Assembly (NCBI GenBank): GCA_963771175.1
Contig: CAVYSY010000045.1
Span: 32,001-96,000, forward strand
Reading direction: 5' to 3'
From: an uncultured delta proteobacterium
GTDB lineage: Bacteria; Myxococcota; Myxococcia; Myxococcales; Myxococcaceae
DNA: 64,000 bases
Shown: in pieces, positions 1 through 64,000 of the stretch
Numbering within the stretch: position 1 is the first letter of the stretch
Layout: every line of letters starts with the position of its first letter
Position numbers and translations under genes: made by a program
Notes under the pieces: model-generated
Databases searched by the model: none
Told to the model about the DNA's origin: nothing
Seen by the model: the letters and a program-made list of their open reading frames with translations, nothing else

Positions 1-1800
1 GACTTCCGGTGGGCCCCGACGCGGGACCTGGCCCTGGTGGGCGCCCTCAACCCGGACTTCAGCCAGCTGGAGGCGGATCAGCTCCGGGTCAACCTCAGCA
101 ACTTCGAGCTCTTCTTCCAAGAGCGGCGCCCCTTCTTCACCCAGGGGATGGAGCTGTTCGTCCCGGTGAGTGCCAACGAGGGGCGGGCCCGGCAGATCCT
201 CTTCTACTCGCGCCGCATCGGGCTGGATGCGCCCATCCTCGGCGCGGTCAAGCTGACGGGCACGGTGGGCGAGGAGCTGGACATCGGCGTGCTGGACTCG
301 CTGGTGATGGGCGCAGCGGATCCGGCCAAGGAGGCAGCGCTGGTGCGGGGAGAGGCTCCGGACGAGTCGAACCCCCGCCGGCAGGTGGGCTTCCACCCCA
401 AGCGCCCGTTCCACCTGGGGCTGGATGACGAGCTGCCCTCCCTGGAGCCGGTGACGCGCAACTTCCTGGCCGCGGTGGTGCGGCGCCGCTTCGGCGCCCT
501 GGGCTCTGTCGGAGGCACGGTGGCGGCCGTCACCCCCTTCGCGGCGCCTTGCCCGCGCGAGGAGCCGGGACAGGCGCCGGACACCGTGGCGCTGGCGCGC
601 TGCCGCCCGGTGGGGGCGCAGGTGGGCTCGTTGGATTGGACACTTGGCACGGCCTCGGGCGAGTGGCGCGTGCTCGGCCACGTGGCGGGCTCGCGCGTGA
701 CGGGCGGCGCGCCCGAGGGAGAGGTGCTGGCGGACGGCACCCTGCTGCGGGCGGGGGACACGGGCCTGGGAGCCTTCGTGCGTGCGGGCAAGCTGGGCGG
801 CGAGCCGCTGCGCTTCTCGGTCGGGTACACGCGTGCCTCCCCGCGCTTGGAGCTCAACCGTACCGGCTACCTCGTCGCGCAGAACGAGCAGACCGCGGAC
901 ATGCAGCTCACCTGGGTCCGTGCCTCTCGCCAGGGGTGGCTCGAGTCCCTGGAGTCCAACCTCACCCTGCTCGGCCGCTGGTCCTCGGACGAGCGCGGCG
1001 TGGGGCTGGCCCAGCGCCTCATCTCCGTCACCGAGGCCGTCCTGACTGGCTACCACACGCTCACCTTCACCGCGGGCTACGAGGTGGGGCGCCGGGACAT
1101 CTGGGAAATCGTCGGCACCGGCATTCCGGTGGAGCGCCCCAACCACCTCTATCTGGATGGCAGCCTGAGCACGGATCCTCGCCGCAGCGTCGTCCTGAAG
1201 GCCTCGGGCTACTTCGAGCGGCTCTTCTCCCAGGGCGCCAGCCCCACCCAGTCCGGCGGTGGAGGGGGGCTGACCCTCCAGATGAACGCCCACCCGGCGC
1301 TGGAGACGCGGCTGGAGGTGTCCCTGGAGCGGCCAGGGGAGGGCGCTCGGTTCCTGGAGGCGCTGGGCCCGGGCCGCTTCCTCTTTGGCGAACTGGAGCC
1401 CCAGTACGTCACCCTGACGCTGCGCCAGCTCTGGGTCATCACCCCGCGGCTGACCTTCCAGGGCTACGGCCAGCTCTTCCATGGCTCTGTACGGGCGAGC
1501 GCCGTCTACGAGGCCGCGCCCGAGCCAGGGGGGCCGGTTCGTCTGGTGGATCTGGTGCCGGCCTCCGCGGACTCGCGGCCAGACTTCGACGTCTCCGGCC
1601 TCAACCTCAACCTCGTGCTGCGCTGGGAGTACCGCCCGGGTGCCAGCTTCTACGTCGTCTATTCGCGCACGCAGAACGGGCTGCCGCTGGCGCCCTCCGG
1701 CCTCCGTCCCGAGCCCGGCCTGGTGCCGCGCGGCGAGCTCTGGAAGGGCCCCGCCACGGATCTGCTGCTGCTGAAGCTGTCCTGGTGGTGGGCGGCCTGA
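1..1800 (+). CDS. DUF5916-family outer-membrane beta-barrel-like protein, 5' truncated by the window
   Basis: Frame open from base 1. Motif NPDFSQLEAD...NLSNFELFFQERRPFF..G and LFYSRRIG; C-terminal NLVLRWEYRPG...LLKLSWWW. Confidence 0.8.
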   Translation, partial: DFRWAPTRDLALVGALNPDFSQLEADQLRVNLSNFELFFQERRPFFTQGMELFVPVSANEGRARQILFYSRRIGLDAPILGAVKLTGTVGEELDIGVLDSLVMGAADPAKEAALVRGEAPDESNPRRQVGFHPKRPFHLGLDDELPSLEPVTRNFLAAVVRRRFGALGSVGGTVAAVTPFAAPCPREEPGQAPDTVALARCRPVGAQVGSLDWTLGTASGEWRVLGHVAGSRVTGGAPEGEVLADGTLLRAGDTGLGAFVRAGKLGGEPLRFSVGYTRASPRLELNRTGYLVAQNEQTADMQLTWVRASRQGWLESLESNLTLLGRWSSDERGVGLAQRLISVTEAVLTGYHTLTFTAGYEVGRRDIWEIVGTGIPVERPNHLYLDGSLSTDPRRSVVLKASGYFERLFSQGASPTQSGGGGGLTLQMNAHPALETRLEVSLERPGEGARFLEALGPGRFLFGELEPQYVTLTLRQLWVITPRLTFQGYGQLFHGSVRASAVYEAAPEPGGPVRLVDLVPASADSRPDFDVSGLNLNLVLRWEYRPGASFYVVYSRTQNGLPLAPSGLRPEPGLVPRGELWKGPATDLLLLKLSWWWAA

Positions 1801-1810
1801 GCGTCCGGCC

Positions 1811-3649
1811 TCAGTCCACGCGCCAGCGCATCCAGCGGGACAGGCCCACGAAGCTGGCCAGTGTCACCACGGCCAGCACCGCGAGGTCCAGCGCGAAGCG
1901 GGCATCCACGGTGCCATCCAGCGCCCGGCGCAGCGCGTCCGCCGCGTAGGTGGGGGGCAGCAGCATCCCGAGTGCCCGCAGGGGCGGGGGCAGCGCCTCC
2001 GCGGGGATGAACACGGGCGCGGCCAGCAGCAGCAGGGAGATGAGGGCATTGGTGACGACCACGAGCAGGTCCAGGTCTCGGATGAGCGAGCCCAGCACCA
2101 GACCTGCTCCGCAGAAGGACAACGCGCTGAGCGGGACGAGCACCAGCAGCCAGGGGCTCAGCTCCAGCCGGATGCCGTGCAGCAGCCAGCCGGCGAGCAG
2201 CGGGGTGACGACCCCGGGGAAGATGATGAACACGCGGGAGAGGACGAGGGAGGCGACGAAGGAGGCCTGGCTGATGGGCAGAGCGGCGTAATAGATGAGC
2301 CGCCCGTCCTTGCGCATCATCCCGATGCGCTGCGCGCAGGTGAGGAGCCCCTCGGTGGCCACCGCGAACACCGCTGCCCCGCTGACGATGTAGAGCAGGC
2401 TCATCCGGTCGCTCAGGCCCAGGCCGATGCGCGACAGCCCGAACACCATCGCCACCGGCATGAAGAGGGAGAAGACGGCGTTCCAGGCCCAGGTGTGCCG
2501 CACCTCCAGCATGTGCTCGAACCACAGGTACTTGAGCGCCACCAGCTCGCGCCGCAGGCGGCTCGGGCCGGGCGAGGGGCTCTCCTCGATGCTCGGGACT
2601 GGTGGCAGTGCTGGGGCCTCCTCGCACGCGCCGCGGTCCAGATCCAGATACACCTCTTCCAGGGAAGGAGGGGCGAGTCGGAGATCCTCCACCCGTTGCA
2701 ACCCCAGCGCCTGGAGGATCTCGGCGCTGGCCTGCCCGGCGCGCTGGGGCTCCAGGTAGGTGCGATAGTGCCCCTCGCGGATCTCGGTGACCTGACCATG
2801 GCCGCGCAGCCGCTCCAACTCCCAGTCCTCCAGCCGCACGCCCTCCTTGAGCTGCAGCTCCAGCCGCACGTGGCCGCCCGCGCGCTGCTTGATGTCCTGG
2901 GGCGTCCCGAGTGCGATGATGCGCCCCCGGTCCATCACCGCCACGCGGTGGATGACCCGCTCGGCCTCCAGCACGTTGTGGGTGACGAGCAGGCAGGTGA
3001 GGCCCTGCTCCCGGTTGAGCTGATCCAGGGTGTCCCAGACGAGGCGCCGCTTGTGCGGATCCAACTCGTTGGTGGGCTCGTCGAGGATGAGCAGCCGGGG
3101 GTTTCCCATGAGTGCCATGCCGAAGCCGACCAGCCGCGACATGCCGCCACTGAGGTGGTTGACGTACCGCCGCCGGAAGTCGCCCAGGCCGAGCATGTCG
3201 ATGAGCTGGCGGGTCTGCGCGCGCGCGTCATGCTCGCTCTGGCCCCTCAGCCGTCCGGTGTAGTGCAGCGCGCGCTCCACCTCCACGTAGTGGAGCGCCA
3301 GCTCGCCCTGGGGCAGGAAGCCGATCAGCTCCTTCACCGCGTCCGGCTGGCGAACGACGTCCACGTGCTCGACCTGGAGGTGGCCCGAGGTGGGGCGCAT
3401 GAGCCCCATGAGCTGCATGACGAGCGTCGTCTTCCCGGCGCCGTTGGGCCCCAGCAGCCCGAAGATCTCTCCGCGGTGGATGTCGAAGGAGAGCCGATCG
3501 TTGGCGACCACTGGCGGCTCGCCGGGAAACGTACGGACCAGCTCCCGCACCGCCACCGCCACGCGAGGGGTCACTGCGGGCGCCAGGGGGGCGAGGGGCT
3601 CGGCGGGGGGGGCAACAAGGAGTAGGGGCTGCCCGGGAGTGGAGTTCAC
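1811..3649 (-). CDS. ABC transporter, ATP-binding domain fused to ABC-2 type permease
   Basis: Walker A GPNGAGKTT, signature LSGGM, Walker B LLILDEPT, then about 6 hydrophobic helices with LPPTYAADALR. GTG start overlaps the upstream TGA. Confidence 0.9.
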   Translation of the reverse strand: MNSTPGQPLLLVAPPAEPLAPLAPAVTPRVAVAVRELVRTFPGEPPVVANDRLSFDIHRGEIFGLLGPNGAGKTTLVMQLMGLMRPTSGHLQVEHVDVVRQPDAVKELIGFLPQGELALHYVEVERALHYTGRLRGQSEHDARAQTRQLIDMLGLGDFRRRYVNHLSGGMSRLVGFGMALMGNPRLLILDEPTNELDPHKRRLVWDTLDQLNREQGLTCLLVTHNVLEAERVIHRVAVMDRGRIIALGTPQDIKQRAGGHVRLELQLKEGVRLEDWELERLRGHGQVTEIREGHYRTYLEPQRAGQASAEILQALGLQRVEDLRLAPPSLEEVYLDLDRGACEEAPALPPVPSIEESPSPGPSRLRRELVALKYLWFEHMLEVRHTWAWNAVFSLFMPVAMVFGLSRIGLGLSDRMSLLYIVSGAAVFAVATEGLLTCAQRIGMMRKDGRLIYYAALPISQASFVASLVLSRVFIIFPGVVTPLLAGWLLHGIRLELSPWLLVLVPLSALSFCGAGLVLGSLIRDLDLLVVVTNALISLLLLAAPVFIPAEALPPPLRALGMLLPPTYAADALRRALDGTVDARFALDLAVLAVVTLASFVGLSRWMRWRVD

Positions 3650-5940
3650 AGCTCCTCCGTCTGCGTGATGACCGTGGTGTCGGTGAAGCCGAAGCCATAC
3701 GGGGCCGCCATGAGGGTGGAGGGCCGCCGCTGGGACTCAGGGAGGGTGGGGATGCCCAGGGAGACGGCGCTGGCGCGCACGCGCACCGGGCCTCCCCCCC
3801 GCACCCTCAGGAAGAAGGGGAGCCCTTCCGGCGGGGGCTGCCAATAGTCGAGGTGGAGCCCCGCCCCCGCGGCGAGCACCGCGCCCGGCACTGGGGAGCC
3901 ACCCACCCGGGCCTCGAGGAGCTCCATCGGCGGCAGATCCAACTGGAGCAGCGCCGCGCCAGGGGGGACCTCCACCCGGAGGGTGAGGACGCGCACCTCG
4001 CCCTCCCGGCGCTCCTCGAGCAGGAGGGTGCGAGCCGGAGACAGCGGCAGCAGAGGCGCCTCGCGGTAGAGCACCTCCGTCTCCAGCCAGGGCAGGGCCT
4101 CGTCGAAGCGTCGCGCCGAGGGAGCCGTGCCGAGGAACTGCTCCGCCCACTGGCCATGGGTGGCCTCGTGGGACAGCCAGAAGGCCCGGCGCCCATCCCC
4201 GTCCAGCCAGTAGGCGATGCTCTCGGGCCAGGGGCGGGACGCCGAGGGGCTCGCCGCCAGCGCCCCGGCCACCAACAGCACCCCTCCGGCCGCCATCGCC
4301 CCGGCTGCCAGGGCGTGCCAGCGCTCGCGGATGAGCCACGCCAGGGCGGGAGCTAGCAGCCCGAGCACCAGGGAAGCGAGGAGCAGGCCCACGCCCGCCA
4401 GCGAGAGCCCGAGTGCCGAGAGGAGCGGGTACAGGGTGGAGGTGACCAGCATCAGCAGGGGCGCCCCACCCGCGGCGAGCACCAGCCCCGCCGCCCATGG
4501 GCGCTCGCCCACGCGGCGCAGGGCGAGGTGCGTCAGCCAGGCCAGGAGCAGGGGCCACGCGAAGAGATAGCTTGCCCCGGGGAGGAGCACGGCGGTGGCC
4601 ACCGCGAGCGCGGCCCATGGCAGCCGTGCCCCGTGCCCCCACTCCTCCTCCTGCACGCGCGCCTGCCCCCAGCGCCGGGCCAGCGTGAAGGGCACGAGCG
4701 CCAGGGCGAGGAGGCCGGCCTGGAAGGGCGCCGGTGTGTGGGCATCTCCCTGGGCGAAGGCCTCCAACCCGGTGGCGTTCTGCGTGGCGCGCCACGCCAG
4801 GGTGACGAGCACCGCCGCGGCCAGGGCGCTCAGCACCGTTCCCACCACCGCCAGGGCCAGCCCCCGGATCCTGAGCCGCCCGGCGCGCACCGCGCCCACC
4901 AGGGTGAGCACCTCGAGCACCAGCAGCAGCACCGCGAGCGGAATGGCCCATGCCCGGGGGTACGCGACGAGCCAGTCTCCCACCGGGTTGAAGTAGACGA
5001 GCCCCTGGGCCTCTCGAGGCGGCGTCTCCCCGTCCGCGAGCGCGCGCGTGAGGGCCAGCAGGTTCTCGCCATGGTGCTGGAGGCTGCCGTCGTCGAGCTG
5101 CTCCGGCGTGTCCAGCCACGTGTGGTAGTGGATGAGCCCCTCGATGAAGGCGAAGTTCATCCCCGCCAGGCCCGCCTGGCGGAAGATGGACAGGTCGGTG
5201 TCGGCCGACAGGTAGGGGTAGAGCTCTCCCGCGAGCGAGTTGCCCATCGGGTGGGGGGCCACCTCCCTGAACCGCTGGATGAGCCAGCCCTGGGGCCCGG
5301 TCGTCTCGAAGAGGAGGGAGGGCCCGCGCGTGCCACGGGCCTCGAAGTTGAGGGTGACCGCCACCTTCGCGAAGAGCGGGTGCTGGAGGAAGCCCTCGGC
5401 GCCGAGCAGCCCCGCCTCTTCCGCGTCCGTGAACAGAAAGAGGACGTCGTGTCGTGGTGGCGGCTCGGTGCGCAGGGCCCGCAGGGCCTCCAGCATGGCC
5501 GCGACCGCGGCGCCGTTGTCCGCGGCGCCGGGGCCGCTGGGGACCGAGTCGTAGTGCCCCACCACCAGCACGGCGTGGTGGCCCTCGGTGCCCGGCAGGC
5601 GCGCGAGGACGTTGTGCACGGTGGCTGCCACCACGGCGCCAGGGGCCCCCTGCGCCCGGAGGAGCTCGGTGGTCTGTACCTCGGGGGACACACCCAGCTC
5701 GGTCAGGCGCGCGAGCAGCTCCCGCCGCACCTCGGCCAGGCGCGCCGAGCCCACCGGCCGGGGCTGCGCCGTGAGCCAGGCGAGGTGCTGGCGCGCGCGC
5801 GCCGCCGAGAACGCGCCCACGGGCGCAGCTCCTCCCAGGGCGGCAGGCGGACGGTGGGTGGCGAGCGCGAGCACGACCGCCGCGGCCAGCAGGAAGGCCA
5901 GGCCGAGGCGTGGTGCGAGTTCGGGCGGGAGCCGGCTCAT
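3646..5940 (-). CDS. Membrane-bound M28-family metallopeptidase (ERMP1/FXNA-like)
   Basis: GHYDSV, GAADNGAAVA, FTDAEEAGLLGA, NFEARG, DTD and YHT..D motifs, followed by a multi-pass TM region. Confidence 0.9.
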   Translation of the reverse strand: MSRLPPELAPRLGLAFLLAAAVVLALATHRPPAALGGAAPVGAFSAARARQHLAWLTAQPRPVGSARLAEVRRELLARLTELGVSPEVQTTELLRAQGAPGAVVAATVHNVLARLPGTEGHHAVLVVGHYDSVPSGPGAADNGAAVAAMLEALRALRTEPPPRHDVLFLFTDAEEAGLLGAEGFLQHPLFAKVAVTLNFEARGTRGPSLLFETTGPQGWLIQRFREVAPHPMGNSLAGELYPYLSADTDLSIFRQAGLAGMNFAFIEGLIHYHTWLDTPEQLDDGSLQHHGENLLALTRALADGETPPREAQGLVYFNPVGDWLVAYPRAWAIPLAVLLLVLEVLTLVGAVRAGRLRIRGLALAVVGTVLSALAAAVLVTLAWRATQNATGLEAFAQGDAHTPAPFQAGLLALALVPFTLARRWGQARVQEEEWGHGARLPWAALAVATAVLLPGASYLFAWPLLLAWLTHLALRRVGERPWAAGLVLAAGGAPLLMLVTSTLYPLLSALGLSLAGVGLLLASLVLGLLAPALAWLIRERWHALAAGAMAAGGVLLVAGALAASPSASRPWPESIAYWLDGDGRRAFWLSHEATHGQWAEQFLGTAPSARRFDEALPWLETEVLYREAPLLPLSPARTLLLEERREGEVRVLTLRVEVPPGAALLQLDLPPMELLEARVGGSPVPGAVLAAGAGLHLDYWQPPPEGLPFFLRVRGGGPVRVRASAVSLGIPTLPESQRRPSTLMAAPYGFGFTDTTVITQTEEL

Positions 5941-5956
5941 GCGTCGGTTCAGGGGC

Positions 5957-6871
5957 TCAGGCCGCCACCGCGAGGCGGGGTTCCTCCACCACCTCGGCCT
6001 GCGTGGCGGGCCGCGCCCAGACGATGAAGAGGGCGGGGTAGAGCAGGAAGAGGTGCCAGAACGAGATGTTCATCGTGAGGCCAACTCCCATGTGGAACAT
6101 CATGGACATGGCCCCCAGCCAGCGTGGGAAGCGCCCCAGCACCAGTCCCAGGGGAAGGAAGCCGAACTCGAAGATCCCGGCGAACAGTGTGGAGGCGGTG
6201 AAGAACCAGGGGAAGCGGGTGAGCTCCCGGCCAATCCACCCCCCTGTCTCCAGCGTCTGGATGAACGGGGTCTGCCCGAGCACGAACCAGTCCAGGCCGC
6301 CGGAGAGCAGCTTGGCCAGCCCGGCCTGGAAGTAGAAGACCGCGATGAAGAGCTGCATCGCGCCCATGGCGAACGAGGCCCGCTGCTGCTCGGCGAGCGG
6401 GTCCACCGGGGGGCGCGTCCGCCCCAGCCTCGCATCGAGCGAGAGGGCCTGTCCGCAGGGGAAGAGGCAGAGCGCGAGCAGGAAGAAGTTCAGGTAGGTG
6501 TTGTAGGCCCACGTCGGCCGGGTGAAGCAGGCGACGTAGTAGTTCCATGCGGTGAAGAGGGTGCCGAACAGCACCGCCGAGGGGCGCGTGGCCAGCCCGA
6601 GGGTGAAGAGCACCCCGGTGAGGATGATGGCTGCCTCGAGCACCCACAGCCCCGTACGCCCCAGCGGCGGGAAGAACGAGAAGAGCGGGCTCGGGCGGTA
6701 CAGCAGATCCGCGGTGTCGATCAGGAACTGGCTGTACGGCTCCAGCAGCACGTAGGCGATGCAGATGAGCCCCACTGAGATGCGCATGAGGGCCAGCCGA
6801 CGCAGGGGCTCGGGCTGCTCGAAGAGGAGGCGGTACAAATGGGTCTCGAGCTGGCGGAGTCGGGCCATCAT
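5957..6871 (-). CDS. HTTM-domain membrane protein (vitamin K-dependent carboxylase / SdpB-like)
   Basis: LALMRI..G, LFTLGLATR, ALSLDA, Q....FYFQAGLAKL..GG.DW, FE.GF, MFH.G....M.I.F pattern. Confidence 0.75.
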   Translation of the reverse strand: MMARLRQLETHLYRLLFEQPEPLRRLALMRISVGLICIAYVLLEPYSQFLIDTADLLYRPSPLFSFFPPLGRTGLWVLEAAIILTGVLFTLGLATRPSAVLFGTLFTAWNYYVACFTRPTWAYNTYLNFFLLALCLFPCGQALSLDARLGRTRPPVDPLAEQQRASFAMGAMQLFIAVFYFQAGLAKLLSGGLDWFVLGQTPFIQTLETGGWIGRELTRFPWFFTASTLFAGIFEFGFLPLGLVLGRFPRWLGAMSMMFHMGVGLTMNISFWHLFLLYPALFIVWARPATQAEVVEEPRLAVAA

Positions 6872-7410
6872 TGGGGGCGGGGCTCGGAGTAGGAGTAGAA
6901 GGGCACGCTCTTCAGGGGCTCGAGCGGGGAGCCGTACTGGTAGAGGGTGTAGTCGAGGGTGTCGGCGGTGAGCTCGAAGCCCACGAAGCGCGCTCCGGGC
7001 GCGGGCCGCAGCGGCAGGGCGAACTCATCGAAGTCCCGCCACGGCTCGCCGTTCACCCACTGGAGGATGAGCGGCGAGAAGCGCTCGCGCACTCCCGTGA
7101 GGTCGCCATCCGGCAGGTAGATGCGGTGCATCAGGTCCATGGCCAGCCAGTAGTCCATCGGGACGACGTTCCAGGGATCTCCGGTGACGCGGCGGCCCGT
7201 GTCCTCGATGAGGTGGACCTTCATCACCTCCTGCTGCAAGGGGGTGACGTGTTTGAAGAACGAGTGGTCGGCGAAGGGCCAGTTGGAGTGCTGCAGCACG
7301 GCGGTGTGGAAGAGCTGGATGCCCAGCAGCGCCGTGAGCACACCCGCCAGGAGGCGCTTGTGCGTGGGGGAGAGCCCGGCCCCTGAGTGGTTTCGAGGGG
7401 CGCCGCTCAT
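6868..7410 (-). CDS. Single-TM hypothetical protein, probable HTTM partner (SdpA-like position)
   Basis: N-terminal TM helix then NWPFADHSFF. Overlapping start/stop codons with both the NRPS and the HTTM gene. Confidence 0.6.
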   Translation of the reverse strand: MSGAPRNHSGAGLSPTHKRLLAGVLTALLGIQLFHTAVLQHSNWPFADHSFFKHVTPLQQEVMKVHLIEDTGRRVTGDPWNVVPMDYWLAMDLMHRIYLPDGDLTGVRERFSPLILQWVNGEPWRDFDEFALPLRPAPGARFVGFELTADTLDYTLYQYGSPLEPLKSVPFYSYSEPRPQ

Positions 7411-10400
7411 GCCACGCTCTCCTGGCCGGGGGCCACCGGCGCCGCCGCGAGCCGCTTCTCCAGGCCCAGGATGGTGCGCTCGCGGAACAGGTCGCGCAGC
7501 GCGAGGTTCGCCTGGAAGGCCTCGTTGATGCGCGCCATCAGCCGGATGGCGTGGATGGAGTGCCCGCCCAGCTCGAAGAAGTCATCGGTGACGCCCACGG
7601 AGGGCAGCCCGAGCACGTCACACCAGAGCGCCGCCAGCCGCTCCTGGACGGGGCCCTGGGGAGGCACCGCGCGTTCCGGCTCGCGGGGGCCGAGCGGCAG
7701 CTCCGGCAGCGCACGCTCGTCCACCTTGCCGCTCGGCGTGAGGGGAAGGGCCGACAGGAACCGGAAGTGCTCCGGCACCATGTAGTCCGGCAGGCTGTCG
7801 CGCAGCTCCTGCCTCAGCGTGCGTGCCTCCACGGGGCGCCAGAGGTACTCCGCCGCGGGCGCGTGCGGGTGCTCCATCCAGACGCTCGGATCGTAGTACT
7901 CCCCCATGCCTGCCTCCAGGTCGATGTGCACTGGCCGCAGCGTGTCCCGGACGACGTAGTCGCCGCTGGCCGGGAACGTCCGCCCGGCCCAACGCTGCCA
8001 GTCCTCCACGCTCGCCTCTATCCGCTGCGAGCGGGGCTCCACGCGCAGCACGCGCGCGCCCATCCGTTCGTGGGTCCGCAGCCACCGGTCGTCCAGCTGG
8101 CCGTCCTCGCGCCGGCGCAGGCAGTACTCCTCGACGCTCTCCTCCGGGCGCGCGGTCTTGTCCACCGGCCGTACTGGTGCCACCAGGCGCTCCAGCCCCT
8201 GGGCATGGGCCAGGTGCTTCATCGCCTTCAAGAGGAAGGAGCTCAGGCCTTGGCCGTGGGCGTTCGTGCTCACCACCGCGGCGAGCAGCATCAGGGTGTC
8301 GGGGTGCTCGCCGCGCGAGGCACCCGCGAAGGCCCGCTCGATCGCGTCGTCCCACCCGCGCGGCAGCGTTTCCAGCGTGCCATTCCAGGAGAAGGGGAGG
8401 GCATTGCCGACGCCCACCAGGGTGTCCTTCTCGTCGAGCACGGCGAGCTGGTACTCGGGGAACTCGGCGCTCAGGCGCGGCCAGAAGGTGCGCATCGCGC
8501 AGTTGCCCAGGAAGTACTCGGGCCAGCTCTCCGCGTGCAGCGTGTCCGCGGCGCGCCGCAGCTCGGGGCGCTGGGACAGGGTGAAGAGCCGGTAGTGCCG
8601 GTCGTCGCCCAGCCGCACGAAGCGCTCGTGCAGCTCCAGGTACGCCACGAGCGTGTCGCCGCCGCCGGGGGCCTGCTGGTGGCGCACGAGGCACCTGTCT
8701 ACCGCCGGGTGCGCGGCCAGCCGGCCCTCCACTTCCTCCAGCTCCACGCGGTTGCCGCGGATCTTCACCTGCTTGTCCACGCGCGCCACGTAGTGGAGCT
8801 GTCCGTCCTCGGAGTAGCGCCCCAGGTCACCCGTGCGGTAGAGCCGCGCGCCCGGCACCGCCGAGTACGGGTCAGGGACGAACTGGAGCGCGGTGCGGAC
8901 CGGATCCTCGGCATAACCCCGCGCCAGACCCGGGGAGCTGATGAACAGCTCGCCCTTGACCCCGGGCGGCACCAGCCGGAGCGCCGTGTCGAGCACCAGC
9001 GCCCGGGTGTTGTCCAGGGGTCTGCCGATGGGCACCAGCTCCGTGGAGACGGGTGCGGCGCAGGGGAAGCGGGTGGCGTCCACCGTCACCTCGGTGGGGC
9101 CGTAATGGTTGGCCAACCGGCAGGGCAGGGCGGCCAGCGCGCGATCTCGTAGCTCCCGGGTGAGGTAGGCGCCGCCGCAGATGAGGAGCCGGAGGGAAGG
9201 TAGCGGGGGCAGCTCCCCGGCGAGCTGGGCCTGAATGAGCGCATCCAGCATGAGCGGCACCGTTTGGAAGGCCGTCACCTGATGGCGGGCGACCCGCGCC
9301 GCGATGCGGGCCGGATCCTTGTTCTCGCCCGGCTGAGGCAGGACGACGCGCGCCCCGAAGGCGAGCGGCCAGAAGAAGTCCAGCACGGAGGCATCGAAGT
9401 CCACGGGGGTGATGAAGAGCACCGTGTCCCCGGCCTTCAGGCCGTACTCGCGCTGGGTGGAGTCGATGAGGTTGTGCACGCCCAGGTGGGAGATCTCGAT
9501 TCCCTTGGGCGTGCCGGTGGTGCCGGAGGTGTAGAGGACGTAGGCGAGCTGCTCCGCCAGGACGCGCATCGGGGCGCCCGTGGGCAACGCGGAGACCTCG
9601 GCCCCGTGCTCCTCCATCCGGAAGACGCCCGGGCGATCCCTCAGGGCTGGCGCCTGGAGGGAGCCATGGGTGAGCACGGTGCGCACGCCCGCCTGCGTGA
9701 GCACGTGCTCGTGGCGCTCGGCGGGGTGGTCCGGGTTGAGGGGCACGTAGGCCGCGCCGGCCTTGAGGATGGCCAGCAGCGCGATCCCCAGATCCAGCGA
9801 GGGCTCGAGCAGCACCGCCACCCGCTCCTCGGGGCGCATCCCGCGGGCGAGCAGCCAGCGCGCCCACCGGTCCGAGGCCTCGTCCAGGGCCCGGTAGGTC
9901 AGGGTGCCGGAGTCGTGCTCGAGCGCCACCGCGTCCGGGGTGGCACGAGCCTGCGCGGACAGGCGCGCGGTGAGACCCTCCTGCTGCTCGAAGGCGTGGG
10001 TGGGGCCGGACAGCTCGCGCAGCCAGCGCGTCTCGGCCTCGGCGGTCAGCAGCCGGTAGTCCGCCAGGGGCTTGCCGGGGGCGCGTGCCGTCTCGGCGGC
10101 CAGGGAGAAGAACTGCTCCAGCATCCGCTCCACGCTCTCTCGCCGGAACAGGTCGCTGTTGTAGTTGAGGCTGACGATGGTGTCGTTGCCGAACTGCTCC
10201 ACGATGAAGGTCAGATCGAAGCGCGCGTTCTGGAACTCAGGCGTGGCCATGTTGGTGAGGTAGCGCAGCTCCAGCCCCTCGAAGCGCAGCTCCGAGGCCA
10301 GCTTCGTCTTGTTGTTCTGGACGCCGTACATCACCGAGAACAGCCGGTTGCGTGACAAGTCCATCTGGGGGTTGACCTCCTGGATGGAGAGCACGCTCGG

Positions 10401-13400
10401 GTACAGGTGATGATCGAAGCCCTGGAGCGCCGTCTCGCGGGTCTGCTCCAGGAGCTGCTGGAAGGTGAGCCCGGGGGAGATGCGGCAGCGCATGGGGAGC
10501 GCGGTGGCGAACAGGCCGAGCACGGGCTCCAGGGACTCGTCGGCGCGGTTGGCGATGGGGGTGCCGATGGCGAAGTCGGACTGGTTCGTCAGGCGGTGGA
10601 GCTGGAGGTTGAGCACCGCCAGCAGGTAGAGGAATGGGGTGAGGTTGTTGGCGGCCAGGAAGGGGTCCACCGCCGCGCGCACGTCCTCCGGCATCACCCG
10701 CGTCAGGGTGTCCCCGCGGAAGGTCTGAAGGGCGGGCCGGGGAAAGTCCGTGGGGAGGTCCAGCGCTGGGGGCACGGGGGTGAGCTGGCGCACCCAGTAC
10801 TGGCGCTGGTCCTCCAGCAGGCCGCCCTGGATGGCGGAGTTGAGCCAGCGCGTGTAGTCCAGGTAGTCGATGGGGAGCGCGGGCAGCACCGGCTCGCTGC
10901 CGGTGTGGTAGGCGCGGTACAGCGCGCTCAGCTCGCGCGCCATGCTCATCGTCGACGTCTCGTCCCAGAGGATGTGGTGGGTGGCGAAGACGAACTGGAA
11001 GCGCTTGCCCGGGAACTCCGCCAGCTTCACGCGGAACAGCGGCGGGCGCTTGAGGTCGAACGGGGCGTTGCTCTGCTCGTCCACCAGGCGTCGGATCTCC
11101 TCCTCCACCCGCTCGGGGGGCACGTCGCGGCGATCGATGTAGATGTCCTTCTGGGAGATCTCCAGCCGCGGCAGCACCCGGTGCACGGGGCGCCCGTCCT
11201 CGTAGGCGAACCAGGTCCGGAAGACCGTGTGCCGGTCGAAGAGCGTCTGCCAGGCGCGCGTGAAGGCCTCCAGGTCCACGTCTCCGACGAGCTGCACGTC
11301 GCCGACGGTGACGTTGTAGAGCGCGCTGCCGGGGTTCAGCTCATACATGTACCACTCGGGCAGCTGCAGGGCCGCGAGCGGGTAGGACTCCTGGGCGGGC
11401 AGCTTCACCAGCGGGTGGCGGTGGAGCAGCGGGGCAGCGCCCTCACCAGCGGTCGCGCCTTCGCCCCCGCGCGGCTTCTGTTCGAGGTACCGGGCCAGCT
11501 CCTCCACCGTCTGGTAGTCGAAGAACTCGCGGATGGACAGCTCGATGCCGAGGCTCTTGCGCAGCCGGGAGATGATCTGGATGGCGACGAGAGAGTGACC
11601 GCCCAGGTCGAAGAAGTTGTCGTGCACCCCCACCCGCGGCATGCCCAGCAGCTCCCGCCACTGGGTGGCCACCTCGGCCTCCAGGGGAGTGCGCGGCTCA
11701 TCCCCCTCGCCGGACTCCTGGGCCTGGAACTCCTCCGGGGAGGGCAGGGCCTTGCGATCCACCTTGCCGTTGTGGGTCAGCGGCAGGGTCTCCATCACCA
11801 CGAAGGCCGAGGGCACCATCGCCGCGGTGAGCTGCTCCTTGAGGAAGTCGGCCAGCGCCTTGGGCGTCGGCTTCGCGCCGGACTCCTTGGGCGCCACGTA
11901 CGCCACCAGCCGCTTGCCCTGGCCCCCGTCCTGCCGGGCCACCACCACGCACATCCCCACCTCGGGGTGCCGCCGCAGCGCCGATTCGATCTCTCCCAGC
12001 TCGATGCGGATGCCGCGGATCTTCACCTGGTGATCGTTGCGGCCCAGGAACTCGATCGTCCCGTCCGCCAGGTAGCGCACGAGGTCTCCCGTGCGGTACA
12101 TGCGCTCGCCCGGGGTGGAGGAGAAGGGGTTGGGCACGTAGACGCCCGCCGTCTTGGCCGGGTCTCCCAGGTAGCCGCGGCCCACGCCCACGCCGCCGAC
12201 GCACAGCTCCCCGGGCACGCCCAGCGGCACCGGCCGCAGCCACTCGTCCAGCACGTAGATCTGGAGGTTGGGCAGCGTGCCGTTGATGGGCATCCACGGC
12301 TGTTGCTGGGACGGCGCCTGGAACATCTTGTAGTGCGTCACGTCGTCCGAGCACTCGGTGGGCCCGTAGGCGTTCACCATGGGGATGTGCGGGTAGAGCT
12401 GGAACCACCGCACGCACATCTCCGCCGGCAGCGCCTCACCATTGAGGAAGAACCAGCGCAGCGCCGACAGGTCGTACTGCCCCCGGCGCGTCTCCAGCTC
12501 CTCCAGGATGAGCTTCATGTGGGCCGGCACCGTCTCCAACACCGTGACGTGCTGGCGCGCCATCTCCTTCATCAGCCGTTCCGGCTCCCAGGCGCTCTCG
12601 TCCTGGAAGACGGCCGTGCACCCGCCGCACAGCAGCGCCGCCAGGAACTGCCACACCGACACATCGAAGCTCTGCACCGCCACCTGGGCCACCACATCCC
12701 GCGGGCTCAGCTGAAGGTCGAACACCTTGGCCAGCAGGTGGTTCTTCATCCCCCGGTGCTCGATCATGGCGCCCTTGGGCAGACCCGTGGAGCCCGAGGT
12801 GAAGAGCACGTACGCCAGGCTCTTGGGCTGCACGTGGTGCTCGGGGTTGTGCCGCGGGTGCTCCTCCTCCTGTACCTGCTCCAGCGTCAGCACCGGCCGC
12901 CCCGCCGCCACCTCCTGGGCCAGCGACGTGTGTTTCTGCTCGCTGAGCACCAGCATGCACCCGCTCTGCTCCACCAGTCCCGCCAGTCGCTGCGCCGGCA
13001 GTGCCGGATCCAACGGCAGGTAGACCGCGTCCGCCTTGAGCACTCCCAGCAGGCTCGCCAGGTAGCCCTCGCCCCGGTCCTGCACCACCCCCACCACCCG
13101 CTCCAGCCCCGCACCTCGCGCCCTCAGCGCGTGCGCCACCTGGTTGGCCCAGGCGTTGAGCTGCTGGTAGCTCAGCGCCCGCTCCTGGCACACCACCGCC
13201 ACCGCGTCCGGCGTGCGCTCCACCTGCTCCTCGAACAGCTCGCAGAACAGCGAGGGTCCCTCTGCTTCCGGGCGCCTCGTCCGGTTCCACTCCTCCACCA
13301 CCCGCCGCCGCTCCGCCTCGCCCACCACCGGCAGCTCCCACAGCCGAGCCTCGGGGCGCGCCACCGCTCCGGCCAGCAGCACCTGGTAGTGCTCCATCAT

Positions 13401-14759
13401 CCGCTCGATGGTGCTCGGGTCGAAAAGGTCCGTGTTGTACTCGGCGATGGCGGACAGCCCGTCTGGGGTCTCGCTCATCCCCACGACGAGGTCGAACTTC
13501 GCCGTGCCGGTCTCCAGATCCTCGGGGCTGAGCTTGAGCCCGGGGAGCTCCACCTTGGGGGCGGGTGCATTCTGAAGCTCGAAGAAGACCTGGAAGAGGG
13601 GCGTGCGCGTCAGGTCCCGCTCCGGCTGCACCGCCTCCACCACCCGGTCGAATGGCGCCTCCTGGTGCGTATACGCCTCCAGCGTCACCTTCCGCACCCG
13701 CTCCAGCAGCTCGCTGAAACGCGGGTTGCCACCCACCTGCGTGCGCAGCGCCAGCGTGTTGATGAAGAAGCCGATCAGCTCCTCGATCTCCGCCCGGCCG
13801 CGGTTGGCCACGGAAGTGCCCACGACGATGTCTTGCTGCCGGGTGTAGCGGGCCAGCAGCGCGTTGAAGCCAGTCAGCAGCGTCATGAACAGCGTGGCGC
13901 CCTGCTTGCGGCTCAGTGCCTTCAAGCCCTCCATCAGCTCACGGGAGAGGGAGAACCTGTACAGCGCTCCGCGGGCGCCCTGCATGGGCCCGCGCGGCCG
14001 GTCCGTCTTCAGGTCCAGTGGCTCCACGCCCACGAGCTGCTGCTTCCAGTACTCCAGGTGCTTGTCCAGCACCTCGCCCTGGAGCCACTGCCGCTGCCAC
14101 AGGGTGTAGTCCACGTACTGCACCTTCAGCGCACCCAGCGGCGACGGCTGCCCCGCGCTGAAGGCCGCGTACAGCGTCCCCAGCTCCTTGAAGAACACGC
14201 CCACCGACCACCCATCCGACACGATGTGGTGCATGGTGAACAGCAGCACGTGCTCGGTGGGCTCCAGCTTGAGCAGCTGGGCCCTCACCAGCGGCCCCTT
14301 GCTGAGATCAAACGGCCTGCGCGCCTCCTCGCCGCCCAGGCGCTGGACCTCCGTGGCCCGCGCCCCCGGCTCCAGTGCGCTGAGGTCCAGCACCGCCAGC
14401 GGCAGGAGCACCGGCTCGCCGATGCGCTGCACCGGCAGGCCCTCTTCCTGCTCGAACGTGGTGCGCAGCACCTCGTGTCGCGCGACGATCTCCCCCAAGC
14501 TGCGCTCCAGCGCGGCCACGTCCAGCCGTCCGCTGAGCCGCAGCGCTCCCGGCACGTTGTACAGTGCGCTGCCCGGCTCCAGCTGATCCAGCACCCATAG
14601 GCGCTGCTGACCGAACGAGAGGGGAAAGCTCTTCTTCCGCTTCTTCTTCTTGGGAGGCGGGACCGCGGCGGAACTCGCCTCGGGGGCGATGGGATCCGCT
14701 TCATCATGAGTGGGACTGCCGCGTCGCTGCGCCTCGCCTCCAGCCTTGGGCTGACTCAT
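7407..14759 (-). CDS. NRPS, C-A-T-C-A(GNAT-interrupted)-T, no TE
   Basis: HHIVSDGWS, FTSGSTGLPKG, YGPTE, GGHSL; second module HHILWDETS, YTSGTTGTPKG, GGHSI. Start placed at ATG 14759; the ORF extends to 14807. Confidence 0.95.
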   Translation of the reverse strand: MSQPKAGGEAQRRGSPTHDEADPIAPEASSAAVPPPKKKKRKKSFPLSFGQQRLWVLDQLEPGSALYNVPGALRLSGRLDVAALERSLGEIVARHEVLRTTFEQEEGLPVQRIGEPVLLPLAVLDLSALEPGARATEVQRLGGEEARRPFDLSKGPLVRAQLLKLEPTEHVLLFTMHHIVSDGWSVGVFFKELGTLYAAFSAGQPSPLGALKVQYVDYTLWQRQWLQGEVLDKHLEYWKQQLVGVEPLDLKTDRPRGPMQGARGALYRFSLSRELMEGLKALSRKQGATLFMTLLTGFNALLARYTRQQDIVVGTSVANRGRAEIEELIGFFINTLALRTQVGGNPRFSELLERVRKVTLEAYTHQEAPFDRVVEAVQPERDLTRTPLFQVFFELQNAPAPKVELPGLKLSPEDLETGTAKFDLVVGMSETPDGLSAIAEYNTDLFDPSTIERMMEHYQVLLAGAVARPEARLWELPVVGEAERRRVVEEWNRTRRPEAEGPSLFCELFEEQVERTPDAVAVVCQERALSYQQLNAWANQVAHALRARGAGLERVVGVVQDRGEGYLASLLGVLKADAVYLPLDPALPAQRLAGLVEQSGCMLVLSEQKHTSLAQEVAAGRPVLTLEQVQEEEHPRHNPEHHVQPKSLAYVLFTSGSTGLPKGAMIEHRGMKNHLLAKVFDLQLSPRDVVAQVAVQSFDVSVWQFLAALLCGGCTAVFQDESAWEPERLMKEMARQHVTVLETVPAHMKLILEELETRRGQYDLSALRWFFLNGEALPAEMCVRWFQLYPHIPMVNAYGPTECSDDVTHYKMFQAPSQQQPWMPINGTLPNLQIYVLDEWLRPVPLGVPGELCVGGVGVGRGYLGDPAKTAGVYVPNPFSSTPGERMYRTGDLVRYLADGTIEFLGRNDHQVKIRGIRIELGEIESALRRHPEVGMCVVVARQDGGQGKRLVAYVAPKESGAKPTPKALADFLKEQLTAAMVPSAFVVMETLPLTHNGKVDRKALPSPEEFQAQESGEGDEPRTPLEAEVATQWRELLGMPRVGVHDNFFDLGGHSLVAIQIISRLRKSLGIELSIREFFDYQTVEELARYLEQKPRGGEGATAGEGAAPLLHRHPLVKLPAQESYPLAALQLPEWYMYELNPGSALYNVTVGDVQLVGDVDLEAFTRAWQTLFDRHTVFRTWFAYEDGRPVHRVLPRLEISQKDIYIDRRDVPPERVEEEIRRLVDEQSNAPFDLKRPPLFRVKLAEFPGKRFQFVFATHHILWDETSTMSMARELSALYRAYHTGSEPVLPALPIDYLDYTRWLNSAIQGGLLEDQRQYWVRQLTPVPPALDLPTDFPRPALQTFRGDTLTRVMPEDVRAAVDPFLAANNLTPFLYLLAVLNLQLHRLTNQSDFAIGTPIANRADESLEPVLGLFATALPMRCRISPGLTFQQLLEQTRETALQGFDHHLYPSVLSIQEVNPQMDLSRNRLFSVMYGVQNNKTKLASELRFEGLELRYLTNMATPEFQNARFDLTFIVEQFGNDTIVSLNYNSDLFRRESVERMLEQFFSLAAETARAPGKPLADYRLLTAEAETRWLRELSGPTHAFEQQEGLTARLSAQARATPDAVALEHDSGTLTYRALDEASDRWARWLLARGMRPEERVAVLLEPSLDLGIALLAILKAGAAYVPLNPDHPAERHEHVLTQAGVRTVLTHGSLQAPALRDRPGVFRMEEHGAEVSALPTGAPMRVLAEQLAYVLYTSGTTGTPKGIEISHLGVHNLIDSTQREYGLKAGDTVLFITPVDFDASVLDFFWPLAFGARVVLPQPGENKDPARIAARVARHQVTAFQTVPLMLDALIQAQLAGELPPLPSLRLLICGGAYLTRELRDRALAALPCRLANHYGPTEVTVDATRFPCAAPVSTELVPIGRPLDNTRALVLDTALRLVPPGVKGELFISSPGLARGYAEDPVRTALQFVPDPYSAVPGARLYRTGDLGRYSEDGQLHYVARVDKQVKIRGNRVELEEVEGRLAAHPAVDRCLVRHQQAPGGGDTLVAYLELHERFVRLGDDRHYRLFTLSQRPELRRAADTLHAESWPEYFLGNCAMRTFWPRLSAEFPEYQLAVLDEKDTLVGVGNALPFSWNGTLETLPRGWDDAIERAFAGASRGEHPDTLMLLAAVVSTNAHGQGLSSFLLKAMKHLAHAQGLERLVAPVRPVDKTARPEESVEEYCLRRREDGQLDDRWLRTHERMGARVLRVEPRSQRIEASVEDWQRWAGRTFPASGDYVVRDTLRPVHIDLEAGMGEYYDPSVWMEHPHAPAAEYLWRPVEARTLRQELRDSLPDYMVPEHFRFLSALPLTPSGKVDERALPELPLGPREPERAVPPQGPVQERLAALWCDVLGLPSVGVTDDFFELGGHSIHAIRLMARINEAFQANLALRDLFRERTILGLEKRLAAAPVAPGQESVA
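11743..14609 (-). repeat. Inverted repeat copy (C-A didomain); partner at 26763-29626
   Basis: Reverse complement largely identical to 26763-29626 over about 2.87 kb, with short divergent patches. Confidence 0.9.
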
Positions 14760-14941
14760 TTCGGGGCGGCATACTCGGTGCTCATCCCAGGACAGGTCAA
14801 CGAACATTCACGAGGCTGGCCTGTTTCTCTAGAAATCTAGTATAGGCGGGGTTCGCAGGTATGCGCGTCCTACGCCCCTCGGAGTGGCCTAGGGGGGGAT
14901 TGCTGCTCACTTGGGTGTTCCTGCTCACCGCCATCGTCGAC
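14760..14941. promoter_or_regulatory. Divergent promoter region of the two NRPS arms
   Basis: Intergenic gap between head-to-head genes. AT-richer core TTTCTCTAGAAATCTAGTATAG with a short dyad CTAGA-AA-TCTAG. Confidence 0.5.
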
Positions 14942-17900
14942 ATGACTTCTGCTCGAATTGTCTCGTCTCCGCCGCCCGGTGTCCTCACGTTGGTCGATCT
15001 CGCTCGAGTCCGCGCCGAGCGGACCCCGGAGCAGACGCTCTACCTCTTCCTGGAGGAGGGCGGCTGGGAGGAGCAGCGCATCACCTTTGGGGAGTTCGAT
15101 CGGCGGGCGCGAGCCATCGCCAGCCGCCTTCAGGCGTTGGGGGCCGAGGGTGAGCGCGCGGTCCTCCTGTTCGCTCCCGGGGTGGACTACATCTGCACGT
15201 TCTTTGGGTGCCTCTACGCGGGAGTGATCGCTGTTCCGGCCTATCCGCCGGATCCGGCGCGCCTGGGCCGCAGCCTGCCCCGCCTGCAGGCCATCGCCAC
15301 GGATGCCAGGGCCCGGTTCGTCCTCACCACCTCCTTTATCGCCTCCATGGCCGAGTCGGTGTTCGAGCTCGCGCCGGAGCTGCGGGCCATGCACTGGCTG
15401 GCCACGGACGAGCTGGAGCACCAGGATGCGGACGCGTGGCGGGCGCCGGGGATCCGCCCGGAGGGGCTGGCGTTCCTCCAGTACACCTCCGGCTCCACGG
15501 GGATGCCCAAGGGGGTGCGGCTGAGCCATGGGAACCTGCTCCACAACCTGGAGCTGATCGCTCGGGCCTTCGAGACCTCGGAGGAGTCGAAGGGCGTCAT
15601 CTGGCTGCCGCCCTACCATGACATGGGGCTGATCGGTGGACTGCTCCAGCCGCTCTACCGGGGCTTCCAGGCGGTGATGATGTCGCCGCTGGATTTCCTG
15701 TCCCGCCCGCTGCGCTGGCTGCAGGCCCTCTCGCGCTACGGCGGGACGGTGAGCGGCGGGCCGAACTTCGCGTTCGACCTGTGCGTGCGCAAGAGCACGC
15801 CCGAGGAGCGCGCGGCGCTGGATCTGCGCTCCTGGCGGGTGGCGTTCAGCGGCGCGGAGCCCATCCGCCCGGAGACCATGGATCGCTTCTGCGAGGCGTT
15901 CGCGGTGGCGGGCTTCCGCCGCGAGGCTTTCTATCCCTGTTATGGGCTGGCGGAGGCGACGCTGCTGGTCTCCGGTGGCGAACCCAGCGAGCCGCCCCTG
16001 CTCGAGAGCTTCGACGCCGCGGCCCTGGAGCGCGGGCAGGTGGAGCGTCGGGCGGAGGGCGGCCGGGCCCTGGTGAGTTGCGGCCGGACCCGCGAGGGGC
16101 TGGAGGTGCTCATCGTCGATCCCGAGCAGCGCACCCGCTGCGCGCCGGGGCGGATCGGCGAGCTCTGGGTCGCGGGCGGGAGCGTGGCGGGGGGCTACTG
16201 GGACAGGCCCGAGGAGACGGAGCGCCAGTTCCAAGCCCGGCTGGCGGATGGGAGCGGCCCCTACCTGCGCACGGGGGATCTGGGCTTCTTCCAGGGCCCG
16301 GAGCTGTTCATCGCGGGGCGGCTGAAGGACCTGCTCATCATCCGTGGCCGCAATCACTATCCGCAGGATCTCGAGTACACCGTGGAGCGCAGCCATCCGG
16401 CGCTGCGTCCGGGGTGCTGCGCGGCCTTCTCGGTGGAGGTGGAGGGAGAGGAGCGGCTGGTGGTGGCGCAGGAGGTGGATCTGCGCAAGGCGCCCGATCT
16501 GGAGGAGGTGGGGGCGGCCATTCGCCGGGCCGTGCAAGAGGCCCATGAGCTGCATGTGCATGTCGCCGTGCTCCTGAAGCCGGGCACCATTCCCAAGACG
16601 ACGAGCGGGAAGATCCAGCGCCACGCGTCGCGCCGCGGCTTCCTCGAGGGCACGCTGGACGAGGTGGGCCGCAGCCAGGTCCACGCGGGACCCTCCCAGG
16701 AGGAGCCGCCCGCCGTCGAGGCCGCACAGGTGCTCGCCGCCACGGGGGCCGAGCGCACGGCGCTCCTCACCGCGTACCTCCAGACCCTGCTGTCGCGGGT
16801 GCTCGGGGGCTCGGGGGCCCGCGTCGACCCGGAGCGTCCCGTCCTGGAGCTGGGGCTCGACTCCCTCATGGCGCTGGAGGTGATCCATGTGCTGGAGCGC
16901 GAGCTGGGCGTGAGGCTGTCCTTGAAGGCGCTGCTCGAGGAAGTCTCGCCCCGCCAGCTCGCGGAGCGGCTCGCTGCCGCCGTCACCTCTCCGGCGCCGA
17001 TCGCCCCCCCGCCTGGGGCCGGCACGCGCACGGTGTCCCATGGGCAGGAGGCACTCTGGTTCCTTCACCAGGTAGCCCCCGAGAGCGCCGCCTACAACCT
17101 CTTCAGCGCGGTGCGCATCCGCTCCACTGTCGACGTCGAGGCCCTGCGCGCCGCGTTCGAGGCGCTCTCCCGGCGCCACCCGGTGCTGCGGACCCTCTAT
17201 CCGGTGCGCGACGGCGCGCCCACGGCTCAGGTGCTCGACGGGCCTGTGGACTTCGAGCGGGTCGAGGCCTCGGGTCTGGACGACATGGCGCTGCGGGCGC
17301 TCGTCTCGGATGAGGCGCACCGGCCGTTCGATCTCGGCCGTGGACCGGTCTTCCGGGTGCGGCTGTACGCACTCACGGACGAAGAGAGCGTGCTGCTGCT
17401 CGCGGTGCACCACATCGCCGCGGACCTCTGGTCCCTGATGGTGTTGCTGTCCGAGCTGCGCCAGCTCTATCCCGCGGCCCGTGAGCGGCGAGCGCTGGAG
17501 CTGCCAGCTCCGCTGGCGAGCTACGCGGACCATGTCCGCTGGCAGGAGGCGCTCCTGGAGGGTGAGGAGGGGGAGCGCCAGCGGACGTATTGGCGCACGC
17601 GGCTCTCGGGCGAGCTGCCGGTGCTCTCGCTGCCATTGGATGGCCCGCGGCCTCCGGTGCTGGGGACGTCCGGCGCGGCCCACCGCTTCCGGCTGGAGCC
17701 GAAGCTCGCGTCCCGGCTGAGGGCGCTGGCGCGTGAGGAGGGCACGACCCTCTTCACGGTCCTGCTCGCCGCCTTCCAAGTGCTGCTGTCCCGGTTGAGC
17801 GGGCAGCAGGAGGTGCTCGTCGGCAGCCCGGTGGCGGGCCGGAGCCTGGAGCGGTTCGGCTCCGTGGTGGGGTACTTCGTCAACCCGCTGGTGCTGCGCG

Positions 17901-20292
17901 CGGAGCTCTCCGGAGCACCCACCTTCCGCGAGTTCCTCGGGCAGGTCCGCGGCACGGTGATGGGGGCGTTGGAGCACCCGGACGTGCCTTTCTATCAGCT
18001 GGTGAAGGAGCTGAAGGCGCAGCGGGACGCGAGCCGCTCGCCGCTCGTGCAGGCGATGTTCGTGCTGGAGAAGCCCCACTCGCGCAGTGAGTCGTCGATC
18101 GCGGGCTTCGTGCTGGGGGACGAAGGCGCCGAAGCCGAGCTGGGTGGGCTGCGTCTGGGCGCCTTTCCGCTCGTGACGCGGACCGCGCCGTTCGAGCTGA
18201 GCCTGCGCATGGCGGAGGTGGGAGAGGCGCTCTCCGGGGCGCTCGAGTACAGCACGGAGCTGTACGAGGGATGGAGGGTGGAGGGGATGGTCCGGCAGCT
18301 GGTGGAGGTGCTGGAGCAGGTGGTGGAGAGGCCGGAGGAGAGGGTGGGCCGGTTGTCGCTGGTGAGGGGGGAGGAGAGGAAGAGGCTGCTGGAGAGAGGG
18401 AAGGGGAAGGAGGGCAAGTACCCGAGGGAGGCGAGCATCGGGGAGGTGCTGGAGGAGGTGGTGGAGCGTGCGCCGGGGGCGGTGGCGGTGGTGGGGGGAG
18501 GCAGGGAGGTGAGCTACGGAGAGTTGAACGAGAGGGCGGAGAAGCTGGCGCGCCGGCTGAGGGCGAGGGGAGTGGGACCGGAGCAGGTGGTGGGGTTGAT
18601 GGTGGAGAGGTCAGTGGAGCTGGTGGAGGGGATGGTGGGGGTGGTGAAGGCGGGAGGAGCGTATCTGCCGCTGGATCCGAAGCAGCCGAGAGAGCGGCTG
18701 GAGTACATGCTGAGGGACGCGGGCGCGCGGGTGGTGGTGACGCAGGGGAAGTGGAAGGGGCAGGTGGAGGGGCAGGGCTGGGAAGTGGTGGTGCTGGAGG
18801 AGGAGGAGCCGGAGGCGCAAGGGGGAGGGGAGGCGGTGGAGGTGGACGCGCGGGCGGTGGCGTATGTGATGTACACGTCGGGCTCGACGGGGCAGCCGAA
18901 GGGGGTGGCGGTCACCCATCGTGGCGTCGTGCACCTGGTGCGCGAGTGCAACTACGCGAACCTCTCCCCGGATGACGTCGTCCTGCAGTGGAACACGATG
19001 ATGTTCGATGCCTCGACTTTCGAGGTCTGGGGCGCGCTGCTCAACGGGGCACGGCTGGTGGTGAGCCCGCCGGGGCTGGCTTCGCTCGCGGAGGTGACGC
19101 GGCTCATCGCCGAGCAGGGGGTCAACACGGTGCTGACGACCGCGGCCCTCTTCCAGCAACTGGTGGACCACCAGCTGGAGGGGCTGCGCCCATTGAAGCA
19201 GCTGTTGGCTGGCGGGGACGCCATGCCGCCGGTACAGGCGAAGCGGCTGCTCGACACGCTCCCCGGCACGCGGCTCGTCAACGTCTATGGGCCCACGGAG
19301 AACGCGGTCTTCACCACCTGCCACACGCTCCAGCGGAGCTACGACGCGCGCACCAGCGTCCCGCTCGGGGTGCCCGTGGATGGCACGGACGTGTACGTGC
19401 TGGATGAAGAGCTGGAGCCAGTGCCGGAGGGAGTGGTGGGGGAGCTGTACGCGGGAGGAGACGGACTGGCGAGAGGGTACGTGGGGAGGCCGGAGCTGAC
19501 GGCGGAGAGGTTCGTGCCGGACCCGTACGGGAAGCCAGGGCAGAGGCTGTACCGGACGGGAGACCTGGCGAGGTGGAGGGGAGATGGAAGCCTGGAGTTC
19601 GTGGGGAGAGCGGACACGCAGGTGAAGGTGAGGGGATTCCGGATAGAGCTGGGGGAGGTGGAGGGGGTGCTGGGGAGCCATCCGGAGGTGAAGGCGGCGG
19701 CGGTGGTGGTGCAGGGAGAGGGAGCGGAGGGGAAGAGGCTGGTGGGCTTCGTGGTGGGGAAGGGGGAGGGAGGAGTGGAGGTGGGGGGAGTGAGGGAGTA
19801 CCTGGAGCAGAGGCTGCCGGAGTACATGGTGCCGAGCCTGCTGGTGGAGGTGGGGGAGTTGCCACTGACGGGCAACGGGAAGGTGGACCGCAAGGCGTTG
19901 GTGGGGAGGGTGGGAAGGCAGGAGGTGGCGGGGAGCAGCACCTACGAGGCGCCGAGGGACGAGACGGAGCAGAAGCTGGCGCAGCTGTGGGGGGAGTTGC
20001 TGGGGCTGCCGCGCGTAGGCATCCACGATGACTTCTTCGAGGCGGGCGGCCATTCCCTTCTCGCTACGCGGCTGGTGGCGCGTGTGCAGGAGGCCTTCGG
20101 CGTGGCGCTCCCCATCCGTGCCCTCTTCGAGGCCCGCACGGTGGCTTCCCTGGCTCCCCTCCTGTCGCGCCCCGAGCAGAGCGCGCCCGCTCCGCGCAAC
20201 GAGATCAAACGGATTTCTCGAGACGCACATCGTATCAAGCTGTCCCAGATCAAACCTTCTTCCGGCTCCAAGTCCGGCGGTGATTCACAGGC

Positions 20293-20296
<4 letters not shown>
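14942..20296 (+). CDS. Lipopeptide-initiating NRPS: FAAL-ACP-C-A-T
   Basis: FAAL motifs LAFLQYTSGSTG.PKG, WLPPYHDMGLIG, PCYGLAEATL, GRNHYPQDLE; ACP LGLDSL; C HHIAADLWS; A; T GGHSL. Start placed at ATG 14942. Confidence 0.95.
18242..20067 (+). repeat. Direct repeat copy 1 (A-T segment); copy 2 at 21562-23387
   Basis: Near-identical purine-rich sequence at a constant offset of 3320 bp, except a central ~450-bp divergent block. Confidence 0.9.
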
Positions 20297-29987
<9,691 letters not shown>

Positions 29988-30008
29988 CCCATGGTGAAGG
30001 AACCTCTC

Positions 30009-30749
30009 ATGTCCTCATCCCCCGCACGCTCCCAACGCTCGTTGGGGGCGCTCCTCACCGCGTGGCTGCGGGGGGAGCGCGCGGGGAGGCATTCGGAGCC
30101 GGGCGCGGTGTGGGCCTGCTTCGAGCGCCTCCACGCGTATGAGCCGAAGGTGCTCAGCTGGGTTCTGCCCGTGCCGGGCCTGGACCGGCGGTACCTGATG
30201 CTGGCCTTCCACACCGACTTCCTGCGCCGCTACACCGGCCACGAGGTGGTCCTCTTCGGAGAGCGCGAGTTCCTCTACTACTGGCTCCCCGGCGCCCGGC
30301 AGAACGCCACGGGCCATGTCTCGCCGGGCCACCATGCGCTCCTGCTGCACACCCGGACGGAAGGGCTGCGGCTGCGCCTGGAGCTGGAGAAGAGCGAGGA
30401 TGGGGCCCTCTCGGTGGGCGAGGTGGCCGTGACGCCGGAGGTGGCGCTCCCCGAGCGCACGGTGCTCTCCCCTCGCTCGCTGGACTATGGGCGCTACTTC
30501 CTGCCGGAGCTCGAGGCGGTCGTGATGATGTGGCTCACCTGGCACGCTCAGGCGCTCCACATGGGGGTCCTGAGGCCATCGCCTGGAGAGGCGGAGCGGC
30601 TCGCGGAGTTGGTCGAGCCCTGCCGGGCCCTGAACCCGGCCATCCGCGCCAGGGCGGGTGAGCTGCTCACCCGCCTGCCCCGCGCCACGCGCTCTCACCC
30701 GGTGCTGGAGGGCGTCCGGGTGCAGACGAAGAACTTCCCGAGCACATGA
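30009..30749 (+). CDS. Hypothetical protein
   Basis: ORF directly after the NRPS, GC-rich third codon positions, AAGGAA upstream of ATG 30009 (alternative start 29991). No motif recognised. Confidence 0.6.
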   Translation: MSSSPARSQRSLGALLTAWLRGERAGRHSEPGAVWACFERLHAYEPKVLSWVLPVPGLDRRYLMLAFHTDFLRRYTGHEVVLFGEREFLYYWLPGARQNATGHVSPGHHALLLHTRTEGLRLRLELEKSEDGALSVGEVAVTPEVALPERTVLSPRSLDYGRYFLPELEAVVMMWLTWHAQALHMGVLRPSPGEAERLAELVEPCRALNPAIRARAGELLTRLPRATRSHPVLEGVRVQTKNFPST

Positions 30750-31495
30750 AAGCCAAGCCGGCCATAGAACTCCTTGGGCCAGTCCTCCGCGTCGGCCATG
30801 AGGAACGTGAAGGCGGCCCCGCGCTCCTTCGCGGCGCGCAGCGCTGCCGCCATGACCGCTCGGGCCAGCCCTCGCCCGCGGTACTCCTCCAGCGTCTCCA
30901 CGTCCTGGATCTCCGCCAGCTCCCCGCCCGGGTAGAGATCGCACGCGCTGGCAATCCTCCCATCGCAGATCGCGCCGAAGTGCCGGACCGACAACTGCCG
31001 GCCGAGGGTGTGGTTGCGTTCGGTGAGCTGCCGCACTGTCTCTTCGTCCCGGACGTACTCCATCCGGCGGAACATCTCCTCCCAGAAGGGGCGGATCTCC
31101 TCGGGCGCCAACTCCCGGACGGTGATGCGGCTGTCCGCCGGAGGCGCCTCTCCCGGATGCGCCATCACCCACTCGCACCGCACCTGCCACCCGAGCGAGC
31201 GGAGGCCCTCCGCGAGCCGCTCGCCGGCGGCCTCGTCATCCACCCAGACGCGGCGATGGGTGTGCCCGGCCTCCCCGTGCAGCGTCTCGGCCTGTCCCGC
31301 GAGCGCCTGCGCCGAGAGGCCCTCCGCGGGCGGATCCACGCGCAGGAAGTTATGGGTCCAGGATTGAGGGAATCGCTCGTTGAGCAGGACGGTCCCTCCG
31401 GGAAAGCGGAGGGCGCGCGTGGCGGTACGGTCCTGAAGCGCTCGGGAGAAGAGGCGGACCCGGGAGAGTGCGTCGGATGGCAGGTCGTTGTTCAT
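30695..31495 (-). CDS. GNAT-family N-acetyltransferase
   Basis: AEIQDVETLEEYRGRGLARAV (acetyl-CoA motif A) and FYGRLGF. Alternative start 31519. Confidence 0.85.
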   Translation of the reverse strand: MNNDLPSDALSRVRLFSRALQDRTATRALRFPGGTVLLNERFPQSWTHNFLRVDPPAEGLSAQALAGQAETLHGEAGHTHRRVWVDDEAAGERLAEGLRSLGWQVRCEWVMAHPGEAPPADSRITVRELAPEEIRPFWEEMFRRMEYVRDEETVRQLTERNHTLGRQLSVRHFGAICDGRIASACDLYPGGELAEIQDVETLEEYRGRGLARAVMAAALRAAKERGAAFTFLMADAEDWPKEFYGRLGFHVLGKFFVCTRTPSSTG

Positions 31496-31603
31496 GGCAG
31501 GGGAGCTCAATGGCAGCACATACTACCAGGGCACCTGCGGTAGAGTCTCAACCCCGAATCCTGGCCATGCGCTGCATGGCCCACCCCACACAGGAGTCGC
31601 ATC

Positions 31604-31828
31604 ATGGCTACGAACGAGAATGAGGATACGACTGGCTACAAGGTCGTGGTGAACCACGAGGAGCAGTACTCCCTCTGGTCGGCCGATCGCGAGAACGCGC
31701 TCGGCTGGAAGGATGCCGGCAAGCAGGGCACCAAGGCCGAGTGCCTGGACTACATCAAGCAGGTCTGGACGGACATGCGCCCCCTGAGCCTGCGCAAGAA
31801 GATGGAAGGACAGTCGCACCGCAACTGA
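31604..31828 (+). CDS. mbtH: MbtH-like protein
   Basis: VVVNHEEQYSLW...GW...G....CLDYI..VWTDMRPLSLR. Confidence 0.97.
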   Translation: MATNENEDTTGYKVVVNHEEQYSLWSADRENALGWKDAGKQGTKAECLDYIKQVWTDMRPLSLRKKMEGQSHRN

Positions 31829-31852
31829 AGCCTTTCGAGAGCAATATCCCCC

Positions 31853-33454
31853 ATGTCCCAGCCCGCCAAGTACCTGAAGCCGAACGCCGCCGCCGAGCCG
31901 CTCTACAACCAGTGGTATGCGTGGTGGTACCTCGTGGCCCCGGCGACCGCGCCGCTCTTCGTGGCCAACCTGCATGTGAAGATCATGCAGTCGTTCGTTT
32001 CCATGCCGGCCGTCCACGTGGCCGCGCTGAAGAACCCGGTGCTGATGGGGGGCCCCTACATCAACCACGGCGCGGAGCGGGTGGGGGAGGTGAAGGCGCT
32101 GCTGGAGCGCACCCTCCGGGAGCAGGCTTCCTCGCTGCGGTTCGCCCAGGCGGTGGCGGAGCTGGACAAGCTGCTGGCCACCGCCAATGGCTCCTCGCTC
32201 GAGGAGCTGTACCGGAAGGTGCCCGACCTGCTCCAGGGGTACGTGGAGCTGACCTATGATCTCAATAACCGTGCGTCGCCGCGCTTCTTCGAGGCGCTCC
32301 TCTACCGCGGCCCCCACTACAAGGAGTCGTCGCAGAGCGTGGCGCTCCGGCTGCTAGAGGGGGACGCGCGGCCCTATGTCTTCAGTACGCCCCGGCTCGA
32401 CTCGATGAACGACACCCTGCACGTGCGAGTGCCTTTCCGGCACGAGGCGCTGGATGGGCTCTTCGCCATGCGGCACACGCCCGGTTCGGTGGAGTCCATC
32501 CGCGAGGCGCTGGGGATCGCCCCCGAGGACTCGGAGCGGTTCTCCACCTTCTTCACGGAGCAGCCTCCACGCCCGACGCCTCGCTATGACGGCGAGGGCG
32601 TCCGGGTGCGCTACTTCGGCCACGCGTGCGTGCTCATCGAGTCGCAGGACGTGAGCATCCTCACGGATCCGGTCGTCAGCTACGAGTTCCCCACGGAGCT
32701 GCCCCGCTACACCCACGCGGATCTGCCGGAGAAGATCGACTACGTCCTCATCACCCATGGCCATGCCGACCACCTGATGCTGGAGACGCTGCTGCCGCTG
32801 CGCGGTCGGATCGGCACGCTCGTGGTCCCCGCGAGCAGCGGCGGCGGGCTGGCGGACCCCTCCCTCAAGCTGTTGCTGCGGAACGTGGGCTTCCGCCGCG
32901 TCGTCACCCTGGAGGAGCTGGAGACCCTGGAGCTCCCCGGATGGTTCGATCACGGGCCTGCCCTTTCTCGGCGAGCACGGCGACCTGAACATCCGGGCGA
33001 AGCTGGCCCACCTCATCCGGCTCGAGGGCAAGTCCCTGCTGATGGCGGCGGACTCCAATGCCATCGAGCCGCGCCTGTACGATCATGTCCAGGCGCGCGG
33101 TGGGAGACATCGACGCGCTGTTCCTCGGGCATGGAGTCCGAGGGCGGTCCGCTGAGCTGGATGTACGGGCCGCTGCCTGCCCGCGCCGCTGCCGCGCAAG
33201 CATGGACCAGTCCCGACGGCTCAACGGCTCCAATTGCGAGCGGGCCATCGAGATCGTCAAGCGGCTCAACCCGACCCAGGTCTACATCTACGCCATGGGG
33301 CGCGAGCCCTGGATGGGCCATGTCATGGTGATGGGCTATCACGAGAACTCGCCGCAGCTCGTCGAGGCCCGCAAGCTCATCGCCTGGTGCCGGGAGCGGG
33401 GCATCTCCGCCAGCCTGCCCTATGTGCCGGGCCGAGTTCTTCCTCGGCGCTTGA
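31853..33454 (+). CDS. CmlA-type non-heme diiron beta-hydroxylase (MBL fold), frameshifted in the 3' third
   Basis: EPLYNQWYAW N-terminus, YFGHACVLIE, ITHGHADH; after frameshifts PFLGEHGDL, MAADSN and YIYAMGREPW. Confidence 0.85.
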
Positions 33455-33473
33455 ACGATACGTGGACCTGACC

Positions 33474-34226
33474 ATGCCCCCTCCTGTCTCCAAGAACCCC
33501 TGGTTCCATAGCCAGAGCAACCCGCGAGCCCGCCTGCGCTTGATTTGCTTTCCGTATGCGGGAGGTGGTGCCTCGCTCTACAGCGGCTGGGGGGCGCGGC
33601 TCCCGGATGTGGAGGTGTGCGCCGTCCAGCTCCCAGGCCGGGAGCGTCGTGTTCGGGAGGCGCCGCTCCGCGAGATGTCCGTCTTGCTGGACGCACTGGA
33701 GCCGGCGCTGGCTCCGCTGGTGGACAAGCCCTTCGTCCTCGTTGGCTACAGCATGGGGGCGGGTATCGCCACGGCGCTCGCGCAGCGCTGGCAGGCCCGA
33801 GGCGGGCCTCTGCCGCGGGGGTTGCTGGTCCTCGCGGCCGGTGCTCCGCATCTGTCGCGGCCGTCACGTGACAAGCTCGATGACGCACGCTTCATCGAGG
33901 TGCTGCGCAATTATGGGGGCACGCCCCCCGAGGTCTTCGAGCACAGCGAGCTGATGGAGATGGTGCTGCCACTTCTGCGCGCCGACTTCGCCCTCTCCGA
34001 CACGGTGCTGCCCGCGGAGCCCGTGCGGTGCCCCATCTCCGTCTGGAGCGCGACCGAGGATCCCTACGTCACCGAGGAGCGGCTCGAGCGCTGGCGCGAG
34101 CTGACCACCCTCGAGTGCAGGGTGCGCCAGTTCCCCGGAAGCCACTTCTTCATCCGGACGGCCTGGGAGCAGGTGGTGGAGGCGCTGCGGGAGGAGCTCC
34201 CTGGCTGGTGCCCTGCCGGCCGCTGA
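33474..34226 (+). CDS. Stand-alone (type II) thioesterase
   Basis: CFPYAGGGAS, VQLPGRE, GYSMG, FPGSHFF. ATG at 33474. Confidence 0.92.
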   Translation: MPPPVSKNPWFHSQSNPRARLRLICFPYAGGGASLYSGWGARLPDVEVCAVQLPGRERRVREAPLREMSVLLDALEPALAPLVDKPFVLVGYSMGAGIATALAQRWQARGGPLPRGLLVLAAGAPHLSRPSRDKLDDARFIEVLRNYGGTPPEVFEHSELMEMVLPLLRADFALSDTVLPAEPVRCPISVWSATEDPYVTEERLERWRELTTLECRVRQFPGSHFFIRTAWEQVVEALREELPGWCPAGR

Positions 34227-34240
34227 ATCACTGCTTGAAC

Positions 34241-34855
34241 CTACTGTCCACGTAGCCGGGGCAAGTCCAACTCGGCCTCGTACTCCTCCCGCTGTTGCCG
34301 GGACGAGGGAGGCTGGAGCTTGCGTACCTCGACGAGCTTGCCGGGGTCGTCGAGACGGCTTCCATCCAGGAAGCGCCAACCCGTGCCCTTGCATTCGGGG
34401 CAGGTCCTTCCGTCGACCTTGCCCGTCATCAAGCACTCATCGCACGTGGCGTAGAGTGAGATGATGCGCAGCTCGCCTTCTACTCGCGCGGCGTAGAGGT
34501 TGGCTCCGTAGACGTCGACGATGAATGCTCGCGAGTCGCTGACATAGGCGCGGAAGACGTCTCCGAGCTCGGGATGGAGGTACTGCTTCACCTGGAAGAG
34601 CGTCCTCGGCCTGAGCTGCTCGAGGACCTGCTGTCCCGTCTCGAACCAGTCCTCTCCGAGGATGCCGAGCTCCAGGTCGTCGATGCCGCGGACCCGGGAG
34701 TCCGGCGTCCTGACGCCTTTCAGGAATCCCTCGAATGCCTCGAGCTTCTTCGCGTAGAGGCTGGAGTCCCGTTCGCCGTAGGCGGCCTCCGCCATCTCGT
34801 ATTCAGCCCGGATGAACCGCTGGAAGAAGTCCACCGCCTCGTTCATCACAGACAC
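34241..34855 (-). CDS. Hypothetical protein, candidate immunity protein with C-terminal 4-Cys Zn-finger
   Basis: Lies 3 bp downstream of the toxin gene. CDEC..TGK....CPECKGTG resembles DnaJ CxxCxGxG repeats. Confidence 0.6.
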   Translation of the reverse strand: MSVMNEAVDFFQRFIRAEYEMAEAAYGERDSSLYAKKLEAFEGFLKGVRTPDSRVRGIDDLELGILGEDWFETGQQVLEQLRPRTLFQVKQYLHPELGDVFRAYVSDSRAFIVDVYGANLYAARVEGELRIISLYATCDECLMTGKVDGRTCPECKGTGWRFLDGSRLDDPGKLVEVRKLQPPSSRQQREEYEAELDLPRLRGQ

Positions 34856-34858
34856 TCC

Positions 34859-37800
34859 TCATCCAGAGAACTTCACGTCGCGGAACCCGATCCACAGATC
34901 CGGGCCCGTGAACATCGGATCGATAGTCGGAGCATGAGGGCCCTTGAGGGTGAGGGTGTACTTGACGTTGGCGACCCGTTTCAAGTCAGCGCTGGCTCCG
35001 ATGAGTCCCGTGTTCAACTTGGCCGCGATCTCCTGTTGGAGGTTGTTCTTGTCCCAGTGGGGATAGTGGGCCAGCAGCTTGGCCCCCAGATCCCGCATGA
35101 TGCGTGGAATCAACTGGGGAGCGAGGACCTCCATCCAGTAGACGTTGACCTTGAGATCGAAGGTGACATTCGCCGTGTCCAACGAGAGGGACTCGAGCTG
35201 TCCGAGGTAGGCCCTCCAGGTGTTGTGGATCCGCGTCTCGATGGCCTTCATCACCGGGTCATTGAAGTAGGCGCTCGTGGTGATGAGGTTGAGCGCGTTC
35301 TTGTAGCCGGAGCCGGTGAATTGATCGGCGATCAGGTGGGCATTCACCATGGAGCGGTCGGGCACGTACGCACTGGCTTCACTCGTGTATCCGCGAAGCG
35401 TGATGCCCAGGTCTCGCTTGTGCCGCAGGCCGGTTCCCTGGATCTCCCGGATGAGCCCATCGACACGCTCGACGGTGAACTGGGCGTCCCCCGCGCCCTT
35501 GTAGACGAGCGAGAGGGTCCTGCCATCGGCGCTCTCGAGCCTGCTCAGGATGTCGGGTTTGTATTTGTCGTGGAGGCCCTCGACCTCGGTCTCGAACCGG
35601 GTCTTGTAGTCCCGGTAGATGTGGGCGTCGGTGGCGGCCTCACGCTCGCCCATGAAGATCTGGTTCAGCAGCGCCGCTCTGGCATTCGTGAAGGGCGGCA
35701 GGTTTTGATGGAGCGAGCCCTTGTAGTTGATGAGGACACTCTCGGACTTCTCAGCGGTCCGCTCATCGGCGGGGGCCCCGACATCCGTGAGGGCCTTCTG
35801 GACCTCCTTGATGCCCCGGGCGTGGAACTTCTTCCCGAAGTCGTTGTCCTGGTTCAACGGCCCCTGGAACATCTTCTGGGTGAGCGAGTCATTCGCGATG
35901 GTGCTCCGAGCGGCCTGCCAGTTGGCGAGGCTCTGGTAGGCGGTCGCGTTGTCGGTGAGCGCCTTGCGCAACAGCGGCTGGGCCGTGTCGTCCGCCATGG
36001 CGAGCTGCGGTGCGAACCGCTGGACCGGAGCGGCCCCGGTGTCGCCGAAGAGTTGGAAGAGCTGTTGCAGGATGCCGGAGAGTTGCTGTTCCTGCGATTC
36101 GAGCTGGCTGTCGTCCGGGGGGGTTGGAGTCGAGCCTCCGGTGGAACCGGCGCCGGGCGTGCCCGCGGCCGGGGGCCGGGTGGGGACGTTCCTCCACTCC
36201 TGGGCCAGCGTGTCCGCCGAGGTATCGGCTGCCCGGGTCAACGCCTGGGCCTGGATGAGGAGGCCATGCGCCCGCTGGCGAGGTCTGATCCCCTGTGCAT
36301 CGGGATCATCCGACAGCTCACCCAGCCGGGCATTCCAGCCATCCAGCAGGGTCAGCACTGACGCCGGGGTGCTGGCGACCATGATCGTCGCCCGCGTGCC
36401 CTGGACGTCGACCCACATGCGGTGCGACTCGCCGTCCGCGCTGAAGCGCACCGTCTCTCCCAGCTCGGTGTCGGTGCCCGGCGCGCCGGGTGCCGCCTGC
36501 TCCCGGCCTCCCAGCCCCATGGCGCGCAGCAGCCGCTGGGCCTGATCGGCGATCCACCCGATGACCCGGTCGAGGATGCCCTCCACCCAGTTCTGCATGC
36601 CCTGGATGGCGTCCCGGATGCGATCGGGCAGATTGCCCAGCCCGAGGTAGCCCGCCAGGAAGTCGATGACCGGGGCGATGAGCCGCGCCAGTCCCTGCTC
36701 GATCGCTTTCGCCATGCCGGCGGTGTTGCCGCGCAGGAGGTCGGCAATCCCATTCACCACCGTCTCGACGAGGCTGAAGAGGCGAGCGGCGTTCTCGAAG
36801 ATCCACTTGAGGACCCGGTAGATGGCCTCCAGCGCCTGCAGGATGGCGCCCACCGGGTTGAACATCATCAGGATGCGCGCCGTCACCCGGGTGATGACCG
36901 CCTCCATGATGGCGTCGCGTGCCGCCGTGAGGACCTGATCGAGGATCTCCCGCGGGTTGAGCCGATCCTTGAGCAGCTCGAAGATGCCGGCCGGGCCCTG
37001 CTGCACCAGCGTGGAGATGATCGTCCAGGCCTGCTCGAGCAGCGCCATGTTCCGCTCGCCGATCCGCTTGGCGATGAGACGCCGGATGCGGTCCCACGAG
37101 ATGCCCATGAGCTGCAGGAAGAAGGTGATGAGGCTGCCCAGGGACATGTCCCGCGGAATCTGGATCCCCAGGGTTCCGAGGCCCGAGAAGAGCCACTCGA
37201 CCAGCCCTCGGAGCAGGTGGCTCCCGACGTTGTCGAAGAAGAGGCGGAAGCCCTCGCCCACGGCCCGCATCAGGTTGCCGGCGAAGCCCACCGGATCATC
37301 CGCGATGTCGGCGATGACCTGCTGGATTCGCGCCACCACCGCCCAGAAGGCGGCGGGAGGAATGCCCAGCAGCGACAGCAGCCCCTCGATGATGAAGCGG
37401 GCGGGATCCCTCAGGAAGGAGTCGATGGCATCCGCGATGCGACCGACGAGTCCTCGCGCCCGCTCCCTCAGCCCGTGGACCTGCTGCCGTACCTCCTGGA
37501 CCGCCTGGGAGGCCTGCTGGATGAGCTGCTGGTTGAACTGATCCCTGCGCTGGCGGGCGCTGTCCCTCAACCCATCCAGGCTCTGGCCGAGCCGGGCCTG
37601 CTCACCCGCCGCCCACGCCTGGAGGCTCTCGGGGAGCTGGGAGAACACCTGGGCGATGTCCGCTCGCGCCTGCTCGATGAGGGCCTCGCAGGTGGCGATG
37701 ACGCCGTTGACCTGGCGGGAGATGTCCCGCGCCAGCTCACAGGCACCATCTCCGAACGCGCGCTCGGCCCGGTCGTACTCCTGGACGACCCAGTCCGGCA

Positions 37801-39469
37801 TGCCGGCGACGGCATCCCAGAGCGACACCAGCGCTCCGGTGGCGCCGGAATGGCGCTCCTCGATCGAGCGCTCGACCCGGCGCAGGTCCGACTTGAAGGT
37901 GTTGGACAGCCGCTGGATGCCAGCATCCCAGCGCTGCATGGCGGTGTCGGTCAGCGGGCGCAGCAGCTCCTCGACGCGCCGTTGGGCCTCGTCGAAGATG
38001 GTCTGCGCCCGAGCGCTGGCCTGCGTGCGCATCTGCTCCTCGGAGCCGACCATCCGCCCCTGCTGGGTGCGCGCACCGGTGGTGGTCCGGGTGCGCGAGG
38101 AACGCAGTGCCTCGAGGGCTGCTTCCTGGAGCTGGGCCATGTCGGCCCGGGAGCGGTTGAGCGTGGCTTCCTGCTCGGCGAGCACCTCCGAGGGACCGTC
38201 GGCCGCGGTCTGCTCCAGCTCTCCCTGGGCGCGGCGAGCCTCGGAGATGGGGCCATCCTGCACGAGCCGAGCCGGCTCGCTCTCCATTCCCGCGTCCGCC
38301 ATGCGCTGCTGGTTCGCCGCGACATCCGCGTCCAGGGAGACATTGGCGGCGGGCACCGGGTCCGGCGTGGCGCTCCGCGCGTTGATGGGGGGAGTCGGAG
38401 CCACCTCCGGGGTCGGCGGCATCTCCTGCCCTGGGTCCGGGGGAGCGGGGGCCGGTTCCTGCTGGAGCCCCTGGTAGGCACCCTGGACGCCGCTGACCTC
38501 GCCCTGGACTCCCTGGCCGATCTCCGAGCCCGCATCGCGCGCCATCTCCTCCGGCTTGGCCTCGACCAGCGACTCCTCGTCGGGTGGACGCTTGTTGCGG
38601 ATGACCTGGCGGATGCGCTCGCAGAGTTGCTCGATCTCCGGGCTCGGCTCGGGCTGCTGCCCCAGCGCCTCCACCAGACTTCCCTGGGCGCGGGCCTCCC
38701 GCTCCGCCACGGGCGTGGTGACCGCTTCCCGCGCGTCCGCCACCTGCTCGCCCGCCGGAGGGAGCGAGGACTGGGCGGAGGCGGTCGCGGACGCGCTCGC
38801 CTGGACCGAGGCGACGCGTGCCCGGGCGTTGGGAGAGAGCGTCTCGGGCGGCTCGGGCATCAGCAGGCCGCCGCCTCCTCCTCCCGTGCGCCGGGCGGGT
38901 GCTCCTCCGCCTTCCGCTCCAGCGGCTCCTCCCGTCATGGCCTCCTGTGCGGCACCGCCGCCGCCTCCTTCGCGGGATCGTCTGGGCTCCTCGGCGGAGG
39001 GGACGTTGGCGGGCGTGACGCTCGGGGCTCCAGCGGCCGTCGTGGGTGGAGCACTCACGGCGGAGGTGGACGTTGGCGCGGTGCCCCCCGCCGAAGAAGC
39101 CGATGCAGCCGCGAACGCGACAGTGGCCTGGATGATGGGTGCCGCGGGAGACGGAGCCGCCATGGCCCCGGGAGCCGCCGTGGCCCGAGGTGTGGCCTGG
39201 GCGGGACGGGCCACGGCGGGCGAGGCGCTCGCGGAAGGCGCGGGGCGCTCGGCGGCGCGGGCCCGTGGAGCCGTGGTGGCGGCGGGTGCCCTGGTCGCGG
39301 AGGGCACGGTGGGTCGCTCGGCCTGGCGGATGATGTTGGCGAGGTCCGCCGCGCCGCGAGAGGGCGTCAGCGTGGGGGCTCGCCGCTCGGCGCGAGCGGG
39401 GGCCGTCCCCGTCGCGCGGGCGGGCTGGACGGCGGGGCGGGCCAGGGTGCGAGACCGGCGGGGCTCCAT
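34859..39469 (-). CDS. eCIS cargo/effector with C-terminal DNA/RNA non-specific endonuclease-like domain
   Basis: Ala/Pro-rich N-terminus, long helical core; C-terminal AHLIADQFTGSG...NLITTS..FN...M..IE resembles His-Me (Endonuclease_NS_2) nucleases. Confidence 0.75.
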   Translation of the reverse strand: MEPRRSRTLARPAVQPARATGTAPARAERRAPTLTPSRGAADLANIIRQAERPTVPSATRAPAATTAPRARAAERPAPSASASPAVARPAQATPRATAAPGAMAAPSPAAPIIQATVAFAAASASSAGGTAPTSTSAVSAPPTTAAGAPSVTPANVPSAEEPRRSREGGGGGAAQEAMTGGAAGAEGGGAPARRTGGGGGGLLMPEPPETLSPNARARVASVQASASATASAQSSLPPAGEQVADAREAVTTPVAEREARAQGSLVEALGQQPEPSPEIEQLCERIRQVIRNKRPPDEESLVEAKPEEMARDAGSEIGQGVQGEVSGVQGAYQGLQQEPAPAPPDPGQEMPPTPEVAPTPPINARSATPDPVPAANVSLDADVAANQQRMADAGMESEPARLVQDGPISEARRAQGELEQTAADGPSEVLAEQEATLNRSRADMAQLQEAALEALRSSRTRTTTGARTQQGRMVGSEEQMRTQASARAQTIFDEAQRRVEELLRPLTDTAMQRWDAGIQRLSNTFKSDLRRVERSIEERHSGATGALVSLWDAVAGMPDWVVQEYDRAERAFGDGACELARDISRQVNGVIATCEALIEQARADIAQVFSQLPESLQAWAAGEQARLGQSLDGLRDSARQRRDQFNQQLIQQASQAVQEVRQQVHGLRERARGLVGRIADAIDSFLRDPARFIIEGLLSLLGIPPAAFWAVVARIQQVIADIADDPVGFAGNLMRAVGEGFRLFFDNVGSHLLRGLVEWLFSGLGTLGIQIPRDMSLGSLITFFLQLMGISWDRIRRLIAKRIGERNMALLEQAWTIISTLVQQGPAGIFELLKDRLNPREILDQVLTAARDAIMEAVITRVTARILMMFNPVGAILQALEAIYRVLKWIFENAARLFSLVETVVNGIADLLRGNTAGMAKAIEQGLARLIAPVIDFLAGYLGLGNLPDRIRDAIQGMQNWVEGILDRVIGWIADQAQRLLRAMGLGGREQAAPGAPGTDTELGETVRFSADGESHRMWVDVQGTRATIMVASTPASVLTLLDGWNARLGELSDDPDAQGIRPRQRAHGLLIQAQALTRAADTSADTLAQEWRNVPTRPPAAGTPGAGSTGGSTPTPPDDSQLESQEQQLSGILQQLFQLFGDTGAAPVQRFAPQLAMADDTAQPLLRKALTDNATAYQSLANWQAARSTIANDSLTQKMFQGPLNQDNDFGKKFHARGIKEVQKALTDVGAPADERTAEKSESVLINYKGSLHQNLPPFTNARAALLNQIFMGEREAATDAHIYRDYKTRFETEVEGLHDKYKPDILSRLESADGRTLSLVYKGAGDAQFTVERVDGLIREIQGTGLRHKRDLGITLRGYTSEASAYVPDRSMVNAHLIADQFTGSGYKNALNLITTSAYFNDPVMKAIETRIHNTWRAYLGQLESLSLDTANVTFDLKVNVYWMEVLAPQLIPRIMRDLGAKLLAHYPHWDKNNLQQEIAAKLNTGLIGASADLKRVANVKYTLTLKGPHAPTIDPMFTGPDLWIGFRDVKFSG

Positions 39470-39517
39470 GACGTCCTCAGTGCGAGAGGGAGCTGCGTGA
39501 CGTCGGGCGTGGGCTCG

Positions 39518-40864
39518 TCACAGCGTCTTGCCCTCCTTCTGGTACTCCCGGCGGACGCCCTCGTGGATGTCGGCCAGGAGGATCTCCCGGCTCTGTCGCT
39601 GGATTGCCATGAGCGAGCAGTACCTCACGACGTTGAGGATGGAGCCGCCCGCGAGCTCGTACCGCTCGGCCAGCTCGGGGAGGAGGACGTCCGGCCCGAG
39701 CGTGCAGACGGGGGAGAACGCGTTGCTCCACAGCCGCAGGCGCTCGGCGGGTTTGGGCATGGGGAAGTGCACCACCGATTGGAAGCGGCGCAGGAACGCG
39801 TCGTCCAGGTTGGCCTTGAGATTCGACGCCAGGATGACGAGGCCCGCGAACTCCTCGAGCCGCTGCAGGAGGTACGCCACCTCCTGGTTGGCGTAGCGGT
39901 CATGCGCGCTGGAGACGCTCGTGCGCTTGCCGAAGAGCGCGTCCGCCTCGTCGAAGAAGAGGATGCAGTCCTGCTGCTCGGCGTGCTGGAAGACGCTCTC
40001 CAGGTTCTTCTCCGTCTCACCGATGTATTTGGACACCACGAGCGAGAGATCGACCCGGAACACGTCCCTCCGGGCCTGCTTGCCGAGGAGCGCGGCGGTG
40101 AGTGTCTTGCCGGTGCCGGGCGGGCCGTGGAAGAGGCACCGGTAGCCGGCGCCCAGCTTCCGCCCCAGGCCCCACTCGTGGAGCAGGGTGTGCCCGCAGT
40201 CCATCCAGGCGCGGATCTCCGCGATCTGATTGGACACGAACGGCTCCAGCACGAGCTCGTCCCACGAGAGCTCGCAGGTGAGCCGCCGGGCGGGGAACGA
40301 GGGCCCGAAGGCGGGGCGCCGCGTGCGGCCGAGGGTGAGGCGATCCACGAGCTCGGGGGACACGGTCAGCCGGGCCGAGCCGAGCGTGTCGAGTCCGGGT
40401 TGGGGCTCGAGCCGCAGGAAGTGGGAGCGGAAGAAGACGTGGGTGCTGTCGAGCAGGGTGCTCGCCGCCATCCGCAGGTGCAGGTCGTCGCCCGCGAGCA
40501 GGAAGAGGGCCGTCTCCGCGGTGGGCTGGAAGCCGCCGTGCGGAGGAACCACGCCGCCGAACTCGGTGAAGGGACGCTCGAGGATGGCGTTGCGGCTCAA
40601 GAACACGTCCAGGGCCTGCGGGCGGACGTGGGGCGCCAGCGCCAGGGCGAGCAGGATGCGCTCGGGAGGCGTGAGCTGGTGCTCCAGGACGAAGCGGGAG
40701 TAGGCCGCGTCAGGGGACCGCGGCTCGGGAGGCGGCAGCTCGTCGATGGAGGCGACGGGACACTCCTGGCCGCAGTGGAGGCGGACGCGGGCGTCGATGA
40801 TCCGCTGGAACCAGTCCAGCTCCGCCTGGAGGGCCGCCGCGTTCGCTTGGAGTTCCGGACTCAT
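39518..40864 (-). CDS. eCIS AAA+ ATPase (Afp15/Pvc15-like)
   Basis: GPPGTGKT, VVSKYIGETEKNL, LFFDEADALFGKR, DRYANQEV. Confidence 0.92.
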   Translation of the reverse strand: MSPELQANAAALQAELDWFQRIIDARVRLHCGQECPVASIDELPPPEPRSPDAAYSRFVLEHQLTPPERILLALALAPHVRPQALDVFLSRNAILERPFTEFGGVVPPHGGFQPTAETALFLLAGDDLHLRMAASTLLDSTHVFFRSHFLRLEPQPGLDTLGSARLTVSPELVDRLTLGRTRRPAFGPSFPARRLTCELSWDELVLEPFVSNQIAEIRAWMDCGHTLLHEWGLGRKLGAGYRCLFHGPPGTGKTLTAALLGKQARRDVFRVDLSLVVSKYIGETEKNLESVFQHAEQQDCILFFDEADALFGKRTSVSSAHDRYANQEVAYLLQRLEEFAGLVILASNLKANLDDAFLRRFQSVVHFPMPKPAERLRLWSNAFSPVCTLGPDVLLPELAERYELAGGSILNVVRYCSLMAIQRQSREILLADIHEGVRREYQKEGKTL

Positions 40865-43218
40865 CGTTCCACCCGAAGCAGGCTCGTCATCCACGACAGC
40901 CGGATATGGGACACGCCCCACGGCAGTCGCTCCAGGAGCATGTCATAGGGCCGGGACTCCAGGCGCAGCATCCACCCGCTCTCCTCGTGCCGGAGGATGC
41001 CCTTGCGCTGGAGGAAGGCCTCGCGCAGCCCCCGTGTCGAGGTGTTCTTGAGCACCGCCCACTGCGTGACCACGTGCTGGAGCAACAGCTCTCCCTCGGC
41101 GCGCTCGGTCTCGGTGGGGCCGCCGAGCCGCGGCACCACCTCTTCCAGTGGGACGCCGCACAACACCTTGCTCAGCGCCATGCGGTGCTCGTCCTCGGCG
41201 CCGTCCTCGTGGACGAGCCATTGCAGCAGGCAGACCGCTCGGCACCGTGCCGCGAAGTCGCGGAAGCCCTTCCCTTCGATGAGGCCGACGGCCTCGAAGA
41301 AGGTCCTCAGGAACGGGTGGAGGATGACGACCCCGGCGTTCTCCACCGACAGCCCGAACTTGAGGTGTGCTTCGAGCGCGGCACTCGTGAAGGTGCGTGG
41401 CGACGTGGAAGGCGAAGGATGACGGGGTGACGAAGCGCGAGCGCTGGAGCCGGGCGCCAGGGGGCCGGATCGTGCGCCGGGGGCACGCGCCTCCGTCTGC
41501 CGGGCCGTACCCACGTTCACCTGGGCAGGTGGCACGTGCCGGGGCGGCTCGGTGGCATCCGAGACTGGCGCCCGGGGCCTGGAGTGAGCAGGTGCCTCCG
41601 TGGGCGGGCCGTGATGGGAGGCAGGAGCGAGCGCTTCGCTGGTGGTCGCGGAGGGGCCCCGTGGGTCGTCTACCGGGAGTGGCTCTCCCGTGAGCTGGGC
41701 ACCGGGCACGTCCACCTGCGCTGGTGGCACACGCTGAGGTGGCTCGGTGGCCTCCACGACTGGCGCCCGGGGCGTGGCGCGAGAACGTGCCTCCTGGGTC
41801 GGGGCTCGCGGGGAGTCCGGAGCGAGCACCTCCCTGGCGGTAGGCGAAGAGCCTCGTGGGCCGTCCACCAGGAGTGGCTCTCCCGTGAGTTGGGCCCCAT
41901 CCACGTCCACCTGGGCGGGTGGCACGCGCCGGGGCGGCTCGGTGGCCTCCGCGACTGGCTCCCGAGGCGTGGCGCGAGCAGGTGCCTCCTGGCGCTGAGC
42001 TTGTGGGGAGTCCGGAGCGAGCACCACCTTGGCGGCATGTGAGGGGCTCGTCCCCAGCTCGGCGTCGTGCATGGCCCGGGGGTCCGACACGAGTGGAGGC
42101 GGCTGGTCAGCGGCCCCCGACGACAGGTCCTCCTGTCTCTCGCGTGGAGCGTCCGTCACCTCCTGGGCCGGAGACGCCTCCTTCCGGGGGCGCGGCAGGT
42201 CACCGGTCTCGACAGGCGGCCGTGGCGCCCGAGTGGGAGGCGAGGCGAGCTCGGGCGCTTGTCGGGGCTCGGGCGTGAGTGAAGCCGCCCCGGTGGCCGG
42301 CGCCGCATTTCGTGAGCCGGGCTCGGACCACGTCCGCCCGGAAGAGTCCCGTGCAGCCTCGGGAGCCCACGAGGCGGGGGCGGACGGCACATGCCGAGAC
42401 CAGGTCTCTCGCACGGTCCGTACATCGGCGCCGAGCGCCATCGCGGCTTCCACCGCGACCGCGAGCACGGTGTCCGCGTCCGGTTGGCCTCGGGGCGCGG
42501 CGAGCATCACCGGGAGCAGCAGCTCCACCAGTGCGCGACGCCACCGGGAGGCTGGCAGTTCCTGCGGGGCCACCTCCACCAGCACGGCCAGGGTGGAGTC
42601 CACTCCGGCTTCCCTGGCGAGCGTCTGGAGGAGCGTCAGGGTGGTTGGCGGCGAGAACTGTCCCAGGAGACGCCGGACGATGCGCTCCACTCCAGCATGA
42701 CCCCGGAGCCACGTCAGCACGGGCCCGGCGCGGTGTTCGAGCAGTGCCACGAACCGGGCCTCGAGCTCCGCGCCTTCCACTGTCCCCGCCCACCACGGCA
42801 CGAGCCCCGTCTCCAGGAACTCCCGCAGCAGCAGCTCGTCGGAGGTCTCCGCCGACAGCACCTCCACGTCGGTTGGCTGGGGCTCGGAGACAGGAGCAGC
42901 AGCTTCACGCCGCACCGTGCCGGAGCGCGCCGCCACATCCGGAACCGGCCCGGTTCGCCTCAGCGCTTCCTGGAGGACCTCGCGCACCCGGGTCAGCAGC
43001 GCCTGCTCCAGATTGGGCCCATGGATGACCCCGAGCTCAATCTCGAGCCGCTCCAGCCGATAGTGCACCGACCCGGGCGCCAGCTCGTCGAACACCTGCT
43101 CCAGGATGCGCGGCAGGTGCTCGCGGCACATGCGACTCACCTCGTTCTGCAGGGAGAAGGGACTTTCCCCTCCCTGCAGCTCCAACTCCACGATCTGCCG
43201 GTGGATGAGGTGGTTCAT
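40861..43218 (-). CDS. Contractile injection system tape-measure protein (Afp14-like)
   Basis: N-terminal HLIHRQIVEL...LERLEIELG, FLETG..PWW; C-terminal VENAGVVILHPFL...LREAFLQRKG...DMLLERLPWG. Confidence 0.8.
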   Translation of the reverse strand: MNHLIHRQIVELELQGGESPFSLQNEVSRMCREHLPRILEQVFDELAPGSVHYRLERLEIELGVIHGPNLEQALLTRVREVLQEALRRTGPVPDVAARSGTVRREAAAPVSEPQPTDVEVLSAETSDELLLREFLETGLVPWWAGTVEGAELEARFVALLEHRAGPVLTWLRGHAGVERIVRRLLGQFSPPTTLTLLQTLAREAGVDSTLAVLVEVAPQELPASRWRRALVELLLPVMLAAPRGQPDADTVLAVAVEAAMALGADVRTVRETWSRHVPSAPASWAPEAARDSSGRTWSEPGSRNAAPATGAASLTPEPRQAPELASPPTRAPRPPVETGDLPRPRKEASPAQEVTDAPRERQEDLSSGAADQPPPLVSDPRAMHDAELGTSPSHAAKVVLAPDSPQAQRQEAPARATPREPVAEATEPPRRVPPAQVDVDGAQLTGEPLLVDGPRGSSPTAREVLAPDSPRAPTQEARSRATPRAPVVEATEPPQRVPPAQVDVPGAQLTGEPLPVDDPRGPSATTSEALAPASHHGPPTEAPAHSRPRAPVSDATEPPRHVPPAQVNVGTARQTEARAPGARSGPLAPGSSARASSPRHPSPSTSPRTFTSAALEAHLKFGLSVENAGVVILHPFLRTFFEAVGLIEGKGFRDFAARCRAVCLLQWLVHEDGAEDEHRMALSKVLCGVPLEEVVPRLGGPTETERAEGELLLQHVVTQWAVLKNTSTRGLREAFLQRKGILRHEESGWMLRLESRPYDMLLERLPWGVSHIRLSWMTSLLRVER
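41516..42025 (-). repeat. In-frame tandem repeat, 195-bp (65-aa) unit, about 2.6 copies
   Basis: ATEPP..VPPAQV recurs at about 41531, 41726 and 41921. Confidence 0.85.
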
Positions 43219-43261
43219 GGCGTGACGAGTCGGGACTCAGCGCTGTCGAGCCTTCAGGGAA

Positions 43262-46200
43262 CTACTCCGTGGGGTCCTGCGGGGTCGGGAAATCACTGAT
43301 GTTGGTGAACTTGAGGATGATGCGACCCGTGCCCCTGGCTCCCGTCACGGTGTCCTTCACCTTGTAGGTGATGGTCACGGTGTCCTCGTAGCCCGGCCGC
43401 TCGATGATGGGCGGAGTCGTCGTGCCCCCGGTGTCGATGGCGATCGTGGTGCGCACGACCTCGGTGCGCAAGCTCGTGGTGCGCAGCTCGGGAAGGCTGG
43501 GGAGGCGGTTGCGGTCATAGATCCGCGCGGGGGTGAAGTAGATGGGGCCTCGATCGGACTTCAGGGCCAACGTGCCAACGGAGGGGCTCAGCGGCTCGAT
43601 CGACTCGACGATGACGTTCGGCTTGTCCGCGAGCGGGAGCGTGATCAGCGTGGACTTCAGGTAGAGCGGGTTGACGGTCACGGTGACAGCCGGCAGCACG
43701 ATCGTCGGGAGGGTCTGCTCGAGCAGGACGATGATTTTGCCGGGGACCGTCTTCTGGCTCTCGATGTTGCGGAGCGTGTAGGTGATGTCCGCGCGCTTCG
43801 CCGTCGTGAAGCCCTCCTGCGGCTGGAAGCGGACCTCCTTGCCGCTCGCCTCCACGCTCACCACGCCGAGCGTGCTGCTCGACAGCACCGCGTTGATCAC
43901 CTGCATGCTCGCGGGCAGGGCGTCTGGCGGCTTGACGGTCAGGGGCGTCGTGGCACTGGCGGTGCGGATCGTCATGTCCGCGGGAGTCGGCAGCGGCTGG
44001 TCGTTGATCAGCGCGAGGAACACCTTGCCGAGCGCCGTCTTCTCGGAGTCCTTGGCCTGGACCAGGTACTCGAAGGAGTACTCCCGCAGGCTGAACAGGG
44101 GCACCTTGCCCTCGATGTGGATCTTCCCCGCCGCCGCATCCTCCACGCGGAGGGTCGCCAGCGTCCCTGGGTCCGTGAGGATGGCCTTGAGGACGACGTT
44201 GCCCGTGACCACCTCGGGGATGATGATCGTCTTGGTGGGCGAGGCGAAGGACAGCGTGGTCTGGAAGTCTTGGGGAGGTGGCAGCGAGTCCGGGATGCGC
44301 AGCAGCAGGGCGCCGCACGGATCTCCGCAGCGGTAGGGCAGGGCGAAGTCCGCCTTCACCAACCCTTCCTGGTACGCGACGACGAAGGTGCCTCCCCGCG
44401 GCACGCCGCCCAGGTGCTCCAGGGAGGGGTGCTCGGCGAGGAACTCGCTGAACAGCAGCCGGCGCTTCTGCTCGTCCTGGCGCAGGGTGAAGCTGGCCCT
44501 CAGGGTCTCCAGCTTCTGCGGGTGGCAGAAGGCCTGGAGCGCCTGCAGGTGCTGCAACTGCTGGATCTGCTTCGACGTCAGGGCCGTCTTGATGTCCAGG
44601 AGCTGCGTCTCCAGCGAGCTGGCCGTGCTCTTCAAGTCCTGCAGGTTGCGCTTGAGCGCCTCCATGTCCGAGCTCGACAGGTCCCCCAGGTCTCCGGGAA
44701 GCAGCGCGAGGGCCTGCCCGAGCAGCAGGGCGATGCGGGCGGGGAGGCCGATCTGCCGGATCAAGTCGACCTTGCCGGCCGCGCTCCAGGTGCCCACCAG
44801 ATCCAGCAACTCCAGCCGGTTCGGTGCCTCCTTCGGATCAGGCATGCCCAGGTAGTCCTGGATGTAGTCCTTGACTCTCTTCCCCGCGCCCGCGGTCGCG
44901 CTGAACGCCGGCTTGGTGAAGCGGGTGGTGGGCTGCGCCACGTCCTTCTTGATGTTGAGGTTCTGGGCCGTCTCCTTGTTGGGATCCACGTCCAGGAAGA
45001 TGCGGTCGCCGACGTAGTCTCCCGAGAAGGCCTGCAGCACGTAGGAGCCCTCGGGCAGGTCCAGATCGAAGTTGCCCTGCTCGTCCGCGGTGAAGATCTC
45101 CCCGGTGTCGATGACCTTGACGCGCAACCGATCCGTGAGCACGGGGACGTCGGGGGCCTTCTCGATCCTTCCCTTGATCCTGCCGCTGTTGGCGGGCGGT
45201 GGCGTGAGGCTCTCGAAGTACTGCTTCTCGCGCTCGAGCGCGCAGCGGTACTCCTCCCGCAGCTCGTCGTAGACGGCCTCCAGGTCGGCGGACCGGCAGT
45301 CCTGGTCGGTCTGCTTGCCGGCCACGGTGTTGTCGAAGGCGACAGCCAGCACCTGGAAGGGGAGCCCGTAGGTGCGCCGTCGCCCCTCCAGGAAGGCGAG
45401 CACCGTCTCCACGCGTTGCTCGAGGTGTCCCTCGATGCGGAAGAACGTCGCGCCATCATGGTCGTAGCGCAGGGGATCCAGCGCCTTGCCGAGCTCGGAG
45501 GACTCATCGGCCCAGAAGGAGGGCAGGGTGCTCTGCCAGCCATGGGAGGTGCGGGAGTAGCTCCAGTGGTCCACCAGCGACGGGGCGCCGCCGGCGAGGG
45601 AGTAGTAGTGGGGCAGCGACCTGCGCTCCAATGACGCGAGGGGCCCGGCATCCGGAGTGATGGCGATCTTCGTGCCGGACTTCCAGGAGAACTTCTCGAG
45701 CTGGAGGATGAGCCGTTGCAGCAAGCAGGCGGCCCGCTCGCGCAACTCCGTCTGGGAGCCCACCGCGGGCGAGGGCAGGAAGGGGTGGCGGTACGGGCTG
45801 CGCGGACGTGGCACCCGCGGCGGCCGGTACGTCGTGGCGAGGTTGTCCTCCAGCTCGCCCAGCAGCAGGTGCCGCGGGAAGAGCTCCTGGTCCGGGCAGC
45901 ACCGGCTGCCGATCCGCGAGGCCACCTCGGCCAGCTCCTGGTAGGCGGCCGTCAGGTCCTTCACCCAGTCGTAGATGTACTGGATGCCCTGTCCGTTCTT
46001 CAGGGACTCGCGCTGGGTCTTCAGGATGTTGGCCACCGTGCCCGAGAGGAGCGCGGTGCCCAGGGCGGGCTGGAGACGGGAGATCGTCTCCTCCAGCGCG
46101 CTGCTCAGCGACGCTTCCACCTCCTGGACACTGCTGGAGAAGGCGCTCACCACGTCCGCGTAGTCCAGCAGCCCGAAGGGGGCCACCCGGTCGCTGAAGA

Positions 46201-46795
46201 TGGGACGGGGCACCCGGAGCGTGGCGGGGGCGACGGGCGGCGTGAAGGTGGTGTCTTGCGGCAGCGCCAGCTTGTCCGCGTCCTTCTTGGCCACGAGCAG
46301 CACCCGCGGCGTGAGCTGGCGACGGCGGCCCTTCTCGTTGCAGTCGTTCTCCACACAGGAGCGCAGGTCCTTCTCCAGGACCTCCAGGAAGAGCACCGCG
46401 ACGCGCTCGCGCAGGAAGTCGGGCTCGCTCGCGATGGTCGTCACGCCCGGCGTCGGTGCCTGCGGCGTCTCCATCACCTCCCAGATGGGGAACTCGGGCT
46501 GCCTCGAGCCGGTGAAGTAGCGCGCCGGATCATCGTACGCGCGGCGGTGCGTGTACGTGACGTCGCTCTCCAGCTCGAGCAGATCTCCGGTGGTGGTGAG
46601 GCCACAGCCCTTCCCCACCACCACCCGCTCGAGCAGATCGCTGCGCAGCTCCAGGCCGCAGATGATGCCCACGCCGAGCAGGCGCGTCCTCGACTGGCGG
46701 TCCTCCCGGTCGAGGTAGGTGACGATTTCGTTCAGGTGCTCGTGGGTGAGGACCTGGTTGGCCGCGAATAGAGGGTGGGACTTGATCACGGTCAA
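43262..46795 (-). CDS. eCIS tail-fibre/adhesin-like protein (Afp13 position)
   Basis: Reverse complement of 46795 downward reads TTG ACC GTG ATC AAG TCC CAC (MTVIKSH) and ends CAG GAC CCC ACG GAG TAG at 43262, so it is minus strand despite the track's '+' label. Motifs F..NQVLT..HLN, GVGIICGL, LEHLGGVPRGGTF..ADFALPY; C-terminal Ig-like repeats. Confidence 0.75.
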   Translation of the reverse strand: MTVIKSHPLFAANQVLTHEHLNEIVTYLDREDRQSRTRLLGVGIICGLELRSDLLERVVVGKGCGLTTTGDLLELESDVTYTHRRAYDDPARYFTGSRQPEFPIWEVMETPQAPTPGVTTIASEPDFLRERVAVLFLEVLEKDLRSCVENDCNEKGRRRQLTPRVLLVAKKDADKLALPQDTTFTPPVAPATLRVPRPIFSDRVAPFGLLDYADVVSAFSSSVQEVEASLSSALEETISRLQPALGTALLSGTVANILKTQRESLKNGQGIQYIYDWVKDLTAAYQELAEVASRIGSRCCPDQELFPRHLLLGELEDNLATTYRPPRVPRPRSPYRHPFLPSPAVGSQTELRERAACLLQRLILQLEKFSWKSGTKIAITPDAGPLASLERRSLPHYYSLAGGAPSLVDHWSYSRTSHGWQSTLPSFWADESSELGKALDPLRYDHDGATFFRIEGHLEQRVETVLAFLEGRRRTYGLPFQVLAVAFDNTVAGKQTDQDCRSADLEAVYDELREEYRCALEREKQYFESLTPPPANSGRIKGRIEKAPDVPVLTDRLRVKVIDTGEIFTADEQGNFDLDLPEGSYVLQAFSGDYVGDRIFLDVDPNKETAQNLNIKKDVAQPTTRFTKPAFSATAGAGKRVKDYIQDYLGMPDPKEAPNRLELLDLVGTWSAAGKVDLIRQIGLPARIALLLGQALALLPGDLGDLSSSDMEALKRNLQDLKSTASSLETQLLDIKTALTSKQIQQLQHLQALQAFCHPQKLETLRASFTLRQDEQKRRLLFSEFLAEHPSLEHLGGVPRGGTFVVAYQEGLVKADFALPYRCGDPCGALLLRIPDSLPPPQDFQTTLSFASPTKTIIIPEVVTGNVVLKAILTDPGTLATLRVEDAAAGKIHIEGKVPLFSLREYSFEYLVQAKDSEKTALGKVFLALINDQPLPTPADMTIRTASATTPLTVKPPDALPASMQVINAVLSSSTLGVVSVEASGKEVRFQPQEGFTTAKRADITYTLRNIESQKTVPGKIIVLLEQTLPTIVLPAVTVTVNPLYLKSTLITLPLADKPNVIVESIEPLSPSVGTLALKSDRGPIYFTPARIYDRNRLPSLPELRTTSLRTEVVRTTIAIDTGGTTTPPIIERPGYEDTVTITYKVKDTVTGARGTGRIILKFTNISDFPTPQDPTE

Positions 46796-49791
46796 TCCCC
46801 TTCGGTTGGCAGGGTGCCGAGCTGGCTACGCCCGAGGAGCAGGGGGTTCTCCCCGAGGTCCTCCTGGCAGTCGTGCAGCGTGGCCACTGGATGGACGGAG
46901 CGCAGTGACTCCAGCGCAGCCACCAGGGCACGCTGGTACTCCAACAATTTCGTTGCATCGGGCCGGGTCTTGGCCCGCTCGCGCAGCCAGGGCTGGAAGG
47001 CCGCCTCGAATGCGCGCATCTGATCGGTGTCGACCCAACAGATTTTCAGGAAGACGTGCGCGGGCGCCTCCTGCCGTGCCGTCTGTTCGAGGAAGGTGCG
47101 GAAGGTCGGCCTGGAGAAGCGCTCCAGCCACGCGGGCAGCACCAGTGTGGCGCGGAACGTGTACGGATCCGCGTCCTCCGGGCATGGCTCGCAGTCCGGC
47201 TCGAGCGTCACCTTGAGCAGCCGGTCGTCCCTCGTCATCGGTCTCAGGAGGATGTGCTCCACCAGGTGCATGCCCTCCCGCTGACGCATGTCCTCCAGGT
47301 GCGTCACGATGTACGTGATGGCGGCCTCCGCCGCCTCTCGCGTGGCGAAGGACTCGATGCGGCGGGCGATGATCTCCCCGGAGGGGTTCACCAGGTTGAA
47401 GTAGTACTTCCCCTGGGTGTTCTGCTTGAGATCGTAGCGCTCGCGCAGCGGAGCGTACTTGTCGACCTCGGCCATCTCGGCCCGGACCGCGGCCTCGGTG
47501 GAGTAGCGGGTGCTGCTGCTGAGCAGGATCTTCCCGCTCAGGTCCACCAGGCGGAACCGGTACTCGGTGGTGTTGTCCTGATCCTGCTCCGTGTACATCT
47601 CCAGGTGGCTCGCGAGGTCGCGCCGCTCGCAGTTGCGGATGCCTAGCAGGCCACACACGCGCCGCTCCAGGCCCGACACGTTGTCGCTGTGCCAGAGGTT
47701 CGCCGCGGCGCCGGTGTCGAAGCCCTTGCCGCGCTCGGCGCTCCTGCGCGGGTAGTCGCGGAGGAAGTCGATCTTCTCCGTGAGCAGGGCCTCGTCCGTC
47801 GCCGTGCCCCGGTCCAGGGTCGCCATGACGGCCGCGTACTCGGCGAAGCGCTCGTTGAAGCGCGCCAGGAGGTGATCGAGCATCCGGTCGCGGCGCGCCG
47901 TGTACTCCGCCTCGTCCTCCGCGAGCGTGTCACGAGTGCCCTGGGTGCTGGCGAAGCCGTCCTGGAACAGCTCGGCGAACTCCGGGCGCTGGAACAGCGG
48001 CTCCGCGAAGAGGGTGCGCTTGCGCTCCGGCTCCAGCGAGAACTGATCCCGCAGGTGCGCGAGCTGCGCGAGGTAGTTGCCCAGGAGCTGGTCGAAGAAC
48101 AGCAGGTAGCCCTTGAGCTGCCGGGCCTGGGCCTTGCGCCTCGGGTCCGCGGAGTCCGGCAGGCCCTCGGGGCCAATGCCGTAGACGCGCGGCAGATCGT
48201 GCTGGATGGAGCGGAAGTCGTCCAGCGCCTGCCAGGTGCCGGTGGGGGGCTCGAGGTCGAGCGGCGTCCCCTGGGGCCGGGTGACGTCGCGCATGCCCTC
48301 CTTCTCCGCGAAGAAGGCCAGCTTGTGCCGCGTCTCCTCGGCGTTGGCGGAGAAGGGGATGCCCCGCTTGAAGAAGACGAACTTGCAGCGATCCGGCGAC
48401 AGCCGTGGCAGGGCGTTCGGCTCCAGGCGGATCGTCCACGGCTCACCCGAGGCCAGCACCCGTCCATGCTGGTCATAGGCGGCCATGGAGAACGAGCGGA
48501 CGGCCACCACGTCCTCCACCTCCAGGATTTCCCCCAGCAGGTCCGAGCCATGCACCTCCTGGCGCAGCTCGGAGGCCGCGAGCTCCTCGTCGAGCAGGAA
48601 GCCATGGTCGAGCGGAGGCCCCTCGAAGATCCGCTCCACCGGCAGGTCCTGGGAGAGCAGCTCCGCGAGGGTGTGGAAGCGCGCGGGGGGTGCCAGCAGC
48701 CGCGCCGCCACGAGGAGGATTCGAGCCTGCACGGCCTCCAGATCCGCCCCGGGGGTGACGTCCACGTCGGCGCACAGGGCGATCTCCTCGAGCCGGGCCG
48801 CCGTGGGTTCGCGGAAGTCCTCGCACAGGTTGCGGTGGGACTGGAGCGTGCGGAAGGCCCGTGCCACCACGGAGAAGGCCTTCCTCAACCGCAAGCGGTA
48901 GGCGTGCAGGGGATTGTGCGTTCCCTTCCGCTCCAGCTCGGAGAGGATGAAGCTCTGCCAGGAGGCGATGGAGCCCCGGCGGGTGGTGCGCAGCAGGACG
49001 CGGACGGGGATGTCCCGGGTGACGGTCCCGCTGCCGTTCGGCACGTACACGCGCACCAGGGTCTCCAGCGTCTGATCGTCCACGAGGTGGACGTCCCGCG
49101 TGCTCAGGGAGCTGGCCTCGGTCTCGGCCAGCCACGGGTCCTCCCAGTCGAGCATCGGCTGCTGGAGAATCTCCGGGCGCCGCCATGTGTCCCAGGGGGG
49201 CACGACGAGCTCCAGCGGGAGGGGGGCCTGCCCGGAGGGAGTGGGCTGCCAGGACCAGGTGGTGTCCCCCAGGCTGCCGAGCATGGGATCGTCGGCGAGC
49301 TCCAGCACGATGTCATACACGCCTCGCGGCACCCGGGGTTGCGCATCCGGCTGCTCGGCGGGTGGAGTGAGGACGATCTGGCTCCTCACCCGGTCGGCAT
49401 AGAAGGGGATGCAGGGCCGCGGAGCCGGGACCAGCCACGCGTTGCGCACGCCCTCCACGTCCACCAGCAGCTTGCGGTAGTCGAGCGTCGTCACCGGGTG
49501 ACAGGTGAGGATGGAGCGCGCGGAGAAGAGCGGCCCCTCACCCGGGGCGGGGCGGGGCTTGTCCGGCGCGGGCGCCAGGAGGTCCTTCATGGAGAAGCTG
49601 GACCGGTACCCCAGGTCGTTGATGGCGAAGCACAGCGTCTCGAGCAGCGTGATGCCCGGATCATGGGGGTTGTAGTTGGTCCAGAGCGAGGACCCCAGGG
49701 CCTCGATATGGGTGATGCCCTCGCGCCGGAGCGCGTCGAAGTCCAGGACGGTGGGGAGTGCGCGGTCCCTGAGAATGCCGGGTGTCTTCAC
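46792..49791 (-). CDS. eCIS baseplate protein (Afp12-like)
   Basis: LWTNYNPHDPGITLLE, RQLKGYLLFFDQLL.NY, EGMHLVEHILLRP, EAPAH...KICW. GTG start at 49791 overlaps the upstream TGA. Confidence 0.85.
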   Translation of the reverse strand: MKTPGILRDRALPTVLDFDALRREGITHIEALGSSLWTNYNPHDPGITLLETLCFAINDLGYRSSFSMKDLLAPAPDKPRPAPGEGPLFSARSILTCHPVTTLDYRKLLVDVEGVRNAWLVPAPRPCIPFYADRVRSQIVLTPPAEQPDAQPRVPRGVYDIVLELADDPMLGSLGDTTWSWQPTPSGQAPLPLELVVPPWDTWRRPEILQQPMLDWEDPWLAETEASSLSTRDVHLVDDQTLETLVRVYVPNGSGTVTRDIPVRVLLRTTRRGSIASWQSFILSELERKGTHNPLHAYRLRLRKAFSVVARAFRTLQSHRNLCEDFREPTAARLEEIALCADVDVTPGADLEAVQARILLVAARLLAPPARFHTLAELLSQDLPVERIFEGPPLDHGFLLDEELAASELRQEVHGSDLLGEILEVEDVVAVRSFSMAAYDQHGRVLASGEPWTIRLEPNALPRLSPDRCKFVFFKRGIPFSANAEETRHKLAFFAEKEGMRDVTRPQGTPLDLEPPTGTWQALDDFRSIQHDLPRVYGIGPEGLPDSADPRRKAQARQLKGYLLFFDQLLGNYLAQLAHLRDQFSLEPERKRTLFAEPLFQRPEFAELFQDGFASTQGTRDTLAEDEAEYTARRDRMLDHLLARFNERFAEYAAVMATLDRGTATDEALLTEKIDFLRDYPRRSAERGKGFDTGAAANLWHSDNVSGLERRVCGLLGIRNCERRDLASHLEMYTEQDQDNTTEYRFRLVDLSGKILLSSSTRYSTEAAVRAEMAEVDKYAPLRERYDLKQNTQGKYYFNLVNPSGEIIARRIESFATREAAEAAITYIVTHLEDMRQREGMHLVEHILLRPMTRDDRLLKVTLEPDCEPCPEDADPYTFRATLVLPAWLERFSRPTFRTFLEQTARQEAPAHVFLKICWVDTDQMRAFEAAFQPWLRERAKTRPDATKLLEYQRALVAALESLRSVHPVATLHDCQEDLGENPLLLGRSQLGTLPTEGD

Positions 49792-52700
49792 GGGCTCTCC
49801 TCGTCGAGGGTGATGGCGTGCTCGCCGTTGGAGACCAGGATGCTGTGCGACGTCCGCGGGACGATCGTCTCCGCGTCCGAGGCCGTCGCTTCCGTGGAGG
49901 GGTCGACGAGGTGCTGCACGTGGAAGTCGGACACGTAGTCCACGTAGGAGCGCCGTTCCACGAAGTGCAGCAGCGTGGAGCGGTGGAGCGCCCCGCCGAA
50001 GACGATATCCCTGCTCGTGTCGAAGGCCCAGGGAGAGAGGAAGGCGTTGAGCTCCTGCTTCAGCCGGGACAGGCACAGCGCCGGGTCATTGCCGCGGGTG
50101 AACCGCACCCGGAAGGCGAGCCGGATGGGCTCGTACTGGGGGTTCCTCACCTGCAGTTGGACGAAGGGGCCCACCAGCGGCTGGAGGAACCGGGCCACCT
50201 CCGCGAGCGTGGCCTGGCTCGTGTAGGGCATGAAGGGGTTGTGCCCCTGGCGTCCCACGAGGTTGGGAATGGTGACCACCGTCACCGAGCCGGGGGCGAT
50301 CTCCCGATTCGAGCCCCCCTCCAGCCGCGAGTGGTTGAGGCACTTCACCTTGTAGAGGGAGGGGAAGGACTCCAGCACCAGCGCCTCGTAGTCACGGGGG
50401 GTGATGGCCCGGTTCTTGTGGCGCAGCCGCTCGCTGGTGCGCCGGGCGAAGGAGAGGGGGGCCTCGGGAGCGCGGCCACCGAAGGACGCGACGGGCTGCT
50501 CGAGCTTCTTGATGGCGGCCTGCCGCTGCTCCAGCTTGCGGATGGTACCAGCGGGGAGCACGGTGGTGAGGTGGGCGGAGTGGTGCTCGGGATGGAGCAG
50601 TGTGGCGGTGGCCGCCTGCGCGCGCAGGGCGATGAGGCGGCAGGCGGCGGCGCTCCGCGCGGGGGCGGAGGCTCGGAGCCAGAAGCGCCCGGCGGGCAGT
50701 CGGCCGCCAGCATCGGTGGCCGTGGACGGCAGCACGATGCGCACCAGCCCCGAGTGGACGAGTCCGTGCGTGCCATCCCCGAGTGCCTCGCCCCGGAGTG
50801 CGTGGAAGCGCTGGTCCGAGCCCAGGTAGCTCCAGCTCACCTCGGCGGCATCGAGCGTCGGATCTCCACTGCCTTCCTCCGCCTGGACGAGGAGGGTGAT
50901 CCGCTGCCGCGGCTGGGTGTTCTCCAGGCCGATGTAGAGCTCCCCTTCGTTCGGGTGGGACGGCAGCCAGGGGGTGTTCTCCCCGATGACCTCGCGCGTC
51001 TCCCCGAAGGGGTGGAGGTGGAAGAGGCGGTCCTCGGAGGAGGTCGTCGCCCCGGCCTGGAGCACGGCGCGGGCGCCGTAGGACAGAGTGAGGGCGGCGA
51101 GTGTCGGGGTGATGGGGGGATGGGGCAGGAGTGGCAGGTCCTTGGTGTCCTGCGCTCGGGCGATGGCCATGACGGCCGAGGCGTGCAGCCGGGGGAAGAC
51201 ACGGTGGCCGAAGCCCTGCTGGGGCGCGGTGAGGCGGACACGCACGGTGTCGATGGCACGCGTGGACAGCAGCGAAGCGGGCACATCGAAGGTTTTCGCG
51301 CTGAAGAGGGGGCCTCGGGTGATGCTCCCTGGCGTGGCACCGGGCACCGGACCGAGCCCCACTGCCAACTCGACCCGGAAGAGCTCCCGGGGATCCCGCG
51401 GGGCTGGCTTGGGCACCCTCCGCTTCTCCGCATCCTCCTTGGCGGTGAGTCCTCCTTGGCGGTGAGTTCCTCCTTGGCGGTGAGTTCCTCCTTGCGACCC
51501 TGGGCGGGAGGTTGCAGCACATACGCCTGGTAGATCTCCGCGAGGTCGAGGTCGGGAGACGGATCCAACCAGTCCAACTCGAGCTTGAGGGAGGTGAGCG
51601 CCTTGGCTTTCAGCTCGGCGCACCGCACGGAGAAGGCGGATCCGGGCAGGGGCTGGGGCCCGAAGGGGGTGAAGGGTTTGGTCGGATCGGCGCGGCCGGC
51701 ATCCGTCTCCACCTGGATCTGTCGCGCGCCCTGGACGTGCGCATCGAGCTGGATCTGGGAGAGGGTGAACGCGGAGAGCGCGCCGTAGGTCTGGCCGCTA
51801 GATGCATTCTGCACCAGGAAGACGCGGCACACCGGCCACTCCGTATCCAGGGCACCGCCGTGGAGGTCGCGCTGATAGCGGATGATGGGCGGGTCCTCGG
51901 GGGCGAGCCGCAGGCCCAGCCGCAGGATGTTGCCGTCCAGCTTCACCGTGCGGGCTTCCAGGCCGTGCCAGCCCTTGGTGATGGAGAGCTCGACGCGGAA
52001 GAGGCGGGTCAGGTTGAGCGACTGGAGCGCATCCAGGGTTCCCGAGGGGGCATTCAGGGTCAGCGCGAGGGTGATGTCGCGCGTGCCCTCGGCCAGCAGC
52101 AGGAGGGGGGAGGCGAGCGCGAAGCCGATGGCGGCGGCGGAGTGGGTGTCGGAGCCGAGGGCGGGCCACCCGGGCTGTTCCGGGGGCAGCGGCTCGCCGA
52201 GGCCGTCGGCGGAGTTCGCGACGGGGCTGGCCGTGAGCACGCCCCGTGCGGTCTTGTGCACGGCGAGCAGCGGGCCCACCCGGGTGTGGTCCAGGCGCAG
52301 GTCGTCATCCAGCGCGTACCGGAGGAACTGTCCCTGGGCATCCTTCCCGCCGAGCAGGACGGTGCCCGCGGGGAGCACATGGGACTCCAGGTGGCGGGCC
52401 AGCTCGAAGGTGAGGAAGACGTGGTCGGCCTCGGACTGGCGAGGCCGGAGCCGCAGCACCTCCTGGTAGTAGTACTCGAGGTGCCGGGCGGTGAGTCCGT
52501 TCAGGCTGTCGAGCGCGTAGCGGAAGAGGTGGAGGAACGTCAGCAGGAGGGCCATGGGCGGCTCGTGCCGGGGCCAGTCCGTGAGCGTCTTCTCCAGGTC
52601 CGCCGCCGCCACGTCCGCCATCCGCGCGAGCGTGCGCGGGAAGGACTCCATCAGCGGGCGCAGGTACTCCAGCGCTCGGGCCAGCTTCTCCACCTCGGGG

Positions 52701-53368
52701 GCGCTCGGGTCGCTGGCCCGGGCACCGAAGGCCTGGAGGTTCGCCCCCACACCCGCCACGAAGTCCGCCCACGAGGCGGTGCCGGGCGGCCACCAGTGGG
52801 GGCCGAGCCCCACCGCCAGCACCTGCTCGGCGCTCACCTGGGTGCCCGCGGGCGAGGCGGCGAGCAGCCCCAGCTCCCCGGCCGCTTTGTGGATGCCGAT
52901 GAGGAGCTGGAGATCCGCGCGGAGGCCCCCGCGCACCTGCTGCCAGAGCACGTCGGGGAAGGCGAGCTGCTCGGCTCCGAGGACGGCCCACCCGTCCAGC
53001 CGGAGCGCGAGGGCGAACAGCGCGTCGAGCAGCTCGCGGAAGGGCTTCCGACCCCCCGGGCGGAGGACGTCGTCGGCGAGTGCCAGCAGCTTCCGCCGCT
53101 CGCGCTCGGCGTCCTGGGCCGCAACCGCCGCGGCCGCGCTGCTCACGTCCCGCTCGACGAAGGGGGCCCAATCGCCCGCGGGCTGGTTGGTGAGATCGAA
53201 GTAGCGGAGCTGCCGGGCGTACTTCCGCAGGTACTCGAGGTAGGCGGCCGTATCCCGCCCGTCCACGGGAGCGGAAGCCGGGTCCAACGCCGGCAGGGCG
53301 CGGGAGGCCTGGCTCGTTCCGTCGCGCACCAACGGATTGGGGCTCTGGCAGGGACAGGTCCGGGTCAT
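49788..53368 (-). CDS. eCIS baseplate J/gp47-like protein (Afp11-like), one frameshift at about 51450
   Basis: RDGTSQ..R, P.MALLLTFL..F, HLEYYYQEVL; after the shift SERLRHKNRAIT..DYE.LVL..FP. Confidence 0.85.
51434..51493 (-). repeat. 18-bp tandem repeat (KEELTA) with one 17-bp unit
   Basis: cctccttggcggtgagt(t) x3 plus a partial unit. Confidence 0.9.
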
Positions 53369-53808
53369 CGCTCGAGGTTCGTGCCTTCGCGCACGTAGTA
53401 GGGGAAGACGTAGTTGTGGCGGCTGTTCGTCGTGCGGATGAGGTACTCCAGCAGGATGTCGATGCGGCCCTCCTGGGGGACCGGAGTGAGCCTCAGCGAC
53501 TCCAGGCGGATGCGCGGCTCGTGGTACAGGATGGCCGTGCGGACGAGATCCTTCACATAGGCCTCCGCCGAGGCGTCCGCCGGCTCGAAGAGCAGGTCGT
53601 TCAGGTCGCACCCGTACTCGGGTCGCATCAGCCGCTCGCCCAGCGCCGTGCTGAGGAGGATCTCCAGGCTGCCCTCGATGTCCTCCACGCCATGCACCAT
53701 GACGACCGTCCCCGCCTCGCGCATGAAGGTGGGGGGAAAGCTCCACCCGCGGCCGAGGAAGGAGTCGGGGCCGGGGACGGGTTGCCCTCTGCGGCGTCCG
53801 TCCTTCAT
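53365..53808 (-). CDS. GPW/gp25-family baseplate protein (Afp9-like)
   Basis: FLGRGWSFPP, ILLSTALGERLMRPEYGC, EPRI, NYVFPYY..EGT. Confidence 0.92.
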   Translation of the reverse strand: MKDGRRRGQPVPGPDSFLGRGWSFPPTFMREAGTVVMVHGVEDIEGSLEILLSTALGERLMRPEYGCDLNDLLFEPADASAEAYVKDLVRTAILYHEPRIRLESLRLTPVPQEGRIDILLEYLIRTTNSRHNYVFPYYVREGTNLER

Positions 53809-54083
53809 CCGAGTTGCACCGTGGGCGAGCCGACCGCCGCCATGGCCCCGCATGCGCAGGTGTCCGAGGTGCGCAGCGCGGGCATTCCGCCGATGAGGAC
53901 CGTCGAGCTCCCGCTGGGGAAGGGGCCCGCGGTGGGTTGGTGGGTGTTGGGAGGCAGGGAGCAGACGTGCGTGTCGCCCGCCACGGCCGCTGGCATGCCG
54001 GCGATGAGGACGGTGGAGACGCCGGGGCCCACGATGGTGCCGCCGTGATTGGTGGTGTCTCCGACCCGGGCTGCTGGGGGCAT
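53805..54083 (-). CDS. PAAR spike-tip protein
   Basis: PPAARVGD, MPAAVAGD, MPALRTSD repeats. Confidence 0.93.
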   Translation of the reverse strand: MPPAARVGDTTNHGGTIVGPGVSTVLIAGMPAAVAGDTHVCSLPPNTHQPTAGPFPSGSSTVLIGGMPALRTSDTCACGAMAAVGSPTVQLG

Positions 54084-54101
54084 TGCGTGTACTCCTCGTT
54101 C

Positions 54102-55823
54102 TCAGTTGATCTGCACCAGGGAGCCCTTGAGCACCGCGGTGGCGCTGGACGACACCTCGGCGCCGCCCGAGCCCTCCGCCTTGAGCTGCGCGCTGGCCTT
54201 CACGTTCACGTTGACGCCCTCGATGCTCACGTCGCCCTGGGCCTTGAGTGTCAGGGTCCCGGCGCTCTCCACGGTGATGCCGTCACTGGAGAGTTGGATC
54301 TTGTTTCCATTCTGGTCCTCGATGAGGACGCCCTGCTCGTCGTCGCTGAGCACCAGGGTGTTGCCGCCCGGCGTGGCGAGCGTCATCACCTTCTTCTCGT
54401 CGTCGAAGAGCAGCTTCAGCTCCGAGCGGGTGACGATGCCCTTCTGATGGTTGTCATCGCTGGCGGGGAGCGGCGAGGGTTTGGCGCTGCTGTGGAGCAT
54501 GCCGAGCACCACCGCGTCCCGGGGATCCTGCTGGATGAAGCCCAGCACCACTTCGTCGCCGACCTCCGGGCGGAAGACGCTGCCCCGGTTCTCGCCCGCG
54601 TCCAGCAGGGCCAGGCGCGCCCAGACGCCCGGTGAATCGGCCGAGACGATGGGGAGTTGCACCTGGATGCGCTCCTCGCCGTCGGGATCGTCCTGGAGCG
54701 CCGTCACCACACCCACCTGCAGGCCATGGAAGGGGGGCACCAGGCCCGCGGCGGGCGGGGCCTCCGCTGGCGTCGAGTCCCGGAAGCCCTCGGGCGGCAG
54801 GCCGAACTGCAGCTCCGTGTCCCAGTTCTCGGCGGAGAGCTGGTGGCGCACGCCCGTCACGTAGGCCTTCCCCGAGAACCGCTCGCCCACGCCGAGCAGC
54901 TCGACGAGCACCCCGGGCTTGAGGCTCGCATTGCCCTGGCAGGCCGCGCGGCCTCGCACCAGGGCCATGCGGCTGCGCAGCAGGCGGCCCGCGGCCCAGG
55001 CCTTGAGCTCCTCCTCCGAGAGCCTGCCTCCGTGGCGGAGCGCCACTGGCCCGTGGCCGATGACCCCGGCCAGCTCGGAGGCGCTCTGGTTGCCCGGGAA
55101 CGTGAAGGACGGCTCCTCGCCCTCGGCCGTCAGCAGCGCCTGGTTCTTCGGATCCCACGCCTCGCCCGTGGTGCCCTCGAGCTGGTGGCGGGCATCCGTC
55201 TCCGCCTCGATCTCGAAGAGCTCCTGCCCGAAGGTGAGCTGCACCACCGCCTTGCCGGAGGCCTTCGGCTTCTCCACGGCGACGGTGCCGTCCTCCACGC
55301 GCACGACGAGCCCGTTGGCCTCGGCGCGCTCCAGGAGGAAGTCCCAGTCGCTCACGTCCACCTGGACCATCTGCACGTGGGTGACGGAGGTGCTCGCCAC
55401 CTGGGCCCGCACGTCGTTGCGGCCGAGCAGCTCGGAGAGGATGTCGCTGTCGGTCATGTCGTTGTAGATGGCGCTCCGGCGTCCGATGGTGGCCTTCACG
55501 GCCTTGTCCCGACACTCCACCGTGAGTGTGCAGCGACCGCCGCGCCGGGCGCGGATGGCGTGGCGGAGCACCAGCCCCTTGAACAGCACCTTCTCGTCGT
55601 CATGGTATCCGGCGCGGATCTCCAGCACGCGCCCGGGGGCGAAGAGCGGCTGCCCACTGAGCGGGAAGTCCGAGGTGGAGGGATCTCCATCCTGCAGCAC
55701 CACCTGGGCGGTGGGGACGCGGTTGAGCGCGCGCGTCACCACGACCGACAGGACGTGGTGCTCCTGGGTGACCTCCTGGTCATCCGAGAAGAGCCGCAGG
55801 CGGATGAGATCGGGCGAGGGCAT
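54102..55823 (-). CDS. vgrG: VgrG-like spike protein (Afp8-like)
   Basis: SDWDFLLERAEANG, VWARL, FRPEVGDEVVLGF...DPR, C-terminal beta-repeats ending KGSLVQIN. Confidence 0.92.
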   Translation of the reverse strand: MPSPDLIRLRLFSDDQEVTQEHHVLSVVVTRALNRVPTAQVVLQDGDPSTSDFPLSGQPLFAPGRVLEIRAGYHDDEKVLFKGLVLRHAIRARRGGRCTLTVECRDKAVKATIGRRSAIYNDMTDSDILSELLGRNDVRAQVASTSVTHVQMVQVDVSDWDFLLERAEANGLVVRVEDGTVAVEKPKASGKAVVQLTFGQELFEIEAETDARHQLEGTTGEAWDPKNQALLTAEGEEPSFTFPGNQSASELAGVIGHGPVALRHGGRLSEEELKAWAAGRLLRSRMALVRGRAACQGNASLKPGVLVELLGVGERFSGKAYVTGVRHQLSAENWDTELQFGLPPEGFRDSTPAEAPPAAGLVPPFHGLQVGVVTALQDDPDGEERIQVQLPIVSADSPGVWARLALLDAGENRGSVFRPEVGDEVVLGFIQQDPRDAVVLGMLHSSAKPSPLPASDDNHQKGIVTRSELKLLFDDEKKVMTLATPGGNTLVLSDDEQGVLIEDQNGNKIQLSSDGITVESAGTLTLKAQGDVSIEGVNVNVKASAQLKAEGSGGAEVSSSATAVLKGSLVQIN

Positions 55824-55832
55824 GGGGCGGGC

Positions 55833-56507
55833 TCAGGAGGACTTCGTGACGAGCGGCGGCATGCGGAGCACCTGGCCGGGACGCAGGTCCCTCAGGTGTC
55901 GCAGGCCGTTGAAGCGCGCCACGTCCACGGTGAACGCGGTGCTGCCGTAGATGCGCTGGACCATGAGGGGGAGGGTGTCTCCCTGGTGGAACACCCGCTC
56001 GTGAGTCATGTCGGGGGACGAGCGCCCCTCCTCGGCCGCGCGCAGGGTGTCCTCGATGGCCTCGGAGAAGATGGCCGTCACCTTGGCCCGCAGCGGGAAG
56101 CCGTCCGGCTTGAACAGGCTGTACTGGATGTCCGCCGACTTGAGGACGCACCGCACGACGAGTGGCCCCCAGCTCAGCTTGAGGTACAGCGGGCGGTGGA
56201 TGTCCCCGTTGAGCTTGCCGGTGAGGGCGAGGAACACCCGGATGTCCTCGGCCACCTCGCGCCGCTTGGAGGCCACGCCCGTCCCATCGAACACCAGCTC
56301 GAAGGTGTACTCCTGCGGCTTGATGCGGCCGAAGCGCTGCGAGGTACCGCTGGTGCCCTGGCCCTGGCCCTGGCCGTACTCGATCTCGTACTTGGACGAG
56401 TAGGTGGCTGGATTGAAGAGCACGAAGAACTCGTCCTGCTTGTCGCTGGCCTCGCACGTGATGGCCTTGTACGCCTCGATCTTCAGCTTCTTCAGTTCGC
56501 CGCTCAC
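55833..56507 (-). CDS. CIS tube-initiator protein with LysM-like domain (Afp7-like)
   Basis: LFNPATY, LSWG, YSLFKPDG.PLRAKV, GDTL.....IYG.....VARFN. Confidence 0.88.
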   Translation of the reverse strand: MSGELKKLKIEAYKAITCEASDKQDEFFVLFNPATYSSKYEIEYGQGQGQGTSGTSQRFGRIKPQEYTFELVFDGTGVASKRREVAEDIRVFLALTGKLNGDIHRPLYLKLSWGPLVVRCVLKSADIQYSLFKPDGFPLRAKVTAIFSEAIEDTLRAAEEGRSSPDMTHERVFHQGDTLPLMVQRIYGSTAFTVDVARFNGLRHLRDLRPGQVLRMPPLVTKSS

Positions 56508-56526
56508 GTCTCGCTCCTCGCGACTC

Positions 56527-56691
56527 TCACCGCTCGCGCCGCTCCCGCAGGATGCGCATCACCTCTTCCACGCACTCGGCGACGAGCTCGTTGCGCTCGT
56601 CCTCGTGCCGCTGCGGGGCCGGGCGCTGGGGGTCCGGCTCTTGCGGACGGACCGTCATCTTGATGACCAGCTCGCGGATCTCGACCGGCAT
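56527..56691 (-). CDS. DUF5908-like small protein (Afp6/plug position)
   Basis: MPVEIRELVIK...VAECVEEVMRILRERRER. Confidence 0.8.
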   Translation of the reverse strand: MPVEIRELVIKMTVRPQEPDPQRPAPQRHEDERNELVAECVEEVMRILRERRER

Positions 56692-56699
56692 GCTCACTC

Positions 56700-57131
56700 C
56701 TAGATGCGGGTGAAGTGGCTGTAGGCCAGCTCCAACGTCTCCACCACGATGGCGTTCTCCTGGGCCTTGAAGTCCGACAGCGCCCACTTCACCGGCCACG
56801 CCCGCTCGAAGCGCCAGGCCACGAGCGGCGCGTGCTCCTCATTGAGCAGCGTCACGTTCACCGTCACCGGTTGGAACTGGAAGTGGAGGATGGCGTCCTC
56901 ACACCATTCCACGAGCTTGGAGTCCGTCACCAGCCCGCGCCGGAGGACGAGGTTGCCGTACTTCGCCCGGCCGGGGAGCCGGTGGGTGAAGCGGTTCTCA
57001 CCGCCTTCCTCCAGCTCCTCGACTCCCAGCTCCGCGGCCAGTCCGGCCACCTCCTGGAAACGGGAGTCGATCTCCTCCGTCCCCAGGTCGAGGAAGTCCA
57101 CCCGGAAGTGGAATCCAACCGGTGGGTACAT
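56700..57131 (-). CDS. Tail tube protein, gp19-like (Afp5-like)
   Basis: YPPVGFHF, FQEVAGL, EGGENRF.H.LP, AWPVKW. Confidence 0.92.
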   Translation of the reverse strand: MYPPVGFHFRVDFLDLGTEEIDSRFQEVAGLAAELGVEELEEGGENRFTHRLPGRAKYGNLVLRRGLVTDSKLVEWCEDAILHFQFQPVTVNVTLLNEEHAPLVAWRFERAWPVKWALSDFKAQENAIVVETLELAYSHFTRI

Positions 57132-57135
57132 GCGC

Positions 57136-57567
57136 CTATCCGTTCCGGATGGTCAACCCTTCGTGGGCGACCTCGATGGACTCGATGGCGATCTCGTTGC
57201 CGGTGGCCTTGAGCGCGGGGCCCTCGATCTTCACCGGGAAGGCGTTCTTCGCCGTCCACGTCATCACCGGCGCATGCTCCTCGTTGAGCAGGGAGATGAT
57301 GAGATCTCTGCGCTCCACCTTGTTCATCTTGGTGGTGTTGAGCCACTCGAAGAACTCGTTGTCGCCCTTCACGACGCCGCGCTTGAGGGTGATGTTGTTG
57401 TACTTGGGGATGCCGGGCTGCTTGAGCGGCGAGTACTCCTGCATCATGCCGTCCCGGTACTCGATGACCTGGTGCTCGATGTTGAGGCCGGAGACCTCCG
57501 AGAAGCCCAGGTTGGTCCCACCCCACGTCACCTGGAAGTGGAAGACCGGAAGAGGATAATTCGCCAT
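57136..57567 (-). CDS. Tail tube protein, gp19-like (Afp1-like)
   Basis: YPLPVFHF, FSEVSGL, IEYRDG, ITLKRG, NEIAIESIE.AHEG. Confidence 0.93.
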   Translation of the reverse strand: MANYPLPVFHFQVTWGGTNLGFSEVSGLNIEHQVIEYRDGMMQEYSPLKQPGIPKYNNITLKRGVVKGDNEFFEWLNTTKMNKVERRDLIISLLNEEHAPVMTWTAKNAFPVKIEGPALKATGNEIAIESIEVAHEGLTIRNG

Positions 57568-57608
57568 CGCGAGACTCCTTGATCAGTCGGATTGGTGGAG
57601 CCGCCTGG

Positions 57609-59546
57609 CTAGGCGGTCTGCATCTTGTGGGAGAACTTGAGGACGATGAACTCGGCGGGCCGCACCACGGCCATGCCGATCTCCACGTTCATCCGGCCCT
57701 CGAGCACGTCCTGCGGCGTCATGGTCACCCCGAGACCGATCTTCACGAAGAAGGCCTCGTCGGGCTTGGCACCCGTCAGTGCGCCGTCGCGCCACTTCTG
57801 GGTGAGGTAGTTCTCGATCATCGACTGGACCTTGATCCAGGTGTTGGCGTCGTTCGGCTCGAAGACGGCCCAGTAGGTGGACTTTTTGATCGACTCCTCG
57901 GCCATGTTGTAGAAGCGCCGGACGGAGATGTAGCGCCACTCGTTGTCGTTGCCGGAGAGCGTGCGGGCGCCCCACACGAGCGTGCCCTTGCCGGCGAACG
58001 CGCGGATGGCGTTGATGGACTTGCCGGCGTCCACGTCGACGTTGAAGTTCTCCTGGTCCCTGGAGTCGAGCTTCACCACCGGCTCCACCACCGAGGAGAG
58101 GCTGGTGTTGGCCGGCGCCTTCCACACGCCGCGGCTGTTGTCGACGTAGGCGTAGATGCCCGCCACCGCGCCGCTGGGAGGCAGCACCGCCGCCTCGCGC
58201 CCGAGCGCCTCGAAGGCGCGCTGGAGGATCGGGTTGGTGGAGCGGAGGATCTCCTCCTGGCTCTCCACGGTGCGAGCCGCGGAGTCCTCGAGGGTGGTGA
58301 GGAGGCCATACATCTCCTCGAAGAGGGCACGGAAGGCGGCGCGGCCGTTCTGCACGGCCTCCTCCTCGTCGGCGGGAGTGGTGGCGCCGTAGATCTTCCG
58401 ATCGTCCGCGGTGACCGCCGCGGCGTTGGGCAGGGTGTAGCCCGTGAAGTCGGCATCGACGATGACGCCGAGTGGCGTCGCCGGGCCGGCGGCGTCGTAG
58501 TCGAACGCGAGATCGTACCGCTTCAGCTTACGCACCAGCTCCTCGAGCCGCGCGTTGGGGGTCACCAGGGTGGTGGTCGCCGTCTTGAGCTGGTCGTTCT
58601 GGAGGCCGGTGGCGTAGGTGCGCAGCCGCTTGGCGAGCTCCTTCATCACGGTGGCGTAGTGGACGAGCTCTGCCTTCGTGTCCCGATCGACCGCAGCCAC
58701 CGTCTGGAAGTACTTCGGATAGGTGGTGTCCGAGCCCTCGGCGTCGTCGAGCGCCGCCTGGAGGGTGGTGGCGTCCGCGAGCGCCCTGTCGAGCTGTTCC
58801 ACGGACCTCCGCGCGGTGCCCGTCGAGCCGCTGAGGTTCGCCAGGGAGACGGTGCTGCCGCCCTTCGTGAAGGTGATGTCCTTGTAGCGGATGGAGAAGG
58901 GCAGGGTGGTGCGGACGTAGGGGAAGTACGCCGCGCCGTACTTGAGCGCCTTCATGCCGATGCCGTTGCGGAACGTCCCGGCCATCTCCTCCGGCGTCTT
59001 CGCGGCGTTGTACTTCACGTCGAGGATGGCGAACCGGTCCTGCAGCTCCTCGCACTGGGCCAGCATCTTCTGCTGGACCTCGGCGAGGTCGTTGTCTCCC
59101 AGCAGCGCCGCATCGGGGATGACGATGAGCGTCGGCTCGTCCTCCTTGCGGAGCGCCTCGAGGCCCGCGAGCAGCTCCGCCTTGCCGATGGTGCCGTTGC
59201 CATAGGCACCGACGGAGATGATGTAGCAGGGGCCGCCGCCGTTATCGAAGAAGAGGCGGAGGCTGTCGTAGAGGTAGTAGCGGGGGTTGATGGCCGTCCC
59301 CCGGACCCCGTTGTCATCGTCGAGCGTGACGGTGACCGACTGCGGCGAGGCCGAGCCGCCGAAGTACTGCTGGTACTCGAGCAGGTTTTTGATGCGGAAG
59401 GGCTGCTTGAGGAGGCTCGTCCCGTTGCGGTCGGCCTTCTCGGTGTAGCCAATGAATGCCGGGATGGCGGTGGCCACCTCGGCAACGGAAGGAGGCAACA
59501 GCGAGACCTCCTTGATGTAGACGTCCGGGGTCTTGTAGGTGCTCAA
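57609..59546 (-). CDS. Contractile tail sheath protein
   Basis: YKTPDVYIKE, TAIPAFIGYT, RGVWKAPAN, VWGARTL, VFEPNDANTW, RPAEFI. Confidence 0.95.
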   Translation of the reverse strand: MSTYKTPDVYIKEVSLLPPSVAEVATAIPAFIGYTEKADRNGTSLLKQPFRIKNLLEYQQYFGGSASPQSVTVTLDDDNGVRGTAINPRYYLYDSLRLFFDNGGGPCYIISVGAYGNGTIGKAELLAGLEALRKEDEPTLIVIPDAALLGDNDLAEVQQKMLAQCEELQDRFAILDVKYNAAKTPEEMAGTFRNGIGMKALKYGAAYFPYVRTTLPFSIRYKDITFTKGGSTVSLANLSGSTGTARRSVEQLDRALADATTLQAALDDAEGSDTTYPKYFQTVAAVDRDTKAELVHYATVMKELAKRLRTYATGLQNDQLKTATTTLVTPNARLEELVRKLKRYDLAFDYDAAGPATPLGVIVDADFTGYTLPNAAAVTADDRKIYGATTPADEEEAVQNGRAAFRALFEEMYGLLTTLEDSAARTVESQEEILRSTNPILQRAFEALGREAAVLPPSGAVAGIYAYVDNSRGVWKAPANTSLSSVVEPVVKLDSRDQENFNVDVDAGKSINAIRAFAGKGTLVWGARTLSGNDNEWRYISVRRFYNMAEESIKKSTYWAVFEPNDANTWIKVQSMIENYLTQKWRDGALTGAKPDEAFFVKIGLGVTMTPQDVLEGRMNVEIGMAVVRPAEFIVLKFSHKMQTA

Positions 59547-59562
59547 GGCATCTCCTTTGGGC

Positions 59563-60636
59563 TCACAGCTGGACGTAGATGTCGGACACGAGCTGCTCGG
59601 ATGGGGGATCGGCGCGCTTCAGGGTGTTGCGTGGGGCATTGGGAAGGTGGGGCAGCAGCACTCCCCGACGGTTCTCGAGGCCCGTGCCGCGCAGCGAGGA
59701 CTCGTGGAAGGGCAGCACGGTGCTGGACTCGAAGCTCACCACGCTCTTTCCCGGGAAGAGCTCGGCGACCCCGGGGAACGAGGCGCGCGGGAAGGTGACG
59801 CCGCGCGGGTAGGGGGCCGGGGCGTCCGCCGGGTAGCGGATGGCGAGGGTCGCGAGGTCGGCGTAGTTGCTCGGCACCACGACGTGGTAGCGCCAGCGCG
59901 TGGAGCGGCGGCGGAAGCTGGCGGTGAGCTCGACCGGGGCAATGGCCTGCTTGCCATTCACCAGCCGCCGCGGTGGCCAGCTTCCCCCGAGGGGCCGCAG
60001 CTCGAGGAGGGCGAAGGGGCCCAGCGCGGGAAGCTCCGCGTCGACGAAGAGCGACTCCGGAGGCGCGGCACCCACCTTCAGCCGGGCCAGGCCCCGGAAA
60101 TCACCGAGGGCGAGCGGGAGGTCGAGCGTGTCACCCTCGAAGGAGGGCACCGGCGCGCGGGCAAGCTCGGTGCCGGCCTCGCTCTCCACCACCACCGCGG
60201 AGCCCATGGCCGCTCGCGGCACCGTCACCGTGAGCTGAGGAGGGCACAGGCGGGCCTGGTCCGCCGAGCCGACAGTGGCTCCCGCGGTGAGCGCCGTCGA
60301 GCCATCACGGTTGCGCAGCAGGTAACGCTGGCGCGAGCCTCCCTCCAGCGGCAGGTCCGTGAAGTAGAGGAAGTCTGGCTGGGCGAGCGTCAGGGCGAAG
60401 ACGAGCCTGCCCCCCACGTCGAGGGGGAATCGGGCCTGGACGTTGCCCGCGCCGTCGGCCTCCACCGGACCGATCAGGGTGAAGCCATCCGCGCGAGGCA
60501 GGAGCCGCAACTGGCGCGCGGCGAGCAGGGCCAGCGTGGAGGCCGTGGGCATCACCCGCAGGTCCGGGCAGACGCCGCTCCGGTAGTAGTCGTGCTGGAA
60601 GCGGACCTCCAGGAATCGCTCGAAGCCCCGGTTCAT
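59563..60636 (-). CDS. eCIS conserved protein (cap-adaptor position)
   Basis: Lies between the DUF4255 gene and the sheath gene. Motifs F.HDYY, FLYFTDLP, RSTRWRY, HLPNA. Confidence 0.65.
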   Translation of the reverse strand: MNRGFERFLEVRFQHDYYRSGVCPDLRVMPTASTLALLAARQLRLLPRADGFTLIGPVEADGAGNVQARFPLDVGGRLVFALTLAQPDFLYFTDLPLEGGSRQRYLLRNRDGSTALTAGATVGSADQARLCPPQLTVTVPRAAMGSAVVVESEAGTELARAPVPSFEGDTLDLPLALGDFRGLARLKVGAAPPESLFVDAELPALGPFALLELRPLGGSWPPRRLVNGKQAIAPVELTASFRRRSTRWRYHVVVPSNYADLATLAIRYPADAPAPYPRGVTFPRASFPGVAELFPGKSVVSFESSTVLPFHESSLRGTGLENRRGVLLPHLPNAPRNTLKRADPPSEQLVSDIYVQL

Positions 60637-60637
60637 G

Positions 60638-61204
60638 TCAGACCTTGGCCTGGGAGATGTCGAGCGAGCTGATTCCCGGGCTGGTCCTGAGCGGCGTGCC
60701 CTCCTGGAGGATGAGCATCCGCACCCGGTAGAGCACCGAGGGCAGATAGCGCAGGGACAGCGTGCCCCAGAGTTGGTTCTGCTCCTCGAAGGTCTGCGAA
60801 TGCAGCTCGACGAGCAGCTTCTCGAGGGACTCGTCCATCCCGGGGCTGTTGGTGCGATCGAAGACCGGCCGGGACTGGAAGAAGGACACGGTCGCCGACA
60901 GGAACTTGAGCGCGTCCGCGTAGCTGGTGCCATGCGCCACCACCAGCAGGAACAGGTTCAACTTGATGTCTGGTTGAACCTCTTCAATCTGACCGTCGCG
61001 CTTGCGCGTGGCCGTCTGGGTCTTGACGACGCGCTCCTCCTCGATGCGCACGAGGCTGAGCGTGAGAGGGTGGGCGGGTGAGGCGTCCTTGCTCTGATCG
61101 GGTACGGGGCCGAGCGAGGCCCGGTCGGTGCCGTCGCTTCCAAAGCGCGCGTTGAGGAACGCGTTGAGCTGCCCGGTAAGCACCGTCAACGCCTTGTCGA
61201 TCAA
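60638..61204 (-). CDS. DUF4255 / Afp16-Pvc16-like cap protein
   Basis: LVRIEEE, LNLFLL, Y.DALKFLS....FFQ..PVF, QNQLWG.L...YLPSVLYRVR. TTG start after GAGGTG. Confidence 0.88.
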   Translation of the reverse strand: MIDKALTVLTGQLNAFLNARFGSDGTDRASLGPVPDQSKDASPAHPLTLSLVRIEEERVVKTQTATRKRDGQIEEVQPDIKLNLFLLVVAHGTSYADALKFLSATVSFFQSRPVFDRTNSPGMDESLEKLLVELHSQTFEEQNQLWGTLSLRYLPSVLYRVRMLILQEGTPLRTSPGISSLDISQAKV

Positions 61205-61437
61205 ACCGACACCTCGTCCCCCTTCGGGAGTGCGGCAACGACAGATCATCAGCGCCCGTTGCGGTGGGCACCTGTTCACGGAGCGGTGGCACGATAGGAG
61301 TTGGCGGAGCGGACAGTCAAGAAATCGATAGTCCGCTCGCCTGCAAGACAAGCGAATTCCAGCCCAGGGTTTTCGCGAACCCCGAGAAGATCAGCAGTCG
61401 CGGTCTTGTTACATCCCGGCGGTAGTGACGGAGCGGC

Positions 61438-62070
61438 CTAGTCCCAGATGAAGAGCCACTTCACGCCCTTGGCCAGCCCGTAGAAGATCCACCCCACGGG
61501 GCCGGGCCTCACGGGCCGCTCGAAGTCGAGCTGCACGGTGGCCAGCGCTACCGCTCCTTCCATCGTCTCCAGCCGCGCCTTCAGCGACTCGTACTCCACC
61601 GTCACCCGCTCCAACTCCTTCTCCACCAGCACTGCCTCGGACACCGTCGCCGCCCTGTCCAGGAGTTGGAGGTAGCGCTGCTTGGCCCGCTCCAGCGTCT
61701 CCAGCCGCACCCGCAGATCCTGGTGGGCCTCCGTCACGTCCTCTGCCGACACCCGACGCTCGGCCACCGTGCCCAGGTCCGGCACCTTCTCCATGAAAGG
61801 CTCGAGCTGCCCCGCCGGGATGCGCACCGTCGCCGAGGCATCCGAGACGAGCTGGGCATAGCCCCCGTGCGCCTTCGCCAGGGCCACTGCCTCCGTCGGC
61901 CCCTGCTCCGGCTCGGGGCGCTCCAGCCGCACCTGCACCGTGGTGATGATGGAGCGGTCCTTCATCGCCTGACCCGAGGCAGGGGCCTCCTGGGACATGC
62001 CGGGCGGAGGGCCCATGCGGGTGGCGCAGGCCGGGAGAACGAGCAACAGGAGCAGGACGGAGAGGCGCAC
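61438..62070 (-). CDS. DUF4349-domain lipoprotein
   Basis: Lipobox LPAC, ATVRIPA, AEDVTE...DL..RL, VEKELERV...E.LK. GTG start after AAGGA. Confidence 0.8.
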   Translation of the reverse strand: MRLSVLLLLLVLPACATRMGPPPGMSQEAPASGQAMKDRSIITTVQVRLERPEPEQGPTEAVALAKAHGGYAQLVSDASATVRIPAGQLEPFMEKVPDLGTVAERRVSAEDVTEAHQDLRVRLETLERAKQRYLQLLDRAATVSEAVLVEKELERVTVEYESLKARLETMEGAVALATVQLDFERPVRPGPVGWIFYGLAKGVKWLFIWD

Positions 62071-62147
62071 GGGATTCCTTTTGACTCGACGGAGCGCCTT
62101 GGGACGCTCTCGGCGCGGGCCGGGTTCCAGACGTGCGCCGCTGACTT

Positions 62148-62360
62148 CTAGGAGGCTCGAGGCAGCTTGTGGCGGCCTATGCCGTCCTCCGCGTCGTCCG
62201 ACTCGTAGTAGAGGGTGGCCCCTCCCTCGTCGTAGACGACCAGCACGCGCTCGCTCTGGTTCAGCAGACCCGTGGCGGCTGCTTCCGCCTTGCGGACCAG
62301 CGTGTCCGTCCGCGTGGGGCGCTTCTTGTTGTTGCCTGTACGCGTTGACGCACTGGGCAT
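62148..62360 (-). CDS. Small hypothetical protein
   Basis: 70-aa ORF with AAGGAG RBS upstream. Confidence 0.5.
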   Translation of the reverse strand: MPSASTRTGNNKKRPTRTDTLVRKAEAAATGLLNQSERVLVVYDEGGATLYYESDDAEDGIGRHKLPRAS

Positions 62361-62430
62361 GTGGGGGATGACTCCTTGGAACCCTCACGTACAGCGAGGG
62401 AGTAGCGTGCTATAGCCAACGGAACAGTTC

Positions 62431-62450
62431 GTTGACAAGCGCTTGACAAC
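62431..62450. promoter_or_regulatory. 20-bp imperfect dyad in a divergent promoter
   Basis: GTTGACAAGCGCTTGACAAC matches its reverse complement at 18 of 20 positions and contains two TTGACA hexamers. Confidence 0.5.
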
Positions 62451-62480
62451 CCTCGGCCGGAGGCCAGGTAAGGAAGCGTC

Positions 62481-63084
62481 ATGAATCGTCTTCTCGTTCC
62501 CTGCCTCGTGTTCACCCTGTGTCTGTCCCCGGTCGCGCGGGCCCAGACGCAGCCTCCGCCCGAGACGGAATCTTCCACTCCCGCCTGGCTGCCGCGCGGC
62601 GCCTTCCTGGGCACCTTCATCCGGGGAGGAGCCGTCGCGCCCCAGGCGCGGCTGAGCTGGCAGATTCCCTTCTACCGGGGCCGCATCGACACCCTCTCAC
62701 TGGTCGTCGAGCCGCTGGCCGCGTACACGGCGTCCTTCCCCTCGTCCCTCGTCGACGAGCGCGGCGATCTCGACGCGCTGCGGCTCTATTCACTGGTGTT
62801 GGGGGTGGGGTACCGCAGCCGGCCCAAGTCCGGCATCGAGTGGGGTTTCCAGATTGGCACCGGCCCCGCCTGGTACTCCGCGAGCTTCTCCGCAGGCCAG
62901 CAAGGACTCGGAGTCCTACTTCGTCGGCTTGCTCGATGGGCGCGCGCAGATCGGCTACAACTTCGGGCGCATCTCGGCGGGCGTGGCGGTGGGTTATGGT
63001 GATCCTTACAACTACAGGCGTACGAGCCTGGCCCGTCCCTTCGTGGGCGGATTGCACTTGGGGTTGTACTCGGAGTGGCGCTAG
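62481..63084 (+). CDS. Secreted/outer-membrane hypothetical protein, frameshift near 62895
   Basis: Signal peptide (ARA-Q) and beta-strand pattern that continues in frame 62854-63084, ending YSEWR. Confidence 0.6.
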
Positions 63085-63130
63085 GCGCCTCTGGACCGTG
63101 ACCCCCCAGGTGGGGTGAAGTGCGTTCCGA

Positions 63131-63646
63131 ATGGTCGAGCTTCTCAGTCTGCACATCAGCCGCTTCCAGCGAGAGCGGGCTGAATACGAGCGCACGCTGC
63201 CGGCGGCGGTGCTCGTGTTCACGCCCGCTCCGGTCGCGTCGATGGCCACTGGCGACGAGGACGAGCACCACCACTTCCGTACGCTGACCAGCGTGGAGAC
63301 GCCCATGCTGGGAGTGGGCGAGCCCATCGTCTTCCCCGTGGTGAAGAACCAGGAGAACGCGTTCGGTCGCGGCATCACGGTGGGGCGCACGGGCAACAAC
63401 GACGTGGTGCTCGATGATGGCACCGTGTCGCGCTTCCACGCCTGGTTCCAGCGCGAGACGGGCGGGCGCTACGTCCTGACCGATGCGGGCTCGAAGAATG
63501 GCTCGTACGTGGCCGGGGTGCGACTGGCTCCCCGTCGTCCGTCCCCGGTGGTGGACGGCACCCGCCTGCGCTTCGGCCAGGTGGAGGTCACCTTTTATCT
63601 GGCGAGCGGCTTCACCAAGGTGCTCTCGCGGCGGACGGGGACGTGA
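63131..63646 (+). CDS. FHA-domain protein
   Basis: VGRTGNND, VSRFHA, DAGSKNGS. Confidence 0.92.
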   Translation: MVELLSLHISRFQRERAEYERTLPAAVLVFTPAPVASMATGDEDEHHHFRTLTSVETPMLGVGEPIVFPVVKNQENAFGRGITVGRTGNNDVVLDDGTVSRFHAWFQRETGGRYVLTDAGSKNGSYVAGVRLAPRRPSPVVDGTRLRFGQVEVTFYLASGFTKVLSRRTGT

Positions 63647-63725
63647 GTCCGAGCCCCTTTCATGGATTTCTTGGTTTTTCGTAACGTGTGATTCACCCCT
63701 CTAGAAGGAACAGGGAGCGTTCGCG

Positions 63726-64000
63726 GTGCCATTGACCACAGAGGCGTTCGGCCAGACCGACGTGGGCCGGAAGCGGCAGCACAATGAAGACTCGATGCTC
63801 GTGGACGCCCCGCTCGGCCTGTTCATCGTGGCCGACGGGATGGGCGGCCATGCGGCCGGCGAGGTGGCCAGTGCTCGCGCCACCGAGGTCGTGCGCCAGC
63901 ACATGGCGGCCAATCGGCACCTGCTCAAGGACCTGAGCACCAACCCCACGCAGGAGAGCCGCAACGCGGCCCAGGCGTTGATGGAGGTGGCCATCCAGCG
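63726..64000 (+). CDS. PP2C-family Ser/Thr phosphatase, 3' truncated (absent from the ORF track)
   Basis: Translates as TDVGRKRQHNEDS...LFIVADGMGGHAAGEVAS. Confidence 0.92.
   Translation, partial: MPLTTEAFGQTDVGRKRQHNEDSMLVDAPLGLFIVADGMGGHAAGEVASARATEVVRQHMAANRHLLKDLSTNPTQESRNAAQALMEVAIQ

Follow-up and report, generated by a model that had tools for sequence, protein, structure and literature searches.

The window analysed here is a stretch of 64,000 nucleotides from an uncultured member of the Myxococcaceae, in which five genes lie one behind the other on the minus strand. The terminal NRPS (7407..14807; 2466 aa, C-A-T-C-A-T; Pfam Condensation x2, AMP-binding x2, PP-binding x2) is followed by a partner protein (6868..7410; 180 aa, a small alpha/beta domain behind an N-terminal membrane helix), an HTTM protein (5957..6871; 304 aa, PF05090, with a predicted GGCX-like membrane domain), a membrane M28 metallopeptidase (3646..5940; 764 aa, PF04389 at 156.2 bits) and a fused ABC exporter (1811..3649; 612 aa, ABC_tran + ABC2_membrane), in which a DrrA-like ATP-binding domain is joined to an ABC-2 permease. 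Convergent on the ABC gene, a DUF5916 protein (PF19313) is encoded on the plus strand at 1..1800, its 5' end being cut by the window. At the DNA level, the NRPS and partner genes share a 4-nt ATGA overlap, as do the partner and HTTM genes (again ATGA, 4 nt), the HTTM and M28 genes are separated by a gap of 16 nt, and the M28 gene runs into the ABC gene through a GTGA overlap. This confirmed the initial annotation, in which an NRPS ending at a T domain continued into four downstream genes through overlapping or close start and stop codons. In a second genome (G372) the gene order is retained, including the convergent DUF5916 gene, at 55-71% protein identity; therefore, the arrangement is not a product of chance. 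DUF5916 homologues (43-45% identity) were also found within about 7 kb of M28 genes at the loci L095, L096, L098 and L100, and the DUF5916 gene is possibly a member of the M28/ABC neighbourhood.

In the terminal NRPS, the final carrier-protein serine motif (LGGHSI) is located at residue 2413 of 2466, about 50 residues remain after the serine, and no TE, R or C domain was found 3' of this last motif. The earlier description of the NRPS as 'TE-less' therefore holds for the protein, but not for the cluster, where a free-standing thioesterase is encoded on the plus strand (33234..34226; PF00975, 147.8 bits). It is the sole TE of the cluster and is 64% identical to its homologue in the G372 cluster. 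Further plus-strand genes are a loading gene divergent from the terminal NRPS (14861..20296; acyl-AMP ligase (FAAL type)-T-C-A-T; Pfam AMP-binding + PF23024, Condensation and PP-binding), additional NRPS modules assigned with Pfam (20293..29987; C-A-T-C-A-T-C-A-T) and a CmlA-type diiron beta-hydroxylase (31853..33331; PF18456, 294.9 bits). In this assembly, the plus-strand NRPS frame is broken at several points between 23.7 and 25.8 kb, as indicated by a tblastn frame change and in-frame stops. G372 has a single unbroken frame across the first break near 23.7 kb (the g2/g2b junction), and indels at the break points distinguish contigs of the runs X1 and X20. The G372 orthologue of the terminal NRPS is 67% identical. 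With domain queries from the same protein, the identities in G219 were 79-84% in the first module (C, A and T), 80% across an insert of about 330 aa that the second A domain contains, and 37% in the last T domain. When partial motifs near the A4/A5 cores were compared with specificity codes, no module could be recognised as Asp- or Glu-activating.

The HTTM protein matches PF05090 over residues 21-239 with 34.1 bits (cut-off 27.7), and its structure was predicted with a pLDDT of 88.8. A Foldseek search of the PDB with this model returned exclusively human GGCX at ranks 1-16 (E 1.1e-4 to 1.4e-2; 187-289 alignment columns), with TMq values of 0.55-0.62 down to rank 15 and of 0.43 at rank 16; the first non-GGCX match had a probability of 0.13. 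By sequence, the narrow HTTM profiles A1 and A4 missed GGCX, which was reached by the broader profile A5 alone (28 sequences, E 2.7e-15). In the A5 alignment, K187, W195 and E235 of the HTTM protein correspond to K218, W223 and D263 of GGCX, F259/H260 to F286/H287 and F271 to F299, and none of the 28 HTTM sequences deviates at K187, W195, E235 or H260. For GGCX, the available text of PMC12647623 describes K218 as the general base on which W223 stacks and D263 as the acid, while F286 stacks on the quinone ring and F299 on CO2. An alignment to the GGCX catalytic residues, suggested in the initial annotation, thus revealed conserved quinol-site residues, and both this alignment and the Foldseek match bear out the relationship to GGCX and MloH claimed there. 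Judged from the profile and the predicted fold, the HTTM protein is a genuine GGCX/MloH-type relative. Candidates for cofactor supply are encoded in the same genome, namely menA, found with 179 bits, and a gene that matches the VKOR family with 37.7 bits.

GGCX residues N159 and H160, which bind the Glu carboxylate, align to Y123 and N124 of the HTTM protein; therefore, a Glu-type substrate pocket is not conserved. At position 126, the window protein has Tyr and 24 of 25 relatives have His, and human GGCX also carries Tyr there (Y162). A reading in which H126 is the counterpart of GGCX H160, and H126Y thus inactivating, was rejected, as the alignment sets position 126 opposite Y162. The pair might perform GGCX-type strong-base chemistry other than carboxylation, for example epimerisation, C-H oxygenation, cyclisation, or modification of a lipid or quinone. 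Such a reaction would agree with the retention of the quinol-activating residues and the loss of the Glu-binding N159/H160 equivalents, as well as with the chemically diverse contexts of the pair described below. However, the CO2-stacking Phe (F271, equivalent to F299) is retained in at least 90% of the 28 HTTM sequences, and MloH, the only characterised bacterial natural-product homologue in the parts of the sources available, is a carboxylase (PMC12186529, PMC12647623). We therefore consider chemistry without carboxylation quite unlikely. MloH is reported to carboxylate an aspartyl residue in malonomycin biosynthesis (PMC12186529; 10.64898/2026.08.19.745780, both as far as their text was accessible). 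Like the protein studied here, it is an HTTM-type protein encoded in a biosynthetic cluster, in its case a PKS-NRPS cluster whose product it is described as tailoring; it is further described as a fused single protein (10.64898/2026.08.19.745780, available text), whereas the enzyme encoded in the window would be split.

GGCX shares with the HTTM protein the fold of the membrane domain and the conserved K218, W223, D263 (Glu here), F286 and F299, and it differs in more than N159/H160. It has 758 residues compared with 304, it contains a fused lumenal clamp domain (Tyr395, Met401/402) in place of which a separate 180-aa single-helix protein is found here, and it acts on a propeptide-tagged protein, whereas the substrate here is presumably a small non-ribosomal peptide. 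The single-helix partner has no Pfam or NCBIfam match, and none of 50 partner relatives matches any Pfam model; its family comprises 94 representatives (E<=1e-3) among 1.84 billion proteins. In the predicted structure (pLDDT 90.4), a helix at residues 15-39 precedes a beta-beta-alpha-alpha-beta-beta domain, and a loop with W44-P45 is invariant. Foldseek returned nothing for this model at E<=0.001 (best E 0.64), and in a VIA-align comparison with 48,161 chains the best Z was 3.4, with GGCX 402-492 at Z 3.0 and rank 20, which is noise level. The domain should face the periplasm, as deduced from the positive-inside rule and the domain order. Among 401 Myxococcota genomes, the partner was found in six. 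The same six, and no others, have the close HTTM subfamily, in each case with its gene next to that of the partner. Moreover, a natural fusion protein (P0043) combines an HTTM part (residues 13-271, hhalign E 9.8e-38) with a partner part (residues 284-423). From gene pairing and natural fusion, the small membrane partner is obligate for the HTTM protein; we propose that it is the second subunit of the HTTM enzyme, which it would bind physically.

A small membrane protein encoded before an HTTM protein is also the gene order of SdpAB, and some partner loci lie beside peptide-export genes, with a C39-ABC exporter and HlyD at L027 and an ABC-2 transporter at L075 and L068. SdpA and SdpB of Bacillus subtilis are both required for processing of SdpC to the SDP toxin, so that here, too, a small protein and an HTTM protein encoded side by side are needed for the maturation of a peptide toxin that is exported and membrane-active (PMC6818787, available text). 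The pair could accordingly be a maturation or secretion helper of the SdpAB type that performs no carboxylation, its quinol site having a redox or structural role. We regard a helper of this type as unlikely, because neither the partner nor the HTTM protein matches any NCBIfam family, SdpA and SdpB included, at E<=0.01; the SdpA model TIGR04034 has no match genome-wide, with a positive Bacillus subtilis control; and the SdpA Pfam models match none of the 50 partner relatives at E<=1. These models thus do not identify the partner as an SdpA. Furthermore, the residues equivalent to K218, W223 and D263 are strictly invariant, which speaks for catalysis and against a helper role. The substrate of SdpAB, SdpC, is a ribosomal protein, whereas the neighbours here are NRPS genes. 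Another parallel in domain layout is offered by the DUF5819 proteins, for which a preprint describes, in its available text, a single-helix protein and an HTTM neighbour that are predicted by AlphaFold 3 to form a GGCX-like whole, with conserved Lys, Trp and Phe in the quinol pocket (10.64898/2026.08.19.745780). In both partner types, a membrane helix at the N terminus precedes a domain of about 140-150 aa, and the gene lies beside an HTTM gene. However, none of 50 partner-family members matches the DUF5819 Pfam model at E<=1, and the HTTM protein of the example described in that text has a fused DCC1-like domain, which the one here does not have. This preprint was the only work found in the open-access literature on HTTM together with nonribosomal synthesis, and no work was found there that joins the HTTM domain with biosynthetic gene clusters.

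Across 22 partner loci from five or more phyla, an HTTM gene adjoins the partner gene in 21. Sixteen of these loci lie outside Myxococcota (Actinomycetota, Bacteroidota, Cyanobacteria, Chlamydiota and an unclassified MAG); the HTTM gene is alongside in 15 of them, and 14 of these 15 pairs run in the same direction, with an overlap or at most 10 nt between the genes in 10 and about 50-110 nt in four. The outside loci were found with a degenerate DNA pattern that yielded 44 loci, of which 16 were true by HMM and 28 were dropped as chance matches. Since this pattern fits only 38 of 95 known members, the taxonomic spread is a lower bound from a biased sample. A pattern search of genome contigs with the HTTM alignment A1 gave 122 pattern matches, none of which was confirmed. 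At more distant HTTM loci, the partner HMM gave two marginal matches with E 0.002 and 0.004 in a tiny database, and these were set aside. The surroundings of the pair are chemically diverse and include NRPS clusters, gene clusters with aaRS-like and ATP-grasp genes, and ThiF and S66 neighbours; in total, 16 of the 22 loci have a peptide or polyketide-type cluster context. Occurrence without NRPS genes, named in the initial annotation as evidence against the cassette, was partly observed: NRPS domains occur within 10 kb in only seven of 22 partner loci and are absent from that range in 15. NRPS or acyl-AMP-ligase genes occur within 10 kb of nine of 17 M28 loci (those with at least 8 kb of context per side).

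The M28 protein consists of an N-terminal anchor, an M28 domain at residues 110-297, a region with some six further hydrophobic segments, and a C-terminal domain; the anchor and the later segments were located with a hydropathy scan. In an alignment with the aminopeptidase YwaD, the motifs HxD (H-Y-D), D-N-G, E-E and Y-H-T are kept, including the di-zinc ligand motifs, and the positive-inside rule and domain order indicate that the catalytic domain should face the periplasm. Bacteria widely share the M28-TM architecture; in a language-model search it lay near eukaryotic ERMP1 clusters, which we note as a lead only. The following ABC exporter matches ABC_tran (99.6 bits), ABC2_membrane (45.8 bits) and DrrA1-3_C (25.7 bits), and reaches 220.7 bits with the drrA subfamily model, under the cut-off of 312; it resembles DrrAB-type exporters in its DrrA-like ATP-binding and ABC-2 permease parts, but these are fused in one chain. 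In the most similar cluster found (G219 and G226), an NRPS ending at T is followed by the M28 gene (74% and 73% identity) and the ABC gene (83% in both, compared with 71% in G372), and the pair is absent. Therefore, the pair is not needed for chain release or export in G219 and G226. In support of the initial annotation, membrane M28 peptidases were found repeatedly next to NRPS or acyl-AMP-ligase genes of Myxococcota, where M28 and ABC form a recurrent module. In the ClbP-type prodrug systems of colibactin biosynthesis and similar pathways, a periplasm-facing membrane peptidase lies beside an exporter, and an amino acid is N-acylated by the first NRPS module. ClbP belongs to the S12 serine peptidases of the beta-lactamase fold; the protein in the window differs as a di-zinc metallopeptidase of family M28 whose multi-helix membrane body is ERMP1-like, and a Pfam search of it for an S12 domain found none, with matches to the M28, M20 and M42 families only. 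Nothing relevant on M28 in myxobacterial lipopeptide gene clusters was found in the open-access literature.

The initial annotation had treated the four membrane-protein genes as one cassette, and a single co-evolved membrane cassette for FAAL-NRPS lipopeptides might indeed be read from their arrangement in one operon with overlapping stops and starts, from their joint conservation in G372, and from two genomes (G255 and G280) in which the partner, HTTM, a divergent M28 gene and a FAAL-like ligase occur together. This reading does not agree with the wider distribution and appears very improbable to us. All four genes were seen together in the window and G372 only, M28 is near the pair at four of the 22 partner loci and is missing from its vicinity at all 16 loci outside Myxococcota, G219 and G226 have M28 and ABC without the pair, and among 201 genomes of the family, 64 have an M28 match, of which 60 have none that adjoins a partner gene. 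Conversely, one or both modules could be passengers unrelated to the NRPS product, with a role in envelope housekeeping or general resistance. The breadth of the M28-TM architecture among bacteria is compatible with passengers, as is the lack of biosynthetic neighbours within 10 kb at six of 22 partner loci and eight of 17 M28 loci. However, the order NRPS ending in T, partner, HTTM recurs in another phylum (Chitinophaga rhizophila, L052), and co-translation is implied by the 4-nt overlaps of stop and start codons with the NRPS gene. In addition, a search of 60 relatives, including 17 of the same genus, did not reveal the partner, which is therefore an accessory rather than a housekeeping gene. 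Taken together, a passenger role seems highly unlikely.

The best overall explanation, which we favour with a little more than even confidence, is that two independent modules, a split GGCX-like pair and an exporter with an M28 peptidase, act on the lipopeptide. These two membrane modules, which occur apart, would be independent in origin and would have been joined in one operon behind the terminal NRPS. In the first module, partner and HTTM protein would together build the GGCX/MloH architecture from two subunits: the membrane quinol and CO2 site would come from the HTTM protein, and the partner would add a further membrane helix and a cap domain in the periplasm that replaces the fused lumenal domain of GGCX. 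With menaquinol and O2, the pair would most likely carry out strong-base C-H activation of the lipopeptide on the periplasmic side of the inner membrane, and peptide carboxylation, as in MloH, is the leading guess for its reaction. In the second module, the ABC protein would export the acylated peptide and the M28 enzyme would trim it in the periplasm, for maturation or self-protection. We infer the NRPS product as substrate of the pair, the kind of reaction and the cleavage target of M28 from the arguments given above. Modification, cleavage and export of the lipopeptide at the membrane, as originally envisaged, are plausible, and the predicted periplasmic location of the partner and M28 domains fits a post-export maturation line.

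For bacterial HTTM function, the available text of the sources documents a single carboxylase, MloH, and a single pair that is genetically defined, SdpAB. The present study adds a compact split GGCX-like form in which every quinol-site residue is intact, together with a new obligate partner family. It is tempting, if still tentative, to propose that such pairs are widespread, unnamed two-subunit GGCX-related enzymes that may use quinol and O2 to power the C-H carboxylation of small peptides, or a different strong-base reaction on them, on the outer side of the cytoplasmic membrane. In at least five phyla, they would have been recruited repeatedly for tailoring by unrelated biosynthetic systems, namely NRPS clusters, clusters with aaRS-like and ATP-grasp genes, and ThiF/S66 peptide clusters, and the partner would be a stand-in for the lumenal clamp that sets substrate choice. 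Closely similar lipopeptide clusters with the pair (the window and G372) and without it (G219 and G226) offer a natural comparison. In myxobacterial lipopeptide pathways, the M28-ABC module may represent a second type of step for prodrug maturation or self-protection, one based on a metallopeptidase. If the pair is a carboxylase, it would represent a portable periplasmic CO2-fixing peptide-tailoring enzyme and would serve as a marker for a group of actinobacterial clusters that are still uncharacterised.

Five consecutive genes on the minus strand of the window (about 70% G+C) encode a terminal NRPS with the Pfam domain order C-A-T-C-A-T (7407-14807, 2466 aa), the partner protein (6868-7410, 180 aa), the HTTM protein (5957-6871, 304 aa; PF05090, 34.1 bits), a membrane M28 peptidase (3646-5940, 764 aa; PF04389, 156 bits) and a fused ABC exporter (1811-3649, 612 aa; ABC_tran and ABC2_membrane). 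The source genome, G000, is a Myxococcota draft of 9.8 Mb in 58 contigs with 81.7% completeness. From the NRPS through to the exporter, stop and start codons of successive genes meet in ATGA, again in ATGA, across a 16-nt gap and in GTGA. The last carrier-protein serine motif of the NRPS, LGGHSI, lies at residue 2413 with the C-terminus about 50 residues beyond, and no release domain follows that serine. Pfam matches, motifs and DNA junctions thus bear out the initial annotation of an NRPS that ends at a T domain and runs through overlapping or close junctions into four membrane-protein genes. Its term "TE-less" is correct for the NRPS protein but not for the cluster as a whole: on the plus strand a loading gene (FAAL-type acyl-AMP ligase-T-C-A-T) is followed by three further modules, a CmlA-type hydroxylase and a free thioesterase (33234-34226, plus; Pfam). 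In the terminal NRPS, about 330 extra residues interrupt the second A domain after core motif A8 and before A10 (7728-8720, minus; residues ~2030-2360); the sole family match of this insert is a weak GNAT hit (Acetyltransf_1, E 0.0026). Since the insert is 80% identical in the related genome G219, it is a conserved embedded domain. The last plus-strand NRPS gene is separated from the CmlA gene by two overlapping ORFs of 252 and 265 aa (29991-31543, plus) without Pfam match, the first of which has a counterpart in the syntenic G372 cluster at 61% identity. A tape-measure protein of a contractile injection system (40861-43218, minus; PF19268, 343 bits) is adjoined by large ORFs, one with DUF1508 repeats, in a region reaching ~53.7 kb, and this is a separate locus adjoining the NRPS cluster.

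The reading frame of the plus-strand NRPS is broken at several places between 23712 and 25770 by a frame change at about 23.72-23.73 kb, in-frame stops and out-of-frame stretches. At these breaks, contigs from the public sequencing runs X1 and X20 (at least 90% likeness) show 12 small indels relative to the window. The indel groups each sum to a multiple of three, except the first, of two bases, which falls at the frame change near 23.73 kb; the G372 orthologue has a single frame across this first break. The breaks are therefore probably assembly errors in a repeated module, and real decay of the gene is the less favoured explanation. A second menA copy (G000:C10:115492-116323; L108, L109) is also split over two reading frames, a further sign of indel errors, or of decay, in the G000 assembly.

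The partner has no family match in Pfam or NCBIfam, and none of its nearest 30 language-model clusters has a name. When 1.84 billion representatives were searched exhaustively with phmmer, 94 relatives passed E<=1e-3, of which 41 also passed E<=1e-10, most with lengths of 160-190 aa. The SdpA and DUF5819 Pfam models matched none of 50 aligned members, even at E<=1. Among 401 sampled Myxococcota genomes the partner profile matched in six, exactly those with the close HTTM subfamily (E<=3e-45), and the two genes are adjacent in all six; a search of 60 relatives, including 17 of the same genus, found no partner. Beyond Myxococcota, scanning 185,579 species genomes with a degenerate pattern yielded 44 loci, 16 with a true partner, from twelve Actinomycetota, Chitinophaga rhizophila, a Bacteroidetes MAG, Synechococcus, a Waddliaceae MAG and an unclassified MAG. 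An HTTM gene adjoins the partner in 15 of these 16 loci; in 14 of the 15 both genes run in the same direction, overlapping or at most 10 nt apart in ten and ~50-110 nt apart in four. The remaining locus (L040) lies near a contig end, with the partner gene split over two frames. In addition, one protein of 448 aa (P0043) is a natural fusion of HTTM (13-271; hhalign probability 99.95, E 9.8e-38) and partner (284-423). Partner and HTTM protein are thus an obligate pair.

The AlphaFold model of the HTTM protein (pLDDT 88.8) retrieved human GGCX, the vitamin K-dependent carboxylase, as the best 16 matches of a PDB search (TMq 0.55-0.62 for ranks 1-15, 0.43 for rank 16), and matches beyond rank 16 were noise. 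Narrow HTTM sequence profiles did not reach GGCX; a profile of 28 sequences including more distant myxobacterial HTTM proteins did (E 2.7e-15). One named HTTM relative originates from Hyalangium rubrum. For the profile alignment, GGCX construct numbering was converted to native numbering by an offset of +31 taken from the table (24-287 versus 55-318). Besides K187, aligned to the base K218, it pairs W195 with W223, E235 with D263, F259/H260 with F286/H287, F271 with F299 and W121 with W157. According to the GGCX paper, W223 stacks on K218, D263 is the acid adjoining it, F286 stacks on the naphthoquinone ring and F299 on CO2 (PMC12647623). None of the 28 HTTM sequences deviates at K187, W195, E235 or H260. 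As judged from model and alignment, the HTTM protein is thus GGCX-like down to its predicted quinol site. The proposed comparison with GGCX catalytic residues was affirmed for this site but not for the glutamate carboxylate-binding residues N159/H160 (PMC12647623), which align with Y123/N124 and are not conserved; the substrate pocket must therefore differ from that of GGCX. Position 126 (codon TAC) is Tyr in the window and His in 24 of 25 relatives, which we do not read as inactivating because GGCX likewise has Tyr at the aligned position (Y162).

The model of the partner (pLDDT 90.4) consists of a membrane helix (15-39) followed by a beta-beta-alpha-alpha-beta-beta domain that, alone, gave no significant match in structure searches. 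Lys and Arg are more frequent before the helix than after it in 31 of 50 relatives, with the reverse in eight. By the positive-inside rule, this bias would place the domain outside the cytoplasm, topologically the side of the GGCX lumenal domain. A comparable arrangement is described in a preprint, in which an AlphaFold 3 model of single-helix DUF5819 with its neighbouring HTTM protein aligns the helix with a GGCX membrane helix, puts the domain in clamp position and lines a quinol pocket with conserved Lys, Trp and Phe; MloH is presented there as the fused equivalent (10.64898/2026.08.19.745780). Our pair would follow the same logic with a partner family that is unrelated to DUF5819 or has diverged beyond recognition. 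Gene adjacency, reading-frame overlap and the natural fusion point to putative binding between partner and HTTM protein. With menA (179 bits) and a match to the VKOR family (37.7 bits), G000 also provides a naphthoquinone and a candidate enzyme for recycling it. Together, the pair is likely a two-subunit GGCX-like enzyme.

The M28 and ABC genes had been proposed to form one four-gene cassette with the pair, which was not borne out. The best M28 matches are in G219 (74% identity) and G226 (73%), where the NRPS and M28 genes overlap at stop and start, the ABC gene (83%) comes next and no partner or HTTM gene intervenes; the syntenic G372 copy is only 57% identical. Apart from this, the nearest relative found is the G219 cluster (acyl-AMP ligase 86%; first module of the terminal NRPS: C 84%, A 79%, T 84%; A-domain insert 80%), while G372 is more distant yet has the pair. 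These identities would be most simply explained by the pair having been lost once, in the G219/G226 line. Whatever the history, assembly, release and export in G219/G226 do without the pair, and M28 and ABC are a module separate from it. Homologues of this M28 type occur in 64 of 201 same-family genomes, a tally that includes one unpublished genome (G236). In 17 loci with at least 8 kb on each side, in which relatives are not independent and about five distinct biosynthetic contexts are represented, NRPS or acyl-AMP-ligase genes lie within 10 kb in nine, a TE adjoins the M28 gene in three and a DUF5916 gene is nearby in six, the window and G372 counted. The DUF5916 gene (window 1-1800, plus) recurs within a few kb of M28, ABC and TE genes in several genera, with homologues 43-45% identical in L095, L096, L098 and L100, and may be part of the same envelope module. 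The M28 catalytic domain can be aligned with aminopeptidases, its metal-ligand motifs being conserved; a language-model search gave, as a lead only, a similar overall architecture to eukaryotic ERMP1-type membrane M28 proteins.

The tie of the pair to NRPS genes held only in part, since NRPS C, A or T domains lie within 10 kb in only 7 of 22 partner loci (window, G372, L052, L035, L039, L047, L068). In Chitinophaga (L052), a T-ending NRPS is directly followed by the partner and HTTM genes, as in the window. Nine actinobacterial loci (L034, L070, L073, L035, L039, L038, L043, L047, L068) share an operon-like set of truncated genes resembling class-II aminoacyl-tRNA synthetases (tRNA-synt_2, 2c, His; in some also PheRS-beta), together with a methyltransferase, ATP-grasp ligases and a transporter of MFS or ABC-2 type, to which many add an S66 (LD-carboxypeptidase) peptidase, P450 or PKS/TE pieces. 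We know of no product of this cluster. A ThiF-family adenylating enzyme and an S66 peptidase adjoin the pair in Synechococcus (L054; 6893-10339), and ThiF, a C39-ABC exporter and HlyD accompany it in G329 (L027; 9648-12459), gene content which we take to be reminiscent of peptide-nucleotide (microcin C-like) clusters. L024 and L025 combine the pair with a divergent M28 membrane peptidase gene, a FAAL-like ligase and a GHMP kinase, and six loci (L026, L040, L046, L062, L072, L075) have no clear biosynthetic context. L026 (G219:C1, ~6.68 Mb) is an isolated pair, its HTTM protein 38% identical to that of the window, where G+C is lower (64%) and an IS66 transposase lies nearby, 0.7 Mb away from the NRPS-M28-ABC cluster of G219, itself without the pair.

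In the likeliest working model, the NRPS chain would be released, with the free thioesterase as the only candidate for this step, and the acylated peptide would be passed by the ABC exporter into the inner membrane or across it. On the periplasmic side, partner and HTTM protein with menaquinol and O2 would activate a C-H bond of the peptide, which the M28 enzyme would trim. The pair probably acts on the product of this cluster. That M28 matures or detoxifies the same product is a tentative proposal at somewhat below even chances, and carboxylation, as in MloH, would be the leading guess for the reaction while still rather doubtful.

GGCX-like enzymes in natural-product clusters are already known (MloH), and a split DUF5819-HTTM form was predicted in the 2026 preprint (10.64898/2026.08.19.745780); beyond it, a full-text search outside subscription journals found no paper linking HTTM domains with biosynthetic gene clusters. 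New are the partner family, which has no name and no entry in Pfam or NCBIfam, its strict association with HTTM proteins of a subfamily in which the quinol site is fully kept, the recurrent M28-ABC module, the natural comparison of myxobacterial clusters with and without the pair and the spread of the partner family over several kinds of biosynthetic cluster. In summary, the pair is not NRPS-specific but a tailoring-type accessory found in peptide pathways of several kinds.
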